Of a DNA stretch of 63,647 bases, positions 1 to 63,647 are shown piece by piece. The stretch is from a virus. Its lineage: Duplodnaviria > Caudoviricetes. The notes beneath the pieces are model-generated. The model made no database searches and had not been told where the DNA came from. It saw only the letters and a list, made by a program, of their open reading frames with translations. The position numbers and the translations under genes were made by a program. Each line of letters starts with the position of its first letter. Position 1 is the first letter of the stretch. The DNA lies in the IMG/VR virus record IMGVR_UViG_3300032080_000005, positions 1 through 63,647 of that record, one strand, 5' to 3'.

Positions 1-171
1 GAACAACTGTCTCCTCTCGTCAGAGGTCTTATCGCGATTGTGCTTATCGTTCTAGGCACGTCTGTTTGGATCGGCTTCACGGGTGCCTGGACGCTTAGCG
101 GCCTGGCCCTCAACGTCGCCGGAGGCTTGATGCTCGGCCGCATTTTCGCTGAAGCTGAAGGCTACAAGTAG
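1..171 (+). CDS. 5'-truncated small membrane protein
   Basis: Open frame from base 1 (EQLSPLVRGLIAIVLIVLG...EAEGYK*), two hydrophobic stretches; translated by hand. Confidence 0.55.
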   Translation, partial: EQLSPLVRGLIAIVLIVLGTSVWIGFTGAWTLSGLALNVAGGLMLGRIFAEAEGYK

Positions 172-236
172 ACAAACACGCACAAACGCAGTAAGCTTTA
201 CATGAGCTATCCACTACCAAGGAGGTTGATCCATAT

Positions 237-515
237 ATGGCACGTCCGACTCTGGTCGTGAAGAACATTGCCGATGCAGGCAAGCGGTACACGAAGGTCG
301 CGAAAGACGGCCGCAAGGCAGTCCGCACGGAGTTCGGCATTCCGTTCGCGCTTCAGGACATCATCGCCGCGAAGCCGCGGGCCAAGAGCGCCATCCTGGG
401 CGTCCTGAGCAACGGCGACCGCTTCAACGGGCAGAAGCTCGTGCGGCTGCTGGCGCGGACCCCCGACCTGACGGTCAAGGAGGTCGTGAAGGGCGTCGAG
501 AAAGCCGCGCTCTGA
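237..515 (+). CDS. hypothetical basic protein
   Basis: AAGGAGG RBS upstream; TGATG coupling to next ORF. Confidence 0.8.
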   Translation: MARPTLVVKNIADAGKRYTKVAKDGRKAVRTEFGIPFALQDIIAAKPRAKSAILGVLSNGDRFNGQKLVRLLARTPDLTVKEVVKGVEKAAL

Positions 516-736
516 TGTTCGCCGTTGGCATCGGTGTCATCCTCTCGGTCATCATCAAGGCGCTGCTCGTCATCGCCCTCGTACTCGGCGGTGCCTACGC
601 ACTGACGACCTACGTCGAGCTGCCGGGCCTCGTGGATACGTTGATCTGGATCGGCGCCGGTGGTTACGCGCTGCTCTGCGTGATTGGCGTGTTCACGGTC
701 ATCGGCGCACTTGCCGAGGCCGGGCGCCGCTTTTAG
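515..736 (+). CDS. small membrane protein
   Basis: 73 aa, two long hydrophobic segments. Confidence 0.75.
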   Translation: MFAVGIGVILSVIIKALLVIALVLGGAYALTTYVELPGLVDTLIWIGAGGYALLCVIGVFTVIGALAEAGRRF

Positions 737-1473
737 CGCGGACAGTTAATGCTGAGGACTCCCGGCACGCAGGCTTGTGCCGGGAGTCCCGACGCCTCTA
801 CTTCAACGATAGGAGGAACAGAAATTGGCGATTCCTGAGCAGGCTTTGGAACTTGACCTCCCGACGATCCTGATTGGTTCTGCGGGGAAGGTGAAGGGGT
901 TGGCCCCGCCTGGGGTGGAGGAGTATGGTTTCCTTTCGGTGCCGGGGACGCTTCGGGTTGGCCTCCGGCTTGATTGCCCGGATTCGGACCCGACCCACCT
1001 TCAGGTGCTGCTTCGTTTGCTGGAGGCTCGTTACGAACCCCCGGCTGATTGTCCGCCCGCCGTTTTGGAGACGATCCTGAATCTGAATTCTGCGTTGAAC
1101 GACCGGCTTCTTGGTCAACAGCGCGACGATCTTCCGCGCGCTGCTTAGCTTCCTGAGCTATCCGCCGACAGTCAACGTCATCAACTCTAGTGATGTCGGG
1201 GCGCTTAGCCAGCAATTCACAGAGCTGGTAGTCGGTGATGGAGTCAATGGCCGCCTGGAAGGATTCCTGACACTGCCGAGATTCTGAGCCATAGCGCAGG
1301 CAGGGCGATTCGATTTTGGTGATGCGCTCATTCTGCGCCACATCCGCCTGGTTGTTCAGCACGAACGTCACTGCAATGGCCAAAACCGCAACAACGCCGA
1401 GAACGAACCGCAGCCGGTCGATGTAGACCTGTAGGCGCGTGGGTGGGTGGGGGGTCTTCGTCCGCGAGTACAT
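733..1473 (-). CDS. membrane-anchored protein with Pro/Gly-rich tail (possible lysis accessory)
   Basis: N-terminal TM, Cys pairs, low-complexity P/G/S C-terminus; TGATG-coupled to upstream ORF. Confidence 0.7.
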   Translation of the reverse strand: MYSRTKTPHPPTRLQVYIDRLRFVLGVVAVLAIAVTFVLNNQADVAQNERITKIESPCLRYGSESRQCQESFQAAIDSITDYQLCELLAKRPDITRVDDVDCRRIAQEAKQRAEDRRAVDQEAGRSTQNSDSGSSPKRRADNQPGVRNEPPANEAAPEGGSGPNPGNQAGGQPEASPAPKGNHTPPPQAGPTPSPSPQNQSGSSGGQVPKPAQESPISVPPIVEVEASGLPAQACVPGVLSINCPR

Positions 1474-1568
1474 CAGATTCCGTAGGCCATGATCGACAGC
1501 ATAAGCGCCTGCGCCCAGACGAAGCAGACCGCGCTCGTCAGCGGAAACTTCACGGCTGCCGTGAGCAT
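1473..1568 (-). CDS. 31-aa single-TM peptide
   Basis: MLTAAVKFPLTSAVCFVWAQALMLSIMAYGI; TAATG overlap upstream and TGATG overlap downstream. Confidence 0.5.
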   Translation of the reverse strand: MLTAAVKFPLTSAVCFVWAQALMLSIMAYGI

Positions 1569-1750
1569 TATCCCCTCAAGTCCCATTTGAGCGAAATGCA
1601 GGCGGCCGCCAGGCCAATGGCCGCGATGACGATGGTTGGGTCCGGCTCTTTCCCGTTCGAAGGCCCGATTATGAACTCGTATACGAGGATGCCGAGGGCG
1701 GCGATGAACAGTATCAGGCGCCCTACCTGGGACCACGACGACGGCCTCAT
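1568..1750 (-). CDS. small two-TM protein (holin-like)
   Basis: 60 aa, two TM helices joined by a short polar loop. Confidence 0.65.
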   Translation of the reverse strand: MRPSSWSQVGRLILFIAALGILVYEFIIGPSNGKEPDPTIVIAAIGLAAACISLKWDLRG

Positions 1751-1834
1751 TCATCGGCGGGGGTCTGATCGGCGGTAGGCATGAAGCTATCCTACCATTG
1801 ACAGATCAGTTGCGCACGCGCTACAGTTCTGTCT

Positions 1835-2104
1835 ATGCCTGCGCGCCACTTCACCTACACCGTTCCTTCGAGCATCGAAGGCGAACCCGACGAGGTCGTG
1901 GCAATCGCGATCCAGCAGATTCAGTCGCTCGCGGCCGTGGTCGCTGAGCTATCCACCGATACCTTCGTCCAGCTACGCGCCGCCGGGATCGACCCGGACG
2001 CCGACGAGGCTGTCTCGAAGTGGCTGGCATCCGAGGGCGGCGCCAAAGCGCGCGACATCGTCTACGCAGCACGTCACTTCGTCGAAGCGACGAAGGCACT
2101 CTAA
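1835..2104 (+). CDS. hypothetical protein (leaderless)
   Basis: TTGACA (1798)-N18-TACAGT (1822-1827) with ATG 7 nt downstream. Confidence 0.75.
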   Translation: MPARHFTYTVPSSIEGEPDEVVAIAIQQIQSLAAVVAELSTDTFVQLRAAGIDPDADEAVSKWLASEGGAKARDIVYAARHFVEATKAL

Positions 2105-2399
2105 AACTGCTGTCTATCCACTCGTAGCCTTCAACAGCAGTACAACTGGCGCCCGCACATCTAACCGGATCGGGACCATAGTCCACTGGTATGCACATGC
2201 GGCACTGGGACCAGCTCACTATGAGGCGTCCAGCGGTGGAGAACATCCCGGCGGCTCAGGTCTAGAAATCCCTGCCCCGGCTACCACGTAGCCCGCCTCA
2301 CAACCAGTGTGGCAGCCGTGTCAAGTCCTACCCGGCCGCCCTCTCCAGGGTGACGTGGCCCGACGCCGCTGCTACCCCCTCCGGGGTCGCGAGGCGTCG

Positions 2400-2428
2400 A
2401 GCGTACACGTTCAAATTTCATTTGTCAA
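2400..2428 (-). promoter_or_regulatory. sigma70-type promoter facing left
   Basis: TTGACA-N17-TACGCT on the minus strand. Confidence 0.65.
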
Positions 2429-2661
2429 AACAGGCTTATTTGCAGGGCTTTTGCGGGTTCGGGGCGTAAGGAAATGAAAGGCCGATTCAAAGGCTTTGGC
2501 CCTCTTGAAGGGCCTGATTTGGCTCTGTAAGCGGGATCGCGGCGTTTTGGTTTCCGTTTTAGGGCGCGAAGGCTTTGGCCCTCTAACTGAAGCTGCTCCA
2601 TCCTTGACGGCGGCTATATCGTGAGTTCCGTGAGTACGAAACCCCGAGCAAAGGAGGAGTC

Positions 2662-3243
2662 ATGTTTCATCGAGTAGGCGTCATCCTAGCAGTCCTGATC
2701 CTGGTGGCCTTCTACGCCATATCTGTTGGCGAACTTGCGGCCAAGCCGGTCCCCGAGCGCTGTACCACGGCTGCCTTCCAGTCGTTCGCGGCCGACGTGT
2801 GGGATGCGCGCTGGCAGCGCGGTGCCCCCGCCCCGGCGGCCATCCGCGCCAAGCGGAAGCGCGTCGCGTGTGCCCCGGTCGCCCATCGTCGGGCCATGAT
2901 CCGCATCTGGGATCGGGAGCGCGACCACTACTACAGCGTGCGCCGCACGAAGCTCTGGCAGGCGCGCGTCACTCCCTATCCCGGCGGCGGCCGTCTGTGG
3001 GCGATCCCCTACTACATCGTTGCCTGCGAGTCGGGAGGCCGCGCCAACTCTCCGGCCGCCCCCAATGGCGCCTACTCGCTGCTGACCGATCCCCTCCAGG
3101 GAGTTCCGACGTGGGAGACTTGGCGGCCGGATTGGGCGGATGGCTATGCGGCGCCGTATCAGGCGCCGAAGCGCGCCCAGGACATCGCCGCCCATCGGCT
3201 GTGGGTCGCCTACGGCACGGAACCGTGGGTAGAGTGCGCATAA
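2662..3243 (+). CDS. secreted Rpf-like lytic transglycosylase
   Basis: Signal/TM N-terminus; IVACESGG, TW, QDIAAHRLW..G.EPW.C match the Rpf/transglycosylase domain; AAGGAGG RBS. Confidence 0.8.
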   Translation: MFHRVGVILAVLILVAFYAISVGELAAKPVPERCTTAAFQSFAADVWDARWQRGAPAPAAIRAKRKRVACAPVAHRRAMIRIWDRERDHYYSVRRTKLWQARVTPYPGGGRLWAIPYYIVACESGGRANSPAAPNGAYSLLTDPLQGVPTWETWRPDWADGYAAPYQAPKRAQDIAAHRLWVAYGTEPWVECA

Positions 3244-3286
3244 GCCCAGAGCTAATATCGGCCCTCATATAAGGGAATAGCTGATA

Positions 3287-3339
3287 CCCACAACCCCACG
3301 CCGTTGTAGGGCCGGGTCACAACGGCGTGGGGTTGTGGG
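3287..3339. repeat. perfect 21-bp inverted repeat with 11-nt loop
   Basis: CCCACAACCCCACGCCGTTGT (3287-3307) / ACAACGGCGTGGGGTTGTGGG (3319-3339). Confidence 0.9.
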
Positions 3340-3371
3340 GTCAGCCTCTAGGGTGCTTTATCAGGCTGGCT

Positions 3372-3400
3372 TTGAGTGTTGCCATGCTCGGTAGTATAGT
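3372..3400 (+). promoter_or_regulatory. promoter of TIGR-Tas-like locus
   Basis: TTGAGT-N17-TATAGT; overlapping TTGCC-N8-TAGTAT. Confidence 0.6.
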
Positions 3401-3441
3401 GGGCTTGGTTATCAGCCGTTTGAGGGGGACTCCCTCATCAT

Positions 3442-3495
3442 ATGTCAAGCCGCCATATCGCACCCGACATCCATTGACAGGGCGCGGCTTGACAT
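3442..3495 (+). ncRNA. tigRNA-like guide unit 1
   Basis: 11-bp stem ATGTCAAGCCG/CGGCTTGACAT enclosing CCA-TATCGCACC-CG-ACAT-CCA-TTGACAGGG-CG. Confidence 0.85.
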
Positions 3496-3517
3496 GCGCT
3501 ATACATTGGTTTTGAGA

Positions 3518-3559
3518 GGGCGCCACACTTCAAACGAAGCCCAACACGCTGTCGCGTCC
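3518..3559 (+). ncRNA. tigRNA-like guide unit 2
   Basis: Stem GGGCG/CGTCC enclosing CCA-CACTTCAAA-CG-AAGC-CCA-ACACGCTGT-CG. Confidence 0.8.
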
Positions 3560-3578
3560 CACAACGAAAGGAAATCAC

Positions 3579-4517
3579 ATGTCAATTTCAGAATTTACTC
3601 CGGCCGAGAATCCCCCGGTAACCAAAGGCGCGGCGCCGGACGACGATGTAGCGGCTGCCATCCAACGTCCGGTTCCCACCGCGCTCGCGCAACCGCTGCA
3701 TCGTCAAATCTTCTTGGACACCCATCCCGGCAGTCCGTGGGATTGCTATTTCTGCGGCGGTGCGGTCGAGGAGCTTCACGTCCATCATCGTGATGGCGAC
3801 CATGACAACAACGCCCCGGACAACCTTGTGGCGACGCATGGCGACTGCCACGCGCATCATCACCGCTCCGGGCTGGAATCATTCGAGCGGCCGCCTGCGG
3901 CAAGTCGGCTTCGGATCGCGGCCGGTAGCCTCGATGACATCGAAGGGCTGCGGAAGTCCGTGGCGAATCAGCGTCGGGGACTAGTGGCACATCAGCTACT
4001 TGACGCGAAAGCGGAAAAGCTGATTGATGCTCAGCTAGAGCACATCAAAGCAATGGAGCGGGCGGCGACGCTGGCACTCAAACACGCGGTGCGCGAGCAC
4101 CCGCTGGCGGACTGGATTAAATCCACGCATGGGATCAGCGAAAAGGGTGTCGGCCGCCTTCTTGCTGCCATTGGCGAGCCAGCCTACAATGCCGCCGAGG
4201 ATCGCCCACGGCGTGGTCCCGCAGAGCTGTGGGCCTACTGCGGCTATGCGCCAGGGCAGAAGCGGCGGCGTGGACAGAAGTCGAACTGGAATGCGGAGGC
4301 CAAAATGCGCGCCTACGTTGTCGCCGAGACGGTGGTCAAGGTCGGTGGCCCATACCGCGAAGTCTACGATCAGGCGCGTGCTTCGTGGGCTGATCGCGAC
4401 ACGAGTGACGGCCACAAGCACAACCACGCGCTGCGGCTCGTTGCCAAGGCGATTCTTCGCGACATCTTCGTGCGGTCCATTGAAGTGCCGACACCCAGGA
4501 GTCATGCGGCCGTATGA
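3579..4517 (+). CDS. TasH-like RNA-guided nuclease (HNH + coiled coil + Nop/IS110 C-terminal-like domain)
   Basis: HNH motif CYFC..HVHHRDGDHDNNAPDNL..H..CH; then HPLADWIKSTHGISEKGVGRLLAAIG, ELWAYCGY, WN...K, PYREVYD, HNHALRLVAKAILRD; no DEDD RuvC domain; flanked by dual-spacer units. Confidence 0.85.
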   Translation: MSISEFTPAENPPVTKGAAPDDDVAAAIQRPVPTALAQPLHRQIFLDTHPGSPWDCYFCGGAVEELHVHHRDGDHDNNAPDNLVATHGDCHAHHHRSGLESFERPPAASRLRIAAGSLDDIEGLRKSVANQRRGLVAHQLLDAKAEKLIDAQLEHIKAMERAATLALKHAVREHPLADWIKSTHGISEKGVGRLLAAIGEPAYNAAEDRPRRGPAELWAYCGYAPGQKRRRGQKSNWNAEAKMRAYVVAETVVKVGGPYREVYDQARASWADRDTSDGHKHNHALRLVAKAILRDIFVRSIEVPTPRSHAAV

Positions 4518-4518
4518 A
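4467..4518 (+). ncRNA. tigRNA-like guide unit 3 (overlaps 3' end of the CDS)
   Basis: Stem TTCGTGCGGT/GCCGTATGAA (with G-U pairs) enclosing CCA-TTGAAGTGC-CG-ACAC-CCA-GGAGTCATG-CG. Confidence 0.8.
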
Positions 4519-4521
4519 CTT

Positions 4522-4575
4522 GCTCCCGCCCACCAAATACCCCGCGTGCTCCTTCCCTCGCCCGTGGGCGGGAGC
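4522..4575 (+). ncRNA. tigRNA-like guide unit 4
   Basis: Perfect 11-bp stem GCTCCCGCCCA/TGGGCGGGAGC enclosing CCA-AATACCCCG-CG-TGCT-CCT-TCCCTCGCC-CG. Confidence 0.8.
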
Positions 4576-4610
4576 TTGATCGGTTTTGACGATCATGGTA
4601 GGCTGGTTAC

Positions 4611-4665
4611 GTGATCGGTAGGCCATTCCAGCTTCGCATCCCATTGACTCGGCGCCGCCGGTCAT
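4611..4665 (+). ncRNA. tigRNA-like guide unit 5
   Basis: Stem GTGATCGGTAGG/CCGCCGGTCAT enclosing CCA-TTCCAGCTT-CG-CATC-CCA-TTGACTCGG-CG. Confidence 0.82.
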
Positions 4666-4686
4666 TCAAACTTCAGAGGAGGACTT

Positions 4687-5907
4687 TTGAGTAAGATCGC
4701 CCAGGCAAAGAAACTGATCGAGGGAGGTATGTCCCAGCGCAAGGCGGCTGCCGAGGTCGGTATAGCGCAGTCCACGCTCAGCGAGGCACTGAAGCGCGAA
4801 GGCTTCGAGCCGCCTACGCTTTCATCTGGTCCGACTCCCGCGGGGATCGAGGTTGACGATCAGGATGCCTCCATTACGTCGAAGCCGCTGACTGACCCAC
4901 GCGGCGTTACCCCCGATCAACTGCTGGAGAAACACGGCCTTGATCCCGAGGACTGGATCGTCACGAGCATTCGCGTTTCCGAGTGGGGAAAAACTGACGA
5001 GCCGATGTTTCAGTTGCGCGTCAACGCGACCCGCCGCGAGGGCCTTCTGGTGGTCCCCGACCTTGGCGATGACTTCGTGCCGTGGGAGTACGGCCAGGTG
5101 GAGGAGTACAGCGAGCGCCGCGTGGCGCTGATCCCCGACCTGCACGCGCCCTTCCATGACGAGCGTGCTCTGCGGGCGGTCTGCGATCTTCTCGCCGTCG
5201 AGGAACCGGCGCAGGTCATCTTCTTGGGCGACGTGGCCGACAACTCCATGCTCTCCAAGCACCGGACGCATCGCCGCTTCGGCGCCCTGCTCAACGAGAC
5301 GAACGACGCCGTCGTCGCGAACTTCCGCCGCGTGCGTGAAGCCGTGCCAAACGCGCAGATCATCCTGCTGCCGGGCAACCACGACGACCGCGTTCTCTAC
5401 TACGCCCAGGATATGGCGCCCGAGTTCGAAGCGCTGCGGCCGGGGAAGCTCTCGGACGACGAGGAGACGCCGGAGTCGAGCATCGGCTTCCGCACCCTCT
5501 GGCGGCTGGACGAGCTTGGCATCGAGCTGGTGGACGAGGACTGGAAACTCGCGCAGTTCGGCATCACGCCTGAGCTATCCGCCCGCCACGGCTACTTGAC
5601 CGGGAACAACTCCGAGCGGAAACTGTTGGAGAAGCACGGCCGCTCGCAGATACACGGCCACGACCACCGCGGCAGCCTGATCTATCGCACGAAGCACGAC
5701 CCCCTCGACATTCGCGTTGCGATGTCCTGCGGGACGCTCTGCGAGATTAAACCGGACGGTCTGGGCTACGAGCCGGACCCCGACTGGACCCCCGGCATGG
5801 GCTGGTGCCAGGTCTGGGATGACGGGCTGTTCCAGCTCAGCTTCCTGCCTTACGTCAAGAACAAACTGCTGACGCCCTGGGGCGCAGCCTTCGAGGGGAA
5901 GGAGTAA
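4687..5907 (+). CDS. HTH-fused calcineurin-like metallophosphoesterase
   Basis: N-terminal HTH (SQRKAAAEVGIAQSTLS); motifs DLH, GDxxD, GNHD, HG, GHDH; AGGAGG RBS before TTG. Confidence 0.85.
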   Translation: MSKIAQAKKLIEGGMSQRKAAAEVGIAQSTLSEALKREGFEPPTLSSGPTPAGIEVDDQDASITSKPLTDPRGVTPDQLLEKHGLDPEDWIVTSIRVSEWGKTDEPMFQLRVNATRREGLLVVPDLGDDFVPWEYGQVEEYSERRVALIPDLHAPFHDERALRAVCDLLAVEEPAQVIFLGDVADNSMLSKHRTHRRFGALLNETNDAVVANFRRVREAVPNAQIILLPGNHDDRVLYYAQDMAPEFEALRPGKLSDDEETPESSIGFRTLWRLDELGIELVDEDWKLAQFGITPELSARHGYLTGNNSERKLLEKHGRSQIHGHDHRGSLIYRTKHDPLDIRVAMSCGTLCEIKPDGLGYEPDPDWTPGMGWCQVWDDGLFQLSFLPYVKNKLLTPWGAAFEGKE

Positions 5908-5911
5908 AGAT

Positions 5912-6151
5912 ATGACGAGCGAGCGTAAACCATTCATCTGGGAGGTAAAACTCCAGGCGTCCAACGGCGAAACCGTCATCGAGAAGGTCAGCGCCTTCTG
6001 GTCGCCGGTCTTCGACGGCGTCAAGGAAAGCATCGCCCTCGCGGCGCGCTGCAAGGCGACGATCCGCAACAAGAAGGACGGCCTCCAGTTCCAGGCCATC
6101 GGCGAGCCGAAGCTGTTGGGTCGTCTGGGTGACGAGGGAGTGGCCGCCTGA
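5912..6151 (+). CDS. hypothetical protein
   Basis: AAGGAG RBS, coupled operon. Confidence 0.7.
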   Translation: MTSERKPFIWEVKLQASNGETVIEKVSAFWSPVFDGVKESIALAARCKATIRNKKDGLQFQAIGEPKLLGRLGDEGVAA

Positions 6152-6498
6152 TGGGCGACACCGCAGCCATCCTGGAGCCGCCGAGCGACGAGGCGGCGGC
6201 CGCCGCGCCCGCCGAGGAGACGGCGCCGGAGGAAGTGCCTAGCGTCTTCTCCGTCACGAACCGCTATCTCGTCGGCGCCGCTGAGGTTTCCGACGTAGGG
6301 GAGGACGGCAGCCAGATCATCCGGCTCGCGTCCGCCTCCGGGGGAGCCGTCATCGAGGCCAACCTCTCGCCGCAGCTTTGCGTGTTCATCAAAGGCAAAC
6401 TCGGGGCGGTCAAGGTGGTCAGCGAAGACGACGAGGAGCAGGTCGTTGACGCGGAGGTCGTCGAGGAGGAGGAGAACGATGGATCAGGGTCGGCCTAA
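6151..6498 (+). CDS. acidic hypothetical protein
   Basis: TGATG coupling. Confidence 0.7.
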   Translation: MGDTAAILEPPSDEAAAAAPAEETAPEEVPSVFSVTNRYLVGAAEVSDVGEDGSQIIRLASASGGAVIEANLSPQLCVFIKGKLGAVKVVSEDDEEQVVDAEVVEEEENDGSGSA

Positions 6499-6862
6499 CA
6501 GCGCCACCCAGGTTTCCTCGATGGGGGAGACTCCTGCTGAAGCGCGCCGCCGGATGGCTTCGTCCGGCGGCGCCGATGGCGCGAGCGCGGAGGCAACTCC
6601 GCCGCTTGGCAAGGAGGTCGATGGCCCGCTCCAGCCGCAGCACCTGGCCGCCATCGAGGCAGCCGAGGGTGGATTCTCCGGTGGCGCGGTAGACGGCGGA
6701 ACCACCGAGGACGCGCCCGACGAGATTGAGCCGCCGACGCCGTCGAAAGCGATGGAGACGATTCGCCAGCTCAGCCAGGACAAACTCCAGCTTCAGACGG
6801 AACGGGACGCCGCTCTCGCCAAGCTCGACCGCTATGAGGCGAAGTTCGGGGAGCTGGACTGA
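6479..6862 (+). CDS. hypothetical protein with C-terminal coiled coil
   Basis: ATG 6479 after AGGAG RBS. Confidence 0.7.
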   Translation: MDQGRPNSATQVSSMGETPAEARRRMASSGGADGASAEATPPLGKEVDGPLQPQHLAAIEAAEGGFSGGAVDGGTTEDAPDEIEPPTPSKAMETIRQLSQDKLQLQTERDAALAKLDRYEAKFGELD

Positions 6863-7383
6863 TGCTGGTCTACTTCATCGGCGGCCCGGCTGACGGGCGC
6901 ACGGAAGCCATCCAGAATCCTCACCCGACCTACCGCATGGTCGAGTTGAAATCGCTGGCGATCTACAGGGCGTTCGACGTTGAGGACGCATTCCCTCCGG
7001 CGGCCGTCACTGATTGGGACGGGGACGAGCACGAGTATCGCGTCACGCGCCGGTCGCCTCGCTACGCCATCGCGGAGTGGATTGCGCCGCCTGCGGACGT
7101 GCGCTTCGAGGTCCGCGTGGATGTCGATCCATTCGACCAGGCTGCCAGCGAGACGCTGCGGCGGTTGTTCCTGGAGCGCGCGAGCGAGAAGGGCGGCGTC
7201 CGCTGCTTGGGCGCGAGCCTCACGAACGGCATCGAGGCGGAGTTGCAGTTCCTCGTGCGGGTCGAAGGCCCGGAGGACGCCGTCGCCATTCAGCTTGCGA
7301 GCGAGAAGGTCCAGCACTACATCGACGCTGAGCTATCTGCGCTGAAGCGCGGGATTCGTCAGGTCGCGGCGGTGACTACCTGA
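6862..7383 (+). CDS. hypothetical protein
   Basis: TGATG coupling; N-terminal FIGGPADG motif common in small phage proteins. Confidence 0.75.
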   Translation: MLVYFIGGPADGRTEAIQNPHPTYRMVELKSLAIYRAFDVEDAFPPAAVTDWDGDEHEYRVTRRSPRYAIAEWIAPPADVRFEVRVDVDPFDQAASETLRRLFLERASEKGGVRCLGASLTNGIEAELQFLVRVEGPEDAVAIQLASEKVQHYIDAELSALKRGIRQVAAVTT

Positions 7384-7781
7384 TGGAGGAGACGACCACC
7401 CCACTCGGCGACGACCTGGAGGTCGTCTTCGAGAAACACATCGCTGTCTCGCTGACGACTATCAACCCTGAGCTGCTTCACGATGCGAAGCTGGAGCAGT
7501 CGGCGTTGACCAACTTCGTCGCGGGGCAGCTCGTCTACCGGCTGGAAAAGCTGATCTACGCGCACCCGCTCGGCCGCATGGTGGTCGAATACCCCGCCAC
7601 GCCGTGGGAGCATTTCCGGGAGACGTACTTCCCGAAGACCGCAGTCGGCCGCTGGTTCCTGAAGCGCAAGCCGGTACGGAAGACGGCCGTCGTGAAATCG
7701 GCGTTCGCCTCCTTCCCCGAGGCGCACATCGCCTGGCCGCCGTCGTTGGGTCCGGTTACGATCCAGCTCCGCGACCTCTAA
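7383..7781 (+). CDS. hypothetical protein
   Basis: TGATG coupling. Confidence 0.7.
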   Translation: MEETTTPLGDDLEVVFEKHIAVSLTTINPELLHDAKLEQSALTNFVAGQLVYRLEKLIYAHPLGRMVVEYPATPWEHFRETYFPKTAVGRWFLKRKPVRKTAVVKSAFASFPEAHIAWPPSLGPVTIQLRDL

Positions 7782-7783
7782 GT

Positions 7784-9571
7784 ATGGCCGCACGCCTGAT
7801 CCAAGGGGACGATGTCCTCCTCGTCAAACTCGGTGGGACGAAAGACGAGTTCGCCGCCCAACTTGCCCGCGTCAAATCTATGGCGGGCAAGCGGTACAAC
7901 CCCAACCACCCCGAGCACGGGAAGGTCTGGGAAATCCCGGACGACGACACCGCCCTGCTGAAGCTCGTCTCGACCGTTGAGCCGGACATGCCGCCGGGGC
8001 TGCTGGCGCGCGTCCGCTCGGCGCGGCAGGAGCAGGCCAGCGAGCTGGTCACGCAGATTCCCGACGACGCGGAGCTGTCTGTGCCGTGGGCCGACCGGAT
8101 GGCGGGGAAGCAGCGGGCGGGCGTCAACTTCATGCTGGAGACGGCGCAGGGCCACGCGATCCTCGCCGACGACATGGGCGGCGGGAAGACCGTGCAGGCC
8201 ATCAGCGCGGTCTACGAGTCGTGGGCGCGCGAAAACGGTGATGCCCCCTTCACCGGCCGCGTCCTGGTCATCGCTCCGGCGTCCGTGCTTGACCACTGGC
8301 GCCGCGAGCTGAAGAAGTGGGCGGACGTGCCCGACGAGAAGATCGTCATCGTGGATGCCTCCGGCTCGAAGGCCGCCGAGAAGCGCGCCGAGCAGATCGC
8401 CGCCGTCCCCGAGGGCGGCTGGTGCCTCGTGAATTGGGAGAAGCTACAGAAACGGGTGAAACTCGCGGGCGCCTCCGCGAAGAAAAAAGGCCCGATAGAC
8501 AAAGTCAAATGGTACGGCGTCATCGCTGACGAGGCGCACCGCGCCAAGAACCACGACTCCCAGCAGAGCAAAGCTCTCCGGCGCCTGCGGGCGCCAATCC
8601 AGATTGCGGCCACCGGCACGCCGGTCATGAACAACCCCGGCGAGCTGTACGCCCTGCTTGCCTGGCTGCGGCCGGAGCAGTACACGTCCTATTGGGCGTT
8701 TTACTACTCCTACACTGAGTTCTACAAGGGCTTCCAGAACCGCGACGTTATCATCGGCGTCAAGAACGCCGACGAGTTGCGGTTCGAGCTGTCGGACAAG
8801 ATGGTGCGCCGGACGAAGCGGGAGATTCACCCGGACATCCCGGAGCCGCTGGACCCCATCATCTACGAACCGCCGATGGGAGCGAAGCAGGCGAAAATCT
8901 ACGCGGAAGCCGAAAAAGACTTCTGGTTCGAGATTGCGCAGGCGCCAGACATCAGCAAGGAGCAGAAGCTCCAGATGGTCGAGGCGCTGGAAGACGAGGC
9001 CATCAGCATCGAGACGGTGAAGATGATGATCCCGAACGCGGCCGCCCGCACCATGCGTCTGCGGCAGGTCGCCACGTCGCCCGCCATCCTTGGCGGCGAG
9101 GACGTGTCGTCCAAGCTGGACGAAGCGGAACAGATCGTCCTCTCCAACGGCATCGACCAGCCGTTCGTCTGGTTCGCGTGGTTCAAGGACACCGTCGATC
9201 TTCTGGTGCATCGCTTCAAGGAACTCGGCGCCGACGCGCGGGGCTTCCACGGCGGAAACTCCTCGCGGGAGGACCGCGCCGAAATGGCGGCCGCCTTCCA
9301 GGCCGGGGAGTTCTCCATCATCGCGGCGACCATCAAGACGGGCGGCACGGGCATCGACCTGTTCCGCGCGGCCGACTGCGGCTTCATCGAGGAGGATTGG
9401 GTGCCGGGCGAAAACCAGCAGGCATTCGACCGCGTTGACCGGAAGGGTCAGACCTTCCACCCACAGCGCCATATCCTTCGCGCGCCTGATACCGTGGATG
9501 TAGGAAAGATAGCGCCCAAGCTGGCGACCAAGCAACTGATCGTCGAGACGATTACGGGAGGTATGGAATGA
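7784..9571 (+). CDS. SNF2-family DNA helicase
   Basis: LADDMGGGKT, DEAH, ATGTPVMN, GGTGIDL, QAFDRVDRKGQ; start set at ATG 7784. Confidence 0.92.
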   Translation: MAARLIQGDDVLLVKLGGTKDEFAAQLARVKSMAGKRYNPNHPEHGKVWEIPDDDTALLKLVSTVEPDMPPGLLARVRSARQEQASELVTQIPDDAELSVPWADRMAGKQRAGVNFMLETAQGHAILADDMGGGKTVQAISAVYESWARENGDAPFTGRVLVIAPASVLDHWRRELKKWADVPDEKIVIVDASGSKAAEKRAEQIAAVPEGGWCLVNWEKLQKRVKLAGASAKKKGPIDKVKWYGVIADEAHRAKNHDSQQSKALRRLRAPIQIAATGTPVMNNPGELYALLAWLRPEQYTSYWAFYYSYTEFYKGFQNRDVIIGVKNADELRFELSDKMVRRTKREIHPDIPEPLDPIIYEPPMGAKQAKIYAEAEKDFWFEIAQAPDISKEQKLQMVEALEDEAISIETVKMMIPNAAARTMRLRQVATSPAILGGEDVSSKLDEAEQIVLSNGIDQPFVWFAWFKDTVDLLVHRFKELGADARGFHGGNSSREDRAEMAAAFQAGEFSIIAATIKTGGTGIDLFRAADCGFIEEDWVPGENQQAFDRVDRKGQTFHPQRHILRAPDTVDVGKIAPKLATKQLIVETITGGME

Positions 9572-9915
9572 GCGATTTCTCTACGCAGCAGGACGCCGCT
9601 TACCGCGTTGCGCAGGAGGGCCTGGCCTACGCGGTGCAGGACTACTGCGACCCGGAGACGTTCGCCGCCGACCCGAAGCTCGAACAGCTTTGGCGCGCGG
9701 CCGCCCTCGCCTGCAACGAACTGGAGTCCTACCTGGCGCCCTTCGCGCCGGACGAGCTGAGCGACCGGGCCGCCGACATCAAGAAGCTGAAGAAGGACGT
9801 GGCCTACACGATCCAGCCGGACGACATCGCCGAGCTGGAGCAGACTGGATTCGTCACGCTGAAGATGCTGGACGGATCGGAAGTCTCGCTCTCACTAGAC
9901 AAGGAGGGAAAATGA
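9568..9915 (+). CDS. hypothetical protein
   Basis: ATGA overlap, GGAGG RBS. Confidence 0.7.
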   Translation: MSDFSTQQDAAYRVAQEGLAYAVQDYCDPETFAADPKLEQLWRAAALACNELESYLAPFAPDELSDRAADIKKLKKDVAYTIQPDDIAELEQTGFVTLKMLDGSEVSLSLDKEGK

Positions 9916-10157
9916 ATCCGTTTGACCGCGTCCTCGCGTTCTCACAGTTCTTCATGCTGGCCGCCTGGGAGGCGCTGGGCGTCTTCGGCTTCGGCTGGAG
10001 CGGCTGGCTGATCTTGGCCGCCTGGGCTGTGGGGCTGTTCAGCTTCAACATCCTGACGGCGACCGCCGTGCGGACCTACTACAAGCTGGTCCAGCCTCCG
10101 GCGCCTGAGAACATCGTCAACATCGCGCCGAGCGCGGAGGAGGACATTGGTGAGTAA
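9912..10157 (+). CDS. membrane protein
   Basis: AAGGAGG RBS, two hydrophobic segments. Confidence 0.7.
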   Translation: MNPFDRVLAFSQFFMLAAWEALGVFGFGWSGWLILAAWAVGLFSFNILTATAVRTYYKLVQPPAPENIVNIAPSAEEDIGE

Positions 10158-10326
10158 CCTCCCGGTTTACGTCACGCGGAAGACGGCCGCCGGACAGACG
10201 GGTGACTTCTCGTTGTCGCCTGGTCTGGCTGTGTCGGTCTTCCTCCTCATTCTGCTGAACGTCGTGGGCTGGAGCATTTTCGGCCTCGTGGCGCTCGTCG
10301 TGAAGGCGGTGGAGTTCGTTGGCTGA
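10150..10326 (+). CDS. small membrane protein
   Basis: GTG after GGAGG; 58 aa with long hydrophobic segment (hand-translated). Confidence 0.6.
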   Translation: MSNLPVYVTRKTAAGQTGDFSLSPGLAVSVFLLILLNVVGWSIFGLVALVVKAVEFVG

Positions 10327-10735
10327 GGAGCTGCTGGAGACGTTGGCGCGGAGGGTAATCGACCTCCGCGCCAACTACGAGAAAAAGCGGAAGGCGAAGG
10401 TCAGCGCGGAAAAAGACATGAAGCGCGCTGAAGCCGACATGAACGACGCGATGCTGAAAGCCAAGCTGCCGGGTGCCACGCTGGCGCTGGGTGAGGGCTA
10501 CGGCAACGTGCAGTTCAACCGCGAACAGAAGGTCAACTCGTCTGTCTTCGACGAACCGGCCGCGATCAAATACTTCGAGGAACAGGGCCTGCGCGCTGGG
10601 TACGTGGACGAAAAGGTCCGCAAGAAACCCGTCAACCAGCTTGTCCGTGAAGCGCTGGAGAACGGCCAGGAGCTGCCGCCGGGGATCGAGCCGCGCGTTA
10701 CCAAATTCGTCAAGGTCACGAAACGCGGCAAATGA
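10319..10735 (+). CDS. coiled-coil replication/recombination accessory protein
   Basis: N-terminal coiled coil, C-terminal LENGQELPPGI motif; position in replication module. Confidence 0.6.
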   Translation: MAEELLETLARRVIDLRANYEKKRKAKVSAEKDMKRAEADMNDAMLKAKLPGATLALGEGYGNVQFNREQKVNSSVFDEPAAIKYFEEQGLRAGYVDEKVRKKPVNQLVREALENGQELPPGIEPRVTKFVKVTKRGK

Positions 10736-10809
10736 CTTCTTGACAGCAGCGCTAAGCTGTACCTGAGAACAGATTAACTGGTTAACTGATTCACTGAAGG
10801 AGGTAGTAC

Positions 10810-11655
10810 GTGTCTGATTCAACCGCAGTAGAGGAGCGCGCACCAGGCGGAGAGGTAGCAGTTTCCGCCGAGCAGGAAGCCGCGCTCGCGAAGCGCGTCA
10901 AGGGCCAGGTGGACCGGAGCAAACTTCAGCTCCCGGCCATCAAGGTCGTCAACGGCCTGAGCAAGGAGGCGTCCGAGGGCGTCCCGCAGGGCACGCTGGT
11001 CAACTCGCTGACCGGGGAGCAGTACGGGGAGTCCGTGGAGGTCGTCATCAGCGACTTCTACTACGGGCGCTTCTACGCCCCGAAAGGCGGCGGCAAAGCC
11101 TACACCGCTCGCGGTGAGGTCGTGCCGGACAACTGGCCGGAGGAGTACGCCGGGCAGCGGTTCACCGAGCTGGACGACGCCGAGGAGCAGTGGAAACTCG
11201 CCGTCAACAACAACGAGCACCCCTGGGGATCGGGTCCGCCCATCCAGACGACGATTAACTTCGTCGTGACCCTCGCCGAGGCACCGGGCTACCCGCTGCG
11301 GCTCAGCATGAAGTCGAGCGATACCCCGACCGCCAACAAGGTGCTCCAGATGATCGACATGGCGCCCACGCCGTGGGCCTACGTCTACACGATCAGCTCC
11401 GATGGGCGTCAGACGCCCAACGGTTCCGGCACCTACTACGGCTTCAAGGCCGAGCAGGGCGGCACCGCGTCGGACGAGCAGCGCCAGGCGGCGGTGAAAA
11501 TCGCGCTGGCCTTCCAGAGCGCCATCGACTCCGGCGACGGGATCGAGGAGGCGGGCACGGACGACGCCGACGCGAAGTCGCAGGAGAAAGCCGCCAAACG
11601 GGCGAAGGCGGCTGCGAAAGCGAAGGACGACGAGGGGCTGGGGTCCGACATCTGA
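10810..11655 (+). CDS. putative ssDNA-binding/annealing protein
   Basis: Own promoter and AAGGAGGT RBS, acidic C-terminal tail, replication context. Confidence 0.55.
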   Translation: MSDSTAVEERAPGGEVAVSAEQEAALAKRVKGQVDRSKLQLPAIKVVNGLSKEASEGVPQGTLVNSLTGEQYGESVEVVISDFYYGRFYAPKGGGKAYTARGEVVPDNWPEEYAGQRFTELDDAEEQWKLAVNNNEHPWGSGPPIQTTINFVVTLAEAPGYPLRLSMKSSDTPTANKVLQMIDMAPTPWAYVYTISSDGRQTPNGSGTYYGFKAEQGGTASDEQRQAAVKIALAFQSAIDSGDGIEEAGTDDADAKSQEKAAKRAKAAAKAKDDEGLGSDI

Positions 11656-11791
11656 TCCAGCTACACTGAGCACAACTGGTAGAGCTTCGCGGCCCTGTAC
11701 TCAGGGAGTGAAAGATGCGGAGCGGGACGGTGGGTCGTCGGAGGGGACGCCACCACAAACTTAATCGCGCAACATTGGGTAAGGAGGCCGG

Positions 11792-12415
11792 ATGCCAAAG
11801 ATAGTGAGCGTGGACCTGGAGACGACGGGTCTGCTTGATACGCATGAGGTATGGGAGGTCGGGATCGTTCCCGTGGACTCCGGCCGCGAGCCGCTGCACT
11901 ACCAGTTCCAGCCGACCGAGCTGGAGACGGCAGAAGCGGCCGCCCTGAACGTCGGCAAGTTCTACGAACGCTTCGACTGGATCGGCGACCCGCGTCTCGC
12001 GCGGGACATGCTGGTCGAGGGCGTCATCGTGGAGGAGGACGAGGAGACGGAGAAGAAATCCGAAAAGCCCTCCGGCCACAAGGCCGTCACTGGCGCCGCC
12101 GAAGCCTGCTGGAAGATTTGCAAGGAGCTGGAAGGCGCCACCCTGCTCGGCCTCAACGTCGGCAGCTTCGATGCGCCCTTCCTCGCCCGCCTGCTGCGCA
12201 AGTACGGCCACAACCCGACGTGGTCGCATCGCTTCCTCGACCTGGGAAGCTACGCCGCGGGGGCGTGGGGTTCCAAGAACGTCCTCTCCGGCCGCGCCAT
12301 CTGCGACCGCCTGGAGGCGCACGGCGTCGAGAACCGCGAGGCGCACAACGCCTTCGCCGACGCGCAGTGGAACGTGGACGCCTACAACGCGATCCTGGAA
12401 GGGATCGGCGGATGA
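11792..12415 (+). CDS. DnaQ-like DEDDh 3'-5' exonuclease
   Basis: VDLETTG, FDAPFL, HNAFADA. Confidence 0.9.
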   Translation: MPKIVSVDLETTGLLDTHEVWEVGIVPVDSGREPLHYQFQPTELETAEAAALNVGKFYERFDWIGDPRLARDMLVEGVIVEEDEETEKKSEKPSGHKAVTGAAEACWKICKELEGATLLGLNVGSFDAPFLARLLRKYGHNPTWSHRFLDLGSYAAGAWGSKNVLSGRAICDRLEAHGVENREAHNAFADAQWNVDAYNAILEGIGG

Positions 12416-12744
12416 ATTGGGAAGGCTTCACCAACCGCGAGCTGAATATCCTGTTGGGCTGTCAGGAGTATTCTGACGGCGAGACGGCCGCCGAAATCCG
12501 GGGAGTGCTCTCGTGGCGCGGCGGCCGGGATCGGGACGAGTGCTAATGAACATCGACCCCAACAACATCACGCAGGGCGACCTCTGGTTCGCCCGCTTCG
12601 TCTGGCTGTGGATCGGCATCATCATCGGTCTGGTGGCTGGCGGATGAACGACTGGATCGACAACCGCACGGGGTTCCAGATTTACATGTTTGGCCTGATT
12701 CTCGGCATCCTGCTGGGTTTCTGTGTCGCGATGGCGGTCGCCGG

Positions 12745-12960
12745 ATGAAATCGAACCTAGAAAAGCAGCTCTGCGAGGAGCGCGAATCAGCGGAGACGCT
12801 GGTCAACGACACGCACGGCGATGACGTGGTCGAGATTATTTGTTCATTCTCTGACCGGGACTGCATCGCGGACGTGAAACTGAAGGGCGTCGGGTGGATT
12901 CGCTACGAGCTGATTCTCAACGGTGACGACGAGGAGAACGAGTTGCGGAGGATTAGCTGA
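12745..12960 (+). CDS. hypothetical protein
   Basis: Coupled ORF in operon. Confidence 0.55.
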   Translation: MKSNLEKQLCEERESAETLVNDTHGDDVVEIICSFSDRDCIADVKLKGVGWIRYELILNGDDEENELRRIS

Positions 12961-13196
12961 TGGGCGCACTAGCAGATCATCTTGATGGTGAGGGGAAGAC
13001 CCTCGCAGACAATTTCTGTCACGGGTGCAACATTCCGGTCAACGCAATTGGCGCGGAGTATGCTTACGGCAGTCCCGAGCGCTACGACGGTATCAGCGAG
13101 TATCAGTGTCCCGAATGCGGCCGCCGCGAGGGGCGCTGGACCGGCAACGTACTCCAGGACGGCGAGGCAGAGCCGCGGTTTGGAGGGCAGCCGTGA
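12960..13196 (+). CDS. zinc-ribbon protein (paralogue A)
   Basis: CHGC...CPECGRREGRWTG. Confidence 0.75.
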   Translation: MGALADHLDGEGKTLADNFCHGCNIPVNAIGAEYAYGSPERYDGISEYQCPECGRREGRWTGNVLQDGEAEPRFGGQP

Positions 13197-13534
13197 GCGA
13201 AGGCATGTTCGACGGACTCGCCAACGCCCAGCGCCCCCAGCGCAAGCACGAGCCTGCGAAGAAAGACGCCGGGCTGGCTGACGGCTACTGCGCCCGCTGC
13301 GACCAGGCGGTCATGCCGGAGGGCATCTGCTACCCAGAGGGTCATCCCGAGGCGCGCGCTGACGGTGTTCATGAGGTCAGCGAGTGGAAGTGCCTCCGCT
13401 GCGGCCGCCGTGAGGGGCGCTGGACCGGCGCCGTGCTGACGGGCGGCGCCAGCGAGCCGCTGTTCGGTGAGGAAGACGAGTCGAAGATCGCTACCGAGCA
13501 GGCGCAGTTTTATCCGGGGAGCCAGCCGCGGTGA
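13193..13534 (+). CDS. zinc-ribbon protein (paralogue B)
   Basis: GTGA overlap; CARC...CLRCGRREGRWTG. Confidence 0.7.
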   Translation: MSEGMFDGLANAQRPQRKHEPAKKDAGLADGYCARCDQAVMPEGICYPEGHPEARADGVHEVSEWKCLRCGRREGRWTGAVLTGGASEPLFGEEDESKIATEQAQFYPGSQPR

Positions 13535-14523
13535 GGGAGGCAAGCAACGGAGAGCTGCTGGCCCGCCTGTTCGACGGCCGCCGCGACATCTACGGCATCA
13601 ACAAGGGCCGCGTCGAGCGCTGCCAGACCGGCGACTGGACGAGCACGCATTGGGAAACGCTGTTCGACGCCCACGTCGAAGGCAAGGAGGAGGCCGACCT
13701 TGGTGTCTACCTCGTGCGCGACGACGACACCGTCACCTTCGCGGCCATCGACATTGACGAGCCGAACTTCCCGCTCGCCCTGGAGGTCGCCCAGACCATG
13801 CCCGATGCCGTCCCGTGGATCGAGCAGTCGCGCTCTGGTAACTACCACGTCTTCGTCTTCTTCGATGAACCGCTGGAGGCGTACTACGCCCGCGCCGTGC
13901 TGCGCGGAGTCATCATTCACTGCGGCCGCCCGGACCTGGAGATTTTTCCCAAGCAGGACGGCCTACGCGAGGGGATGGTCGGCAACTACATCAGCCTCCC
14001 TTGGCACGGTCACGCGCGGCCCATCGTCTCGTGGCTGCCGGACGCGAAGGACGAGGACGGCCGCCCACGGCCGATCATCGACTCTGAGCCGGAACCGCGC
14101 GAGTGGATGCTGGAAGCGCTGAAGGACCGCACGTCCGCTGAGGCATGGCGCCGCCGCGGCCGCGCGCTCGGTGGCAAGCCGCGGGCGGAAGTCCGCGCTG
14201 GGGAGTTCGGGGAGCGCAACTCGCTCCACGTCTGCGCCAGCCACATCTTCGAGCACCGCCACGACAACCCGCTGGCGGAGGGCCATCGCGCCACGGTGTT
14301 GTTCAACCTGGCGAAAATGTACGCGAACTGTAAGCATTACAGTCAGGAGGAGGCCGAGCGCTTTGTGGAAGCCGTGAACCAGGCCGGGACGAATCCCGTG
14401 CCGACGCGCGAAGTGCAGCGCTTCGTCAACAACGCCTACGAGGGAGGCTTCACCAGCACCGGATGTGACGACCCACTCATGACCCCCTACGTCTCACCTG
14501 ACTGCAAGATCGCCCAGGGCTAA
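13531..14523 (+). CDS. AEP-superfamily DNA primase with C-terminal PriCT-like domain
   Basis: AIDID, SRSGNYH, EIFPKQ, GNYISLP; C-terminal EGHR..LF helical domain. Confidence 0.85.
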   Translation: MREASNGELLARLFDGRRDIYGINKGRVERCQTGDWTSTHWETLFDAHVEGKEEADLGVYLVRDDDTVTFAAIDIDEPNFPLALEVAQTMPDAVPWIEQSRSGNYHVFVFFDEPLEAYYARAVLRGVIIHCGRPDLEIFPKQDGLREGMVGNYISLPWHGHARPIVSWLPDAKDEDGRPRPIIDSEPEPREWMLEALKDRTSAEAWRRRGRALGGKPRAEVRAGEFGERNSLHVCASHIFEHRHDNPLAEGHRATVLFNLAKMYANCKHYSQEEAERFVEAVNQAGTNPVPTREVQRFVNNAYEGGFTSTGCDDPLMTPYVSPDCKIAQG

Positions 14524-14526
14524 TAC

Positions 14527-15672
14527 GTGGATCGCGACTTCGAGAAACAGGCGGCGGATTACTTCGCCGCGCTCCCCGCTGACGACCGCAAGGAGGCGTT
14601 CTCGCGTGTCAACGCGGGCATCAAGCTGACGGCGCCAGTTGAGGAGATAGACCCGCCGCCGCCCATTCACAACCTGAACGAATACTTCGCGATGGACCTC
14701 AAAGAGCCGCCGAGCCTTATCTCGGATTGCCAGGTGGTCCGGGGCGAAATCACGGCGACGATTTCCCGCGCGGGGCTGGGGAAGACGACCCTCCTCACGA
14801 ACCGGATGATGCGGTGGTCGGCCGGGCTGCCGCTGTTCGATGACCAGCCCGACGTGCAGGCGCCCGAGCAGCCGCTCCGGCAGCTCCTGATCGAGAACGA
14901 GGGAAGCGGCTACTACATGCGGGAAAACATGGAAAAGCTCTACGAGCATATCGCCATCACGGACGCGAAGAAAAAACTCTCCGGCGAAAACCTGATGGTG
15001 TGGGGCGACGGTGGCTACACCGGCCTGAAGGTGGACCGCGACGAGGACATCGAACTGATCGAACGGGCGCTTCGCGAACACCGTCCCGACATCCTCTACC
15101 TGGAGCCGTTCCGCGGTATCTGGACGGGCGACGAGAACGACAACTCTGCGATGGAGGAGGTTCTGGACCGGCTTGTCGCGCTGGCAAATGACTTCGAATG
15201 CGGCATCATGCTCAGCCACCACTCCAACAAGGCGCCCGTCGAGGGCGACTGGATGGGCGCCTCCCGCGGCGCCACCGCGCTGGAGGGAAAAGTAGCTGCG
15301 ATGGAGGTCTTCTACGCCGTCCACAACGAAGAATACCGCGAACTTCGTTGGGCCAAGAAGCGCTACGGCAAAAAGCACCGCCCGGCACCGATCCGCATGG
15401 AGTACAAATTCGAGACGCGGTCCCTGGAGCGCATCCCGGACTCCGAGATTGAGCAGGAAGTTCTCAGCTTCCTGAACGCGGAGAACCCGCCCATGTGGTG
15501 GGGCAAGGCGCAGATTGCGGAGGAAGTACAGGAGACGCAGGACCGCATCGACAAGAAAGCTCTACGGCCGCTGCTGGAGCAGGGGCGTATAGTAAAGAAG
15601 AACAAAGAAGGGGAAACGAAGTACCGTTACAAAATCGGCGATGACGACAAGGGAGAGGAGCTTGACTTCTAA
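14527..15672 (+). CDS. RepA/AAA_25-type replicative helicase
   Basis: Walker A AGLGKTT, DENDNSAM, HHSNK, RGATAL; follows the primase. Confidence 0.85.
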   Translation: MDRDFEKQAADYFAALPADDRKEAFSRVNAGIKLTAPVEEIDPPPPIHNLNEYFAMDLKEPPSLISDCQVVRGEITATISRAGLGKTTLLTNRMMRWSAGLPLFDDQPDVQAPEQPLRQLLIENEGSGYYMRENMEKLYEHIAITDAKKKLSGENLMVWGDGGYTGLKVDRDEDIELIERALREHRPDILYLEPFRGIWTGDENDNSAMEEVLDRLVALANDFECGIMLSHHSNKAPVEGDWMGASRGATALEGKVAAMEVFYAVHNEEYRELRWAKKRYGKKHRPAPIRMEYKFETRSLERIPDSEIEQEVLSFLNAENPPMWWGKAQIAEEVQETQDRIDKKALRPLLEQGRIVKKNKEGETKYRYKIGDDDKGEELDF

Positions 15673-15941
15673 TGGATGACAAACAGCCCGACAAGGCACC
15701 TGACAACCTGACCAACGAGTTCAAGGAGCAGATTCAGAAGGCGACGGAGGCGGTCGCCAAGCAGGTCGCATTCTGGAAAGAGTTTTGGAAGGTGTGGATT
15801 CCGGGCGGCCTGCGGAAACGCAAGCGGTATCGGACCCCCGGCCACGGCAAGCGCAAGGGCATTCGGCGCCGGAAGAATAAGGCCGCCAGGATCGCGCGCC
15901 GCGCAAATCGTCGGCCCAAAAAGAAGGGAAGGCGCAAGTGA
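15672..15941 (+). CDS. protein with strongly basic K/R tail
   Basis: TAATG coupling; C-terminal half K/R-rich. Confidence 0.65.
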   Translation: MDDKQPDKAPDNLTNEFKEQIQKATEAVAKQVAFWKEFWKVWIPGGLRKRKRYRTPGHGKRKGIRRRKNKAARIARRANRRPKKKGRRK

Positions 15942-16624
15942 GCGTTGGAGAACAGGCGGCCGCCGCACAGCGGGAAGACCGCCCGACTGCCCCACGGAGC
16001 GACGCGCCGTCCCCACACGAGGACGGCCGCGATCCCTGGAGCAAGGCGGTCGGCAACATCGAGACGGCGTCGGGGCTGCGCTACGACTTCGAGAATCCCA
16101 AGGCGGAGACGATCCTGCTGGAGGACATCGCGCACGCGCTCTCGAACGTGTGCCGCTTCGCCGGGCACATCCGGCGCTTCAACTCCGTGGCTGAGCATTC
16201 GGTCTTGGTCAGCCGGATCGTGGAGGCGTGGGCTGGCGAGGAGTTTGAAGACAGCCAGGCGAATCGTCACGGCATCGTCCGCGCGGCGCTGCTCCACGAC
16301 GCTCACGAGGCGTACATCTGGGACGCGCCGTCGCCGGTCAAGCCGTTGCTCGGTGACACCTTCAAGCATCTGGGGCGCATCGCCGACGAAGCCATCGCGG
16401 CGAAGTTCCTGCGGGAAGGCTATTCGGCCGACACGTTCAAAAATCCCATTATCAAGGCGGCCGACCGTACCGCCCTCGTCGTGGAAGGCCGCGCGCTGCT
16501 GCCGGTCGGACCCACCGATGATGAATGGGAGCCGCTGCCGCCGGGCGTGCAGTGGGACGGCGGCCTGACGCCCCACGAGGCGAAGACTCTATTCCTGCAA
16601 CGTGCAAAGGAGCTGGGACTATGA
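15938..16624 (+). CDS. HD-domain 5'-deoxynucleotidase (YfbR-like)
   Basis: DIAHALSNVCRFAGH, SVAEHS, LLHDAHEAY.D..SPVK. Confidence 0.88.
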   Translation: MSVGEQAAAAQREDRPTAPRSDAPSPHEDGRDPWSKAVGNIETASGLRYDFENPKAETILLEDIAHALSNVCRFAGHIRRFNSVAEHSVLVSRIVEAWAGEEFEDSQANRHGIVRAALLHDAHEAYIWDAPSPVKPLLGDTFKHLGRIADEAIAAKFLREGYSADTFKNPIIKAADRTALVVEGRALLPVGPTDDEWEPLPPGVQWDGGLTPHEAKTLFLQRAKELGL

Positions 16625-17265
16625 AAATCATCGGACTGACGGGACGCGCCCGCGCCGGGAAGGACACGGCCGCCGGAATCGTGATGGAGTGGGTTGAGGC
16701 CCACGGCGCTGACTTCACTATTCGCCAGGGCTTCGCTGACCTGCTGAAGCTCTCGGCGTATCGGGCGCTCGGCGGCTCGCCGGACACTCCACTCGCGGAG
16801 GCCGTGCGGTTCTGCGACGAACTGAAGCAGGACGGCGGCGAGTTGGAGATTACGCTCCCGACTCTCCCGCTGTCGCCGATTCGCTCCTACGCAATCACCG
16901 GGCGGGAATTCCTCCAGCGCTACGGCACGGAGGCCCACCGCGACGTGTTCGGCACGAACTTCTGGGTGGAGGCTCTGTTCGACCACGTAGAGGCCAACGG
17001 ACCCGATTTCGGGTACGACGTGTTGGTCATCCCCGACTGTCGGTTTGACAACGAGGCGGCGGCCGTCGTGGAGCGGGGCGGAGAAGTTTGGGAAGTTACG
17101 CGCCCACGGCACGAGGACGAGTTGAAGTCAGGTGTCGGGCATACCAGCGAGGCGGGCGTCAACCCGGACCTCGTCGCGGCACAGATCGAGAACAACGGAA
17201 CCCTGGATGACTTGACGGCCGCGATAGGCTCGTTGTGCCAGGAGAAATTGGAGGGAGCAGAGTGA
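16621..17265 (+). CDS. deoxynucleoside monophosphate kinase
   Basis: IIGLTGRARAGKDT, FADLLK, REFLQRYGTE, DCRFDNE, HTSE. Confidence 0.92.
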   Translation: MKIIGLTGRARAGKDTAAGIVMEWVEAHGADFTIRQGFADLLKLSAYRALGGSPDTPLAEAVRFCDELKQDGGELEITLPTLPLSPIRSYAITGREFLQRYGTEAHRDVFGTNFWVEALFDHVEANGPDFGYDVLVIPDCRFDNEAAAVVERGGEVWEVTRPRHEDELKSGVGHTSEAGVNPDLVAAQIENNGTLDDLTAAIGSLCQEKLEGAE

Positions 17266-17477
17266 GCAGGGCAATCATCTTCACGGATCAACACGCGCCA
17301 GATGGGCGGACGATTCGCTTCAACGTGGACGAAGGCACCAGGGCGGCCGCCGCTCGGGTGAAGGAAGCCTTCGAGGGCGGCGACATGCTGGAAATCCCAA
17401 ACGAGGTTGAGGGCGAGGAACCCATCTTCGTAAACCCCGAGCGCGTGGCGACCGTTTCGCCGCAGAAGGAGGACTGA
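17262..17477 (+). CDS. hypothetical protein
   Basis: GTGA overlap with RBS. Confidence 0.65.
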   Translation: MSRAIIFTDQHAPDGRTIRFNVDEGTRAAAARVKEAFEGGDMLEIPNEVEGEEPIFVNPERVATVSPQKED

Positions 17478-17478
17478 C

Positions 17479-18150
17479 ATGGCAGAGTTCCAGGCGTGGC
17501 CCAAGATTCCACGGCTCAATCGCAACTGCATCGTCACCGAGAAGATCGACGGCACCAACGCGGCCGTGGTCATCGAGAAAGTCGGTCCTGGCTGGCCGAA
17601 ACATGAGTTCGAGCTGGCCCGCGTGGACCTCGACCTGACGGACGCCAGCGAGCTGGCCGTCTTCGCGCAGTCGCGCAAACGGCTGCTTCAGACCAACGAG
17701 GACGGCGGCAAGGGGAGCGACAACTTCGCCTTCGCGGCGTGGGTGAAAGAGAACGCACTCGAACTGGCGGCCGTGCTTGGCGAGGGACGCCACTTCGGCG
17801 AGTGGTGGGGCGCCGGTATCCAGCGGGCCTACGGCTTGACGGAGCAGGATAAGCGCTTCTCTCTATTCAACGCGGGACGCTGGCACGACCGTGCGGCTAA
17901 CGGCATCGGCAAGGAGGTTTGCCCGGACTGTTGCAGCGTGGTTCCGGTCGTCGCACTCGGCAAGGTGGGCGAAGCTCCTTGGCTGAAAGCGATGAACGAC
18001 CTCGCCGAGAACGGCAGCGCCGCGGTGCCGGGCTTCGACAATCCCGAGGGAATCGTCGTCTACCACACGGCCGCGCGTACGTCGTTCAAGGTCACGTTCG
18101 ACCAGGACGACCTGCCCAAGTCTGTCGCTGAAGCACAGGCGGCTGCATGA
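17479..18150 (+). CDS. Rnl2-like RNA ligase
   Basis: TEKIDGTNA (motif I), FGEWWG.GIQ, PEGIVV, K motif V. Confidence 0.85.
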   Translation: MAEFQAWPKIPRLNRNCIVTEKIDGTNAAVVIEKVGPGWPKHEFELARVDLDLTDASELAVFAQSRKRLLQTNEDGGKGSDNFAFAAWVKENALELAAVLGEGRHFGEWWGAGIQRAYGLTEQDKRFSLFNAGRWHDRAANGIGKEVCPDCCSVVPVVALGKVGEAPWLKAMNDLAENGSAAVPGFDNPEGIVVYHTAARTSFKVTFDQDDLPKSVAEAQAAA

Positions 18151-18368
18151 AGCTCTGGCTGATCCACATCGCGTCCCTGGTGGCGGTGAGCGTTGCGTTC
18201 GTCGCCATCGGGAAGGCTGACTTGGAGAGTGGTCAGCAGCTCGTTGCCACGTTTGCGGCGCTCCTGCTGTTTCAGGCGCTCTACGTCCCACGCTGGCCGC
18301 GGTGGTACGCGCTGAAACGTCTCCTCAAACTGAAGCCTGGACAGAAAGTGACGGTCGAAGGAAAGTGA
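18147..18368 (+). CDS. membrane protein
   Basis: Two TM segments, ATGA overlap. Confidence 0.6.
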   Translation: MKLWLIHIASLVAVSVAFVAIGKADLESGQQLVATFAALLLFQALYVPRWPRWYALKRLLKLKPGQKVTVEGK

Positions 18369-18507
18369 GCCTCCGCACTAGCATCGTCTGTCTTCAGGCG
18401 GCGACGTTCGTGGCCTTGTTCGTCCTCCTGCTGGTGCAGGGGGACGACTGGCGCCTCGCGCTCGCTCAGGGCCTGCTCGCCATCATCACCGTGCTGGTGT
18501 ACGTCTG

Positions 18508-18768
18508 ATGACGGTGCGCGAGTTCATCAGCCAGCTTCAGGAAGCGATGGATCGGGCGGCCGCTCGGGCGCTCCCCAACCGGGAGGTCATCGTGTCCTTC
18601 ATCGCGCCCAGCTCTGGGTTCTGTGGGCCGACCATCCGGCCCAAGTACCTGGGCGAGACGAGTCACCCCGACTACCCTGGGTCGTGGGCGCGCTACGGCC
18701 TCACGCGGATGCAGGTCGAGCGGGTGCTCGAAGCCTTCGACGTGACTCTGCCGCCGGAGCACGCATGA
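18508..18768 (+). CDS. hypothetical protein
   Basis: TGATG coupling. Confidence 0.6.
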   Translation: MTVREFISQLQEAMDRAAARALPNREVIVSFIAPSSGFCGPTIRPKYLGETSHPDYPGSWARYGLTRMQVERVLEAFDVTLPPEHA

Positions 18769-18983
18769 CCGACGACCAGGCTGCCGACACTCCGACCGCG
18801 CGGCGGTGTACCATCTGCGCACTCTCGCTTCCCAGCGACGAGAAGTGGAAGGAGTGCCCGCAGTGTGGGGAGGGCACGAGTATCATCGGGAACGCCGAAC
18901 CGAACATCACTGACGAGGAGGCGACGAAGGTACTCCGCGCTCGGGAATTCGAGGAATACCTTGAGGAGCAGGGGATTAAATGA
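18765..18983 (+). CDS. zinc-ribbon protein
   Basis: CTIC...CPQCG; ATGA overlap. Confidence 0.65.
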   Translation: MTDDQAADTPTARRCTICALSLPSDEKWKECPQCGEGTSIIGNAEPNITDEEATKVLRAREFEEYLEEQGIK

Positions 18984-19747
18984 GTGAATGTTACCCAACG
19001 TGGGATAAGGTACAAGAAGAACTAGAGGAGGAGTTAGAAGGTAGACGCGACCCGTGGATTTGGAGACATGCGTTGACGTATCTCAGAATGGCTGCCGAAG
19101 CGAACTATCGCCCTGCGGCGCCAAGTGATGGTTTGGGTAATATACAATTAGATGATAATACGCTTGCACTTCGGGATCAGCTTGAGCGCGAGGCATTTAT
19201 GTTTGGTATTCGGTGTGTTGCAGAGGAAAAGAAATTAACGGTACATTATGGTTGTGTTGACTGTAGAACTGGAGAAGCGTCCCGGCTTGCAGTTGAGGCC
19301 GCTAAGTGTCTGAACGCCGGAGAAGATATAAACAAGACTGGCGTGTTGCTTCTTCGGATGGCGCTTCGCGCTGCTGAACGTGAAGCAACCAAGCTTGAAG
19401 TAACGCCTGACGAGAGGGAGCGGGCAATCGCGCAGGCACTATATCGTGTCAAAATACACACGTCCCGTCCGCCGAAAGACAAAAAGGATAAGGTGTACTT
19501 CATTTTAGGACATGATTCGTTCAAGATTGGACACGGACTTGATCCGGCTCAGCGGTTACGCGATATGCAAACGGGAAATCCAGACACCTTAGAGCTACTT
19601 GGTTGGATATATAGCGATGTTGCTAGTGAGCCTGCTTGCTGGGCGGCAGCAGAAAAATGTGGGTTCAAGAAAATACGCGGGGAGTGGTTCGATGGCGTTA
19701 TATCAATTGGTGATATGTATCGCGTCGTATATGAGGCTGCGAAGTGA
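18980..19747 (+). CDS. protein with C-terminal T5orf172/GIY-YIG-like domain
   Basis: VYFI...FKIG...PAQRLRDMQTGNP.TL...RGEWF; visibly lower GC than flanks. Confidence 0.8.
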   Translation: MSECYPTWDKVQEELEEELEGRRDPWIWRHALTYLRMAAEANYRPAAPSDGLGNIQLDDNTLALRDQLEREAFMFGIRCVAEEKKLTVHYGCVDCRTGEASRLAVEAAKCLNAGEDINKTGVLLLRMALRAAEREATKLEVTPDERERAIAQALYRVKIHTSRPPKDKKDKVYFILGHDSFKIGHGLDPAQRLRDMQTGNPDTLELLGWIYSDVASEPACWAAAEKCGFKKIRGEWFDGVISIGDMYRVVYEAAK

Positions 19748-20124
19748 AGAACGCTGATTTATATTGGCTCGCTGGGTGGCTGGAGGGTGAGGGCAGCTTC
19801 CGCGCGCAAATTCAACGGCGGCCTACGGGCGAGTATCCACGGTTTCATATCGTGGCGCATTCAGTTGACGAGGACGTGGTTCGGCGGGCAGAGCAAATCG
19901 CTGGATACGTCAGTGGTCCGTATGGACCATACACTGAGAATCGTCAAGCTTTCTGGGTGTGGCAAGAGAAGCAACGCGATAAGGTATTCGAGCTAATTAC
20001 GCTTTTGTACCCGCTAATGGGTGAGAGACGGCAGAAACAAATGGACGCGATGTTGTCAGTTAGCGTGAAGTATCCAGCCCGCTACACCGGGCGTCAAACT
20101 GTAAGGAGGAAACGCGGTGCCTGA
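19744..20124 (+). CDS. LAGLIDADG homing endonuclease (free-standing)
   Basis: WLAGWLEGEGSF and LYPLMGERR; lower GC. Confidence 0.82.
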   Translation: MKNADLYWLAGWLEGEGSFRAQIQRRPTGEYPRFHIVAHSVDEDVVRRAEQIAGYVSGPYGPYTENRQAFWVWQEKQRDKVFELITLLYPLMGERRQKQMDAMLSVSVKYPARYTGRQTVRRKRGA

Positions 20125-22015
20125 GAAACTTAGCGAGCGGCGTGTAGTCGAGTTTGACGTAGAGACTTCAGGTCTACAGTGGTACGCCCACGAACTCTTT
20201 ATGGCTCAGTTCTTCGACCCCACCGACGAGGAGTGCCTAGAGTGGGAGGAGTACGCAGAACCCGGCGACGAGGAAGTTGTCGAACGTACGCCGCAGGCGG
20301 TCATCCTCCGTCACCCCGAGGACAAAGAGGAAATCCAGCGCTGGCTGGACAAGGACGCCTACTTCCGCGCCTGGAACTCCAAGTTCGACCTTCACCACCT
20401 GGAGTCGGCCGGGTATCGCATCCCGCCGCGGGACCGCTGGGAGGACGGGATGCTCGTCGCCCACATCCTGGACGAGCGGCGCAGCGTCGCCCTCCAGGCG
20501 GTCGGCGACAAGATGTTCGGCACGGAGAGTCCGTGGCCGGAGGGCGCGGGCATCGAGTTGGAGAAGGCCGTCAAGGCGTGGATCAGCGCCGAGAACAAGA
20601 AACGTCGGAAACACAGCAAGGACACCGGAGAGAAATTCGTCATCGCGAACTACTCCGACGTGCCCGCCGACATCATGGTCCCCTACGCGGGCCACGACGT
20701 GGAACTCCAGCGCCGCATCTGCGACGCCATCGTCCCGCAGTTGGAGTCGAACCCCGACCTCGTCGGCGTCTACGAGTTGGAGCGCAAAGTGCTGTCGGCA
20801 CTCTTCGACGTGGAGGCGCTGGGGATGGGGATTGACGAGGCGGGCGCGCGCAAGCTGGAGGTCGAACTCGAAAACGAACTGACCAAAATCCGCCTCGACC
20901 TGTTCGAGCTGGCGGGCGACGACGAGTTCAACCCGAACTCCCCGATCCAGCTCGCGGCCGCCTTCGAGCGGCGCGGCGTGGACCTGAGCCACATCGAGAA
21001 GTCGGGCAAAACCGGCCGCCGCTCGATGGCCGCCGACGTGCTGGAAGGCTTGGACGACGACCTCGCGCGGCGCATCGACGACTTCCGCGGCGCCGACAAG
21101 ATGATGTCCACCTACGTCTGGCCGCTGCTGCACGACCAGCCGGACACTGACAAGGGCTACGTCCACGCGAGCCTGCACACGGACGGCCGTCTCCACACGG
21201 ACCTCCGCCAGGTCGGCGCCCGCACCGGGCGTATGTCCTCCAGCCCGAACGTGCAGAACTGGCCGCGCGACGACCTGCGGATGCGCCATCTGGTCGTCGC
21301 CGACGAAGGCAAGAAACTCGTCGCCGTTGACCTCGACAGCATCGAGCTTCTGATCTTCGCCGCCTTCCTGGGGTCGGAATCCATCATCCTTGACATGATG
21401 AAAGACCCCGACGCCGACATGCACACCCACACCGCGAACATGATCGGGCTGAAACCGCGCGACCGTGGTTTGGGTGTGGTGGAATCGCCTCGCCAGCGCG
21501 GCAAGAAGTTCAACTACGAACGCATCTACGGCGGCGGCATCAAAGCCATCAAGAAGTGGCACGGTGTGGATTCGCCCACGGCGCGCAAGTGGCTGAACCG
21601 TTACTACGAGGCGTACCCGGAAGTCGAAGAATTCCAGGACATGATCGAGCTGCGTCTCGAAGAACGTGGGTTCGTCAAGACGCCGTGGGGTCGGCGCCAC
21701 CGCGCGTGGAACCCACAGTTCGCCGACCGCGAGGCGTACAAATTCGTCAACTACCTCGTACAGGGATCGGCGGCCGACTTGTTCAAGGAAGCCGTCGTGC
21801 GGACGCACGAAGCGGGCATCCCGATGATTGCCCTGACGCACGACGAGATTCTGGCTGAAGTGGATGCCGCGGAGGCGGAGGAAGCGAAAGTCATGATCCA
21901 GGGCTTCATGTGTGACTTCCCCAAAATCAACAAACTGATCCAGGTGTCGGCCGAGGGCGATGTCGTGGACCGCTGGTCGCAGGCCAAAGACCCCAAGTTC
22001 GATCCGGGGTGGTAG
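20117..22015 (+). CDS. polA: DNA polymerase family A with 3'-5' exonuclease
   Basis: FDVETSG, WNSKFD, RTGRMSS.PNVQN, DLDSIEL, R..GKKFNY..IYG, NYLVQGSAAD, THDE. Confidence 0.96.
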   Translation: MPEKLSERRVVEFDVETSGLQWYAHELFMAQFFDPTDEECLEWEEYAEPGDEEVVERTPQAVILRHPEDKEEIQRWLDKDAYFRAWNSKFDLHHLESAGYRIPPRDRWEDGMLVAHILDERRSVALQAVGDKMFGTESPWPEGAGIELEKAVKAWISAENKKRRKHSKDTGEKFVIANYSDVPADIMVPYAGHDVELQRRICDAIVPQLESNPDLVGVYELERKVLSALFDVEALGMGIDEAGARKLEVELENELTKIRLDLFELAGDDEFNPNSPIQLAAAFERRGVDLSHIEKSGKTGRRSMAADVLEGLDDDLARRIDDFRGADKMMSTYVWPLLHDQPDTDKGYVHASLHTDGRLHTDLRQVGARTGRMSSSPNVQNWPRDDLRMRHLVVADEGKKLVAVDLDSIELLIFAAFLGSESIILDMMKDPDADMHTHTANMIGLKPRDRGLGVVESPRQRGKKFNYERIYGGGIKAIKKWHGVDSPTARKWLNRYYEAYPEVEEFQDMIELRLEERGFVKTPWGRRHRAWNPQFADREAYKFVNYLVQGSAADLFKEAVVRTHEAGIPMIALTHDEILAEVDAAEAEEAKVMIQGFMCDFPKINKLIQVSAEGDVVDRWSQAKDPKFDPGW

Positions 22016-22152
22016 GGATGATGTGGAGCGAATTGCTTTGTCTGCTGCGCATTGCTCGCTGGGCGTTCCTAGCAGCTTGGGACGCACCCCGCGGGCCGTG
22101 GGTGCCTTGACGTGGACGATACGCTGAATATGCAGACGACGAAAGGAAACTG

Positions 22153-22674
22153 GTGAACCGCTACGACGCACTACAACATGCAGTTCGCGCTCACGGTGGC
22201 GACACCGATTGGGGCGGCCAGCTCTATGTGCTGCACCCGATGGCGGTCGCCGACCGGATCGACGCGAACTGGCAGCCCCTCGCGGAGGAGGCGGCATACT
22301 GGCTGACCTCCGGTGTGGATGTTGAGGATGCCGTCATCGTGACGCTCCTGCACGACGTACTAGAGGACACGGACTACTTCCTCGCGCCGACCGACTTCAC
22401 CAGCGCGCAGTGGGACGCCCTCGACCGCGTCACGCGCTGGCCCGACGAAACCTACCGCGAGTACATCGAGAAGGCCGCGGGTAGCCCACTCTCCATCGTC
22501 GTCAAGCTGGCCGACCTCTCCCACAACATGAGCGACGAGCGCAAGGTGGGGCTGACGGAGAAGCAACTGGAAGCCGCCGCTGGCCTTCAGGAGAAGCGCT
22601 ACGAACCGTCGCGCGACCGCCTTTGGGAAGCACTCGGCCGCGAGTGGTGGCCGACCGAACAGACTGGAGACTGA
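22153..22674 (+). CDS. HD-domain (p)ppGpp hydrolase-like protein (SpoT/Mesh1-type)
   Basis: AH.G......YVLHPMAVA, LLHDVLEDT, VKLADLSHN. Confidence 0.8.
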   Translation: MNRYDALQHAVRAHGGDTDWGGQLYVLHPMAVADRIDANWQPLAEEAAYWLTSGVDVEDAVIVTLLHDVLEDTDYFLAPTDFTSAQWDALDRVTRWPDETYREYIEKAAGSPLSIVVKLADLSHNMSDERKVGLTEKQLEAAAGLQEKRYEPSRDRLWEALGREWWPTEQTGD

Positions 22675-22676
22675 CT

Positions 22677-24008
22677 ATGTACATGATGACCACGCCGTAT
22701 CGAGACTTGACGATCTTTGGAGAGGCCGACGACAACACGGTCGAGCAGATGAACAACTGCCTCGATGTGCAGTCCGGCTCTAAAGGTGTTCTTTGCGCGG
22801 ACAACCATTTGGGCTACGCGCAGCCGGTCGGTGGGGTCGTTGCGTACAGAAACCGCATCAGCGTCAGCGGTGTGGGGTACGACATCGGCTGCGGCAACAA
22901 GGCCGTGAAAACCAACCTGAAGGCGGCCGACGTGGACATCGCCGCCATCATGGACGAGATTGAGCGGCGCATCGCCTTCGGCATCGGGCCGAACCCCGGC
23001 GAGAAGGCGCCCGACCATCCGGTTCTCGACTCCATCCGCGATGCGGACTTCGCACCGCAGCGCGCGCTGCTCGACAAGGCAGCCAACCAGCTCGGAACGG
23101 TCGGCGGCGGGAACCACTACGTGGACCTGTTCGAAGACGAGGATGGCTGGCTTTGGATCGGCGTCCACTTCGGCAGCCGCGGGTTCGGGCACACGACCGC
23201 CAACGGCTTCATGTGGATGTCGCGTGGCAAACCGTTCCAGACGAAGGCAGAGTTCAAGGAGGACTTGATGGCGGACCCCATCACCTTCCGTACGGACTCC
23301 GCCGAGGGCGAAGGCTACATCGCCGCAATGCAGCTCGCGGGAGAATACGCCTACGCTGGCCGCGATGTGGTCGTGGACCGCGTCCTGGAGATTCTGGGCG
23401 CGGAGGCTGTCTGGGGCGTCCACAACCACCACAACTACGCTTGGGCCGAGGAGCACTTCGGCGAGAGCTGGCACGTCGTCCGCAAGGGCGCGACCCCCGC
23501 GTGGCCGGGCCAGTACGGCTTCGTTGGTTCCACGATGGGCGAGAACTCCGTCATCCTGCGCGGCGCGGAGGATCAGGCGGGAAAGACGCTCGCCTACCAG
23601 GAGGCCGCGCTGTACTCGACGGTCCACGGCGCTGGCCGCGCGATGTCGCGTAGCCGGGCGGCCGGGAAGCAGAAGAAGCGCTGGACCTGCAACAACCGTG
23701 ACTGCGACTGGTTCCAGCCGCCGCATACGCACAAGCCGGAAGACGAGAAATGCCCGAAGTGCGGACATCCCAAACTCTCGAAGCAGTGGGTTCAGATGGA
23801 GCAGGGCGAGATTGACTGGACCGTCGAACGCAACTTCGTGCGCAACAACGGCGTGGAGCTACGGGGCGCGGGCGCCGAGGAGGCACCGTTGGCGTACAAG
23901 CGCCTGCCGAAGGTTCTGGAGGCGATGCACGACACCATCGAAGTCGTCCACACGCTGCGCCCGGTCGGCGTGGCGATGGCGCCGAACGGGGTGCCTGCCG
24001 ATGACTGA
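22677..24008 (+). CDS. rtcB: RtcB 3'-phosphate RNA ligase with inserted zinc ribbon
   Basis: ADNHLGY..PVG, GYDIGCG, LGTVGGGNHY, HFGSRG, HNHHN, RKGAT, HGAGR, EEAP.AYK. Confidence 0.95.
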   Translation: MYMMTTPYRDLTIFGEADDNTVEQMNNCLDVQSGSKGVLCADNHLGYAQPVGGVVAYRNRISVSGVGYDIGCGNKAVKTNLKAADVDIAAIMDEIERRIAFGIGPNPGEKAPDHPVLDSIRDADFAPQRALLDKAANQLGTVGGGNHYVDLFEDEDGWLWIGVHFGSRGFGHTTANGFMWMSRGKPFQTKAEFKEDLMADPITFRTDSAEGEGYIAAMQLAGEYAYAGRDVVVDRVLEILGAEAVWGVHNHHNYAWAEEHFGESWHVVRKGATPAWPGQYGFVGSTMGENSVILRGAEDQAGKTLAYQEAALYSTVHGAGRAMSRSRAAGKQKKRWTCNNRDCDWFQPPHTHKPEDEKCPKCGHPKLSKQWVQMEQGEIDWTVERNFVRNNGVELRGAGAEEAPLAYKRLPKVLEAMHDTIEVVHTLRPVGVAMAPNGVPADD

Positions 24009-24885
24009 TTTCAAGCCGATGTTGGCGCACTCAAAGTCGCCCGACCCGGAATCACTTGCCTACCCGGTGCTGGTGCAGCCCAAGCTGGATGGCATCCGGG
24101 CCGTCGTGCGGGGCGGCCGCTTGCTCTCGCGGACCCTGAAGTCAATCCCCAACGCCTCGATCCGCGCGGTGCTGGAGGACGCCGCCTACGAGGGACTGGA
24201 CGGCGAGTTGATTGTCGGCGACCCCACCGCGGACGACTGCTACCGGCGGACTTGCTCGTTCGTGATGGCGGAAGACAAGACTGACGAGCCGTGGACGTTC
24301 TACGTGTTCGACAAGCACAACTCCGCCGCAGCCGTTGAGGACCGCATCGCGTCCCTGGTGGCCTTTGGGCGTGTGGTGCCGGTGACGACCATGTCCGCCG
24401 GAGGCGCCGACGAACTGGCAGAGCTGGAGGCACAGTACCTCGCGGCCGGGTTCGAGGGCGGCATCATTCGCACGCTCGGCAGCGCCTACAAGTTCGGGCG
24501 CTCCGGCAAAAAAGGACCGCTGCTGAAGCTGAAGCGCTACATCGACTACGAGGCCGAGGTCGTGGGGGTTGTCGAGGAGCTGCACAACGGCAACGAGGCG
24601 CGCACGAACGAGCTTGGCCGCACTGAGCGGTCGTCCCACGCCGAGAACAAGACGGGCAAGGGAACGCTGGGCGCGCTGATCGTTCGGGCACTCAACGGCC
24701 CGCACGAGGGCGTTGAGTTCAAAGTCGGGACCGGCTTCACGGCCTCCCAGCGGGAGGAGTTGTGGGACGACCACGCGACCCTCATAGGCTACGTCGTCAA
24801 GATCAAGTCGTTTCCGGTCGGAACGAAAGACCGGCCGCGGCATCCGGTCTGGTTGGGCTGGCGCGACCTGGAGGTAGACGGCTGA
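24001..24885 (+). CDS. ATP-dependent DNA ligase
   Basis: QPKLDGIR, LDGEL, VFD, FEG, LLKLK, OB-fold KVGTGFT, RHPV. Confidence 0.93.
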   Translation: MTDFKPMLAHSKSPDPESLAYPVLVQPKLDGIRAVVRGGRLLSRTLKSIPNASIRAVLEDAAYEGLDGELIVGDPTADDCYRRTCSFVMAEDKTDEPWTFYVFDKHNSAAAVEDRIASLVAFGRVVPVTTMSAGGADELAELEAQYLAAGFEGGIIRTLGSAYKFGRSGKKGPLLKLKRYIDYEAEVVGVVEELHNGNEARTNELGRTERSSHAENKTGKGTLGALIVRALNGPHEGVEFKVGTGFTASQREELWDDHATLIGYVVKIKSFPVGTKDRPRHPVWLGWRDLEVDG

Positions 24886-25076
24886 TGGCCGTCAGCAAGG
24901 CGCACAAGAAACTGATAAAAGACGCGGAAGCCGCTGGCGGCCGCATCGTCAAAAAGTCCAAGGGCATCATGATCCACGGCCCGGAGGGGAGCGCGATGAT
25001 TCATCTTTCGACCTCAGACACCAGGGCACTCGCCAACGCGCGGGCTGACCTTCGCAGGGCGGGGCTGGATATATGA
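24885..25076 (+). CDS. HicA-like small protein
   Basis: KKLIKDAE..G.RIV...SDTRALANARADLRRAG pattern seen in actinophage HicA-like proteins. Confidence 0.6.
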   Translation: MAVSKAHKKLIKDAEAAGGRIVKKSKGIMIHGPEGSAMIHLSTSDTRALANARADLRRAGLDI

Positions 25077-25285
25077 GTCACGCTTCGACGCCGCCGTACA
25101 AGGTGGTCAAAGTCAAGAGCATCGTCAAAGGGCCGTTCTGCTCGCCCTGGCGGCACCCGATCTGGTGGTGGAAGATGCGCCACCTTCGCGCCGACATCAA
25201 GGTGCTCGACAAGATCAACCCGGACCTGTCGTCCAAAATGCGGGAACTCGAAGACGACGCCTTCCTGAACGGGAGCGGCAAATGA
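25073..25285 (+). CDS. hypothetical protein
   Basis: ATGA overlaps on both sides. Confidence 0.6.
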   Translation: MSHASTPPYKVVKVKSIVKGPFCSPWRHPIWWWKMRHLRADIKVLDKINPDLSSKMRELEDDAFLNGSGK

Positions 25286-25758
25286 AGCACTGGCTCTGCG
25301 TTGATCCCGGCGAGACGACCGGCTACTCCATCTGGGACGAGAAAGGGAACTTGGTCTACGCCGACCAGCTCCCGATGTGGAACTTCATCGACCTCGTATA
25401 CGAAACGGCCGCGCGCCAGGATGACGACAACGACTTCCGCAAAGCGGTGACGTGGGGTGACGTGGAGGTCGAGGACTTCGAGGCCGTCATCTGCGAGGAG
25501 TGGCAGCTCTACCCCTGGGAGTTGCAGAACCTGGCCTGGGACAAATGCCGGACGGCTCGCGCCATCGGGGCGCTGACGCTGATCTGCCGCCGGTTCGGAA
25601 TCAAACTGGTCTTCCAGGGCGCCGACATTAAGGAGGCAGCCAAGCAGGCTGGCGCGGAGGCGCTGTACCTGGAGCCGGTCCACGAGAACCGCCACGCCAA
25701 CGACTCCATTCAGCACGGTGTTTTCTACGTCGCAAAGAACGGTGGGGCACCCGTATGA
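25282..25758 (+). CDS. RuvC-like Holliday junction resolvase
   Basis: LCVDPGETTG, ICEE, IGAL, HANDSIQH. Confidence 0.82.
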   Translation: MKHWLCVDPGETTGYSIWDEKGNLVYADQLPMWNFIDLVYETAARQDDDNDFRKAVTWGDVEVEDFEAVICEEWQLYPWELQNLAWDKCRTARAIGALTLICRRFGIKLVFQGADIKEAAKQAGAEALYLEPVHENRHANDSIQHGVFYVAKNGGAPV

Positions 25759-25924
25759 CTTCAGCTTTCGGACAGAAGCGGGAGCCGCTGGCACAGAACC
25801 AGCTCATAAAGAAACTAGAGGCCGAAGGTAAAACTGACACGGATGAATACCGTGAGGTCATCGAGGAACGGCGGGAGTACGAACGCATGGATTATGACCT
25901 TTACCTAGACGCGAAGCTCGGCTG

Positions 25925-26284
25925 ATGGAGGTACAAGCAAACCCGGAGAGTCTGCCGCGTCTGATTGCGATGCTGCTCGGCGGTTCTGCGCCACCGCGGC
26001 CCAAACGCTGGTGGCAATTCTGGCGCCGCCCGCGCCACTACACGCACATCTGGAGGCGCCCACACGACCCGGATGGTGACGGTGAAGGGACGTGGTATCG
26101 GCCCTTCGCTGATTCGAAAGGCTGGTGTTGGCGGCCGCCGGACATCGCTCCCGAGGATCGCTGCACTTCCGAGGAGTGCCTGTTCGGGCGCGAATGGATA
26201 CAGTGCAAGAAGCGGCGCGGGCACAAGGGCTGCCACCGCAACTGTGAAACGTGGGGTTGGGACGAAGGAGACGAGCGGGCATGA
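25925..26284 (+). CDS. hypothetical W/C/H-rich protein
   Basis: TGATG/ATGA coupling; C...GH.G.H motif. Confidence 0.55.
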   Translation: MEVQANPESLPRLIAMLLGGSAPPRPKRWWQFWRRPRHYTHIWRRPHDPDGDGEGTWYRPFADSKGWCWRPPDIAPEDRCTSEECLFGREWIQCKKRRGHKGCHRNCETWGWDEGDERA

Positions 26285-27519
26285 CGGACACTTATGCAAC
26301 GGGGACCGTCAAGGTCAGCGCGAACAACGGCGGCGCCCTCGCAGCGCAGGCTCTCGCCGGACAGTTCGGCGGGAAGTGGGGCAAGCGCGCCGTCACGGCG
26401 GCCGCGCTGGCGCAGATGGCTTGGCCTGCATACAAAACGGCGCGGGAGTGGTACCGCAACCGGAACGGCGACTACAAGCTGACGATCCACGGCGAAGACA
26501 TGATCTACGCCGACGTACACGCTTGGGTGCTGAAAGAAATGGCGGAGGAAGACCGTCGCTCCATGTCCGCCAGCACGGAAATCACTTACGACGCGGACGA
26601 CAACGAGATTCCGCACATCAAGCTCGGCTTCGACGGCAGCGTCGAACAGCAGATTACGGTCGCCGGGCACCCGGTGGTCGTGAAGGTCAGCCGGGAGCAG
26701 CTTCCCGACCGCATCAGTCTCTCGTCGGACAACTGGCGCCTGAGCATGGAGAAAATCCTGTTCACCACGGAGACGCTGGAGGCTCGGGCGGCCGTGGTCG
26801 AGGCGCTGGAAGCCGTCGCCACCGAGAAGTACAAGAGCGACGATCCGCCCGCGCTGATGATGCCGTCGCGTTGGGGCGGAGGCTGGCAGAAGCGTGCTGA
26901 CCTCCCGACCCGCGGCCTCGACTCCGTCATTCTGAAGGCAGGCCAGTTGGAGCGGCTGTCCGACGACCTGGGCGACTTTCTCGCCAGCGAGGATCGCTAC
27001 GTCAGGATGTCGCAGCCCTGGCACCGCGGCTACCTGCTGCACGGGCCTCCGGGGACCGGCAAGACGAGCCTGGCGCGCTCTCTCGCCACGGAGTACAACC
27101 TGCCGACGTACTACCTGCCCCTGGGCGACATCGCGAAAGACTCCGACCTGATGCAGCTCGTCGGCGGCATCAAGCCGCGGTCGGTCCTGCTGCTGGAGGA
27201 CGTGGACAGCTTCCACGCGGCCACCGACCGTAGCGACGAGAAGGACCACGCCTCCGTGGCGACGCTGCTGAACGCCCTCGACGGCGTCTGGACGCCCCAC
27301 GGCCTGATAACCATCATGACCACGAACAACAAGGAGGCGCTTGACCCCGCGCTGATTCGCGCCGGTCGCATCGACGTTGACGAGGAACTGAGCAATCTCG
27401 ACGAGGATCAGGCTGTCCGCCTCGCGGAGCGTTTGCGGCCGGGTGGATTGACGGACGCAGTATCCTTTGTAGGACAAGCACCATCTGAGCTGATCGAGCA
27501 CATCCGCAACAACACGTAA
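26281..27519 (+). CDS. BCS1-like AAA+ ATPase
   Basis: RGYLLHGPPGTGKTS, LLEDVD, LLNALDG, MTTN, DPALIRAGRID; R.LDSVIL preceding. Confidence 0.88.
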   Translation: MTDTYATGTVKVSANNGGALAAQALAGQFGGKWGKRAVTAAALAQMAWPAYKTAREWYRNRNGDYKLTIHGEDMIYADVHAWVLKEMAEEDRRSMSASTEITYDADDNEIPHIKLGFDGSVEQQITVAGHPVVVKVSREQLPDRISLSSDNWRLSMEKILFTTETLEARAAVVEALEAVATEKYKSDDPPALMMPSRWGGGWQKRADLPTRGLDSVILKAGQLERLSDDLGDFLASEDRYVRMSQPWHRGYLLHGPPGTGKTSLARSLATEYNLPTYYLPLGDIAKDSDLMQLVGGIKPRSVLLLEDVDSFHAATDRSDEKDHASVATLLNALDGVWTPHGLITIMTTNNKEALDPALIRAGRIDVDEELSNLDEDQAVRLAERLRPGGLTDAVSFVGQAPSELIEHIRNNT

Positions 27520-27629
27520 GGAGGCACCATGCGTAAAGCTGCATTCCAAATCGGCTTCAACCTGTTGGTCATCTTCGCAGCGGAATTCGCTGTGCGGGAG
27601 GTCTTCCGGGCCGTCACCAGGCGGGCACG

Positions 27630-27830
27630 TTGATCGTCCGCGCCTTCGACGCGATGCAAGCGGCGGCCGCCGCGCTGGACGATTGGTCGCCCGGTGATAC
27701 TGCTCGCGAGGAGGCGCGCATGGTCTACAGCGCGGCGGCACAGATGCACGTTGCCGCGCAGGCTGCCTACAAGGTTCAGTTGGACGACCGCATCCCGGTC
27801 CCCGACTGGATCGAGAGGTACCTGCCGTGA
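27630..27830 (+). CDS. hypothetical protein
   Basis: Coupled small ORF. Confidence 0.55.
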   Translation: MIVRAFDAMQAAAAALDDWSPGDTAREEARMVYSAAAQMHVAAQAAYKVQLDDRIPVPDWIERYLP

Positions 27831-28058
27831 GGCAATCCGGCGACACGACGGAGGTCACGCAAGAGCCGCCGAAGGTGGAGGTCAACGGCGTGATGATGAC
27901 GCGGCAAGAGTGGCGCGAATTCATGAAGGAATGCCCGCACGAGAGCTTCAGTCACCCCGGCGTCGAACTGATGGACGGCAGCCGATGTCGATTTGCGACC
28001 GCTGCAAGTTCATCCAGCACGAGGAGATTGCAAAAATGATCGAAGGGGAGGCAAACTG

Positions 28059-28292
28059 ATGCTGACGGAGGAGCGCAAGCTGGGACTGATGGGTCTGGCG
28101 ACGTTGGGGATTACCGAACGTGTCCGGCTCAATCGCACGGAATCCGCGATCTGCGGCGTGCTCAAACTCTGCGGCATCGAGGAACAGTCTGCCGAGAATT
28201 GGGCCAGCGAACTGGTCTACAACGAGGGCGACGAACCCTTGGAGGCTGTGGAGCGGATGCTGAAGGCGCTCGACCTGGAGGTCGGCGAGTGA
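28059..28292 (+). CDS. hypothetical protein
   Basis: GGAGG RBS, TGATG coupling. Confidence 0.6.
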   Translation: MLTEERKLGLMGLATLGITERVRLNRTESAICGVLKLCGIEEQSAENWASELVYNEGDEPLEAVERMLKALDLEVGE

Positions 28293-28591
28293 TTCGCGTC
28301 AAAGTCGAAATCGTCCCTCACGGCCGCGTTGATGCGTCGGAGGTTCTGCACGACATCTGGATCGAAAACGACGGAACCAGCATCGCTGGCGTCGGCCCGG
28401 ACGAGGGCGGGATCGGCAACTACAACATCTTTCCAGACGGCGAGACGCTGTCGCATCTTCACGTCGTGGACTACCCGAGCATCGTTCGGGAGTGGAACGA
28501 GCAAGTCAAGGCGGCCGAAGCCGAGCCGGGATTCGACCGCGCACGCGCGCCCGTCCCGCCGAAGATCGAGCGCGAGTTCGAGGTCGCGTGA
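28289..28591 (+). CDS. hypothetical protein
   Basis: GTGA overlap; IRVKVEIVPHG...I.NDGT motif. Confidence 0.65.
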   Translation: MIRVKVEIVPHGRVDASEVLHDIWIENDGTSIAGVGPDEGGIGNYNIFPDGETLSHLHVVDYPSIVREWNEQVKAAEAEPGFDRARAPVPPKIEREFEVA

Positions 28592-28818
28592 TGCTGCTCC
28601 GGCGCCGTATCCGCAAGCTGAACGAGCGCGCCCGCGCAGCCTGGGAGAAGGGCCTGGCCGACGCGGCGCCCACGAAGAAGGTCTACCAGTTCGACGGCGG
28701 CCCTGAGCGCCACGCCTACAAGGCGGCCGTCGAAGCCGCGCGCAACGGCGAAGCGACGCGCTACCTCCCGCTCGACGTGTGGGCCATCGTGCTCGCCGAG
28801 GACGCGAGGGGCTGGTGA
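28591..28818 (+). CDS. hypothetical protein
   Basis: TGATG coupling. Confidence 0.55.
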   Translation: MLLRRRIRKLNERARAAWEKGLADAAPTKKVYQFDGGPERHAYKAAVEAARNGEATRYLPLDVWAIVLAEDARGW

Positions 28819-28828
28819 TTCGCCTCGT

Positions 28829-29218
28829 GTGGACGTGGGTCAACCCCGTCGAGTGGGCGAAGGCCGTTGGCGAGGCACTGTGGCGGGGGTCGTGGTGAGC
28901 CTGCCCGACCAAGAAGCCGCGGCGACGCGCAGGGCCTGGAACTTCCTGCTGCACCTGTCGAGCGGAGAGATTCGCGTCTCCGGCCGCGTGACGGACCTCC
29001 GCGCCGAAGCCCGCGACATCGTCAAGCACTTCCCGCTGGGCGGCGACCTGGCGGAGGCCGCGAAACGCTACGCGCCAGAGCTGCTGGGGAAAGTCGAACG
29101 TGAAGCAGACGCACTGGCGCAGGAAGCCGCTAGGGAATCAGCTCGCGCCGACGCCGCGGAGACGCGCGTGGAGGAACTGGAACCGACGATCCCGCCGGAC
29201 TTCCTCAACATGCCTTAG
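28829..29218 (+). CDS. hypothetical protein (true start probably near 28895, SLPDQE)
   Basis: Last + strand ORF before convergence; LP.E...A...FL...R.EA..I.KHFP motif. Confidence 0.6.
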   Translation: MDVGQPRRVGEGRWRGTVAGVVVSLPDQEAAATRRAWNFLLHLSSGEIRVSGRVTDLRAEARDIVKHFPLGGDLAEAAKRYAPELLGKVEREADALAQEAARESARADAAETRVEELEPTIPPDFLNMP

Positions 29219-30708
29219 CCGCCGAAGAACCCCCGGCCGCCGCCTGGACCGTGAAGCGCGAAGTCCACCAGGCCGGAGTTGTCCCACGCGCTTTCGCGCG
29301 CCATGATGGCGCCGGGGGAGTCGGGGTCGCCCGCGGGCGTCGGCGCCAGGATAATCTCGCGCAAGGCGGCCTCCGCAGCCGGGTCGTCGCGTTCGATGGA
29401 GACGATGTCGATGCCCTGGCCGCCCTCGTGAACGCGACCCCAATGGGCCAGCATCTTCGCGGCGACCATGTCGTCGTGCCCGGTGGCCGCCTCGAACTGG
29501 TAGCGCCCGGATTTCGTCAGCGTGAACTCGTAGCTCTCGAACTCCTCGCGCATGTCGCTGAGGATGCGCGCGCGGCCGTGCTCCATGTCGGCGGCCAGCA
29601 GCCGGGCCATCTGCTCCTTGCGGCCGCCGTTGAAGTCGATGGGCGTCACGTCCACGCCCGCGGCAATCAGGTTGTCGTGGACCACGTCGCCGAGGCCGGT
29701 GGAGTCGATCATCGCCGTGACGCCGTCTACCCCCGGCGCATCTTCCAGCTCCTGGATCGCGTAGCCGATGCGTTTCTGCTGCGTCGGCCAGTCCAAGTCC
29801 TGGAAGCGCTCGAAGTAGCAGGGCATCCCGTCAGATTCCCGGTCGGCGGTGATGACGGTGAAGTCCTGCTTCTTGGCGAGGTCGATGCCGACGAAGATGT
29901 TGCCCCGCGGCTCGACAATCTCGTCGATGACGGAGCCGTCGCGCTCCAGGCCGAGGCCGAAGATCGAGGCGCCCGCGGCCAGGAATTCGGCCATAATCTC
30001 TTGGCGGAAGATAATCTCCGGGAGTTCGTCCTTCGCGGCTTCCGTCTCCGCCAGCGGGACGTAGGGGTTGTCGGTCTGGGCGAAGCGCCAGCTCTCGTAG
30101 CCGCGCTTGTTTTCCTGGCCGAGCTTCCACATCTGCCAGAACCAGTTGTGACCACGCGGCGTGCTGATGATGAACGCCTCGCCCCCGGTGTCCATGAGGG
30201 TCGGGCGGATAAGCTGCTGCCAGACGTTGTCCGGGATCAGGGCGGCCTCGTCCACGACGACGAAGTCCACACCCTCGCCCGCGAGGGAGTCCGGCGAGCC
30301 GCCGGAGTAGAACTCAATCATCGTCCCGTCCTTCAACTGGAGAATCTTCGTGGTGGACGTGTAGGCGGGCGCCGGTTTGGCGAGCCAGGAAGGCGGGAGC
30401 TGGTTGACGACCTCGCGGTATCCACGGGAGACGTTTTTGTACGTGTTGGCGATCCACCAAATCATCTTCGGCTTGCCGCCGGGGACCGGCCGCGCCCGGC
30501 GCACGATTTCGTGGGCGGCGACCTTCGTCTTGCCCCAACGCCGCCCGGCGGCGAGGGTGCGGAAGCGGGCCTGCGAGTCGAGGATGACCTGCTGGCCGCC
30601 GGGGTGGGGGATCAGGAGGCGCGATGCGAGTTCGTGGCGCGCGCGAGACAGCGCCTCCGGGTTGTCGCGCCCTAGAGCTTCAGCGCGAGCGCGGTCACTC
30701 CCCGACAT
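29215..30708 (-). CDS. terL: terminase large subunit
   Basis: AGRRWGKT, VVVDEAA, ISTPRGHNWF, GIDLAKKQD, HDDMV. Confidence 0.95.
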   Translation of the reverse strand: MSGSDRARAEALGRDNPEALSRARHELASRLLIPHPGGQQVILDSQARFRTLAAGRRWGKTKVAAHEIVRRARPVPGGKPKMIWWIANTYKNVSRGYREVVNQLPPSWLAKPAPAYTSTTKILQLKDGTMIEFYSGGSPDSLAGEGVDFVVVDEAALIPDNVWQQLIRPTLMDTGGEAFIISTPRGHNWFWQMWKLGQENKRGYESWRFAQTDNPYVPLAETEAAKDELPEIIFRQEIMAEFLAAGASIFGLGLERDGSVIDEIVEPRGNIFVGIDLAKKQDFTVITADRESDGMPCYFERFQDLDWPTQQKRIGYAIQELEDAPGVDGVTAMIDSTGLGDVVHDNLIAAGVDVTPIDFNGGRKEQMARLLAADMEHGRARILSDMREEFESYEFTLTKSGRYQFEAATGHDDMVAAKMLAHWGRVHEGGQGIDIVSIERDDPAAEAALREIILAPTPAGDPDSPGAIMARESAWDNSGLVDFALHGPGGGRGFFGG

Positions 30709-31144
30709 CGGCCGCTTCGCCAGCGATTTTCTTCGCCAGCTCGGGGTCGTCCATCGCGGCACCGAACAGGTCGGAGGCAGCATCGCCGGGGTCTACACGC
30801 TCGTTCTCGTCCAGCACGTCGCGCGCTGGGGCAATCTCTTTGCGGATGTCGATAATCTCTTTGACCGTCAGCTCCTCCGCGCTTTCGAGCCGGGAAATCA
30901 GCTCGGAGTCGGTGCGCCGGACGATGCGGGAGACGCGCTCGCGCATGATGGCGTGGATTTTGTTTTTGACCTGCTCGTCGTGGCGCCAGTTGATGATCGT
31001 GTTCTTGACCGGCACGTCCTCGATTTCGGCGAACTCGCTATGGACCGTCTCAGCGATGGTTTTGTTGGAGGCGCCGTCCGCCCACAGCTCGGCGACGCGG
31101 TCCCGGAGGCCGTCTACGCGGTCGAGGGTGCTGATTCCGCTCAT
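30695..31144 (-). CDS. terminase small subunit (putative)
   Basis: HTH-like N-terminus, directly upstream of terL; leaderless TATACT-N6-ATG. Confidence 0.7.
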   Translation of the reverse strand: MSGISTLDRVDGLRDRVAELWADGASNKTIAETVHSEFAEIEDVPVKNTIINWRHDEQVKNKIHAIMRERVSRIVRRTDSELISRLESAEELTVKEIIDIRKEIAPARDVLDENERVDPGDAASDLFGAAMDDPELAKKIAGEAADVGE

Positions 31145-31163
31145 TCAGCCAGTATACCAAGGA

Positions 31164-31236
31164 AGCCCACTGCCGGGGTCGAACCGGCGACCTCTCCATT
31201 ACGAAAGGAGCGCTCTGTCATCTGAGCTAAGCGGGC
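31164..31236 (-). tRNA. tRNA-Thr(CGT)
   Basis: Cloverleaf folded by hand; anticodon loop TTCGTAA. Confidence 0.88.
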
Positions 31237-31522
31237 GAAGCTAGGGTAACACGAAGAAGGACCGCCCCTATCCCGCGGCGCTTGGGGGCGGTGATGCTGG
31301 TGGGGATGCCCACGTTGACGTGTAGACAACTCCGGTCTTGGGACCAGCGGCAGCCGGATCGCGGCGCGGCTCTAGAAGCCGCGGAGGTTTAGCCTGCCCT
31401 CCAGAACCAGAGTATCACAGAGGGCAAGGGAAACTCCCCCTATTCCGCATTTCGGGGGAGTGTACTAGCCGGGCGGTTGCGGAACCGACCTAGTGCCTTA
31501 ATCGGTTGGGATCAGCAGTGTA

Positions 31523-31759
31523 TCAGGCCGTGTCCTCGAAGTCAATGACCTTTAGGCCAAGGCGCTCGGCGGCGTAGTCGAGGAACTTCACTGCCTCCGG
31601 GACAGCGACGCCAGCGGCGAGACCGGAACCTACCGTCAGCCAAGTCTCCCATTCGTCCGGCAGATCAACGACACCGAGCTGGGCAAGGCCAGCCACGATA
31701 AGACCTACGGCGCCCTGGGCGACAACCTTGCGGCTGATGGGGAAACGATACTTGGGCAT
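31523..31759 (-). CDS. holin (putative)
   Basis: Two TM segments, follows endolysins, AGGAGG RBS. Confidence 0.75.
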   Translation of the reverse strand: MPKYRFPISRKVVAQGAVGLIVAGLAQLGVVDLPDEWETWLTVGSGLAAGVAVPEAVKFLDYAAERLGLKVIDFEDTA

Positions 31760-31778
31760 TCTTCCTCCTTCCTGGGGG

Positions 31779-32417
31779 TTAGGCGATGGGCTTCAGACCA
31801 AAGTGCTTGCGGCGCCCGTTGACCTCACGGCGGGCCTTCTCCTGGGCCTTCCGGTTGCCGGTCTGCTGGGCCTTGTAGTAGCGAGCCAGCCACAGGACGT
31901 ACTCCATCGGGTAGTTGTCCCCTGGATCGACGTGCCCGCCGCCGGAGGCGCCGAGCTGCTTGTGCGTCGCGACGCCGGAGCGCGCGACCACGCCCGACCC
32001 GGGGGTCCACGCCCGGCGGATGGGGATGTTATGCTCGATGCTCCAGTAGGCGATCCACTTGGCGGTGTTGGCGAGCTGGTGCGAGGAATCCCGCATCCAC
32101 TCGCGCCGCGACGTGGTCGCCGAGAAGTGAATCTGCTCGATGGACAGCGCTGGAGCGTTGTACGCCGACTGCGTCCACGCCTTGCGAGAGTCGGGGACGA
32201 GGCGAGCATCGTGGCCCTCGCTGTCGTTGACGATGTGCGAGGAGGCTTCGTTGCTGGGCTGGTTGAAAAAGCTGATGATGCCGTCGATGTCCGACAGACC
32301 CGGCCGGTTATGGCTGACCGTGATGTGCAGGACCATGACGCTCGGCTTGACGCCAAAGCGAGACGACTGGTTAGCGACGTTCGTGGTGCGCTCGGGAGCG
32401 GGGAAGTTCTTAGCCAT
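31779..32417 (-). CDS. N-acetylmuramoyl-L-alanine amidase endolysin
   Basis: VLHIT, ASSH, AW, SIE, H......HVDPG. Confidence 0.9.
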   Translation of the reverse strand: MAKNFPAPERTTNVANQSSRFGVKPSVMVLHITVSHNRPGLSDIDGIISFFNQPSNEASSHIVNDSEGHDARLVPDSRKAWTQSAYNAPALSIEQIHFSATTSRREWMRDSSHQLANTAKWIAYWSIEHNIPIRRAWTPGSGVVARSGVATHKQLGASGGGHVDPGDNYPMEYVLWLARYYKAQQTGNRKAQEKARREVNGRRKHFGLKPIA

Positions 32418-32434
32418 AGACGTAGTCTAGCGCG

Positions 32435-33163
32435 TCAGGGCCGCAGGCGGACCACGTCGCGCGCGAGGCGCTTGCGGCCGCCGCGCTGGATGGTGAGGCC
32501 GCCCTCCGCCTTCACGAGGCGGCGCCGCTTGTTGCGGTTGACGTACTGGCGGTGGAAGACCGCGGAAATCCGGTGCGCCGTCTTTTCGCCGATGACGCCA
32601 TCGTCTTTGAGGCCCTGGTCGCGCTGGAACTCGCGGACGCCTGCCTTGACCTTGCGGTCGAAGGTCCAGCGCCAGCTTCCGAGGTAGCCGTGGTTCTTGC
32701 CCTTCGGATGGATGAAGGCTAGACGTTTCGTGTACCAGACAACGCGCTTACCCTCGCTGCCCTTCTTCAGCGGGACGAACGGCGGCGGGAAATCGCCATC
32801 CTCCGCGAGGCAGTTGACGTGCCACCACTCGCTGAAGGCTTCCGTCTTGAAAATCTTGTACCGGCGGCCGTGGTCGTCCACCCAGGAGCGCATCCACGGT
32901 TCCTTCAGGTCGATGGCGCGGCCGCAGCCGTGCTCAGACGTGCCTGGGACGGCGGCAACCGGGCCGCCAGCCTGGAAGGTGGCCCACGTCCGTTCCTGAC
33001 CCTCGATGTCGCGGTAGGTGCTCAGTTCCGGCCCGGTCGGTTCGAGGCCCGCGGGCGCCGGTCCAGCTTCCCAAGCCGCTGCGCAGGGCTTCAGGAGGCG
33101 GCCGTAGGGCTTGATGGGCGCTAGAGCGCTATCAAGGAACCGACCGTTGTTGGAACAAGGCAT
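32435..33163 (-). CDS. M15-type peptidase endolysin with peptidoglycan-binding domain
   Basis: STYR, PGTSEHGCGRAID, EWWH; VREFQRDQGLKDDGVIG..T; start ATG 33163 lies 7 nt after TAGACT. Confidence 0.88.
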   Translation of the reverse strand: MPCSNNGRFLDSALAPIKPYGRLLKPCAAAWEAGPAPAGLEPTGPELSTYRDIEGQERTWATFQAGGPVAAVPGTSEHGCGRAIDLKEPWMRSWVDDHGRRYKIFKTEAFSEWWHVNCLAEDGDFPPPFVPLKKGSEGKRVVWYTKRLAFIHPKGKNHGYLGSWRWTFDRKVKAGVREFQRDQGLKDDGVIGEKTAHRISAVFHRQYVNRNKRRRLVKAEGGLTIQRGGRKRLARDVVRLRP

Positions 33164-33247
33164 GGCTTTCAGTCTAGCACTTCGCATGATCCTGCGAGAA
33201 CGACTCAAAACGTTGCAAAATGCAACGTTTCAAAGCGCCATACCGAG

Positions 33248-34606
33248 TCATCCGACACGAATAGGATCTACCCAGAGCCGCCGCCGTGCGGCGCGCACTT
33301 CGTAAGCGCCGTCGCTTTTCATTTTCTCAACGATACTGGCGGCGGCCGCGAGTCCGGTATGCCGAGTCGCCAGCGTTTGTCCAGTTACCAGAATCCCAGC
33401 GGTTGATCCTAGTTGCGTTATTGCCCATGCGTCCGCAGCAGCAACTGCGCCTACAGCGTAACTGAGCCGGGCAACTTGGTTACTTACTAGGCTAGTTAGT
33501 GCGCCAGCAATCGTAATCGTATAATCACCTTTCAGGGGTGCCGTAATGCTTAGCGGATCAGTCGGCAAACTGTTATAGGCGCCCGCGGTGTTTATCGTAC
33601 GTTCTGAATCAGAGCGCGCGAATAGTGGAGGGCCACCAATCTTCTTCCACGGAAATTCACCTTCGCCATCGTAACGAAGCTCCCAAATTATTCCATCAGT
33701 TTTATTTGCGACGAAAGAGCAGCGATCATTTTTCACGGCTTCCGTAGTCGGCAGCGCTTCCACAATCCCGAAGTCCTTGAAACCAAGCTGTTGATATTCA
33801 TGTGCGGTAGTGCCGGGAGTAATATTACCGGGAGTGATGATCTGGAAAGTCCGGCGCTTATTGCGCGTACCTTCTTCGACATAGATAGTTGAACCACCAG
33901 ACAACTCAGCAGCGGCGTCCGCGTCAAGAGCCCGCGAAGGCGTTGCTTTTACAATCCAAATACCATTTTGTGATTTCGTGGTCTGATCCTTAACCAGAAC
34001 GCGATCATTTTCGACAAGCGTTACACCATCTAGCGCATCACCGGGATTGAGTGCGGTTGCCGTGGCGATGTTTGCAGTCGTTGCAACGCGAACGGAGTTC
34101 TTCCAGTCAATGTTTTCGGATGATCCAGCCGGACCTTCTTTTCCATTAGCCCCCTTGAGATTCGCAATGATGCCCCATACGCCGCCTTCCTTTTTGTATA
34201 CATCGCTGGTTTCCGTGCGGAAGTAATAATCGCCATTCACACCCGTTCCACCGGCGGGTTCTTCAGTACCGCTGAACCAAGTTGAACCATTCGTGCCAGT
34301 TGCGCCCGTTGCACCTTTGATGTTGACTTCAAGCGACCACACTGCGGGCGCGGTCTTCTTGTAGATGTCTTGCGTGGTCGTCCGCAGGTAGAAATCACCG
34401 TCGCTGCCTAACCCCGTACTCGGAACAGTCGTACCACTGTGCCACGTCGCGCCCGCTTTCCCTTCTTTACCTTCGGCACCGGAGGTCGCCTGACCGAATA
34501 CACGCGAGCCGCCGCGGGCGGCGTCCTCGTTTTCCAGGATGCGCCGCGTCTGCTGCTCGGGCGCCGAGAGACTGATATCGCGTGGGTCACGCGGCAAGAG
34601 ATTCAC
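33248..34606 (-). CDS. tail fibre / receptor-binding protein
   Basis: Two G.TW.SGT..P....G..GD.Y repeats, WK.SVRVATT / DRVLVKDQ....NGI module; lower-GC distal part. Confidence 0.85.
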   Translation of the reverse strand: MNLLPRDPRDISLSAPEQQTRRILENEDAARGGSRVFGQATSGAEGKEGKAGATWHSGTTVPSTGLGSDGDFYLRTTTQDIYKKTAPAVWSLEVNIKGATGATGTNGSTWFSGTEEPAGGTGVNGDYYFRTETSDVYKKEGGVWGIIANLKGANGKEGPAGSSENIDWKNSVRVATTANIATATALNPGDALDGVTLVENDRVLVKDQTTKSQNGIWIVKATPSRALDADAAAELSGGSTIYVEEGTRNKRRTFQIITPGNITPGTTAHEYQQLGFKDFGIVEALPTTEAVKNDRCSFVANKTDGIIWELRYDGEGEFPWKKIGGPPLFARSDSERTINTAGAYNSLPTDPLSITAPLKGDYTITIAGALTSLVSNQVARLSYAVGAVAAADAWAITQLGSTAGILVTGQTLATRHTGLAAAASIVEKMKSDGAYEVRAARRRLWVDPIRVG

Positions 34607-35678
34607 CTTCTTCGTCTAGAAGCACAGGAGTCACCGTGCTCGTGCCCTGCTCATTGATATTGAATTTAACCTGATAGACGCGAGCCTGACCATTAAACAG
34701 CGTCACGTTGTCGTTGATAACTGCGCGGGCCGTGACGAGGTCGCCAAGGTTAAAGTCAACGCCGTACTGCGGAACGCGGCCGGTCCCGTCGTCAAAGTCC
34801 AACGTCATTGCGGCGACATAGCGCGGGTTCTTACGTACACGGACGACCTCCTCCAACCATTTTTCCCGAAACGTCGAGTCAGTAAGTCCGTAACCATCGA
34901 CCACCGTTTCGAAGCGGCCGCGGTGCGCCTCGCTGGCGGCGTCGTTCTTTACTTTGACGCTGGCACCTTCAGATTCAAGGCCCTGGTCGGGCAAATGGAA
35001 GGCGCGGTTCGTCAAGCCACTGAGGTCGCGGACATAGGACATCTGCCGAACGTTCTTCTGCCCCCAGCCGCGCTCAAACACCGCGCTCGACGTGCCACCG
35101 ATAGTCGTTTTGCCGATGAAGGTCACCGTTTTCGTTGCGAGTTCCCCGGTGTACGGTTCCATCCGCCAGTCGAAGCCGTCAAAGCCATGTGCGAGGTCGT
35201 TGATACAGCCAAGGACAGGCTTGTATGGCCCAGCGACGTAGGTGCCGGACCCAGCCGCGCTGTATTCGGCTTCGGCAAGCACGCGCACGCCGGAGTCGCC
35301 TTCGCCGTTGGCTTCGTTGATGATTTTCCGCGCCGATTTCGCCTTGTCACCTTCGTATTTGGTGCCGCCTGCGGACTTCCCGGCCAAACGGCGCGACAGC
35401 TTCCAAGCTGCATCTGCCGAGTTGATTTTGACCAGCGTGGATTCGCCCTCACCGAACTCGCAGGACGTAACGTAGCCAAAGTACCGAAGGGTTTTGTCCT
35501 CCCAGACTTTCAGTTTGGTGTCATCTTCGAACAGGGGCACGAGGATGTCGTTATCAGCGCGCACCTGAAAGCTCGCCGTACAAGCCCGATTGATCGCCAA
35601 CGCTAGACTGCGCTGCGTCGCGTTACGCACCTCCGCGATGGGAGTACCATCAAGTTTACAAAGTTCAAACGTCCACAT
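34587..35678 (-). CDS. minor tail / baseplate hub protein
   Basis: Position after Dit; YGVDFNLGDLVT motif; TAATG coupling. Confidence 0.8.
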   Translation of the reverse strand: MWTFELCKLDGTPIAEVRNATQRSLALAINRACTASFQVRADNDILVPLFEDDTKLKVWEDKTLRYFGYVTSCEFGEGESTLVKINSADAAWKLSRRLAGKSAGGTKYEGDKAKSARKIINEANGEGDSGVRVLAEAEYSAAGSGTYVAGPYKPVLGCINDLAHGFDGFDWRMEPYTGELATKTVTFIGKTTIGGTSSAVFERGWGQKNVRQMSYVRDLSGLTNRAFHLPDQGLESEGASVKVKNDAASEAHRGRFETVVDGYGLTDSTFREKWLEEVVRVRKNPRYVAAMTLDFDDGTGRVPQYGVDFNLGDLVTARAVINDNVTLFNGQARVYQVKFNINEQGTSTVTPVLLDEEGESLAA

Positions 35679-36979
35679 TACAACCACGCGCTTTTAGAAG
35701 TTATAACGAACCCCGCCGCCGGGGTTGCTAAAGAGGAACTCGTTAAGCGAATGGCGTTCGGGCCAGGTACGAGTTCCCACCAGTCTGATGCAGTGAACGA
35801 CAATGCGCTATATTTACTCACGCCTGCTTCATCTTTCACAGTTTTATTGAGAAAATCAATGGTCCAAAATTTACCAGCCGCAATCGTTCCAGTGAAGTTC
35901 AGTTTCTTCCCAGTCGTTATATTTTCAATTACAGGATTGACAAGTTCACCAGAAATTTTTATGCTAGGAAACGTATCTACCGTACCTTTATTTTCGATGA
36001 TCAAATCTGGAACTGAATACCAGACATACGTATCCATGTAATCAACTTTTAGCGTGCCGCCGCTGCTCCCGGCGAATACAGCCAACCGAACCCCAAACTG
36101 TGCATGTTTAACATCAGAAACCGTTAGCGTGGTTCCCCAAAGAGAGGTCGAAAACCCGTAGCTCTTAGTTACCTCAGCTTCGCCCCATTCTTCGGCGCTT
36201 TTTTTATTTTCGCCTACAGCTACACCAGCCTTCTCTAGTTTAACTTCAGTGTCTTTCGGGCCAAAGCCTCCAAAAAAATATCCCGAACGCTCGATATGCG
36301 CTTCGACGCCTAAAATCGTAGCGTTTGATGGAATACTTGAATGCGGGGTATTCACCTTAATTACATTAGTGTTTAATTCAGCAGCAACAGCATTTTCCGC
36401 GCGCGTATTATCGCTGATTTTCACATTGTTTATATTCGTCCACGGCTCGGCGCCGCCCTTGTCTTCGACCGTGGCTGGCGCAGCAATTGAACGCGCATTA
36501 CTAGCTCCATTAGATAGTTCAATCGTAGTGCCGTATATACGTGGATCAGCCGACACCATCGCAGCCTGAAAGTCCTTCACGAACCCTTTGGTTATACGTA
36601 GCGGCTGCTGGCGGCGAAGCTGAAGTTCAACTTCTTCAACTGCGCCCGTTGGTTTCCATTTAAGCGTTGCATTACCGCGCATAGCATTCGTTGCCCGCAT
36701 CAATTTTTCGATGCGTTCAGCGCGCACCGTCTCCGTGGACGCGATAATCGTCCCCTGAAGAACCACCGGCCGGCGGCCGTAGTAGAAATTGCCATGAATG
36801 CCACCGTCGTCTTCCGTGCGATCTTGCGCATCCTCACGCACATCTGGTGAATCAAGGCCAGAGCTTTCAGGACTGAGTACGCCAACGAAGTTAGGATCAG
36901 CCGAATCGTTGAACACTACGATAGTGCCGTCTGGTCCCGTGAGGGTATACTTTGCGCCCCATTCGACTCCGAGTGACAT
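35678..36979 (-). CDS. distal tail protein (Dit) with inserted beta-rich domain
   Basis: Follows TMP; N- and C-terminal Dit-like segments (ADPRIYG; N.G....P; L.PG.N.I) around a lower-GC insert. Confidence 0.8.
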   Translation of the reverse strand: MSLGVEWGAKYTLTGPDGTIVVFNDSADPNFVGVLSPESSGLDSPDVREDAQDRTEDDGGIHGNFYYGRRPVVLQGTIIASTETVRAERIEKLMRATNAMRGNATLKWKPTGAVEEVELQLRRQQPLRITKGFVKDFQAAMVSADPRIYGTTIELSNGASNARSIAAPATVEDKGGAEPWTNINNVKISDNTRAENAVAAELNTNVIKVNTPHSSIPSNATILGVEAHIERSGYFFGGFGPKDTEVKLEKAGVAVGENKKSAEEWGEAEVTKSYGFSTSLWGTTLTVSDVKHAQFGVRLAVFAGSSGGTLKVDYMDTYVWYSVPDLIIENKGTVDTFPSIKISGELVNPVIENITTGKKLNFTGTIAAGKFWTIDFLNKTVKDEAGVSKYSALSFTASDWWELVPGPNAIRLTSSSLATPAAGFVITSKSAWL

Positions 36980-39900
36980 TAGAGATTGCTCAACTCCCAC
37001 TCCTGCTGCTTCGTCCACGTCATCGGATCAGGCGGCGGCGCCGCAAAGTTGTTCACGACCTGAATGTTAGCGCCTTCAGACCCACTTGACGAACTGCCAT
37101 TCAACATCGGCGTCGCCGCCGCGAGAGCCGTCATTCCGCCAGGTGCGTACGACGGCTCTCCACCGGAAGCTCCGATAGCGGCCGCCCCAGGGCGTGCCGT
37201 AGGCGTTAACTGCCCGATGATGTTCGATGCGAACTGCTGGTAGAGCTGTTCACGCGCTTCGTTGTAGGAGGCAGTCTGCTCACCAATCGTGCCCTTGCCA
37301 CCGTTCCCGGCCGCTTCTTCACGTAGCTGTTTGAGCTGTTCCCCTTTCTCAACATCATCAGATGGCGAAGGCGTACTCAATGCAGCGTTGTATTCCCGTT
37401 CGGCAACTTCAACCATCTGTTTACGTGCCGCTTCTTCAGCGCCGGCATTGCCTTCCAGTTCGGCACGCACAAGGGCAGCTTTCGCATATTCCATTTCCGG
37501 CGTCGTTTCAGCGCCTTCGGCATAGGGAGCATCAACAACGCCAGTTTCTACATCCGTGATGTACTGAAGTTCTTCTTCGGAGCGTTCCGCGCTCACTTTC
37601 GCTTCATTCATCTTGCGAGCGCCAGTAATTTCCGAAAGCTCCTGCTTCGCTTCCGCACGAATCGCAATTAGACGAGCGCGTTCTTTTTCCTTCTTACGCT
37701 GTTCTGCCTCCATTTTGGTGATGGACTGCTCATGCGGGCGCTTCCGCTTCGCAAATGCAGCATCGGACTCATTTTTGCCCTGCTTCAGGTTGCCGAGCTT
37801 CGCTTTCTCTTTACTGATTCCCCGACCGAGATTGCGAATGGCTTTCTGAGAGAATTCACCTTTACCATCAACCAAGCCATGGATACGGCCGAGTTCTTTA
37901 TTGACCGTCGTCCGAATCTCCGGCACAAGCGTCGTGAGTTTGCGGTACTCAGCCGCCTGTTCGGAGAGCAATCCGCGGAGGCGGCCGAATTCCCACTGCT
38001 CCATACGGCCAGCGCGAATCTCGGATTCGTTGTGGTTGAAGACCTGACCGTAGACTTCTTCCTTGATACCAGCAGCCGTTTCGGCAGCGTTGTAGGCCGC
38101 GACCGGACCCCATTTTTCGACTTTCGCGATCTTATGGGGGCGGTTCTTCGGTTTCGGCGGGTGGTTCGCCAGCGTCTCCGCCGTCGATTTGCCGGTGCGC
38201 GCTGCTTTGCCGGATTTTTTGGCTTTCCCTCTCCCCTTTTTGTACGCGGGAATCAGCTCGTAACCAAACTCACCGGCCGCATCCTCCAGGTACCGTTCGT
38301 TGTCCGACTGGTAGGCCGGATTGGTCGCGATGACATACTCCGGGTGGCTCGGCGCCTGCTCGCCGACCAGCATCGTCGGCCGAGTGACGCGGAAGCTCGG
38401 GCCGGAGCGCTGCGTGACTGCCTTTTCGTTTGCGCGCTGGATTTCGCGGTCATTGATGCCGCCCGTCGCGAAATTGGAATAGTACATCGCGGCCGGGCCG
38501 CCGGAGAAGCCGCCGGACTTGCTCGTGACGACGTTGACGTGGACCGTCTTGTCCTGGAGGCCCGCCAGCGCACCCTGCACGGCGCTGATGGCGCCGAGGG
38601 CCTGCGCGTTGCTGGCCGTGATGTTGATTTTCGGCTTCGCGCGACCGGCAGCGTCCGCGTTCTGTTTAGCGGTCTTCGCCTTCGCGCTCGCGTCGTCAAT
38701 GGCGGTGATGCGCGCCTGGTACTTTTTCGATGCGACGCCCTGAATGCGGTGGTGGAAGTTACTTGCCGTCTGTCCTGACTTGTCTTCGGCTTTCAGTTCC
38801 GCTTTGTACTGCTTCGTGACGAGCCGCGTGAGGTTGGCTTTGAGACGCTGGATCGCCTGCTCGGCGTTCTCCGAGCGTGCCAGGATGTGAACAGTGCTTT
38901 TGGTTCCAGCAATACGCTGCGAGAGTGCCCCAAGGCGTTTAAGTTTCGACTGCGCCTGCGAGTCATTCGCCCCAACTTTGATGGTGGCACGAGCAGATTC
39001 GACGCGGTTGGTCTGTTTCTGGAGGCGCTGAAGTTTAGCGATGGTCTGGTCCGCACCCTGCGATTTGACTGCGACCGATTTGACCTGCCCACCGCGGCCG
39101 AGTTGCGTGAGTTTGTTGCCCAAGTCCGTGACACGCTGGACATCCTTCGGATCAACGAATTTTCCAATCTTCCGCGTGGCGGTGATGCCGATGGTGTCTG
39201 CCAATTTACGCAGACCGTTCGCAGCCTGCTGGCTAATGGGCGCTAGTCCTTTGAGCTGCCGTTCGTACGGGATCGCGGTGACGGCCTCCTGCTTCTGCGC
39301 GGCGGCAACGTCACGGGAGGCGGTCGCCAGGTCGCGTTTGGCGCGAGCCAGTTCCTTGTACTTGTCCTCGTCGGCCCACCCTTCGGAGTCCGAGCCAACT
39401 ATGCCTTTGCGCGCCCACTTCTGGTTCTTGATGGCGAGTTCGGCGGCGCGAATCTCCTCCTTGGCGGTAGCGACGCGCTGTTTGGCACCCGCGACGAGCT
39501 GGCGCTGATCCTGAATCTGCTGCCGGTTGACCGTCGCACGGCGGTAGGAGGTCGCAGTCTGGCGCGATTCCGCCGCCGCCAGGTCTTCGACAGCAGTCGT
39601 AACCTTTTCCGCAGGAGCGTTTTCCTTCTGGAGCTTAATCAGCCGGGCGCGGGCCGAGGCGGCAGCGTTGTTTGCTTTGATGCTGCGGTGTTGGGAGGCA
39701 ATGAACTGGTCAACGTGACTCGCCGATTCGGTCATCGAGGTTTTGATCTGCTGGCCTGCGGCGCGGAACTCCTCGCGAATGTCCTCCACCGTGCGACGGT
39801 CTTCCTTCAGCAAAATGCCGAGGCCAATTAGCCCAGCAGTAACGCCGACTGGAATCAGAACCGCAGGGCTCAAGGCGGCACCCAATACTCCTGCACTTCC

Positions 39901-42066
39901 AGCCAAGCCGAAGGAAGCAGCCTCAGCAGCGCCCGCGGCGCCACCAAATAACGCGATCTGTTTCGCAGCGCGCGCGGCATCGTCTCCAGCAGAAGCAACA
40001 GTCGTCATCTTCTTACCACGGCCGAACCCGCTGAACATCCCAGCGAAATCCCCGGCGCGGGCGGCTGCGGCCGCAGCAGCGGAGGCGGCAGCGAAGCCGT
40101 AGAGTGCTTTCGAGGCGGCGCTGACGCCGGAGGCGAATGCCATCGCCTTGCTTCCGACCCAGAGGCCCGCGAGGGTGATACCGAGGGCCTGGAAAATCTG
40201 CTTGATGCCGACGAGGTCGTTGGCCGTCTGCACGAAGTCGCCGATGAAGGTTGCGATCTTCAGTAGGCCGCTGGCAACCGGGGAGGTCGCGCGCGAGAAC
40301 TGAAACAGGAGCTGCGTCAGATGCCCCAGCGTGGACATGAAGTTCTTGCTCGTTTCCTCCGAGTCCTCGAAGAATTCGTTAAGGCCGCGTTTGCCCTCCG
40401 TCGTCTGCGTCCACTTGTCCCAGCGCTGGATGACGCCGTCGAGCGATTTGACGAGGTCGTTGCCCGAATCCGAGGAGGCATCGAACAGATGGACGAGGAA
40501 GGAGCCGGTGCTCTGCGACAGGTGGCCGAGGTCGCGCATCTGACCCACGAGTCCGCCCACGTCGCGCTCCAGCGCTTTGCCGCCGCCGACTGCGCTCTCC
40601 AGGTTGTCGGCCCAATCAGCGAAGCCATTGGAGAGGCCCGGCAGGAAGCTTGCGCCCGCAGCCGAGAGGCGGCCGAACATCGCGATGAGCGAGCCGAGGC
40701 CGTCCGTGAGGCCGGGGATCGACGCGCGGAAGTCGGACATGATGCTTTTGAGGACGCCCTGTGCCTCGCCGGAGCGCAGCGACTTCATCCAACCGGACCA
40801 CGCGCGCGAAGCAACCTGCGTGGTTTTCACCGATTCGCTGGCGAAGGCGGGCAGCAGCGTCTGGACCGTCTTCAGGCTTTCGCCGAAGGCATCGAAGGCG
40901 GCGGGCCGCGCGGCGGCCGTCAGCTCCTTCCAGCGGTCTTTGATGCCGCCGTAGGTCGTGAACGCCTCGCGCGCGCCCGCGCTGACGCCGTGAAGCTGGT
41001 GGTTGAGTTTTTCGGTGGCGGTGGCCGCCTCCGTGCTGCCTTTACCGTATTTCAGCTCGGCTTTGTGCAGCGCCTCCGAGGCGGCCGTGACTTCCTTGAA
41101 TTCCCCGATCATCGGGCCGACGATGAAGCCGACGCCCGCGGCGGAGAGGGCCAGGCCGGACAGCGCGCCCGCGCTGACCGTGGCGGCGCCAGCCAGGCCC
41201 TCGCCGAGGGTGCCGACCAGAGAGACGAGGCCGCCGCCCAGCTCGAAGATCAGCGGCCCGAGCAGGCCGAGGCCGACCCCCAGGCCCTTGATGGAGGTCG
41301 TGATGGGTCCGATGCGGATGGACGTGTCGCCGAGGCGGTCCAGCCAGCGACCAAGGATCGTGTTGTTCCGCTGGATCGCGGGGTCGAGGTCGGCGACCGA
41401 GCCGCCCAATTTCTCGATGCGGTGCTTGACGTAGTCGGCTTCCGTGCCGACGCGCTCCAAGGCACGGCCCTCCTTGGTCGCCACCGCGACGGAGCGCGAG
41501 GAGAAAATGCCGCGGGCAGACTTCTGGAGCGCGATCTGGCGGCCGCGAAGTTTCTCGTACTCGGCCGAGAGCTTCGCCAGCTCGGCGCGCTCTTTGATGG
41601 CACGCGTGACGGCCTTGTCGCGTTCGATAGAGAGCCGCTTCTCGGCTTTCGCCTGCTGGAGGGCGGCGCGTTCGCTGAGGCCGCGCTCTTTCGCCAGTAG
41701 CCGCTCCTGGGCGGCAGCCGCGCGCAGCTCTTTCGTGTCGATGCGAATCGTTGCACGCTGCTTGTCGAGGTCTTTGAGCTGCGCTTTCGCGGTAGCGATC
41801 TTCTCGTCAAAGTGTTTCTTGGCAAGGTCAACGGTGGCGCGCGCACGCCGCGTGTTCAGGTAGTCAAGTTCGTCCTTCGCCTCCTTTACCTTGCGGTCAA
41901 ACGCAGCGGATTTAAGGTTAAGCTGGGCCGCCGCTTTCTGGCGGCCCAGCTCATCAAAGTCACGATCAACTTTTGCCTTGAAGGCGGCCAGCTCGGCTTC
42001 GCCGGGGGCAGCGTTGACGTGAATGTCAACGTGCGCGCTTCCTACCTGCTCTCCCGGACCAGCCAT
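36979..42066 (-). CDS. tape measure protein
   Basis: About 1.7 kaa, Ala-rich helical with TM segments, after tail chaperones. Confidence 0.93.
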   Translation of the reverse strand: MAGPGEQVGSAHVDIHVNAAPGEAELAAFKAKVDRDFDELGRQKAAAQLNLKSAAFDRKVKEAKDELDYLNTRRARATVDLAKKHFDEKIATAKAQLKDLDKQRATIRIDTKELRAAAAQERLLAKERGLSERAALQQAKAEKRLSIERDKAVTRAIKERAELAKLSAEYEKLRGRQIALQKSARGIFSSRSVAVATKEGRALERVGTEADYVKHRIEKLGGSVADLDPAIQRNNTILGRWLDRLGDTSIRIGPITTSIKGLGVGLGLLGPLIFELGGGLVSLVGTLGEGLAGAATVSAGALSGLALSAAGVGFIVGPMIGEFKEVTAASEALHKAELKYGKGSTEAATATEKLNHQLHGVSAGAREAFTTYGGIKDRWKELTAAARPAAFDAFGESLKTVQTLLPAFASESVKTTQVASRAWSGWMKSLRSGEAQGVLKSIMSDFRASIPGLTDGLGSLIAMFGRLSAAGASFLPGLSNGFADWADNLESAVGGGKALERDVGGLVGQMRDLGHLSQSTGSFLVHLFDASSDSGNDLVKSLDGVIQRWDKWTQTTEGKRGLNEFFEDSEETSKNFMSTLGHLTQLLFQFSRATSPVASGLLKIATFIGDFVQTANDLVGIKQIFQALGITLAGLWVGSKAMAFASGVSAASKALYGFAAASAAAAAAARAGDFAGMFSGFGRGKKMTTVASAGDDAARAAKQIALFGGAAGAAEAASFGLAGSAGVLGAALSPAVLIPVGVTAGLIGLGILLKEDRRTVEDIREEFRAAGQQIKTSMTESASHVDQFIASQHRSIKANNAAASARARLIKLQKENAPAEKVTTAVEDLAAAESRQTATSYRRATVNRQQIQDQRQLVAGAKQRVATAKEEIRAAELAIKNQKWARKGIVGSDSEGWADEDKYKELARAKRDLATASRDVAAAQKQEAVTAIPYERQLKGLAPISQQAANGLRKLADTIGITATRKIGKFVDPKDVQRVTDLGNKLTQLGRGGQVKSVAVKSQGADQTIAKLQRLQKQTNRVESARATIKVGANDSQAQSKLKRLGALSQRIAGTKSTVHILARSENAEQAIQRLKANLTRLVTKQYKAELKAEDKSGQTASNFHHRIQGVASKKYQARITAIDDASAKAKTAKQNADAAGRAKPKINITASNAQALGAISAVQGALAGLQDKTVHVNVVTSKSGGFSGGPAAMYYSNFATGGINDREIQRANEKAVTQRSGPSFRVTRPTMLVGEQAPSHPEYVIATNPAYQSDNERYLEDAAGEFGYELIPAYKKGRGKAKKSGKAARTGKSTAETLANHPPKPKNRPHKIAKVEKWGPVAAYNAAETAAGIKEEVYGQVFNHNESEIRAGRMEQWEFGRLRGLLSEQAAEYRKLTTLVPEIRTTVNKELGRIHGLVDGKGEFSQKAIRNLGRGISKEKAKLGNLKQGKNESDAAFAKRKRPHEQSITKMEAEQRKKEKERARLIAIRAEAKQELSEITGARKMNEAKVSAERSEEELQYITDVETGVVDAPYAEGAETTPEMEYAKAALVRAELEGNAGAEEAARKQMVEVAEREYNAALSTPSPSDDVEKGEQLKQLREEAAGNGGKGTIGEQTASYNEAREQLYQQFASNIIGQLTPTARPGAAAIGASGGEPSYAPGGMTALAAATPMLNGSSSSGSEGANIQVVNNFAAPPPDPMTWTKQQEWELSNL

Positions 42067-42302
42067 TACCGACCACCCCCACCGTCGAGCAGACCGGACT
42101 CCTTCGCCCAATCTTTATGCGACTTCATCCAGTCCTGCCGCTCACGGTCTTCGTTCGCTTTCGTACGTTCGACCGCCGCCTTCGTGACCAGCGCCTCGAC
42201 CACGAGGAAATTCGTCACCTCGTCTTCGCTGAACTTAGGCAGGGGCATTCCAGACTCCTTACACGTCCAGAATATCCTCGTCGCCACCGTCGATTCCACG
42301 AA
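42066..42302 (-). CDS. tail assembly chaperone, frameshifted extension
   Basis: Overlapping +1 frame ending at TAATG with the TMP start; no clear RBS of its own. Confidence 0.65.
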   Translation of the reverse strand, partial: FVESTVATRIFWTCKESGMPLPKFSEDEVTNFLVVEALVTKAAVERTKANEDRERQDWMKSHKDWAKESGLLDGGGGR

Positions 42303-42729
42303 ACTTGCGGAAGACGGCGGAAGCCTCCAGCCCGCCAATGTGGTGCCCGGTCGCATCCATGTCGCGGCGCCGCGAGGCGAGTTCCACGAGCACTTCGAGG
42401 TCGGGGGTTGGGACGGTTGGGATAACCTCCTCTGGGGTCAGCTCCGGGGCGACGAGGGTCTGGCTGACGAGCCAAGCGTGGAAGTCGGCCAACTTCGCCA
42501 GGTTCTCCTTCTTCTGCTCGGGCGTCTTCTCCTCCGTCTCGTCAGCGCGGTTGCCGGGGATGGCGTACTGGAGCAGGTCGTTGTCCAGTTCGCCGGCCTT
42601 CGCCATCTGAGCGAGGTTGGGGATGCGAATCTCGGCGACGAACCCCGAGGGGAGCGTCACGGTGTGGACGCCTGCTTTCTTCCAGGCACTTTTGTTGCCC
42701 GGTTTAGGTGCGGTGCTGGTCTGGCTCAC
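42259..42729 (-). CDS. tail assembly chaperone
   Basis: Between major tail and TMP genes; AAGGAGG RBS. Confidence 0.8.
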   Translation of the reverse strand: MSQTSTAPKPGNKSAWKKAGVHTVTLPSGFVAEIRIPNLAQMAKAGELDNDLLQYAIPGNRADETEEKTPEQKKENLAKLADFHAWLVSQTLVAPELTPEEVIPTVPTPDLEVLVELASRRRDMDATGHHIGGLEASAVFRKFRGIDGGDEDILDV

Positions 42730-42880
42730 TTGTGTCCTCCTTGGACTGTAGTTGGTCGATGCGGTCGCGGAGTGCGGCCGACTGCTGGTTTACGAACCGC
42801 GCGTCGCGATACAGCTTCTTGGCACAAGCGGCCAGGGCTGCGGCATCGTCGCGGAGCGTGTCGAGAGTGACTGCCTCCAT
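42704..42880 (-). CDS. 58-aa leaderless protein
   Basis: TATGCT-N6-ATG; MEAVTLDTLRDDAAALAACAKK... (hand-translated). Confidence 0.55.
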   Translation of the reverse strand: MEAVTLDTLRDDAAALAACAKKLYRDARFVNQQSAALRDRIDQLQSKEDTSEPDQHRT

Positions 42881-42951
42881 TCATCTAGCATAGCAGTCAA
42901 GAGAAAGGGCGCCTCCCCAGGCGCCCCGTACTGCACGAATGTCAGGTCTAT

Positions 42952-43923
42952 TTATTTTTCGACGTTGTTTTTGACGGTGGCCTGGACGAAGCCTTCGGCA
43001 TGGCGCTGTGCAGCGCCGCGGACGGCGGCCGTGACGGGGGCGCCACCGGCATCCGGCTCCACCGGGAACTCGGTGTAGGCGGTTTTCGGGACCACCAGTT
43101 TCAGGCTGTTATCGGCGTCGTGACCGGCGAATTCGAAGGTCAGGTTTTCGGTCGTGAAGATGTCTGCGCTCTGCGTGGTGCCAGCTTCGCCGCCGTAGTG
43201 AAACTTGTTGTACTCTTTCAGGTCTTCGACGATGAAGTCGAACCCGAGGGTGACGGCCAGCGGACCCTCGACGATGTCGAAGGGGACGGAGTCGTCCGTC
43301 TGCTGGACGGTCAGGTTGTTACTGATCGTCATTTCGAACGAGCTGACGAGGCGAGTTTCCGCGCCGCCGATTTTGACGGTCGCTTTGTTGAAGTTGAGAG
43401 GCGGCAGGGTGCTCGTCGCCGGAGGCGCGAGGGCTTCTTTCCACTGTTCCGTTTTGCGGACGGCGGAGCGGCCCATGACAGAGAGTCCGACCGTGCCCGG
43501 CTGGCCGGTGCTCCAGTTGAGCGACAGCTCGTCCACTTTGCAGTCGTTGAACTGCTCGAACAGGGTGGCGCCCTGGCCCTTGCCGAGGGTGATGTACGGC
43601 AGGGAGGCCGCCGAGCTGACTTTATGGGTGAATTTTTCTGCGGCTCCTTCATGTGCTGCCGTCCCGAGGGCGTACTCCAGAAGGTGGTGAATGGATGCGG
43701 TGCGAGCGTAGGCGGAGGGCGAACCCTCCGAGCCGGTCTGCGTGACGAAGAAGTCGCCTGCGTTACGGCTGGCGTCCGTCTCGGAGAGCTGATCCGTCTG
43801 ACGCGACGGCGCGACGTTGCCGTCCGTAAAGAGGTAGGTGTCCTCCCATTTCGTCGGTTCGACCGCCTTCGCCGTCTGTTTGGCGATGACGAAAAATGCC
43901 TGGTTTCCGCGTAAACCGGCCAT
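42952..43923 (-). CDS. major tail (tube) protein
   Basis: Size, position and beta-rich tail-tube pattern; followed by hairpin GGGGCGCC/GGCGCCC. Confidence 0.85.
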   Translation of the reverse strand: MAGLRGNQAFFVIAKQTAKAVEPTKWEDTYLFTDGNVAPSRQTDQLSETDASRNAGDFFVTQTGSEGSPSAYARTASIHHLLEYALGTAAHEGAAEKFTHKVSSAASLPYITLGKGQGATLFEQFNDCKVDELSLNWSTGQPGTVGLSVMGRSAVRKTEQWKEALAPPATSTLPPLNFNKATVKIGGAETRLVSSFEMTISNNLTVQQTDDSVPFDIVEGPLAVTLGFDFIVEDLKEYNKFHYGGEAGTTQSADIFTTENLTFEFAGHDADNSLKLVVPKTAYTEFPVEPDAGGAPVTAAVRGAAQRHAEGFVQATVKNNVEK

Positions 43924-44246
43924 TACTCGGCGACCTCCACGACCGGGCTGTACGCGATCTGCTCGGCGACCTCCGGCGTGACCTCGACGATCGCGCTCTC
44001 ACTCTCAAAGACCAGCGGCTCGCTGCCGACGAGGGTGACGGTCAGGGGGTACTGCTCCACGTTGACGGAGCGCAGCGTGACCTGCGGCCGCGTGTCGGCG
44101 ATGGGAGCGTCAGAAGTCTCGTCCACGACTGGAGCGTTAGAAGTCTCGCCTGCGGCGGCCTGCTCAACAGCGGCGGCAATCTCAGCCTGCTTCGCGACCT
44201 CAGCGTCGTGCTCAGCGTCGAGGCGCGCGGTAGGAGAATCAGCCAT
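43923..44246 (-). CDS. acidic hypothetical virion-region protein
   Basis: Leaderless start (TACTAT-N7-ATG at 44246); TAATG coupling to the tail gene. Confidence 0.65.
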   Translation of the reverse strand: MADSPTARLDAEHDAEVAKQAEIAAAVEQAAAGETSNAPVVDETSDAPIADTRPQVTLRSVNVEQYPLTVTLVGSEPLVFESESAIVEVTPEVAEQIAYSPVVEVAE

Positions 44247-44284
44247 GCCCTGCATAGTAGCAGATTCGTCAATGGGCGGCCGGA

Positions 44285-44749
44285 TTAGCCGGTCGTCTCG
44301 ATCAGCGCCGGGTTCTGTGCCTTGCCGACCACCGTTACCAGCAGACGGCTGATGTTGCCGCTGGGGTCGGGCGGGTAGTCCACGCGCGAGACGGTGTAGT
44401 ACCACAGGTGTTCGTCGCCGTCCGTGGTGCCCTGGTTGCCGTCTTTGTGGCAGGCCCGGCGGATACGTTCCGCCCATTCCTCGATGGGCGTGGGGTCGAT
44501 GGTCCGGTCGGGGTCCACGACGGCCTCCCACTTGTGGAAAAGCTGGATGAAGGCGGTCGGTTCGAGAATCAGCTCGTTGCTGACGGGGACGTTGCTCGGG
44601 CCGGGGTAGACCGCGCCGATGTGTCCCTCGCGGCCTTTGGAGTCGTGGAGCTTGTCGTTGAGGAATTTGATCCCCTCCGCCGCGAACTCCGCCGTGAGGG
44701 CGGCAATCAGGCGCTCGCGGAGGCGCGTCTCTGGGGCGGTTGCGGCCAT
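44285..44749 (-). CDS. tail terminator (putative)
   Basis: Synteny and size. Confidence 0.65.
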   Translation of the reverse strand: MAATAPETRLRERLIAALTAEFAAEGIKFLNDKLHDSKGREGHIGAVYPGPSNVPVSNELILEPTAFIQLFHKWEAVVDPDRTIDPTPIEEWAERIRRACHKDGNQGTTDGDEHLWYYTVSRVDYPPDPSGNISRLLVTVVGKAQNPALIETTG

Positions 44750-45159
44750 CAGGGCATGTTACTACGGATGATGCCCATGATGCGCTGGTTGACCATCCGC
44801 AGGGCGTTTTTCATGAAGTGCGTCGCCGGGTTTCCAGGGTGGACCACCGGACCCATCACCGGCCCGAAGCCCTCCGCCTCGTTGACGAGCGTCGAGCCGA
44901 AGGTGGCGCCGATAAGGTGCGGCGCCGCGCCCTTCTCCTGCGCGAGCGCGTAGGCGGTGCCGACCATGAAGCCCGAGCCGGTCGAGCGAATCGTCCCCGC
45001 CATCAGGCCGGAGCGCTTCGGCGCGAAGGCGGCCGCGAGTACGGCGCCGACCTGGCTGGCCTCCTCCTGGCTGCGCTGGGCGCCTACGTCGAGCGCCTGC
45101 GCGAAGCGGCCGAACTCGTCACGCCACTGGACGCGCGTCTCGAAGCCGATGTTCCCCAT
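44749..45159 (-). CDS. HK97 gp10-like neck protein
   Basis: APKRSG.M..TI, YA..QE.G, V.HPG..A.HFM. Confidence 0.8.
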   Translation of the reverse strand: MGNIGFETRVQWRDEFGRFAQALDVGAQRSQEEASQVGAVLAAAFAPKRSGLMAGTIRSTGSGFMVGTAYALAQEKGAAPHLIGATFGSTLVNEAEGFGPVMGPVVHPGNPATHFMKNALRMVNQRIMGIIRSNMP

Positions 45160-45161
45160 CG

Positions 45162-45824
45162 TCAGAGCGCAATGCGCCGGTATGGGTCGAGGAGCGTGAT
45201 GACGCGCGCCGGGAGCGAGTTTTCTTCGCTGATCCGCTGGTAGACGTAGCTGAGGTTGGCGATGGCTTCCGCCTGGATGTCTCCCTGCGTGCCTTCCTTT
45301 TTGAAGAACTCGTCCACGAGCCACACAACGGCCTGCTTGACGCTCGCGGGGGAATCCCCCGGCCAGCCGAATTTGGCCGTGACCTTCGCCGTCACGGCGT
45401 CTGGGGCACCACCCTGGCCGAAGTAGGTGTCCAGGTTGCGCGTGAAGCCCATCGCGCCCATGCTGGACCCAGCGAGGCTGCCGCCCGCGGGCGTGAAGTC
45501 GATGTAGTAGTGCGTCGGACCCTCACGCGGGCCGACCCAGAAGGCGCCGGAGGGGAAGGGGACCGCGCTGCCCGCGCCGGGCACTTCGAAGCTGATGGAG
45601 GACGGTTTGCCGACGAAGTCGTCCGTCTCCAGGATCGTGGTGTGGATTTCCCAGGGGAACTCGCGCGTTTCGTCCGACTGCGCGGTGGTGAAGTCGCGGC
45701 CGGTGTACTGGAGGACGGCGTCTTCCGCCGAGAGGATGGCCGCCTCGATGGCTTCGTCGCGCTCTGCCGACGCTTCCGTGAGCTGACGCCGCGTCTTAAA
45801 TTCGTCGAGGGTCAGAATGCTCAT
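45162..45824 (-). CDS. head-tail adaptor
   Basis: LTLDEFK, YTGRDF, FGW...PASVKQA, LLDPYRR. Confidence 0.82.
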   Translation of the reverse strand: MSILTLDEFKTRRQLTEASAERDEAIEAAILSAEDAVLQYTGRDFTTAQSDETREFPWEIHTTILETDDFVGKPSSISFEVPGAGSAVPFPSGAFWVGPREGPTHYYIDFTPAGGSLAGSSMGAMGFTRNLDTYFGQGGAPDAVTAKVTAKFGWPGDSPASVKQAVVWLVDEFFKKEGTQGDIQAEAIANLSYVYQRISEENSLPARVITLLDPYRRIAL

Positions 45825-45900
45825 GAGGACAGTCTACACCCCAGAACGAAGACCGGCCGCACTAGGCGGCCGGTGTAGAGGGTGGATAGGGAAGGTTGGA

Positions 45901-46398
45901 TCAGGCGTCGCCGTAGTTGGCTTTGTTCGCCGCGCGGTCCTCAGCCGGGCTGTCGCCGGTCAGCGGGGAAACCTCGCCGGTGCGGTCAGCATCGCCCTCG
46001 CCGACCACGACGGCCGGAGGGCCTTCGTTATCGACGCCAGCGTTGACGACGGTCACGACCGGGGCAGCGCCTTCGGCTGCGGCCGCCGTGAGGGCGGGCA
46101 CGTCGGCGTCCTCGAAGGACTCCGCGTCGAAGACGACGGTGTACGGGCCGCCGACCGAGCCGGATACTGCGACTCCGCCATCGGGGATCGTCTCCAGGTC
46201 TTCCAGGGCCTGCTGAATTTCCGCGGCCGTGAGTTCGGCCTTGGCTTTCAGGTTGCCCGTCGTGTCACCATCGAAGGTGAGCGTGGTCGTTTTACCGGCG
46301 GTGACGCCAGCGTAGTCCAGTTTCTGGACCTCGTTCGACCCCGCCGGGGAATTGATGTTGACCGGCGTGTCGAGAATGGTGGTTGGGGTATCGCTCAT
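45901..46398 (-). CDS. capsid decoration / Ig-like virion protein
   Basis: NEVQ...TLTFDG.TT....A.EIQ.ALE.L module; directly after the major capsid gene. Confidence 0.65.
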   Translation of the reverse strand: MSDTPTTILDTPVNINSPAGSNEVQKLDYAGVTAGKTTTLTFDGDTTGNLKAKAELTAAEIQQALEDLETIPDGGVAVSGSVGGPYTVVFDAESFEDADVPALTAAAAEGAAPVVTVVNAGVDNEGPPAVVVGEGDADRTGEVSPLTGDSPAEDRAANKANYGDA

Positions 46399-46413
46399 AA
46401 GTCTGCGCTCTCC

Positions 46414-47844
46414 TTAGTGGCCCTTCAGGCCGTCGCCCTGGATGACCGAGAAGGCGTTGGGGTAGCGACCGGCGGTGAAGCCCAGGCGCTCCTCCGAGCG
46501 GAACACGGTCTGGTTGCTGGTGAAGAAGACGTGCTGGCTCGTGTCCGTCACGATGCCTTCGCGGTCGAGCACGAGGCCCTGCGAGAAGTCACCGATGATG
46601 ACAGCGCTCTCGTCGTCTGCGTCACCGAGGTTGGTGGGGATGTTGGGCGTGCAGTAGACCGGCAGTCCGAACAGTTCACCGCGGGGCAGCGTGCCACCGT
46701 TGTAGCCGGGGATCGGCTCGTTCGGCTTGCGGACGGTGCCGTTGGCGCCAGACCCGAGGATGTACTTCTCGTCGGTGCCGCGGCCTTTCGCCAGCCAGCC
46801 CCAGGTGCGGGGGTGCATGACGATGGCGTCCGGGAACCCGAGGTACTTGGTCTGGACTTCGGTGATGCCGTCGCTGATCTTGTCGAGCAGTTCGATCTGT
46901 TTCGGCGAGGCGGCCGTGAAGGGAATGCTGGTCACGCCGGGCGTGTTCAGGATGCCGAGCGGCTGTCCTGCGCCGGAGCCGTTGATGAACGCCTGCTCCT
47001 CCAGGTGGACGAAGCGCTTTGCCAGGTCTTTGGTGACGAGGCGGTCCACGCTCCACTTTGCGTCTTTCAGGAGCTGGTTCGACACGACGGCCATACCGGC
47101 GGCGGTGTAGACATGCGCCTCGAACTCCGAGAAGCTGAGGTCGTTCTTGATCTTCTCCGCGAACTCGGCGGTCCATGCGACTGCCAGACCCGAGTCCTGG
47201 GCGATGAAGCGAATGGTGTCGCTCCCGACCGGCTGCGAGGTAAAGAGCTGGCGCAGGACGCTCACGCTGTCCCGCAGCGGGATCAGCTCGTCGCTGACCT
47301 CCGGCGGAACCAGGAAGCCTCCGGCGGCGTCGGTGCCCTCGCCCATCGCCTTGCCCTCGAAGTAGTCGTCGATGCGCTGGCGGGCCTTCGGGTCGCCCCC
47401 GCGGGCCAGGCGCACGTCGTTGAAGTAGGAGTGCTCGCCGTGCTCACCGTAAACGTCCGGGTCGGAGGCGGCCTGTGAAGTGAAGAAATCAGCCGGGAGC
47501 GCCTTGCCCGCGACCTTCTCGACTGCGCCACCCAGCGTCTCGACCCGACCGATCAGGGCCTTGCGCTCCAGGGCGACTTCCTCAGCGGCGCGCGCCTGGC
47601 TCAGGCGCTCCAGCTCAGGAGCCAGCTCGTCGAACTTCGAAAGCATGTCGCTGACGGCCTTGCCGTCCAGCTCGTCTGCACCCTCCGTGATCTTGGTGCG
47701 CAGCTCACCGACCTCTCCGGTCAGCGTCTCGAACTGCGTATTGATGTCGGCGAGAGCAGCCTCGTCGAGGGCCTTGCCCTCCAGCTTGGCCGAAAGCTCT
47801 CCGACGCGGTCGGTGAGGGCAGTAATCTGCTCGGTGAAGTCCAT
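46414..47844 (-). CDS. HK97-fold major capsid protein with N-terminal delta (scaffold) domain
   Basis: Coiled-coil N-terminus, GGFLVPPE, FINGSGAGQPLGI, LFGLPV, GDFS; leaderless start ATG 47844. Confidence 0.95.
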   Translation of the reverse strand: MDFTEQITALTDRVGELSAKLEGKALDEAALADINTQFETLTGEVGELRTKITEGADELDGKAVSDMLSKFDELAPELERLSQARAAEEVALERKALIGRVETLGGAVEKVAGKALPADFFTSQAASDPDVYGEHGEHSYFNDVRLARGGDPKARQRIDDYFEGKAMGEGTDAAGGFLVPPEVSDELIPLRDSVSVLRQLFTSQPVGSDTIRFIAQDSGLAVAWTAEFAEKIKNDLSFSEFEAHVYTAAGMAVVSNQLLKDAKWSVDRLVTKDLAKRFVHLEEQAFINGSGAGQPLGILNTPGVTSIPFTAASPKQIELLDKISDGITEVQTKYLGFPDAIVMHPRTWGWLAKGRGTDEKYILGSGANGTVRKPNEPIPGYNGGTLPRGELFGLPVYCTPNIPTNLGDADDESAVIIGDFSQGLVLDREGIVTDTSQHVFFTSNQTVFRSEERLGFTAGRYPNAFSVIQGDGLKGH

Positions 47845-47899
47845 GCGCCGCATAGTACCACACTCGTAAAGGGAACCGACCTAGGCGGCCGGAAACGGC

Positions 47900-48634
47900 T
47901 TAGTTAAGCCACTCCGCGGGGATCAACACCATGCAGTCGTGCGCTTCGGCCTCACGAATGAGGTATTCACGCAGGGCCTTCGCGTCCTCCACGTTACCCG
48001 CCGCGCGGTCAACTGCCTTCGCGATGTCGCCGGGAGTGTGGATGGTCGGCCGCTCGGTGCGGAGGTAGCCACCTTCATAAGCCTTACCCTCGAACGTATC
48101 CAGCGCGGCGTCGAGTCCGGCGATGGCGGCGGCCAGGTTTGGCTCGCTACCGAACGCCTTGCCCGCGATAGCGAACAGGCTGCCGGGTTCCATCGGGACA
48201 GGAGTTACGCTTATCTCGGCCACGTCGGCTTCGTGGATGCGCGGGCCGTGTGGGGTCATTTTGCGCTTGAAGATGCCGCCGACGCTGAAGCCCTTGATGG
48301 TGCCGGATTTGACCTTGTTGTACACGTCGGCCAGCGGGGAGGCTGGGTGGGGGTCGTCCAGGCGGGCCTTCACGAACAGGCCCTTGCCGTCCAGCTTGGC
48401 CTCCTCGACTACGCCGAGAGCCTGGTCAGTGTGGTGGTGGTAACAGAGGACGGGGTTACGCCGGAAGTATTTTTCGAGGCCCTTGTCGAAGACTCCCGGC
48501 ATGAAAGCCTCGCCCTCGCGGTCACGGTCAAAGCCCGCGGCGTACCCTTCGATGCGCAGCGCCTTACCGTCCAGCTCGACACGAGCGTCCGCGTCGAGCG
48601 CGAAGTCAAGCTGGAACGGTGCCTGCTCTTTCAC
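47900..48634 (-). CDS. HK97-type prohead protease
   Basis: IEGYA, DREGE, L.YHH, G.IKGFSVGG, EISVTPVP. Confidence 0.93.
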   Translation of the reverse strand: MKEQAPFQLDFALDADARVELDGKALRIEGYAAGFDRDREGEAFMPGVFDKGLEKYFRRNPVLCYHHHTDQALGVVEEAKLDGKGLFVKARLDDPHPASPLADVYNKVKSGTIKGFSVGGIFKRKMTPHGPRIHEADVAEISVTPVPMEPGSLFAIAGKAFGSEPNLAAAIAGLDAALDTFEGKAYEGGYLRTERPTIHTPGDIAKAVDRAAGNVEDAKALREYLIREAEAHDCMVLIPAEWLN

Positions 48635-48654
48635 GCTCCGCAGTGTAGCGCAAT

Positions 48655-49257
48655 TCAGCGGAGCAGATGCGTTAGCAGAGAAGCATTATGCTTACCGCTA
48701 TTACATGACGGGCAAAGCCCCGCGAAGTTCTCCCAGCCATGTTCGCCACCCGTCGACAGTGCTTCAATGTGGTCAACGTGGATAGGACCATGAGCGCCAC
48801 AGAGTTCGCAGATGCCCTGACGCAGCATCTCCGCGAAGGCGGCCGCATCTACTGAGTCGCCCTGTGGGGCATTGGCTTTCAGGCCGCGATAGCGACTCGC
48901 CGCTGGGCGCTGATGCGCGCGATACTTCTCTGGATTCGCCGCGCGCCATGTATCGCGCCAGACCGCTGCTTGCTCAGGATTATCCCGATAGCGCGCCGCT
49001 GACCTGGCGGCAATCTTATCTGGATACCGCGCACGATAGCGCCGCTGACGAGCCTGCGCCGCCGCACGATTACGGCGATACTTTGCGCGATCATTCGCGC
49101 GGCATTTGTCGAGATTATTCTTCCGTCGCGCACGTTCTGCCAACCTTTCTCCACGGCGAACGCAAGCTCTACACACGCCACGGCGCCGCCCTGAATCAGT
49201 CCGCAAGGCAAAATCTTCAAGCGGCTTTTCCTCACCGCACTTTGAGCAGCGCTTCAT
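48655..49257 (-). CDS. HNH endonuclease
   Basis: KRCSKCGEEK..F, CRAC, CELCG..HVDHIEALSTGGEH..N...CPSCN..K. Confidence 0.9.
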   Translation of the reverse strand: MKRCSKCGEEKPLEDFALRTDSGRRRGVCRACVRRGERLAERARRKNNLDKCRANDRAKYRRNRAAAQARQRRYRARYPDKIAARSAARYRDNPEQAAVWRDTWRAANPEKYRAHQRPAASRYRGLKANAPQGDSVDAAAFAEMLRQGICELCGAHGPIHVDHIEALSTGGEHGWENFAGLCPSCNSGKHNASLLTHLLR

Positions 49258-49796
49258 TCGCCCCACGGCGTGACGTGAAGCTGCATCATCCAGAACCAGG
49301 CGTATTTCGGCCTGCCCTTCCGGTCGTGGTAGCGACCCCAGACCCACCCGTCATCGCAGTCGCCGATGACCTTGACCGGCTCGTCGGTGAACCAGAGAAT
49401 CACGCCGCGCGGATCGAGGCGTTGGGCCACAGGTGGACGGCGTCGCAGACGACGCACACCTTCAGCGGCTCGATGTTGTCGCGCGGTGGGGTGTCGGCGG
49501 CCGGTTCCGTATCTGGCGCCAGTGGCGTCATGATCTGAGCTTGACGGCGGCATTCAGCGCGGTTCACCTGTTTGCGGATGCGCGTACCGGACATGGCCGC
49601 GTTGGCGAAGTCCATCGTGACGCTGCGGTCGGCGTGCGCTTCCTTGATGGCACGGCCGCCGTTGAGGACGACGGTCTTCCCCAGCGCCTCGACCTCCGCG
49701 GGGCTGGGATTCGACACGACCGGCCACTCGTAGTCCTCGTGACTCCAATCGTCGTCCCAAAACAGCGTCTCCATGCGCCTCCCTTCAGTTCGTAAG

Positions 49797-49869
49797 TGGA
49801 CAAGGCGGGGTTCGAACCCGCGACCTCCTGCTTGCAAAACAGGCGCTCTGCCAACTGAGCTACTCGCCC
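49797..49869 (-). tRNA. tRNA-Ala(TGC)
   Basis: Canonical cloverleaf with G3:U70. Confidence 0.93.
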
Positions 49870-49946
49870 ACAACCAGTCTATCGCGAAGGTCAAGACGAC
49901 GAGTTAGTGCCACGGAGTGTCCCTAATCTGCATCCTTGACGCACGA

Positions 49947-50021
49947 ATCCGGGGGCAGGGTTCGAACCTGCACTTCGAGGTTCAGGGCCTCGCTGGCTGC
50001 CAGTTACCTTATCACCCCGGA
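49947..50021 (-). tRNA. tRNA-Gln(CTG), atypical D arm and C33
   Basis: U1-A72 acceptor, anticodon loop CCCTGAA, T arm GCAGG-TTCGAAC-CCTGC. Confidence 0.8.
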
Positions 50022-50022
50022 G

Positions 50023-50104
50023 TGGACGTGCCGGGAGTTGAACCCGGATCGCCGCCTGGCAGGGGTGTCCCTCGCTGTGCAGGCGGCCGTGACCTTTCAC
50101 GCCC
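50023..50104 (-). ncRNA. tmRNA tRNA-like-domain-only RNA (mini-tmRNA-like)
   Basis: GGGCGTG/CACGTCC-A with G3:U70, no D stem, helix GCCGCCTG/CAGGCGGC, 3-nt GAT linker, CCGGG-TTCAACT-CCCGG; promoter places +1 at about 50104. Confidence 0.65.
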
Positions 50105-50134
50105 ACGTCCAGTATAGAGGGAGCGTCAATCGAG

Positions 50135-50208
50135 CACCGCTGACGGGACTTGAACCCGCAAGGTCCGGCCTGAGAAACCGGCGGCTCTACCAATTCGCCT
50201 ACAGCGGC
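50135..50208 (-). tRNA. tRNA-Glu(CTC)
   Basis: Cloverleaf; anticodon loop TTCTCAG. Confidence 0.85.
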
Positions 50209-50221
50209 ACATCCAAGTATA

Positions 50222-50296
50222 TCGGGCGAGCGGGATTCGAACCCGCGGCCTCTCGGTCCCGAACCGAGCGCGCTGACCAGACTGCGCTACCGCCCA
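50222..50296 (-). tRNA. tRNA-Pro(CGG)
   Basis: Cloverleaf; anticodon loop TTCGGGA. Confidence 0.92.
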
Positions 50297-50297
50297 A

Positions 50298-50369
50298 CGC
50301 CGCACCTGGAGTTCGAGTCCAGAACCTCCCGGTCACAAGCCGAGGCTCTACCAATTGAGCTAGAGCGGC
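50298..50369 (-). tRNA. tRNA-Thr(TGT)-like, degenerate
   Basis: Anticodon loop CTTGTGA; T loop CTCGAAC, base 26 absent, U-U mismatch in acceptor. Confidence 0.6.
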
Positions 50370-50378
50370 GGGTTGAAG

Positions 50379-50534
50379 TTACCGCGAGGTAGGCTTGGCG
50401 CGGCGGTATGAGTCCACCCGCACTTTGCCTTTGCCGCGGTTCGCCCCGCGTGGGGACCGCGAATGCTTCTTGACGCCGACTGCGCTACCCGAGCCAGCCC
50501 GACGACGCCGCTTTCCGCGCCCCCGCGTCGCCAT
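50379..50534 (-). CDS. 51-aa highly basic peptide
   Basis: MATRGRGKRRRRAGSGSAVGVKKHSRSPRGANRGKGKVRVDSYRRAKPTSR (hand-translated); TGATG-coupled. Confidence 0.6.
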   Translation of the reverse strand: MATRGRGKRRRRAGSGSAVGVKKHSRSPRGANRGKGKVRVDSYRRAKPTSR

Positions 50535-50698
50535 CAGGCGGCCGCCGTGGTCTGCGGGCGAAAGCGCCGCGCGAAACCGAAAATCGTGTCGAGAACGTCA
50601 ATCACAGGGACAGCTTAGCATCAGTCGTCGCCGTTGGCGAGCCAATCCGCGTAGTAGTCCTCGTCATCTTCCGCCGCCTCGACGAACTCGTCGAACAC

Positions 50699-50944
50699 TC
50701 AGCGCCGCCGCGGGCGCGTCGGAAGGTGGCCGGTCGGCGGAGGCACCGGGTGGCCGCCAGTCGAGGGAAGCTCCTGCTCCTGCTCCACGACTTGCATGAG
50801 GCGGGCGCCGAGCAGAACTGCCGGTGGAAGGTCGCCGTTGACGCGGGCGTCCTCGATGTCGAAGCCGTCCACCTTGAAGCTGACCTCCACGCAGCCGTCT
50901 GGGGCGTCGTCTTCCGTGATGGTGATGGTCATCGACGCGCTCAT
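50699..50944 (-). CDS. hypothetical protein
   Basis: ATG (MSASMTITIT) after portal stop. Confidence 0.55.
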   Translation of the reverse strand: MSASMTITITEDDAPDGCVEVSFKVDGFDIEDARVNGDLPPAVLLGARLMQVVEQEQELPSTGGHPVPPPTGHLPTRPRRR

Positions 50945-50963
50945 GGCCCTTCCCTTTCGCCGC

Positions 50964-52373
50964 TCATGCCTCGACGACCTCGTCCAGGTTCGGGACGTTC
51001 TCGCCTTTCGGCGGACGGCCGCCGCCATCGCCGGGGAGCGGCCGGTCGGCGGTGCCGCCTTCCTTCGTGTTCGTGGGGTCGGGCATGTTGAGGACGGTTT
51101 CTTCGATCCGCTGTGCCTTCTTTTCGTCCTCCATTTCCTCGCGCAGAGGCTTCAGGTTGAACTGGCGCCGGACCTCCTTGACGAGGACGCCGGGGACGGC
51201 CGCGAATTCCCCACCGAGCTTGAACTGATCCTCGATGGGCATCTGGTATTCGTAGTCGATCTTCAGCTTCAGGCCGAAGTCGGCGGTGAGTTCTTTCGTC
51301 AGCAGCGTCTGGAGCGTGTTGAGGATCGGCCGCATCCGCTTGTTGTCGAAGTTGCGGCGTTCTTCGGCGGGCGTGGTGGTCGAGGAAGTTTCGTTGCCGA
51401 GGCCGAGCATCACCTTCGGGACACGGAACAGCGCCAGGATGCGGTCGCGGCTCTGGTCGGACATCAGCCCGAACTCGGCCTTCGTCGCGTCGGACTGGAT
51501 CGGCTTGTAGGTGAGGCCGCGGCCGAGGACGGCGACCTGGAACGCCTGCTTGGCGCCAGCGTAGATGCCAGCGAACTGGCGGCGCAGCTTCGCCGCGTTC
51601 GACTCGGAAATCGCCTGCTCGGCCTCCAGCACGCCCTCCAGGCGAGCGCCGTTTTCGTAGTAGGACGCCTTCGTCTCGGTAAGCGCAATCTCCCCGTCGA
51701 AGATGCGCGGACCCATCGCGATGATGCCCGCGCCGCGGTAGGAGTCGTGGGGGTTGGCGCCCTTCCAGTGAATGACCTTCTCGGGCGGAATCTCGACGGC
51801 GACCTTGCCGGGCGCCTTGTACTCGTAGTGCTTGACGAGTTCGCCCTTGTCGCCGGGGACGACCTCGACGTGCTGGGGCGGGAGCCGCAGAAGCTGGAGC
51901 GGCCGACCGCGGCCGTCATCCCCGCGCTTGTAGAGGAACCCGTCTCCGGTGATGTAGCGGTCGATGACGAAAAGTTCGATGACTTCTTCCCAGCTCTGGT
52001 AGCCGTTCGGTTCCTCCAGGAGCTGGACGAGCCAGGGGTCCGCAAGGCGGGCACCGGGTTCCGCCTCCGCGCGAGAGCGCGGGACGGTCTTGCCGTCGTA
52101 GTCCTCCAGGTGCCACTCGGCGTGGGCGGCCGTCTCGGCGATGACGCCCATGCAGTCGGCGACCCAATCCATCGCCTTGTCGGTGCCCGATCCGTAGGCT
52201 TCGAGCTGGCGCTTCGCGGAGGAGGCGGCGAAGCGGGAGCCGCTGGTGCGTCCCATGTGTGCGCCGTAGACCTCCGGCGCATCCTTGCGCGAGCCGGGGA
52301 TGACCGCGCGGCCCGGCGCAGCCTTCCCTTCTAGAGAGAGCGCGCCGAGGAAGGTGGAGAGGGGGTTCGCCAT
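50964..52373 (-). CDS. HK97-family portal protein
   Basis: LLEEPNGYQS, GDGF, EKVIHWK..NP....RG, YYENGA..GVL, LFRVP..MLG. Confidence 0.94.
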   Translation of the reverse strand: MANPLSTFLGALSLEGKAAPGRAVIPGSRKDAPEVYGAHMGRTSGSRFAASSAKRQLEAYGSGTDKAMDWVADCMGVIAETAAHAEWHLEDYDGKTVPRSRAEAEPGARLADPWLVQLLEEPNGYQSWEEVIELFVIDRYITGDGFLYKRGDDGRGRPLQLLRLPPQHVEVVPGDKGELVKHYEYKAPGKVAVEIPPEKVIHWKGANPHDSYRGAGIIAMGPRIFDGEIALTETKASYYENGARLEGVLEAEQAISESNAAKLRRQFAGIYAGAKQAFQVAVLGRGLTYKPIQSDATKAEFGLMSDQSRDRILALFRVPKVMLGLGNETSSTTTPAEERRNFDNKRMRPILNTLQTLLTKELTADFGLKLKIDYEYQMPIEDQFKLGGEFAAVPGVLVKEVRRQFNLKPLREEMEDEKKAQRIEETVLNMPDPTNTKEGGTADRPLPGDGGGRPPKGENVPNLDEVVEA

Positions 52374-52791
52374 CTAGGGAGCCAGTCTAGCAGCGAAACT
52401 GCCTCCCGTATAGCACATCGCGCAAGGAAGCGGCGTCACATAAGGTGGGGTCGTGTGGAGGTTTCGTTCCAGCGCGCCCACAAGGCAGCGTCGAATCGGA
52501 GAGGGCGGCCAGGGAAGTAGAGGCGTGGGTTTGTGTTAAATGGCGGCCGAGGGCGTGTGCCGCACCCCGCGCTGCTCCGCCCAGCGGGCTGCGCGAGCGG
52601 GGTGAGCGTAGCACATCGAAAATTTTGGGGTGAATTTGGCTTTATAGGCTGGTTTGCGGCGAGGATTTGTGTTCTTGCGAATTTGCGGGCTTTGGCCCTG
52701 TTCTAGGCACGAATATCGCGAATTTCCTTGTTTTTCGTATACGAAACGTCAAAACTCGTGCCTCATATAGGGCCAAATCCCGAATTTAGGG

Positions 52792-53124
52792 GTGGTGAAT
52801 GGGGCCAAAGACGTGTGCTATGCTTGCTTCGTGAAGACTTCTCCGACTGCCCAGGACATCCGGGACGCAATCGGCGCTGGGCGCTATGCAGTGTCCTACG
52901 CAAAACAGACTCGCGGGCGCTTCCGCCGCCGGAAGACGAAAACTCGGCGGCCGCTGTTGGAGGCTGCGAAGGTGAAATGTGAACTAGCTGCTGTTCCGCT
53001 GCGCTCATACATCGGCATGATTGCTTGGGACAAGCATGAGATTACGGTGGAGCAAGAGATTGAAATGAAGAAGATCATGGAAGACCTCCGCTACGAGCGG
53101 CGGCAGATCACCAAGATGCTCTGA
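52792..53124 (+). CDS. hypothetical basic protein
   Basis: 110-aa ORF on the strand opposite its neighbours. Confidence 0.5.
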   Translation: MVNGAKDVCYACFVKTSPTAQDIRDAIGAGRYAVSYAKQTRGRFRRRKTKTRRPLLEAAKVKCELAAVPLRSYIGMIAWDKHEITVEQEIEMKKIMEDLRYERRQITKML

Positions 53125-53234
53125 TGGACGCCGCCATCGAAATCTGCACCATCATCTTCGTCTCGGCCTGGCTGCTGTACCTGGCCGCCCGCGGTGGTTG
53201 GAACGCATACTGGTCCCTGACCGGCCGCCGCTAA

Positions 53235-53307
53235 TTGCCCCGCCGGGAGTCGAACCCGGAACCTTGCGGTTAAGAGCCGCCTGCTCTACCAGTTGAGCTA
53301 CGGAGCA
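53235..53307 (-). tRNA. tRNA-Lys(CTT)
   Basis: Cloverleaf; anticodon loop CTCTTAA. Confidence 0.9.
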
Positions 53308-53308
53308 A

Positions 53309-53381
53309 TGGAGCCGGTCGGGATTGAACCGACGACCTCCCGCTTATCAGGCGGGTGCTCTAACCGCTGAGCTACGACTCC
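53309..53381 (-). tRNA. tRNA-Ile(GAT)
   Basis: Cloverleaf; anticodon loop CTGATAA. Confidence 0.93.
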
Positions 53382-53383
53382 AG

Positions 53384-53456
53384 CTCCCCACCCAGGGCTT
53401 GAACCTGGAACCTCCCGGTTAACGGCCGGGCGCTCTGCCAATTGAGCTAGTGAGGA
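53384..53456 (-). tRNA. tRNA-Asn(GTT), C33
   Basis: U1-A72, G73; anticodon loop CCGTTAA. Confidence 0.88.
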
Positions 53457-53457
53457 A

Positions 53458-53531
53458 GGCGACCCGCGGGGATCGAACCCGCATTTGCCAGGATCACAAC
53501 CTGGAGCCATTTCCTATTCGGCCAGGGTCGC
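53458..53531 (-). tRNA. tRNA-His(GTG)
   Basis: Anticodon loop TTGTGAT, C73; no encoded G-1. Confidence 0.85.
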
Positions 53532-53532
53532 A

Positions 53533-53621
53533 AGCGCCAGACCAGGGGTCGAACCTGGACCGCCAGCGCCCCCGATCCCGCTTTGAGGCGTCGGCTCTCT
53601 ACCAGTTGAGTTACCTGGCGC
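53533..53621 (-). ncRNA. tRNA-like RNA with aberrant anticodon arm
   Basis: Recognisable D and T arms, 7-8 bp acceptor, bulged arm CCGA-CGC-CTCAAA-GCG-GGA-TCGG, 13-nt variable region. Confidence 0.65.
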
Positions 53622-53627
53622 GGTGAG

Positions 53628-53707
53628 TAGCGGGGGCGGGATTCGAACCCGCGTCTCCAGGTTATGAGCCTGACAAGGTGGCTTGCGCCCCACTCCTCCA
53701 CCCCGCT
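53628..53707 (-). tRNA. initiator-like tRNA-Met(CAT) with enlarged D loop
   Basis: AGCGGGGTGGAG...GGCTCATAACC...GGTTCGAATCCCGCCCCCGCTA. Confidence 0.85.
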
Positions 53708-54187
53708 ATACCGACATCGTATCGCGTCCGTCAAGCGGGCATTCCATATTCCAGAATCTGGAATGAACTCCAAATTCTGGAGCAATTTGGACTTCGCTTG
53801 GAGTTGGCGCCGCGACTCCGGCCGCGTCAGTCGGATCGGGGACCATTTGGCAAGTTTTTCCGCTAGAAAACTTGTCACTTGACGCCCATGCTAGGGAAAG
53901 GAAACTGAGCGCTATCACGCTTGTCAAATGTGAGGAAACTAAGCGCTACACCATCTGTCAAGCAGGGCCATAGCCTACATATAGGGCTTTGGCCCTCTTA
54001 CTTTTCGTCCTTGCACCCGTGCAAGCCCCGCCCCTACATCCCCACAACCCCTCAATTTTGGGGTTTACGGCTTGACAATGGGGCTGGGATGTGGTAGTGC
54101 GCGGGTCGATGGTTGACAGGGAAATGATTAGGTAGGCGCAAGGGTCTGTGGGGTTGCGGGGCGTTACCACAACCCTACAATCCTGTC

Positions 54188-54230
54188 TGTGATGGATCGC
54201 ACACAACGTAAGGTAATCGCCTGCTAGGTT
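54188..54230 (+). promoter_or_regulatory. CRP-box class II promoter 1
   Basis: TGTGA-TGGATC-GCACA, then 21 nt, then TAGGTT. Confidence 0.7.
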
Positions 54231-54271
54231 TGTGGGGTCGCAGTAACCAAACAACCCGAAAGGAACGCGAC

Positions 54272-54703
54272 ATGAACACGCACCGACCCAATCACGCCTG
54301 GACCGTACGCCTTGCTGAATCGGTATACGTCCACCGCGCACACGTCGTCATCACCACTGCATTGCTGGCACTCGTCGCCATTGGCTGTATCGCTTGCGCT
54401 ACCGCGCAAGGTGCAGTCACCACGGATCGAGAGTGCTTCCCCGCAGACAGTTGGAGTCCGGCACCCGATAGCGTCCGACCCTGCGTCACCATCAAAGCCA
54501 ACGCACCGGAAGCGGGCGCAGTCCGCTACACGGTAGCCGATGGCTCTGGCATCGTGCGCTATGCCGGGTACATCAACACTCCCTATCGACAGATCATCCA
54601 CGTCCGCATCGTGAGGGTGGCTGAGGACGGGTCATTCACCTGGAAGGCACGCAGCCGAGACGGGCGCACCACCACGGCCAGCGTTGGCAACCTGGAGGAC
54701 TGA
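54272..54703 (+). CDS. membrane-anchored or secreted hypothetical protein
   Basis: GAAAGGA RBS; hydrophobic segment near N-terminus. Confidence 0.7.
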   Translation: MNTHRPNHAWTVRLAESVYVHRAHVVITTALLALVAIGCIACATAQGAVTTDRECFPADSWSPAPDSVRPCVTIKANAPEAGAVRYTVADGSGIVRYAGYINTPYRQIIHVRIVRVAEDGSFTWKARSRDGRTTTASVGNLED

Positions 54704-54706
54704 CCA

Positions 54707-54901
54707 ATGCGGATAACGAACACCCGCACCGGCAAGACCACCGCCGCCAAGGACGGCGCAGACCTGGCCCTCATGGTCAAGGTGGAGTTGGACCGGCGTA
54801 CGGGTATCGAACTGGCAGGGCCGCCCACGCGGCAGACTCCCGCAGAGCGGGCGGGGGACATGCACGAGGCCAACCGCATACAGCGGGAGGCAATCGCATG
54901 A
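54707..54901 (+). CDS. hypothetical protein
   Basis: GGAGG RBS. Confidence 0.6.
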   Translation: MRITNTRTGKTTAAKDGADLALMVKVELDRRTGIELAGPPTRQTPAERAGDMHEANRIQREAIA

Positions 54902-55037
54902 AGGGCCACCAGAAGAAGCCGAGTTGGGCGCGCAGTCACAGCGCCAAGCCCAAACGAGTCGGCGGCCGCCGTGAGAGGTCGAAGCTCCGAGACATCAAGC
55001 GCGCCCGCTACGCCTGATCCCACAACCCCGCCCCATG

Positions 55038-55080
55038 TGTGCGCAACATCACACATAGGGCGGGGTTACTGTGCTTTGAT
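55038..55080 (+). promoter_or_regulatory. CRP-box class II promoter 2 (within hairpin)
   Basis: TGTGC-GCAACA-TCACA, then 21 nt, then weak -10 TTTGAT preceded by TGC. Confidence 0.6.
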
Positions 55081-55116
55081 GGTCCCATGAAGTCAACCCG
55101 AACGAAAGGCACCACG

Positions 55117-55398
55117 ATGTTTGACAAGCGAATCAAGAAACTCCGCATCTTCGAGGCGCTGCCGGGCTGGCAGTCAATCGGAATCGACCTGATAACGCCG
55201 CATGGCCCGCTGATCCTGGCCGGACGAGGCCGGGAGACCTGGAAGCCCTCATTTGCCAGCACCGGCGAGCGCGGGATGCGCTGCTACAGCGTCGGCCTTG
55301 GTCCGGTCTTCGCGTGCATCTGCTGGAAGCGGCGACCCGGCCACGCTTGGACCGTCCGCGCGGCGGAAGCCCTCAACCGAGGTCTGACCCGTGCGTAG
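55117..55398 (+). CDS. hypothetical protein
   Basis: GAAAGG RBS; alternative in-frame leaderless ATG at 55087. Confidence 0.65.
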   Translation: MFDKRIKKLRIFEALPGWQSIGIDLITPHGPLILAGRGRETWKPSFASTGERGMRCYSVGLGPVFACICWKRRPGHAWTVRAAEALNRGLTRA

Positions 55399-55852
55399 GC
55401 TCGCCATCGTTACCGCCGTCCTGGCGGCGCTTATCGCTCCCGGCTTGGTCAGTGGTGCGGCGCCCTCCCCCGCGCCGCCCGCTGAGGGCTGGGGCGCCGC
55501 TGAGTTGCGGATTGCGGCCGCCTATTGGGGCGTCCCTACGCCGCCGCTGTGCGGGTCAACGGCGGTTCAATTCGACGTACCCCTACCGCCCGAGGTCGCG
55601 GGCGAAGCGACCATCCCGGCGCAGGCGGGTACGGCCTGCTGGATGAAGATCGCCCCGGCGCGGACCATCGGCACGCTGTACGAGCATTGCCTAACCGTCG
55701 TCCACGAGTACGGCCATTGGCTCGGCCTGTCACATTCAGGGGACGTATCGTCCCCGATGGCGGCGGAACTGAATCCGACGATCCACGTACGCGGCTGCGC
55801 CCGCCTGGCTAGTGTGACGAAGCGCACACACAAACCGGCGAAGACGCGCTAG
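55391..55852 (+). CDS. secreted matrixin-like zinc metalloprotease
   Basis: Signal peptide; HEYGHWLGLSHS followed by Met-turn SPM. Confidence 0.85.
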   Translation: MRRLAIVTAVLAALIAPGLVSGAAPSPAPPAEGWGAAELRIAAAYWGVPTPPLCGSTAVQFDVPLPPEVAGEATIPAQAGTACWMKIAPARTIGTLYEHCLTVVHEYGHWLGLSHSGDVSSPMAAELNPTIHVRGCARLASVTKRTHKPAKTR

Positions 55853-55855
55853 GGT
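55813..55855 (+). promoter_or_regulatory. CRP-box class II promoter 3
   Basis: TGTGA-CGAAGC-GCACA, then 21 nt, then TAGGGT. Confidence 0.7.
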
Positions 55856-55861
55856 CTGTTC

Positions 55862-56152
55862 ATGGAGTCAACCACGCGAAAGGGAAACGAAATGCGAACC
55901 CGCACCTACAAGATCAGGGACCACCGCGAAGCGGACAACGTGAAGATTCATAAGGACCACGACAAGCGCTACGCAATGGCGAAGGTCAACGCGATCCTGA
56001 ATGAGCGCCACGGCTCGCTATACGCGCCGCTGGAGCAAGAGCGCGCTACGGAAGACCTTGTACACGCCGCTGAAGCGGTGCCCGGCTTCATCGTCTCTGA
56101 CCCGGCCATCCCCAACCTGACGGTTCAACTGGACGAAGGGTGCGACGACTAA
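55862..56152 (+). CDS. hypothetical protein
   Basis: Leaderless ATG 55862 or SD-led ATG 55892. Confidence 0.65.
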   Translation: MESTTRKGNEMRTRTYKIRDHREADNVKIHKDHDKRYAMAKVNAILNERHGSLYAPLEQERATEDLVHAAEAVPGFIVSDPAIPNLTVQLDEGCDD

Positions 56153-56270
56153 GCAGCGGGCGCTACGGCGCCCCGCCAAGCGGCAGGGATCGCGCGGCTG
56201 ACCGCCGACCCATCCTGAGCCGCTTGGCGGGGAATCCTCCCCGACAATCTGAACGAAAGGGTACAAAGCA

Positions 56271-56594
56271 ATGAGCGAGTTCTACGCGAGAATCCAAGGC
56301 AGCCGAGGCGAGGCGACCCGCTGCGGGTCCAAGTCAAGCGGTATCGAGGCGACGGCGGAGACGTGGCATAGCGTCATCCGCGCGGAGCAGCACTGCTCCA
56401 GCACGGCGGCCAGCGGCCACGAGGCGACCGTCTCAGTGTCCGGCAAGCACGGCGGCAGCGCGCTAACGCTGCGGTTCGACGCGGACACGCTGTACGCACA
56501 GAGCGACGATCCGAAAGTACGCGCCGCGCTGGACAAGGTCCGGGACGCGATGCGGGCGGCAGACGAGGCGGCACAGAAGGCGGCCAAAGCATGA
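56271..56594 (+). CDS. hypothetical phage protein
   Basis: MSEFYARIQGSRGEATRCGSKSSGI; GAAAGG RBS. Confidence 0.7.
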   Translation: MSEFYARIQGSRGEATRCGSKSSGIEATAETWHSVIRAEQHCSSTAASGHEATVSVSGKHGGSALTLRFDADTLYAQSDDPKVRAALDKVRDAMRAADEAAQKAAKA

Positions 56595-56787
56595 ACGGCG
56601 GCCCGGTACTGATTCGGCGCAACCCGCGCGACGTTGAGGCGTCTGGAGCGGGCGCACCTGAGCGCATCATCAAGCGCGGTACGCGCTCTGTGGTCCCGCT
56701 GCCATGCCTGAACTGCGGCAGTAGGAACCGCAAGCCCAACCGGCTGAAGTGCGGCACGCTGGAATGCCAGAACTGCGGGGACGGTGG

Positions 56788-57063
56788 ATGACTCCCGCGA
56801 AGCCCTGGCCGAAGGATGGCATTCCGGCTGGCTACGTGAAGCGCATTCACGTTGACCAGCACGTCATCAAGCGGAACCGCAAACACGGCCGCAACGATCC
56901 GCCGCTGACGCTCCAGACCAGTCGCGGCGCCATCAAGGCGCACACCGTCAACATCGACGGCGCGTCCCGGCTCGTCAACACGCCGGACAAGCCGCTAAGC
57001 TGCGGCGCCGTCATCTACATCGAAACCCGCTCTGCGGTTTCCTACCGAAGGGAGGCGCTATGA
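56788..57063 (+). CDS. hypothetical phage protein
   Basis: IHVDQHVIKRNRK.G...P; PDKPLSCGAVIYIET. Confidence 0.7.
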   Translation: MTPAKPWPKDGIPAGYVKRIHVDQHVIKRNRKHGRNDPPLTLQTSRGAIKAHTVNIDGASRLVNTPDKPLSCGAVIYIETRSAVSYRREAL

Positions 57064-57611
57064 TGCACGACAAGCCACGCCGCTACAGCGTCGGCGCGCT
57101 GCTGACCACGCAAGGCGGCCGCGAAGTGCGGAAACGCATCGAGGTTATGGCGCGCTCCCCGCAGGGTGCCCGCGCTGAGGTTCGGCGGAAGCATCCCGGC
57201 TGGCGTCCCTACAACCCGAGGGCGATATGAGCGAGTGGCGCTGTACCTGCAAGGGCGACACGGGCAACGATCCAACGTGCCCGGCACACGGTGGAGCAGC
57301 ACCGCAACCGCGCCACGAGTTCGCGGGCGAATACACCGGGCCACCTGAGATAGTCACGCTCAGCGATGGCCGCCAAGGTGTCGCGCCCGCATGGATGGCT
57401 GACGTTCTCCGCTGTGCTGGGATGGCATCGTGACGCCGCCCCGTGCCTACCCTGGCCGCGACAACGCGCGCCTACTGCGCCGCGCTAGGTCGCTGACGCG
57501 CAATCAGTCGGCCGCAACGAATCAGCGCTCGCGCTGCTGCGACCAGCCAAGACACATTGAGCTATCCAACCGTCCGCTAGTGACGGGCTGCGCAAACTGT
57601 GGGGCGGTAGT

Positions 57612-57932
57612 ATGAACCGCATGGTTGTGCCAACGCTCGCCGAAACCAGCCGCGATTTCATCGGGCCGCTGAATCCCCACGTTGGCAGCCTTGCGCGGCT
57701 GGTACCTGGAGCGCGCGCCATCGCATCGAGGCGGTCCTACGTCCGCATTCATCGACACGAACGCGGACCCCGCGTCTACCTAGTCGGCCGCCGCGTGCAT
57801 CATGGTCCGGCGTTTGGTCTGGCCGCCGTCCTGTGCTGGCGGTTCCGCTGGCGCACGTTGGCCGCCGCTCTAGGCGCATACGCCGCGACGGACTGGCGGG
57901 ATTTCCCTTTCACTGACGGATGCAACCATTGA
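57612..57932 (+). CDS. hypothetical protein
   Basis: ATGA overlap; G.RVHHG...DWRDFPF. Confidence 0.55.
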   Translation: MNRMVVPTLAETSRDFIGPLNPHVGSLARLVPGARAIASRRSYVRIHRHERGPRVYLVGRRVHHGPAFGLAAVLCWRFRWRTLAAALGAYAATDWRDFPFTDGCNH

Positions 57933-58069
57933 GCTATCCATGAGCGGAATCCAATCATGCCCTCATTGCGGCAGCGCCGACATAGTCGCGGTCGAGTTGG
58001 CCGAGGAGGAGCGCGACTGTCTCTATGAGTGCGAAGACTGCGAGGAGCAATTCAACGGCGACGAGTTTG

Positions 58070-58112
58070 TGTGACCAACGTCACACACTACACCCCCACA
58101 ATCTGATAGCGT
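58070..58112 (+). promoter_or_regulatory. CRP-box class II promoter 4
   Basis: TGTGA-CCAACG-TCACA, then 21 nt, then TAGCGT. Confidence 0.78.
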
Positions 58113-58141
58113 GAGCTATCCCCTCACGAAAGGACATTACA

Positions 58142-58339
58142 ATGCGTATCCGAATGATCTTGCTTCAAAATATGCTTGACCAAGCATATTGCGACGGCAT
58201 GAAGCACGAACGGGAAAATCCGCTGCGTAACAAGAGCCTGACGCGCACCGTTGCTGGGTGCTATGCCCGGAATCAAATGCGCAGACACTTCACGGCGCGT
58301 AAAGGTCCGGGCTGGGAGCATGAGGAGGAGGCACCGTGA
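58142..58339 (+). CDS. hypothetical protein
   Basis: GAAAGGA RBS. Confidence 0.55.
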   Translation: MRIRMILLQNMLDQAYCDGMKHERENPLRNKSLTRTVAGCYARNQMRRHFTARKGPGWEHEEEAP

Positions 58340-58605
58340 CCGGCTCATTCATCGGTAAATGCCATCCAACCGATGGCATCGAGCGCGTCCCCATCAACAT
58401 TGACCCCGCCGTGCGGAAGCGGCTGCGTGACCTGCTGGAGGATTTCCCAGAGTTCCATGCAGTCGGCTACAGCGCATTCATCAACCGCGCCATCGAGCTT
58501 GCAGAAGGCGAGGCGATGGTGGCGCGGCGCGAATGTAAGCATTCATGCGCTGATGTAGCCGCAACTCTCTGTCCAAGTTGCGGCGCTGACCTAAGCCGTC
58601 CCTAG
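58336..58605 (+). CDS. small ribbon-helix-helix-like / zinc-ribbon protein
   Basis: RVPINIDPAVRKRLR...YSAFINRAIE; CPSCG. Confidence 0.55.
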   Translation: MTGSFIGKCHPTDGIERVPINIDPAVRKRLRDLLEDFPEFHAVGYSAFINRAIELAEGEAMVARRECKHSCADVAATLCPSCGADLSRP

Positions 58606-58648
58606 TGTGACCAACGTCACACACTGAGCTATCCAACCCTGCTAGTCT
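58606..58648 (+). promoter_or_regulatory. CRP-box class II promoter 5 (rIIA)
   Basis: TGTGA-CCAACG-TCACA, then 21 nt, then TAGTCT. Confidence 0.78.
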
Positions 58649-58693
58649 GCCCGTAACGTAAGTAAGCAAACGAAAGGAACCCCCCCCCCCCTC

Positions 58694-60742
58694 ATGATTC
58701 CAGAGCGAACCGGCGTAACCACTGTGAGCACCGTGCAAGGCGAGGACGTGAAAATGTCCATCGACCAGTCGGCGTTGGCCCACATCATGAACGTCTTGAC
58801 GGACCTGTACGCCGATCCCGAGTTGGCCTGCATCCGCGAGTACCTGACCAACGCGCTCGATTCACATATCGAGGCAGGCCAGACGCGGCCGGTTGAGATA
58901 ACCACGCCTACGGCTCTGCGGCCGCTGCTGACGATCCGGGATTACGGAGTCGGGCTAGACGCCGATGGCATCCGGGACATCTACTCCCGCTACGGCGCGA
59001 GCACGAAGCGCGAGACGAACGATGCGGTCGGAATGCTCGGCCTTGGCTGCAAGTCGGCGCTGTCCTACGTGGACCAGTTCACGCTCGCCGGAATCAAAAA
59101 CGGCCATCGCATCGTTGTGAGCATCGGCCGCGACGAAACCGGCGCGGGCACGATGACGGTCCTAGAGACTGAGGACGAATGCACCGAGCCGGATGGCGTC
59201 GAAATCTGCATCCCCACGGATGACGAGTACGCGCTGTCCCGCAAGGCTGCCGATTTCCTCTCCTATTGGGAACCGGGCCTGGCGCTGCTGAACGGCGCGG
59301 TGCCCGCCCCACTGGAGGGCTACGAAGTCGGCGACTACATCGTCGCCGACCGGAACCGCTCATACTCCGCGCTGGGGCGCTTCGACGGCCACCCGCTGAC
59401 TATCGTTATGGGGAACGTGAGCTATCCGCCGCCCGATGACTTCACTAGCGAGGTAGTGGACTCCCTGCCGGACTCTAAGCGACTCGTGGTCCGCGTCCCC
59501 ATCGGGGCGGTCCACTTCACGCCTTCGCGTGAGGGGTTGCAGGACTCCACCCGCACGCGGGAGGCCATCCACACGGCGCTGGAGGATTTCCAGGGCTTGG
59601 TCGCGACCGCCGTCACCGACGCCGTCACGAACGCGCCGGATCGACCGGCTGCCGCCAAAGCGCTGATCGAAGCTCGCGCGGCGTTCGGCAAAAAGAACAT
59701 TCCAGAGTTGAAGTGGGAAGGTGAGGAGATTCCGGTTGTCCTGTCGGCGGAAGACTTGGACCCGATCCCGCTGGGCGACGGCAAAGTGAAGGACGCCGCG
59801 CTCTGGAAATCGAAGTCACGCACTGGCGGCCAGCGTACCGCCGCAGGGCAAATCACCCTTGACGAGGCGGGCGAATGTCCCTGGATTCTCGGCTACAACA
59901 ATACGAAATGGTCGAAAACGCAGCGGACCAAGCTCGACCGCTACATGGAGCACCACAACCTGAGCGAAAACGCGAGCGAGGAGAATTATCTCGTCACGGA
60001 CGCGAAGGCTGTACCCCGGCCCGAATGGATCGACGGTGCGGTGCTCGCGGTGGACTGGCAGGACGTGAGGGCATGGAAAGATCCCGCGAAGGTACGCGCT
60101 GGCAGTAGCGGTGGCGGCATCAAGTACGCGGGCACCTACCCGACCTACACGAACGGGCGGCGCCTTCATGAGCACTTCCCCGCTGACAACCTGCCGAAGG
60201 TCGGGCGCAAGCTCTACTACGTCGTCATCCACGATAAATACGATTGGCGCGCTCATGAATGCGCCGACCTGCTGGCCGAAGACGCCTACGTTGTCTGTCT
60301 CACTGGATCGCGGGCGGCCAAGTTCAAACGGCTCTTTCCCCACGCGCGTCCGGCTATGGAGGCGGCCAAGCGCGCTGCGCAGGGCTGGTACAAATCCCTG
60401 AGCGACGATTCCCGGCTCGCTATCGCAATCGGCCCGGACCTGGGCGGCTCATACCCTGGCCCGTCTGCGCTCCCGGCTGACAAGGTAAACGATCCCGAGC
60501 TATCCAGACTCTGCGCCATCCGGCAGCTATGGGAGGGCGACACGCTGGAGGCGCGCTGGCGGGCACGCAAGGATTTCATTACGGTGCCAGAGGACTACAC
60601 GCCGGACATCGACCCGGCGACGGTCTGTGAGCGCTACCCCTTGATCGAGGAAATGTACTACGGTACGATAAACGGAAACCTTGACCACGCCGTACTTTAC
60701 GTCAATGCGGTCTACGCGGCCGCCAACAAAGGAGGTAAGTAA
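58694..60742 (+). CDS. rIIA: RIIA-like protein (GHKL ATPase N-terminus)
   Basis: LY.DP..ACIREYLTNALDSH, IRDYGVGL, YGASTK, GMLGLGCKS, FTPSREGL; adjacent to rIIB. Confidence 0.88.
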   Translation: MIPERTGVTTVSTVQGEDVKMSIDQSALAHIMNVLTDLYADPELACIREYLTNALDSHIEAGQTRPVEITTPTALRPLLTIRDYGVGLDADGIRDIYSRYGASTKRETNDAVGMLGLGCKSALSYVDQFTLAGIKNGHRIVVSIGRDETGAGTMTVLETEDECTEPDGVEICIPTDDEYALSRKAADFLSYWEPGLALLNGAVPAPLEGYEVGDYIVADRNRSYSALGRFDGHPLTIVMGNVSYPPPDDFTSEVVDSLPDSKRLVVRVPIGAVHFTPSREGLQDSTRTREAIHTALEDFQGLVATAVTDAVTNAPDRPAAAKALIEARAAFGKKNIPELKWEGEEIPVVLSAEDLDPIPLGDGKVKDAALWKSKSRTGGQRTAAGQITLDEAGECPWILGYNNTKWSKTQRTKLDRYMEHHNLSENASEENYLVTDAKAVPRPEWIDGAVLAVDWQDVRAWKDPAKVRAGSSGGGIKYAGTYPTYTNGRRLHEHFPADNLPKVGRKLYYVVIHDKYDWRAHECADLLAEDAYVVCLTGSRAAKFKRLFPHARPAMEAAKRAAQGWYKSLSDDSRLAIAIGPDLGGSYPGPSALPADKVNDPELSRLCAIRQLWEGDTLEARWRARKDFITVPEDYTPDIDPATVCERYPLIEEMYYGTINGNLDHAVLYVNAVYAAANKGGK

Positions 60743-61756
60743 ATGCACCCCTACACCCACGTCAAAACGGAGGGCGGCCGCGAGAGCTTGATGATTTTCA
60801 CGCCGAGCGGTTCCCCCATCGTCGCCACCGGGGACCATCCGCAGTTCGCGGACCTGCTGGCGGGCGCCGAGTCGGGCGCACCGCTGGATGACCTGCGGGC
60901 GCTGTCCGACCTGTCCACCGCCGTCGCACAGCGTTTCGAGACGCTGAGCGAGCGCGTATCCGTCGCACACGGCCGCGTGTTCTTCGACGGTGACGAGGTC
61001 GATTCCACCATCACCGCGCAGATCATCCGCTGCCTGGACGATCCGAGCGCTGGCGACTGGAAGCCGCTCGTGCTGTTCATGGAAAACGTCGCCGCCAACC
61101 CCAACGAGCACTCGCGCGAACAGTTGTTCGATTGGCTGCGGGACCGCGAGTTCACCATCACCACGAACGGCTGCTTCATCGCCTATAAGGGCGTCCACAT
61201 CCGCACCGAGGATGACAACTACCCCTACCAGTCGAGCAGCCGTGGTGAGGCCATCGTCAACGGGGAGCGCTTCACCGGCAACATCCCCAACGGCGTCGGC
61301 GCTACCGTTGAAATGCCGCGCGCTGAAGTCCAGCACGATCCCGCCGTTGGCTGTCACACCGGCTTGCACGTCGGTACCTACAGCTACGCGCAGGGTTGGG
61401 CGCAGGGTGCGCTGCTGACGGTGATGGTCAACCCGCGCGACGTGGTTTCCGTGCCGACCAGTTGCAGCGCCCAGAAGATGCGCGTCTGCCGCTACGTCGT
61501 CTCGGATGACGAGCCGACCGCACCGGAGGCGTCGCCCGCCATCGCTGAGGCGAAGGTCTATACCGAGCTGGTAAACAACTGCCCGGAAGACTTCGACCAC
61601 CACGCGGCGTTCGTGCTGACGGGCGAACAGCGGGCGCCGTTGAAAGACGAGTTCTACACGCCGCTGGAGGACGCAGGCGCATTTTTCATCGGAAAGGTAC
61701 ACCGCGCGATGGACGACCAGACCACTCCCGCGAAAATCTTGGTCCCGCAGGACTAG
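60743..61756 (+). CDS. rIIB: RIIB-like protein
   Basis: F.EN...NP, QLFDWL, GCFIAYK, C.TGLHVG..SYA, VNPRDVVSVP, KMRVCRY. Confidence 0.9.
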   Translation: MHPYTHVKTEGGRESLMIFTPSGSPIVATGDHPQFADLLAGAESGAPLDDLRALSDLSTAVAQRFETLSERVSVAHGRVFFDGDEVDSTITAQIIRCLDDPSAGDWKPLVLFMENVAANPNEHSREQLFDWLRDREFTITTNGCFIAYKGVHIRTEDDNYPYQSSSRGEAIVNGERFTGNIPNGVGATVEMPRAEVQHDPAVGCHTGLHVGTYSYAQGWAQGALLTVMVNPRDVVSVPTSCSAQKMRVCRYVVSDDEPTAPEASPAIAEAKVYTELVNNCPEDFDHHAAFVLTGEQRAPLKDEFYTPLEDAGAFFIGKVHRAMDDQTTPAKILVPQD

Positions 61757-61768
61757 GGACCAGAGGGA

Positions 61769-61821
61769 CGCCCCGTAGTGTGACCAACGTCACACTACGG
61801 GGCGGGGGCTTCTGATACAGT
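61769..61821 (+). promoter_or_regulatory. CRP-box class II promoter 6 inside a perfect 16-bp inverted repeat
   Basis: CGCCCCGTAGTGTGAC-CAAC-GTCACACTACGGGGCG; TACAGT at 61816. Confidence 0.78.
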
Positions 61822-61969
61822 AACCCAACTTGACCGGGGCACTCTCCCACAAAGCGAGAGCACACAGGCAGCACCCGCCCCGCGCATAATGAAGTGACTA
61901 CCACCGGCCGATCAAGCGACGGGGTAGGGCGGGCGGAGAGTCCGTAAACCTTGACTCTCCGCCCCACGC

Positions 61970-62043
61970 GCCGCTCTAGCCCAATTGGCAGAGGCGTCCG
62001 ATTCAAGATCGGAAGGTTGCAGGTTCGAGTCCTGCGGGCGGCA
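61970..62043 (+). tRNA. tRNA-Leu(CAA) lacking the long variable arm
   Basis: TCCGA-TTCAAGA-TCGGA, 5-nt variable loop, A73. Confidence 0.8.
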
Positions 62044-62071
62044 TGTTCACACAAAACACGAAAGGAGCACG

Positions 62072-62689
62072 ATGACCAAGCGCCAGAGACAAGCCAAACA
62101 CGCCGCAGAGCACCGCCACATGCGCGACCGTCTGCTGAGAATCTTCGACGCAGCGGACGCCGACGTGACGGAAGCAGGGCGACTCTGGTACCCCGGCGCG
62201 GAAAACGTCATCGCCGACCTGAGCCGTGAGTTCTCGCTAGGCCGCCCGCGTGTGGCCGCCGTCGTGGCGGTCCTATCGCCCCGGCAGCGCTGGCGCAAGA
62301 ACATCGAGGGTGCCCGCCACGTCCTGGAGGGGGAACCGTGGCGGGCACCCGGCTACGATCCCAACCGGGCGAAGGCGGTAGCCCTCGCTGAGGGAGCACC
62401 GCTGGAGCAGATCATCGGCGGCGACAAGGTCACGAGCTTTTGGGCCAACCTGATTGGCTCGCGCACCGCCGTCACGGTGGACGTGTGGGCGCAGCGTGCG
62501 GCCCTGGGGCACTACCACCGCCATCAACCAAAGCACGGCCGGTACGGGCGGCTCGTCTCGATCTACCGTGCCGCCGCTGAGGCAGCCGGGGAGACGCCCC
62601 GCGAGTTCCAAGCCATCGTCTGGAACGCGATCCGGCCCGCCGTCGAACATCAACGCGATTGGAGCGCCATCTATGGCACCGCATCTTGA
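62072..62689 (+). CDS. phage protein with possible glycosylase-like helical fold
   Basis: G..WY, AVLSPR..W..N, KVTSFW.N, VTVDVW, QAIVW; GAAAGGAG RBS. Confidence 0.7.
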   Translation: MTKRQRQAKHAAEHRHMRDRLLRIFDAADADVTEAGRLWYPGAENVIADLSREFSLGRPRVAAVVAVLSPRQRWRKNIEGARHVLEGEPWRAPGYDPNRAKAVALAEGAPLEQIIGGDKVTSFWANLIGSRTAVTVDVWAQRAALGHYHRHQPKHGRYGRLVSIYRAAAEAAGETPREFQAIVWNAIRPAVEHQRDWSAIYGTAS

Positions 62690-62933
62690 CTCCGCAGAGC
62701 TAGTGACCCGCGCCACGGCCGCCGAGTTGGCCCGCAAGGCACGGATCGAGGCTGACCGGACGGAGAACGGCGCTCGCATCCGCGAGCAAGTCGAACGGGA
62801 GGCACCCGCGCACATCACGGACGAAGACGCCGCAGAGCAACGGCGCTTTGAACTGGAAGACGAAATGCGCGACAAGCTGTCTCCCGAGGAGCTTTACCCA
62901 GAGCACTTCCCGGATGACGGGGAGGACTCATAA
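62673..62933 (+). CDS. acidic hypothetical protein
   Basis: GGAG RBS, overlapping start. Confidence 0.55.
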   Translation: MAPHLDSAELVTRATAAELARKARIEADRTENGARIREQVEREAPAHITDEDAAEQRRFELEDEMRDKLSPEELYPEHFPDDGEDS

Positions 62934-63538
62934 TGCAGCGCATCCATTATTTCGTGTTACACGAGACGGTGGAACCGTATATACGGCAACTGCTCGAAAC
63001 CAAGGAACAATTGGTAGAGAGCATACTGAAAGGAGTATCACCTATGGAACCCAATCTAGTGACGCTGGTTGTTCAGAATCCGGGGGAGCAGGCGGAGGTC
63101 ATCGCCCGCGACTACGGTCTGACGCCGGGAACCGCCATCGAGCAGTACGGCGGCCAGATCAAACACGGAGCGTTCGTTTCCCTGTCGGGCGACGGCGTAC
63201 AGCTTCTTGTCGCTGACCGCGAAGTTGACGGCATCCTGTACCTCCAGAACAACGAGCACCTGATCGACGGTCAGGGCGCGGACATCGACCTCATTGGCAG
63301 CGTCGTCGCCAGCGGTGACGTTCCCTGCGAGCCGGACGAGGCCGACCTGGAGACGTTCACCGTCTACGGCGTGAACGACAACCACGAGACGTTCACCGCC
63401 GTCGTCTCCGCCACCGAGGACACCATCGCGGACGTTGCCGTCAAGGCAGGCACCGTTGACGAGGGCTTCGAGCACCTTGTCAAGATCGTCGCCATCCTCA
63501 AAGGCGACCAGACGGACCTGGAGTCGGTCGAGGTCTAG
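62933..63538 (+). CDS. acidic hypothetical protein (alternative start 63044)
   Basis: TAATG coupling; internal AAAGGAG RBS before ATG 63044. Confidence 0.65.
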   Translation: MQRIHYFVLHETVEPYIRQLLETKEQLVESILKGVSPMEPNLVTLVVQNPGEQAEVIARDYGLTPGTAIEQYGGQIKHGAFVSLSGDGVQLLVADREVDGILYLQNNEHLIDGQGADIDLIGSVVASGDVPCEPDEADLETFTVYGVNDNHETFTAVVSATEDTIADVAVKAGTVDEGFEHLVKIVAILKGDQTDLESVEV

Positions 63539-63647
63539 TCCCTGTCACGGAGGGGGGGGGGGGGGGGGGGGGGTTACCACCCCCCCCCACAGTGAAAAAC
63601 AAACAAACAAAACCACAAACCAAAACGAGCAAAACAAATGAAAAACA

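Follow-up and report, generated by a model that had tools for sequence, protein, structure and literature searches.

Guides with overlapping predicted targets in a phage stem-loop TIGR-TasH locus and their possible common foreign target

Can two guides of one phage array be directed against the same piece of foreign DNA? This question is raised by a locus near the start of a 63,647-nt stretch of viral DNA (IMG/VR record IMGVR_UViG_3300032080_000005; the whole stretch is referred to as the window), in which one guide unit lies in front of a gene and another one at its end, and in which one spacer of each is the reverse complement of the other over almost its entire length. An initial annotation had combined the targets of both units into one composite sequence of 28 bases and had proposed that one foreign locus is attacked twice, from opposite orientations.

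The locus is a stem-loop TIGR-TasH, consisting of the gene tasH (P0001, plus strand, 3579–4517, 312 amino acids) and six units of the type stem-CCA-N9-loop-N9-CG-stem. TasH comprises an HNH domain (residues ~55–100), two helices (107–137 and 143–172) and a Nop domain (~175–302). In phmmer searches against the PDB, the Nop domain matched TaTasR (9mty, E 3e-15, residues 156–302) and TasH (21kl/9w04, E 3e-5). An AlphaFold model of the protein (pLDDT 82) gave TasR and TasH as best Foldseek matches (probability 1.0), followed by IS621 and ISCro4. In this monomer model, the two long helices, a putative dimerising coiled coil, stand at pLDDT 95–98. Pfam HNH_3 was found at residues 64–84 (E 8.6e-5, under the curated cut-off), seven PHROG HNH families match TasH, and the residues C56, C59, H69, H70, N77, N78, H87, C90 and H91 are invariant across 13 relatives; the N-terminal HNH domain is apparently intact. 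Neither a DEDD/RuvC-like domain nor a catalytic-serine Tnp domain was detected in TasH with Pfam. Among 12 relatives, the C-terminal tail is hypervariable, save for one conserved proline. Related loci were retrieved from viral_contigs and metagenome_contigs neither with the alignment of TasH relatives nor with P0001 alone, and a search of phage DNA gave no match. Tas homologues occur in 91 phage records (83 of Mycobacterium, five of Gordonia and one each of Arthrobacter, Rhodococcus and Microcystis).

All units are located on the plus strand. A promoter-like site (TTGAGT-17-TATAGT, 3372–3400), which is a consensus match only and of which 0.6 copies were expected for the one found, precedes unit 1. 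Unit 1 (3441–3496) is an inverted repeat with the stem arms 3441–3453 and 3484–3496, CCA at 3453–3455 and CG at 3483–3484; it holds spacer A TATCGCACC (3456–3464), the loop CGACATCCA (3465–3473) and spacer B TTGACAGGG (3474–3482), and its stem pairs have probabilities of 0.83–1.0 in the fold. Unit 2 (3518–3559) lies in the 5' untranslated region of tasH and contains spacer A CACTTCAAA (3526–3534), the loop CGAAGCCCA (3535–3543) and spacer B ACACGCTGT (3544–3552). Its stem (3518–3523/3554–3559) has six pairs including one G-U and is weak; it forms in the local fold and shows a pair probability of 0 in the fold of the whole 1.2-kb transcript. Unit 3 (4467–4518) is embedded in the 3' end of tasH (13 codons plus the stop codon), with a stem of 11 pairs, three of them G-U (4467–4477/4508–4518; probabilities 0.69–0.98), spacer A TTGAAGTGC (4480–4488), the loop CGACACCCA (4489–4497) and spacer B GGAGTCATG (4498–4506). 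It is followed by unit 4 (4522–4575), an inverted repeat with a perfect 12-bp stem (4522–4533/4564–4575; probabilities 0.96–1.0), spacer A AATACCCCG (4536–4544), the variant loop CGTGCTCCT (4545–4553) and spacer B TCCCTCGCC (4554–4562), and by the weak unit 5 (4620–4657), which has about three contiguous stem pairs, CCA at 4623–4625, CG at 4653–4654, spacer A TTCCAGCTT (4626–4634), the loop CGCATCCCA (4635–4643) and spacer B TTGACTCGG (4644–4652). Units 3 and 4, as read from their sequences, carry a CUU at the base of the stem, a point of agreement with the published stem-loop systems described below.

Re-reading of the sequence placed units 2 and 3 where the initial annotation had put them. 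The five units counted there are present, but the total is six, as an extra unit (3643–3704) lies inside tasH over codons 23–42. Its stem (3643–3658/3689–3704) is paired at 15 of 16 positions (-31.8 kcal/mol) and encloses spacer A TCCAACGTC (3661–3669), the loop CGGTTCCCA (3670–3678) and spacer B CCGCGCTCG (3679–3687). This unit maps to a low-confidence N-terminal segment of the TasH model (residues 17–38).

The motif CCA-N9-CG-N4-CCA-N9-CG, which is carried by both units 2 and 3, occurs seven times in the window (0.35 expected; none of 100 shuffles reached seven). Five copies lie on the plus strand between 3453 and 4654; the remaining two map to the minus strand (42450 and 50915) and are not flanked by a stem. 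The same unit build with different spacers was found in four distinct related arrays with 3–13 units per locus; these arrays represent five of the six retrieved loci, two of the five being identical, and comprise 29 units in all. The spacer columns carry at most 0.25 bit, and the positions of the CCA in front of spacer B are conserved in 28–34 of 34 units; as the unit detector presupposed CA, CG and C, the evidence consists of the remaining conserved positions alone. The 41,633-nt contig of a relative could be aligned over 3688–4670 with 179 differences, and among the 40 of these that were listed, three fall into unit 3 (4494 C>T, 4502 T>A and 4513 T>C).

The locus is a further example of an already known type of system. 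Stem-loop TIGR-Tas systems have been described with PlTasA, BlTasA, CsTasR and PateTasR (Faure et al. 2025, PMC12045711; Xu et al.). Like these, the locus has units upstream, downstream and inside the ends of the tas coding sequence, in disordered parts of the protein; intragenic units at gene ends have been published, and published loops mostly have 9 nt. In contrast to the experimentally characterised stem-loop systems, which are without an active nuclease, an HNH domain that appears intact is present here, and box D is CG instead of UG (in ParTasR, the boxes C and D are CCA and UG, respectively). The tree of Xu et al. contains two HNH positions, one of which may be this clade. A second relative is the SpTIGR-TasH system of Salicola phage CGphi29 (PDB 9W03, 9W04, 21KL; PMC13421893), which shares the dual-spacer guide and the domain order, with HNH at the N-terminus, then the coiled coil (putative here) and Nop at the C-terminus (Foldseek probability 1.0). 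However, SpTasH uses a dual-repeat array of 36-nt tigRNAs, which the protein itself processes via a Y/H loop, and forms 8-bp heteroduplexes, whereas stem-loop units occur here, and both proteins are only 18–21% identical over the structural alignment (sequence E 3e-5). The published supplements or TIGRSafari may already list this locus or overlaps between units.

The RNA-binding domain of the IS110/IS621 recombinases is related to that of TasH (Foldseek E 1e-4 to 6e-4), and the loops of their bridge RNA likewise read both DNA strands with the same left/right geometry. Unlike these enzymes, TasH shows no DEDD/RuvC-like or catalytic-serine domain in Pfam and begins with HNH, and the locus encodes several single-loop guides instead of one two-loop bridge RNA. 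Neither a donor loop nor the ends of an IS110-type element were recognised at the locus. In CRISPR arrays, several spacers can target one region of an invader. The idea of two guides from neighbouring or overlapping stretches of one foreign DNA resembles this, but TIGR systems have no known adaptation machinery and their spacers consist of 9 + 9 nt on opposite strands.

The rule on which the composite is based, that the target equals spacer A followed by the reverse complement of spacer B, agrees with published TIGR-Tas structures. Applied to CACTTCAAA-CGAAGCCCA-ACACGCTGT (3526–3552) and TTGAAGTGC-CGACACCCA-GGAGTCATG (4480–4506), it yields both 18-mers given before. As had been claimed, spacer A of unit 2 (2A) has the 8 nt CACTTCAA in common with the reverse complement of spacer A of unit 3 (3A), end-to-end and without conflict, and the two 18-base targets join into a 28-base site with an offset of 10 bp. 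In the published numbering for TasH, each strand consists of the 5'-flank, the displaced segment, the paired segment and the flank-3'. It is also published that the adenine of box C sits at the unwinding junction and that the cuts leave 3' overhangs. The published description of a cut 3' of the nucleotide complementary to base 5 with an 8-nt 3' overhang recounts to 10 nt under the accepted geometry; the geometry used here was taken from strand polarity and structural descriptions, not from the overhang number. The composite is arithmetically consistent under the published geometry only, and by our own reading the two sites would clash in each of the flanking bases if the geometry were reversed. 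The earlier argument that the rule gains support from the overlap is fair, but this support is weak because the rule is already independently established.

Our tentative explanation, which we consider quite possible, is that the locus is a phage stem-loop tasH bounded by guides, of which units 2 and 3 share one foreign target. Unit 2 in the 5' leader and unit 3, written into the last codons of tasH, would flank the gene as guides. By analogy with published relatives, each unit would be expressed, excised as a tigRNA and bound by a TasH dimer, and its two 9-nt spacers would each bind a different strand of a single 18-bp site, one strand of which would read as spacer A plus the reverse complement of spacer B. 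The two HNH domains would then cut both strands, as they do in the relatives. Since 2A and 3A are reverse-complementary over 8 nt, both guides most likely aim at one short foreign stretch, which they would approach from either side at sites lying 10 bp apart. This DNA might belong to a rival phage or another mobile element of an actinobacterial host.

It is also possible that the overlap is a coincidence, both guides being functional with unrelated targets, and that an 8-nt match arose by chance among the 45–66 spacer pairs; unit 3 alone may then still target a terminase site, as described below. In simulations with 10 random 9-mers, a run of at least 8 nt in either orientation occurred in some pair in 0.5–0.7% of the cases, and with 12 spacers an 8-nt run occurred in 1.0%. 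A simulated probability of 0.005–0.01 makes the overlap unlikely by chance but not decisive, and for double targeting of one locus by units 2 and 3 the statistics are suggestive. Between the four related arrays and this one, a control that is less strict than the simulation, one of 1728 spacer pairs also has an 8-nt run, which implies about 0.03 expected runs for the 45 pairs of this array. Among the 550 pairs within arrays, 8 nt are shared by one pair (2A/3A), 7 nt by two and 6 nt by nine. Runs of at least 6 nt are shared by 12 of the 550 within-array pairs and by 10 of the 1728 between-array pairs and are thus more frequent inside arrays, which speaks against coincidence, but shared base composition may inflate this difference. 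The 2A/3A match also stops at the limits of the spacers without entering box C or the loop, and its register is the only one with a composite free of conflict. On the other hand, the overlap was picked after the fact by a pattern-seeking reader. The idea that the inverted match represents terminal inverted repeats of a homing cassette was dropped, as the 8 nt end at the spacers.

The searches for the composite are in line with coincidence. The 28-mer was reported to be absent from the window, which was confirmed at up to three mismatches. An exact-match search, the proposed route to the target, has now been run and returned no copy from genome_contigs and metagenome_contigs; since the 18-mer of unit 2 has no exact match in viral_contigs, the 28-mer must be absent from this third collection, too. 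All collection searches covered exact matches only. In genome_contigs, the unit 2 18-mer has four matches in four unrelated phyla with agreement in 0–4 of 10 extension bases, and its gapped form has three loci (two distinct sequences) with agreement in 4, 4 and 2 of 10; gapped or ungapped, these matches are chance-like. For none of the six units was a self-target found in the window at fewer than three mismatches, in either geometry and with gaps of 0–2, and near-matches of the guides to recoded genes of the phage itself were not seen. A 14/18 match of unit 5 inside tasH (at 4000) does not exceed background and is not synonymous. None of the spacer pairs matches the flanks of tasH; their matches in the window have at least three mismatches.

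For unit 3, a candidate target was obtained. Two high-GC contigs of uncultured phages carry its 18-mer exactly, within the gene for the large terminase, where it reads L-E-S-W-H-F-N in frame, directly before Walker B. Among 37 terminase relatives, 18 of 18 bases agree in two, 17 in 13, 16 in 17, 15 in two and 10 in three. The terminase family belongs to temperate high-GC phages of 31–39 kb, and the reading frames with the exact match have 493–508 amino acids. In a control, a 15-mer had 36 matches, so that about 0.56 chance matches are predicted per 18-mer (about 0.16 in contigs with a GC content of at least 0.58), and the match is therefore a lead, not proof, and statistically weak. Unit 2 agrees with the terminase site in 13–14 of 18 bases with a 1-bp gap, which is the background level, and thus misfits the sole site matched exactly by unit 3, again as expected for coincidence. 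H-F-K-T-A-C, the residues encoded by the composite, was found in none of the 141 aligned terminase representatives of the 150 listed, and a terminase variant with the composite is ruled out across these 141. The terminase lead and the composite are therefore in tension. The other guides of the array did not exceed the null of 13–15/18 in five whole phage records of the terminase family, and nothing over background was found for them in 38 terminase-family loci. The structural DNA of one provirus of the family matches Gordonia phages only (15 of 15 records), and the relatives of both the TasH phage and the terminase phages point to Actinobacteria. If both guides share one target, the best current candidate for its unit 3 half would be the conserved L-E-S-W-H-F-N coding stretch just upstream of Walker B in the large terminase, and the exact DNA bearing both halves would lie outside the sampled sequences.

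An unlikely explanation is that unit 2 is decayed or non-functional and that its spacer A is unselected, so that the overlap carries no information on targeting. The stem of only six pairs, with a probability of 0 in the whole transcript compared to 0.69–1.0 for units 1, 3 and 4, and the location 26 nt ahead of the tasH start, with the constraints that a leader imposes, fit this explanation. However, all conserved positions are kept in unit 2 (CCA, CG, CCCA, CG, the 30-nt interior and the 9-nt spacers), a stem of six pairs also occurs in one of the eight units of the related array L044, and in published structures such weak stems are stabilised by binding of the protein.

Very unlikely is an autoregulatory role, in which 2A and 3A pair as RNA over 8 bp and thereby close the tasH mRNA or couple guide processing to translation. 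One predicted transcript would contain both spacers, as unit 2 directly precedes the ribosome-binding site and unit 3 spans the stop codon; the duplex energy amounts to -9.3 kcal/mol, and for intragenic units a possible link between tigRNA maturation and Tas translation has been raised in the literature. In the partition function over 3400–4600, however, all eight pairs have a probability of 0.0, and in the same fold unit 3 strongly favours its own stem (0.69–0.98; 0.0 for that of unit 2); moreover, the spacers are 950 nt apart.

The composite as the start of a foreign gene, with an SD-like GGAG followed by ATG GCA CTT CAA AAC AGC GTG (MALQNSV), had been proposed in the initial annotation and is unsupported and extremely improbable: although the frame is open (as are, by our own reading, four of the six frames of the 28-mer), an ATG is present and GGAGTCATG once forms a real ribosome-site and start context in the phage (2656–2664, before the ORF 2662–3243), only 2 nt separate GGAG and ATG compared to the usual Shine-Dalgarno spacing of about 5–10 nt, no exact copy exists in the three collections, the 9 nt following at 2656 agree in four of nine positions and give a half-site only, both exact database matches of the unit 3 half place the ATG out of frame inside the terminase ORF (TC-ATG-G, Ser-Trp), and GGAGTCATG is also constrained by the TasH codons R-S-H-A.

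The natural targets of TIGR-Tas spacers are called unknown in the papers discussing them, as is the origin of new spacers, and the short spacers are known to produce many false matches. A literature search found no paper connecting tigRNA with terminase. That two guides stem from overlapping stretches of one invader, read from opposite strands, with terminase as the natural target of TasH, is improbable as a combined claim. If it were true, it would represent the first footprint of spacer gain by TIGR arrays, and overlapping guides would provide a 28-nt probe that eases the false positives of 18-nt targets. Together with the unit 3 match, the Walker-B-proximal part of the large-terminase gene of a rival temperate actinophage would be the first target known from nature for a TIGR-TasH with an active nuclease and would indicate phage-against-phage warfare at an escape-proof site. 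Overlapping guides, if real and recurrent, would offer a longer searchable target and a hint at the mechanism of acquisition. As it stands, the locus is a well-resolved example of the rare stem-loop TasH type in which guides are built into the two ends of the tasH gene itself, and it also offers one statistically weak candidate target, the terminase gene. Since homologues occur in cultivated Mycobacterium and Gordonia phages, these questions are testable in a laboratory host.

The guide units are built from a stem arm, CCA, 9 nt, a 9-nt loop, 9 nt, CG and the second stem arm; the loop starts with CG and mostly ends with CCA, and the interior between the stem arms is exactly 30 nt long. The corresponding motif CCA-N9-CG-N4-CCA-N9-CG occurred 7 times in the 63.6-kb window (0.35 expected), a count reached in 0 of 100 shuffles. 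Five of these matches lie on the plus strand (3453-4654); the remaining two, on the minus strand, lack a stem. Unit 4 (3' of tasH, 4522-4575), the loop of which ends with CCT, falls outside this motif count and brings the total to six units. The others, likewise on the plus strand, are unit 1 (3441-3496), unit 2 (3518-3559, weak stem of 6 pairs), unit 3 (4467-4518, within the last codons of tasH), the weak unit 5 (approximately 4620-4657, about 3 contiguous stem pairs) and an extra unit (3643-3704) within codons 23-42 of tasH, a low-confidence N-terminal segment of the protein model. The initial annotation had listed five units and had missed this extra one (CCA TCCAACGTC CGGTTCCCA CCGCGCTCG CG), which possesses the strongest stem of all six (-31.8 kcal/mol, with 15 of 16 positions paired). 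The Rpf-like gene is separated from the TIGR locus by a perfect 21-bp hairpin (3287-3339, 11-nt loop), which is probably a terminator insulating the locus.

The tasH gene (3579-4517, plus strand; product P0001, 312 aa) is enclosed by units 2 and 3, and the span 3526-4506 starts at spacer A of unit 2 and ends at spacer B of unit 3. An N-terminal HNH motif of P0001 was matched weakly by Pfam HNH_3 (E 8.6e-5, below the cut-off), and seven PHROG HNH families match the protein. The C-terminal part matched PHROG 4285, which is labelled 'transposase' (E 1e-49). When solved structures were searched, residues 156-302 matched PDB 9mty (E 3e-15), the TaTasR ribonucleoprotein (Faure et al. 2025, PMC12045711), and P0001 matched TasH structures, among them 21kl and 9w04, at E 3e-5. 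The AlphaFold model (43 sequences in the input alignment, mean pLDDT 82) comprises a small N-terminal domain, a pair of long helices at 107-137 and 143-172, and a C-terminal domain that is helical; Foldseek ranked TIGR-TasR first, followed by TasH complexes and the IS110-family proteins ISCro4 and IS621. The modelled domain order appears to agree with that described for TasH, which has HNH at the N terminus, a coiled coil in the centre and the Nop domain at the C terminus (PMC13421893). In 12 close relatives (68-88% identical), the C-terminal tails are hypervariable past DIFxRS except for one Pro, which corresponds to CCC of the unit 3 loop (P0001 residues 301-312, P0002-P0012). A hypervariable tail with a constant Pro is predicted from an embedded guide with changing spacers, and the variable tails are a trace of spacer change at the protein level.

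Six related IMG/VR loci, with Nop domains 34-46% identical, were compared. Units of the same build occurred on the gene strand at five of the six (3, 5, 8 and 13 units per distinct array, two of the five loci being identical to each other), and the strict detector found no unit at the sixth. Across 34 units, the spacer columns carried at most 0.25 bit, whereas positions not required by the detector were conserved, namely C before CA (33/34) and the loop end C-C-A (30/34, 34/34 and 28/34). According to the available text of the preprint by Xu et al. (2026), loops of stem-loop TIGR arrays are mostly 9 nt long, and units may be embedded at either end of the tas coding sequence, where it specifies disordered regions; the 9-nt loop and the intragenic end units of the present locus agree with this. 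The same text describes stem-loop-binding TasH proteins as rare and confined to two isolated tree positions, so that the locus belongs to a known but rare kind. Features of TIGR-Tas membership that can be tested from the sequence were found here; the nearest known systems are stem-loop TIGR-Tas and, among nucleases, SpTasH, and by analogy the present system is taken to work like these. An IS110 element was rejected as the identity of the locus.

The proposed target rule (spacer A + reverse complement of spacer B) agrees with three lines of literature. In SpTasH, the 5'-most base of the spacer is paired to DNA position +1, which adjoins the flank with negative numbers, and positions 16 to 14 form an unpaired segment running 3' from the other flanking duplex (PMC13421893); this numbering implies that, on each strand, the displaced half lies between the 5' flank and the paired half, with the 3' flank last. 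At the DNA unwinding junction lie the box C adenine and the first guide base that is paired (Guan et al.), and cleavage leaves 3' overhangs (Faure et al. 2025, PMC12045711). Taken together, these lines imply that one strand has the sequence of spacer A and then the reverse complement of spacer B. The published cut position gives a 10-nt overhang by our own count instead of the stated 8 nt and was not relied on.

The 8-nt overlap claimed for units 2 and 3 is real: spacer 2A (CACTTCAAA) has 8 nt in common with spacer 3A read as its reverse complement (GCACTTCAA), at an offset of one, so that the two predicted 18-bp sites combine without conflict into the 28-mer given in the initial annotation. 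In the opposite geometry, both flanking bases of the two sites clash. Among random 9-mers, such a run arose in 0.5-0.7% of 10-spacer sets and 1.0% of 12-spacer sets. A harsher empirical control with 68 real spacers from five arrays gave an 8-nt run in 1 of 1728 between-array pairs, and the 550 within-array pairs yielded one run of 8 (2A/3A), two of 7 and nine of 6. The overlap is probably not due to chance, but it is a single event with P ~0.005-0.03 that was picked after the fact. The between-array run (AGATCGGC, a reverse-complement match), used as the empirical control event, connects spacer B of unit 6 at locus L044 with spacer B of unit 3 at L045, arrays of two unrelated phages, and reflects either chance or a common target. 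At the loci L046/L047, spacer A (CACTTCGAG) of the unit at 2381, the one nearest the tas gene, has CACTTC in common with 2A; unit 2 is likewise the unit nearest the gene start. CGCTGT is common to spacer 2B and the neighbouring L046 unit, and by a rough estimate about 0.16 such 6-nt matches were expected instead of two.

As stated in the initial annotation, the 28-mer is absent from the window, even at up to 3 mismatches. The exact-match search proposed there found no copy in genome_contigs (185,579 species) or metagenome_contigs. The unit 2 18-mer was absent from its own record at up to 3 mismatches and had no exact match in viral_contigs, which excludes the 28-mer there too. Its four matches in genome_contigs (Flavobacteriales, Chthoniobacter, Burkholderiaceae and Lachnospiraceae assemblies) are chance matches; the upstream 10 nt agree with the unit 3 extension at 4, 3, 2 and 0 positions. 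Because TasR tolerates gaps of 1-2 bp between half-sites (Faure et al. 2025, PMC12045711), the gapped form of unit 2 was scanned as well; it matched at three loci, which represent two distinct sequences, and the extension agreed there at 4/10, 4/10 and 2/10 positions.

Units 2 and 3 would both yield tigRNAs, and these would direct a TasH dimer to 18-bp sites. We tentatively favour the reading that two guides are aimed at one foreign locus which has not yet been sampled. The discussions of Faure et al. (2025, PMC12045711) and Xu et al. (2026) both describe natural targets and spacer acquisition as unknown; among the article texts searched, these two alone mention natural targets. A coincidental overlap of 2A and 3A, at the frequencies of the controls, is a real possibility. 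It is rather improbable that unit 2 has decayed, although its stem had probability zero in the fold of the whole 3400-4600 transcript, in which the stems of units 1, 3 and 4 score 0.69-1.0. Pairing between the RNAs of 2A and 3A is very improbable, as it likewise had zero probability in this fold. Least credible is the claim that the 28-mer represents a foreign gene start. Spacer 3B (GGAGTCATG) does recur once in the window, at 2656-2664, in the real ribosome-site and start context of the Rpf-like ORF 2662-3243, but the adjoining 9 nt match the other half-site at 4/9 positions only, and a single 9-mer recurrence in 64 kb is expected by chance. Furthermore, GGAG lies only 2 nt before ATG, four of the six frames of the 28-mer are open by our own reading, and the nine bases of 3B double as TasH codons R-S-H-(A). 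Since there is no database copy and the only exact match of the unit 3 half lies inside a gene, this reading is without support.

That gene encodes a large terminase. The two exact matches of the unit 3 18-mer, both in viral_contigs, lie inside ORFs of 508 and 493 aa (71% identical, 72% at the DNA level), which distant tblastn matches to annotated genes identify as large terminases. The site reads (L)-E-S-W-H-F-N and immediately precedes the Walker B stretch VLVFDEMH. Among 37 terminase relatives it matched at 18/18 in 2, 17/18 in 13, 16/18 in 17, 15/18 in 2 and 10/18 in 3. Where it differed, silent codon positions were affected. A control 15-mer (the 18-mer reversed and shortened, same composition) had 36 matches, corresponding to about 0.56 chance matches per 18-mer, and the terminase match is therefore not significant by count; 10 of the 36 lay in DNA of GC ≥0.58, giving about 0.16 for high-GC contigs. 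The phages concerned have a GC content of 0.62-0.67, three of five fetched records were classed as proviruses, and structural DNA of one resembled only Gordonia phages (15/15 records). The site lies within the stretch that is most conserved in an essential gene of high-GC temperate phages; this makes it a reasonable lead and no more, and it is doubtful that it is the target of unit 3. The composite gains nothing from this lead: at the site, unit 2 matched 13-14/18 with a 1-bp gap, equal to the background best matches of 34 units (13-16), and 0 of 141 aligned representatives (150 listed) carried Lys after H-F or the composite-encoded string. No other guide exceeded the shuffled null of 13-15 in five whole genomes of this family. 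No link between tigRNA and terminase was found in the article texts searched.

The window's own large terminase (29215-30783, minus strand, PHROG 2) belongs to a different family and is not matched. The record, with a CheckV completeness of 54%, also encodes a tape measure protein (1710 aa, 36979-42111, minus strand), an RIIA-like protein (58694-60742, plus strand) and an ATP-dependent DNA ligase (23365-24885, plus strand). Two 151-nt contigs from a freshwater metagenome run of a separate study are identical to the window at 3430-3540 and 3566-3716, so that the same or a near-identical phage also occurs outside the source soil sample. Some homologues of P0001 are annotated as transposase, for example gp72 of the cluster A Mycobacterium phage SarFire (NC_022324.1), a 235-aa Tas homologue that lacks HNH. 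The unannotated 336-nt gap upstream of gp72 (2399-2734 of this locus, L104) contains stem-loop dual-spacer units, at least two of them clear; visual inspection suggests another two, the loops of which are longer. HNH is encoded by a gene of its own, gp70, two genes downstream. In GenBank, 91 phage records carry a homologue of P0001 (83 Mycobacterium, 5 Gordonia, 1 Arthrobacter, 1 Rhodococcus and 1 Microcystis). An actinobacterium is therefore the probable host, and the system can feasibly be tested in the laboratory.

What the first reader, a model, noticed from the sequence alone, without database searches (positions are those of the whole stretch)
50023..50129. Tag-less mini-tmRNA: alanyl tRNA-like domain without an mRNA domain
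Seen: an 82-nt minus-strand RNA with a G3:U70 acceptor stem and A73, an unpaired AAAGGUCAC segment in place of a D stem, a 3-nt GAU linker and a GGGUUCAACUCCC T arm. These are features of the tmRNA tRNA-like domain. The 8-bp helix that would lead to pseudoknots and the tag ORF is instead closed by only 21 nt. A promoter (TTGAC-N8-TATACT, 50111-50129) puts +1 at or next to G1. Inference: an SmpB/AlaRS-binding decoy that inhibits trans-translation, or an RNA that adds Ala without tagging.
Basis: partly seen in the sequence, partly recalled or inferred. Interest (0 to 1): 0.75.

Follow-up and report, generated by a model that had tools for sequence, protein, structure and literature searches.

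The report
Phage tag-less mini-tmRNA (tRNA-like domain only)
This soil phage carries an 82-nucleotide RNA gene that is just the alanine-accepting, tRNA-like end of the bacterial ribosome-rescue RNA (tmRNA) without its tag-coding part; one such phage RNA was described in 2009, and relatives turn out to be common and unannotated in phage DNA.

Summary
All six portal-linked relatives keep that fold with compensatory changes, G3:U70 and A73. The rival register (5' end at 50110, D stem) is not conserved. The general tRNA model does not match it. It is the contig's best match to the tmRNA model, at 27.3 bits, below the 47-bit threshold.

The kind is already known: mycobacteriophage DS6A carries a "TLD only" tmRNA, and a similar molecule inhibited tmRNA in E. 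coli, "perhaps acting by titrating SmpB". My model finds the DS6A gene.

What I did not find in print is the breadth. ARAGORN of 127 and 2 of 120 of them. Cultured Streptomyces and Pontimonas phages carry unannotated copies.

Best reading: an alanine-chargeable SmpB-binding mimic that blocks or rewires trans-translation during infection. Function is inferred, not shown. Verdict: real, a new and divergent member of a known kind, interest moderate.

The parts
50023..50104 (-). TLD-only (tag-less) tmRNA-like RNA gene, 82 nt, G1 = 50104, discriminator A = 50023
   Evidence: Sequence. MFE fold. CM R2, built without this clade, scores it 57.5 bits. RF00023 scores it 27.3 bits. No RF00005 match.
50098..50104 (-). 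Acceptor stem 5' strand GGGCGUG. It pairs with 50024-50030 (CACGUCC), giving G3:U70.
   Evidence: 42 of 42 cells paired in 6 relatives, with 2 pairs showing compensatory changes.
50088..50097 (-). Unpaired D-loop analogue AAAGGUCAC(G) with no D stem. AGG is invariant in the 6 relatives.
   Evidence: The alternative D stem is only 62.5% paired.
50051..50087 (-). Central hairpin in the place of tmRNA helix 2. An 8-bp helix (50080-50087 with 50051-50058) is closed by 21 nt (50059-50079) that can pair further. There is no tag frame and no pseudoknot.
   Evidence: The base of the helix covaries. Length and sequence of the apical part differ among the relatives, which are 64-84 nt overall.
50048..50050 (-). 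3-nt linker GAU between the central helix and the T arm
   Evidence: A 3-nt linker occurs in 48 of 90 family members. 75 of 90 have AC before the T stem, and the window has AU.
50031..50047 (-). T arm CCGGG-UUCAACU-CCCGG
   Evidence: 30 of 30 cells paired in 6 relatives, with 4 of 5 pairs showing compensatory changes.
50111..50129 (-). Promoter-like motif TTGAC-N8-TATACT, followed by the 6-nt GGACGU (50105-50110) and then G1
   Evidence: Exact match, with 8 sites against 0.44 expected in the window. TTGAC or TTTAC plus a TANNNT-like hexamer is seen before the element in 5 of 6 relatives. Not sigma-70 spacing.
49948..50021 (-). tRNA-Gln(CUG) abutting the element with a 1-nt spacer (C at 50022). 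Its 5' processing would make the element's 3' end.
   Evidence: Rfam tRNA 31.4 bits. ARAGORN calls it at the lowered threshold. The adjacency is conserved in relatives.

Best explanation
The element is a phage gene for a TLD-only tmRNA: the tRNA-like domain of transfer-messenger RNA with helix 2 capped by a short hairpin in place of the pseudoknots and tag reading frame.

Proposed working (all steps inferred unless marked):
1. It is transcribed within the tRNA mini-array, either from the conserved TTGAC-N8-TAYACT motif that places +1 near G1, or by read-through.
2. Its 5' end is set by initiation or RNase P at G1. Its 3' end is set by RNase P cutting the abutting tRNA-Gln, and the host CCA-adding enzyme completes the CCA, which is not encoded.
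3. Host AlaRS can charge it because of G3:U70 and A73. The presence and conservation of these features are shown; charging is not.
4. It binds host SmpB (and EF-Tu if charged) as tmRNA does. Having no message to offer, it competes with host tmRNA and suppresses ssrA tagging and the associated decay of stalled products during infection.

I put about 0.85 on the identity (TLD-only tmRNA-like RNA). I put about 0.45 on SmpB titration, that is inhibition of trans-translation, being the main function.
For: Anatomy and conservation.

Not a tRNA: RF00005 gives 12 matches in the window, none on the element. ARAGORN at default misses it.

tmRNA likeness:
- RF00023 aligns it end to end at 27.3 bits, the best hit of the contig. 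The same holds in 4 of 5 records tested.
- RNAs harvested with a pattern derived from this clade are matched by RF00023 in 7 of 9 loci tested: 60.9, 51.6, 47.4, 46.4, 36.0, 26.5 and 25.5 bits, with about 304 interior model positions deleted.
- The published DS6A TLD-only gene is found by my models at L128:28479-28557 (31.6 and 34.5 bits). It shares the inner CCG-CACG-CGG hairpin with many metagenomic members.

G3:U70 is selected:
- The same pattern with C70 gives 14 loci, 10 of 15 matches being ordinary tRNAs, against at least 120 (capped) with U70.
- Members found by BLAST or by portal synteny, not by the pattern, keep G3:U70 and A73.

Family-wide structure: 99.6% of 768 cells paired, covariation score 0.56 against 0.13 in shuffles. 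In 80 of 90 members a single helix closes the central domain.

Function, from passages read:
[quoted passage not shown] - PMC3985003: G3:U70 is the AlaRS determinant, and the deformed D arm is the SmpB contact.
Against: The RF00023 score (27.3 bits) is below the gathering score (47). It is only about 5 bits above the phage's ordinary tRNAs.

In one relative's record (that of L002), the tmRNA model's best hit is the tRNA-Ala and the element is not matched.

The window's copy lacks the UUCGAC...GGAC signature at the base of helix 2. It has GAU where 75 of 90 members have NAC, so SmpB binding is less certain for this copy.

The high R2 score is partly circular. The training members were harvested with a pattern derived from this clade, which fixes about 22 positions.

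The acceptor stem (GGGC...GUCCA) resembles that of the phage's own tRNA-Ala, so descent from tRNA-Ala by loss of the D arm cannot be excluded.

There is no expression, charging or binding data. The window encodes no SmpB, and the contig is only 54% complete. The primary paper (Mao 2009) is not held; I rely on two secondary descriptions.
Confidence: 0.5

Rival explanations
1. Tag-free ribosome rescue. The alanyl-TLD with SmpB and EF-Tu enters stalled ribosomes and accepts the nascent chain, adding one Ala. With no resume codon, the product is released by drop-off with Pth, or by ArfB-like factors. Ribosomes are freed without marking phage proteins for ClpXP degradation.
For: It has the same features as the best explanation: G3:U70 and A73 are strictly kept, which a pure SmpB sponge would not obviously need. 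CCA is encoded after the discriminator in 43 of 90 canonical-type members. CDS-less tmRNAs persist together with SmpB in mitochondria, and the 2025 database paper argues they still help with incomplete mRNAs. The gene lies in tRNA arrays or next to head genes in several phages, which suggests late, translation-linked use.
Against: The published test reports inhibition of tmRNA regardless of chargeability. No release mechanism for a peptidyl-TLD is known. PMC3985003 states that forms without a tag argue against a bacterial type of trans-translation. Nothing here tests ribosome entry.
Confidence: 0.2
2. A D-arm-less derivative of tRNA-Ala with another job. It could be a decoy for host tRNA-targeting defence nucleases or for AlaRS, an alanine donor for a non-ribosomal transferase, or an RNase P processing or stability signal within the transcript.
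For: The acceptor stem resembles the phage's tRNA-Ala, and both are preceded by the same motif at the same distance. The pattern also finds 65-68-nt D-arm-less RNAs with anticodon-like 7-nt loops in cellular MAG contigs, so the harvested set is heterogeneous. In 9 of 64 representative loci the element starts 8-48 nt after an upstream ORF of one protein family on the same strand; the gap is 8-9 nt in 7 of them. That fits a role at an mRNA 3' end.
Against: The tRNA model does not match it at all, whereas the tmRNA model does. The central loop is not conserved among the 6 relatives. Many family members carry tmRNA-specific UUCGAC...GGAC and pass RF00023's threshold. 108 of 127 elements have no other tRNA within 300 nt.
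Confidence: 0.12
3. A tRNA gene interrupted by a short insert or intron. ARAGORN with introns allowed and a lowered threshold reads tRNA-Gly(GCC) with a 20-nt intron, using the 5' register at 50110 and a D stem.
For. In this one sequence GGACGUG also pairs perfectly with CACGUCC, a CGUG/CACG D stem can be drawn, and CCUG direct repeats flank the 20 nt.
Against: Across 6 relatives that acceptor register is 78.6% paired and the D stem 62.5%, against 100% for the other register. No CU-GCC-AG loop or insert boundary is conserved. The call appears only at -ps90. The discriminator A and the 1-3 base pairs are not those recalled for bacterial tRNA-Gly (recalled, not tested).
Confidence: 0.02
4. A decaying pseudogene, or an attP-type fragment of the host tmRNA gene with no RNA function.
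For: Phages often integrate into tmRNA genes and carry the 3' end of the gene (passage in PMC10865867).
Against: Both halves of the acceptor stem are present and covary. There is no integrase in the window. None appears among the 25 of 28 Pfam families listed for 120 flanking ORFs. DS6A integrates at a tRNA-Lys site, not at tmRNA.
Confidence: 0.04

Closest known systems
Mycobacteriophage DS6A 'TLD only' tmRNA (Mao et al. 2009, RNA Biol 6:355, not held; described in PMC4131195 and PMC11915505)
   Same: Both are phage-encoded RNAs of about 80 nt. Shared features are a 7-bp acceptor stem with G3:U70 and A73, an unpaired D-loop analogue with GG, a short helix 2 capped by a hairpin, a canonical T arm and no tag frame. 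My models built from the metagenomic family find the DS6A gene at JN698994 28479-28557. It is not annotated in the record.
   Different: DS6A has the canonical GGGG...CUCCA ends, GGUCGAC and GCAC at the base of helix 2, and the inner CCG-CACG-CGG hairpin. The window's copy has GGGC...GUCCA, no UCGAC/GGAC, a GAU linker and a different apical hairpin. DS6A's gene lies between gp33 and a DNA polymerase III gene. The window's lies in a tRNA array between the portal and head protease genes. The two phages are unrelated by portal (one search shows no DS6A hit).
Bacterial tmRNA (Rfam RF00023), tRNA-like domain
   Same: Acceptor stem with G3:U70, no D stem, helix 2 leaving where a long variable arm would, and a T arm. 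RF00023 aligns the element from model position 1 to 374.
   Different: About 300 nt are missing: pseudoknots, resume codon, tag frame and stop. The score of 27.3 bits is below the 47-bit threshold. CCA is not encoded.
CDS-less organellar tmRNAs (jakobid and oomycete mitochondria, RF02544; two ~65-bp plastid genes)
   Same: They are reduced to little more than the TLD and have no tag frame. Their function without a message is an open question.
   Different: RF02544 gives no match at E<=10 in the window or in 4 relatives. They are organellar and AT-rich, some are two-piece, and they are retained with an imported SmpB rather than used by a parasite against a host.
tRNA-Ala and alanine minihelices
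   Same: G3:U70 and A73. The acceptor stem is similar to the phage's own tRNA-Ala(UGC) at 49796-49869.
   Different: There is no D stem and no anticodon arm, and RF00005 does not match it.

Membership tests
TLD-only (CDS-less) tmRNA, phage DS6A type | 7-bp acceptor stem with G3:U70 and discriminator A | tested here: met
   Kept in 6 of 6 portal-linked relatives. Kept in the DS6A, LuckySocke and phiPsal1 copies, which were found without the pattern.
TLD-only (CDS-less) tmRNA, phage DS6A type | No D stem; a single-stranded D-loop analogue with conserved GG | tested here: met
   10 nt are unpaired in the MFE fold. AGG is invariant in 6 of 6. The candidate D stem is 62.5% paired.
TLD-only (CDS-less) tmRNA, phage DS6A type | A helix-2-like stem between the D-loop analogue and the T arm, capped by a short hairpin; no pseudoknots, resume codon or tag frame | tested here: met
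   An 8-bp helix closed by 21 nt. The base of the helix covaries. 80 of 90 family members are closed by one helix. ARAGORN's tmRNA search at default finds no tag.
TLD-only (CDS-less) tmRNA, phage DS6A type | Sequence and structure similarity to the published DS6A gene | tested here: inconclusive
   Models trained on the family hit both the window (57.5 bits) and DS6A (34.5 bits, E 2.3e-5). The training set was harvested with a window-derived pattern. There is no direct pairwise similarity beyond the T arm and the shared architecture.
tmRNA (Rfam RF00023) | Score at or above the curated gathering threshold (47 bits) | tested here: not met
   27.3 bits over model positions 1-374, at window 50020-50104. 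Other family members reach 47.4-60.9 bits.
tmRNA (Rfam RF00023) | UUCGAC ... GGAC motif (tandem G-A pairs) at the base of helix 2 | tested here: not met
   The window has GGUCACGG ... GGCGAU. The motif is present in 22 of 90 (AGG-xx-TCGA) and 24 of 90 (GAC linker) family members.
tmRNA (Rfam RF00023) | mRNA-like domain with resume codon, tag frame and stop | tested here: not met
   Only 21 nt close helix 2.
tmRNA / TLD-only tmRNA | Binding by SmpB; alanylation by AlaRS; EF-Tu delivery | not testable with these tools
   No biochemical data. No SmpB gene in the window.
tRNA (Rfam RF00005) | Cloverleaf matched by the general tRNA model at 29 bits or more | tested here: not met
   12 matches at E<=10 in the window, none overlapping 50023-50104. 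ARAGORN at default gives none.
Mitochondrial tmRNA (Rfam RF02544) | Match to the family model | tested here: not met
   0 of 5 records have a match at E<=10.

The most novel reading that the evidence does not exclude
TLD-only tmRNAs may not be a one-phage curiosity. They may be a large, overlooked class of phage-encoded RNAs: hundreds of viral contigs from 29% to 70% G+C, plus several cultured actinophages. They are invisible to standard tRNA/tmRNA finders and often sit in tRNA arrays or between head-protease and capsid genes. On this reading they reprogram host ribosome rescue in late infection. They would not merely sponge SmpB but act as alanine-charged, tag-free rescue factors that free stalled ribosomes while sparing phage proteins from ssrA-directed proteolysis.
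Probability: 0.25. Interest if true: 0.75.

Novelty: new member of a known kind. Interest (0 to 1): 0.5.

Why it matters
[quoted passage not shown] A natural, compact RNA that phages use to interfere with it or bypass it would show how viruses handle host quality control of translation. It would also give a minimal ligand for SmpB.

What tmRNAs without a message do is an open question for mitochondria, plastids and phage DS6A. A large family with members in cultured, non-pathogenic systems (Streptomyces phages, a Pontimonas phage) makes that question testable.

Practically, these genes are missed by ARAGORN. They are left unannotated, or annotated as a hypothetical protein, in deposited phage genomes. 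Phage annotation pipelines therefore undercount them.

Tried and rejected
- Exact 29-nt search of viral contigs: 0 hits.
- Megablast and blastn of the array or the element against cultured phages: only ordinary tRNA matches, or none.
- Rfam at gathering thresholds: nothing on the element. In E-value mode the kept clan hit was tRNA-Sec at 21.5 bits.
- RF02544 mt-tmRNA: no match.
- ARAGORN intron reading, tRNA-Gly(GCC) with a 20-nt intron: rejected on comparative grounds.
- Alternative register with a D stem: rejected.
- attP or integrase idea: no integrase in the window, and none among the listed neighbour families (only the first 25 of 28 and 25 of 92 families were shown).
- Fixed-column covariation of helix 2 across 58 members gave only 56.6% pairing, because MAFFT does not keep the register. 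Per-sequence folding was used instead.
- Neighbour family phrog_8424 (9 of 64 loci): no Pfam or PDB sequence match. The AlphaFold model (pLDDT 77) is mostly helical and matches only uncharacterised phage proteins in BFVD. No function was assigned.
- Host: the portal's nearest cultured phages are about 26% identical, so the host is unknown.
- Sequencing runs: no RNA holder listed.
- Mao et al. 2009: not held.
The tmRNA database tables behind PMC4131195 and PMC11915505 may list further phage TLD-only entries that I could not see.

Full report
**Where it lies.** The window is a whole IMG/VR viral contig of 63,647 bases, rated 54% complete. The finding lies on the minus strand in a small tRNA array, between the portal gene (50964-52373) and the HNH endonuclease, prohead protease and HK97-type capsid genes. 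The order on the minus strand is:
- tRNA-Thr, tRNA-Pro, tRNA-Glu
- the element (50104-50023)
- tRNA-Gln(CUG) (50021-49948)
- tRNA-Ala(UGC)

The 82-nt RNA reads as follows:
- GGGCGUG
- AAAGGUCAC(G)
- GCCGCCUG, then 21 nt, then CAGGCGGC
- GAU
- CCGGG-UUCAACU-CCCGG
- CACGUCC-A

In this one sequence a second register is possible. GGACGUG from 50110 also pairs with CACGUCC, and a CGUG/CACG D stem can be drawn. ARAGORN with introns allowed and a lowered threshold turns that into tRNA-Gly(GCC) with a 20-nt intron.

**Relatives found through the portal protein.** A portal search in viral contigs gave six loci at 77-83% identity. All carry a homologous element, and L004's copy repeats L003's sequence. 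In L002, L005, L006 and L007 it lies directly 5' of a called tRNA-Gln. In L003 the 12 nt after the element are identical to the window's.

Counts over the six distinct sequences:

| Register | Acceptor stem paired | Other helix |
|---|---|---|
| Rival (5' end at 50110) | 78.6% | D stem 62.5% |

Six of 12 pairs changed on both sides, for example GGGCGUG/CACGUCC, GGGCCUG/CAGGUCC, GGGCGCG/CGCGUCC and GGGCUAG/CUAGUCC.
- G3:U70 and A73 are kept in 6 of 6.
- RNAalifold returns the same consensus plus four covarying pairs at the base of the central helix.
- The apical part of the central hairpin differs in sequence and length; the whole elements are 64 to 84 nt. So there is no conserved anticodon loop or splice boundary.

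**Model tests.**
- RF00005 (tRNA) gives 12 matches at E<=10 in the window, none on the element.
- RF00023 (tmRNA) aligns the element from model position 1 to 374 at 27.3 bits. That is the best tmRNA-model hit of the contig (own tRNAs 22.8 or less) but below the 47-bit threshold.
- The element is also the top tmRNA-model hit in three of the four relatives' records (31.5, 32.4 and 28.1 bits). In the record of L002 the top hit is the tRNA-Ala and the element is not matched.
- RF02544 (mitochondrial tmRNA) matches nothing.

**A large family.** I wrote a pattern from the clade alignment: GGGC-NN-G-NN-AGG, 25-55 nt, GTTCRA-N-TC-NNNN-C-NN-GTCCA.
- Together with the window and the portal loci this makes 127 loci and 90 distinct sequences of 62-88 nt. 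The loci range from 30 to 70% G+C.
- The positions the pattern leaves free covary almost perfectly. On 64 representatives below 80% identity, 99.6% of 768 cells pair. All six free pairs show compensatory changes. The covariation score is 0.56 against 0.13 in shuffles.
- In constrained folds, 80 of 90 have the central domain closed by one helix. 59 of 90 have a 9-11-nt unpaired 5' segment. 48 of 90 have a 3-nt linker.
- ARAGORN calls only 10 of the 127, as odd tRNA-Val, tRNA-Ile or tRNA-Leu, and once as tmRNA. Only 19 of 127 have another tRNA within 300 nt. Most are therefore stand-alone genes.

*Control for G3:U70.* The same pattern with C at position 70 gives 14 loci. Ten of the 15 matches are ordinary tRNAs that the pattern straddles. 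G3:U70 is thus strongly preferred.

*Independent pattern.* A second pattern uses canonical tmRNA ends: GGGG-NN-G-NNNN-GG-N-TTCGA, 20-50 nt, and a T arm ending CTCCA. It gives 90 distinct sequences of 61-87 nt. The T stem pairs in 90 of 90 at all five positions. CCA is encoded in 43 of 90. ARAGORN of 120.

**Link to tmRNA and to the literature.**
- In 7 of 9 family loci scanned in E-value mode, RF00023 matches the element end to end with about 304 interior positions deleted. Three reach the gathering score or more: 60.9, 51.6 and 47.4 bits. The others score 46.4, 36.0, 26.5 and 25.5. Of the other two, one had a weak permuted-tmRNA hit and one had none.
- Many members carry GGAAGGUUUCGAC...GGAC and an inner CCG-CNNG-CGG hairpin.
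- The kind is in print. Hudson, Lau and Williams 2014 (PMC4131195, passages read) list 'Mycobacterium phage DS6A (TLD only)'. [quoted passage not shown]
- The 2025 tmRNA database paper (PMC11915505, passages read) repeats this. It also lists CDS-less forms in mitochondria and two plastids.
- I fetched the DS6A record, which annotates no RNA there. My models find the gene at 28479-28557 (31.6 and 34.5 bits). It has the same architecture and the same inner hairpin.
- A model built without the window's clade scores the window's element at 57.5 bits, against 30.2 for the phage's own tRNA-Ala. This is partly circular, because the training set came from a window-derived pattern.

**Cultured phages.** blastn with a canonical member finds full-length, unannotated copies:
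- Streptomyces phages pSt2308 and LuckySocke
- Streptomyces phage GiJojo, where the region is annotated as a hypothetical protein
- Pontimonas phage phiPsal1
- Streptomyces phage Alone3, with 81% coverage

In LuckySocke the copy lies in a tRNA array. In phiPsal1 it lies between the prohead protease and the major capsid gene. Both keep G3:U70 and A73, although they were not selected by the pattern. The window's own element has no blastn match among cultured phages. The portal's nearest cultured relatives are about 26% identical, so the host is unknown.

**Gene context.** I took 120 ORFs flanking 64 representatives.
- The commonest named neighbours are head genes. Pfam gives Phage_capsid 5, Peptidase_S78 2 and portal families 2. 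PHROG major-head family phrog_10 has 7.
- An unknown pair recurs: phrog_8424 in 9 loci, ending 8-48 nt before the element (8-9 nt in 7 of them), and phrog_7813 in 8 loci, downstream.
- This is recurrent, not universal. I did not compute a null expectation.
- No integrase appears in the window or among the listed neighbour families. DS6A integrates at a tRNA-Lys site. The attP-fragment idea is therefore weak.
- No SmpB gene is in the window.

**Promoter.** TTGAC-N8-TATACT is exact at 50129-50111. Its spacing is not that of sigma-70, and the consensus scan found none in 49600-50600.
- The motif occurs 8 times with at most 1 mismatch in the window, against 0.44 expected.
- It stands 6 nt before G1 of both this RNA and tRNA-Ala. 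A similar site precedes the odd tRNA at 53627-53707.
- TTGAC or TTTAC plus a TANNNT-like hexamer is seen before the element in 5 of 6 relatives.
- I read it as a phage-specific promoter-like signal. The +1 at G1 is inference.

**Mechanism.**
- *Shown:* the anatomy, its conservation, the selection on G3:U70 and A73, and the homology to the tmRNA TLD at family level.
- *From established knowledge:* G3:U70 is the AlaRS determinant, and the deformed D arm is the SmpB contact (PMC3985003, passage).
- *Inferred:* maturation by RNase P at G1 and at the abutting tRNA-Gln, CCA addition, alanylation, SmpB binding, and competition with host tmRNA.
- The published E. coli result for a similar molecule makes SmpB titration the leading function. 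The strict retention of the alanine determinants, and of encoded CCA in many members, keeps tag-free Ala-only rescue alive as the main rival.

**Verdict.** The feature is real and was read correctly by the first stage, but its kind has been known since 2009. What appears unreported is how common and unannotated these genes are in phages. Searches gave listings and abstracts only, beyond the passages cited. Supplements were not seen.

Noticed in passing
window 2306-2324(-), 3489-3507(+), 11189-11207(-), 22107-22125(+), 27448-27466(+), 28491-28509(-), 49876-49894(-), 50111-50129(-): The motif TTGAC-N8-TAYACT recurs 8 times with at most 1 mismatch, against 0.44 expected. Several sites are followed by GG(U/A)NGU and a transcript start candidate. 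The hexamer spacing is about one helical turn shorter than in sigma-70 promoters. It may be a phage-specific promoter.
   Followed up: partly
window 53533-53621 and 53627-53707 (-): Two odd tRNA-like genes lie in the second array. One is an 89-nt 'tRNA-Phe(aaa)'. The other is 81 nt: ARAGORN calls it tRNA-Gln(ttg), and Rfam matches only 53628-53694 at 38 bits. It has a CUCAUAA loop, an enlarged D region, and a TTGAC-N8-TACGAT site just upstream.
   Followed up: no
window 49948-50021 (-): tRNA-Gln(CUG) with a U1:A72 pair is missed by ARAGORN at default and barely passes Rfam (31.4 bits). It starts 1 nt after the element's discriminator base, and this tandem is conserved in the relatives.
   Followed up: partly
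window 48655-49347 (-): An HNH endonuclease gene sits between the tRNA array and the prohead protease gene, inside the head-gene module.
   Followed up: no
L152-L250 (genome/MAG contigs), e.g. L153:3251-3318, L155:2505-2572, L163:7045-7111: 63 of the 99 pattern hits in bacterial and archaeal genome or MAG contigs are a distinct 65-68-nt class. The contigs come from Planctomycetota, Patescibacteria, Gammaproteobacteria and some archaeal bins. Features: G3:U70, no D arm, and a short arm with a 7-nt anticodon-like loop (CUUAUAA, CUGAUAA, CUAAGAA). Flanks often extend the acceptor helix through the discriminator base. Some genomes have 2 copies. RF00023 gives them 25-35 bits. I do not know what they are.
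   Followed up: partly
L131:3293-3377, L132:6614-6697, L138:5305-5389, L139:12163-12247, L141:9057-9141, L135:9734-9799: These are D-arm-less tRNA-like RNAs of 66-85 nt with G3:C70 instead of G3:U70 and an encoded CCA, on a few related viral contigs. An 84-nt U70 relative lies on an Arthrobacter contig (L169). They may be a non-alanine variant of the same architecture.
   Followed up: no
L084:1230-1647 (-): A GOLLD RNA match (149.7 bits, gathering score 150) lies about 300 nt from that contig's TLD-only gene (L084:1956-2032).
   Followed up: no
L182:1254-1320 and L182:2981-3051: Two different TLD-like elements lie on one 4-kb contig. One is the 67-nt class. The other scores 45.3 bits with RF00023.
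   Followed up: no
L012:2937-4142 / L012:4362-4829 and 7-8 other loci (L014, L050, L055, L068, L073, L093, L114, L123): A conserved gene pair of unknown function brackets the TLD-only gene. phrog_8424 is mostly helical by AlphaFold (pLDDT 77) and ends 8-48 nt before the RNA (8-9 nt in 7 of 9 loci). phrog_7813 starts 28-131 nt after it.
   Followed up: partly
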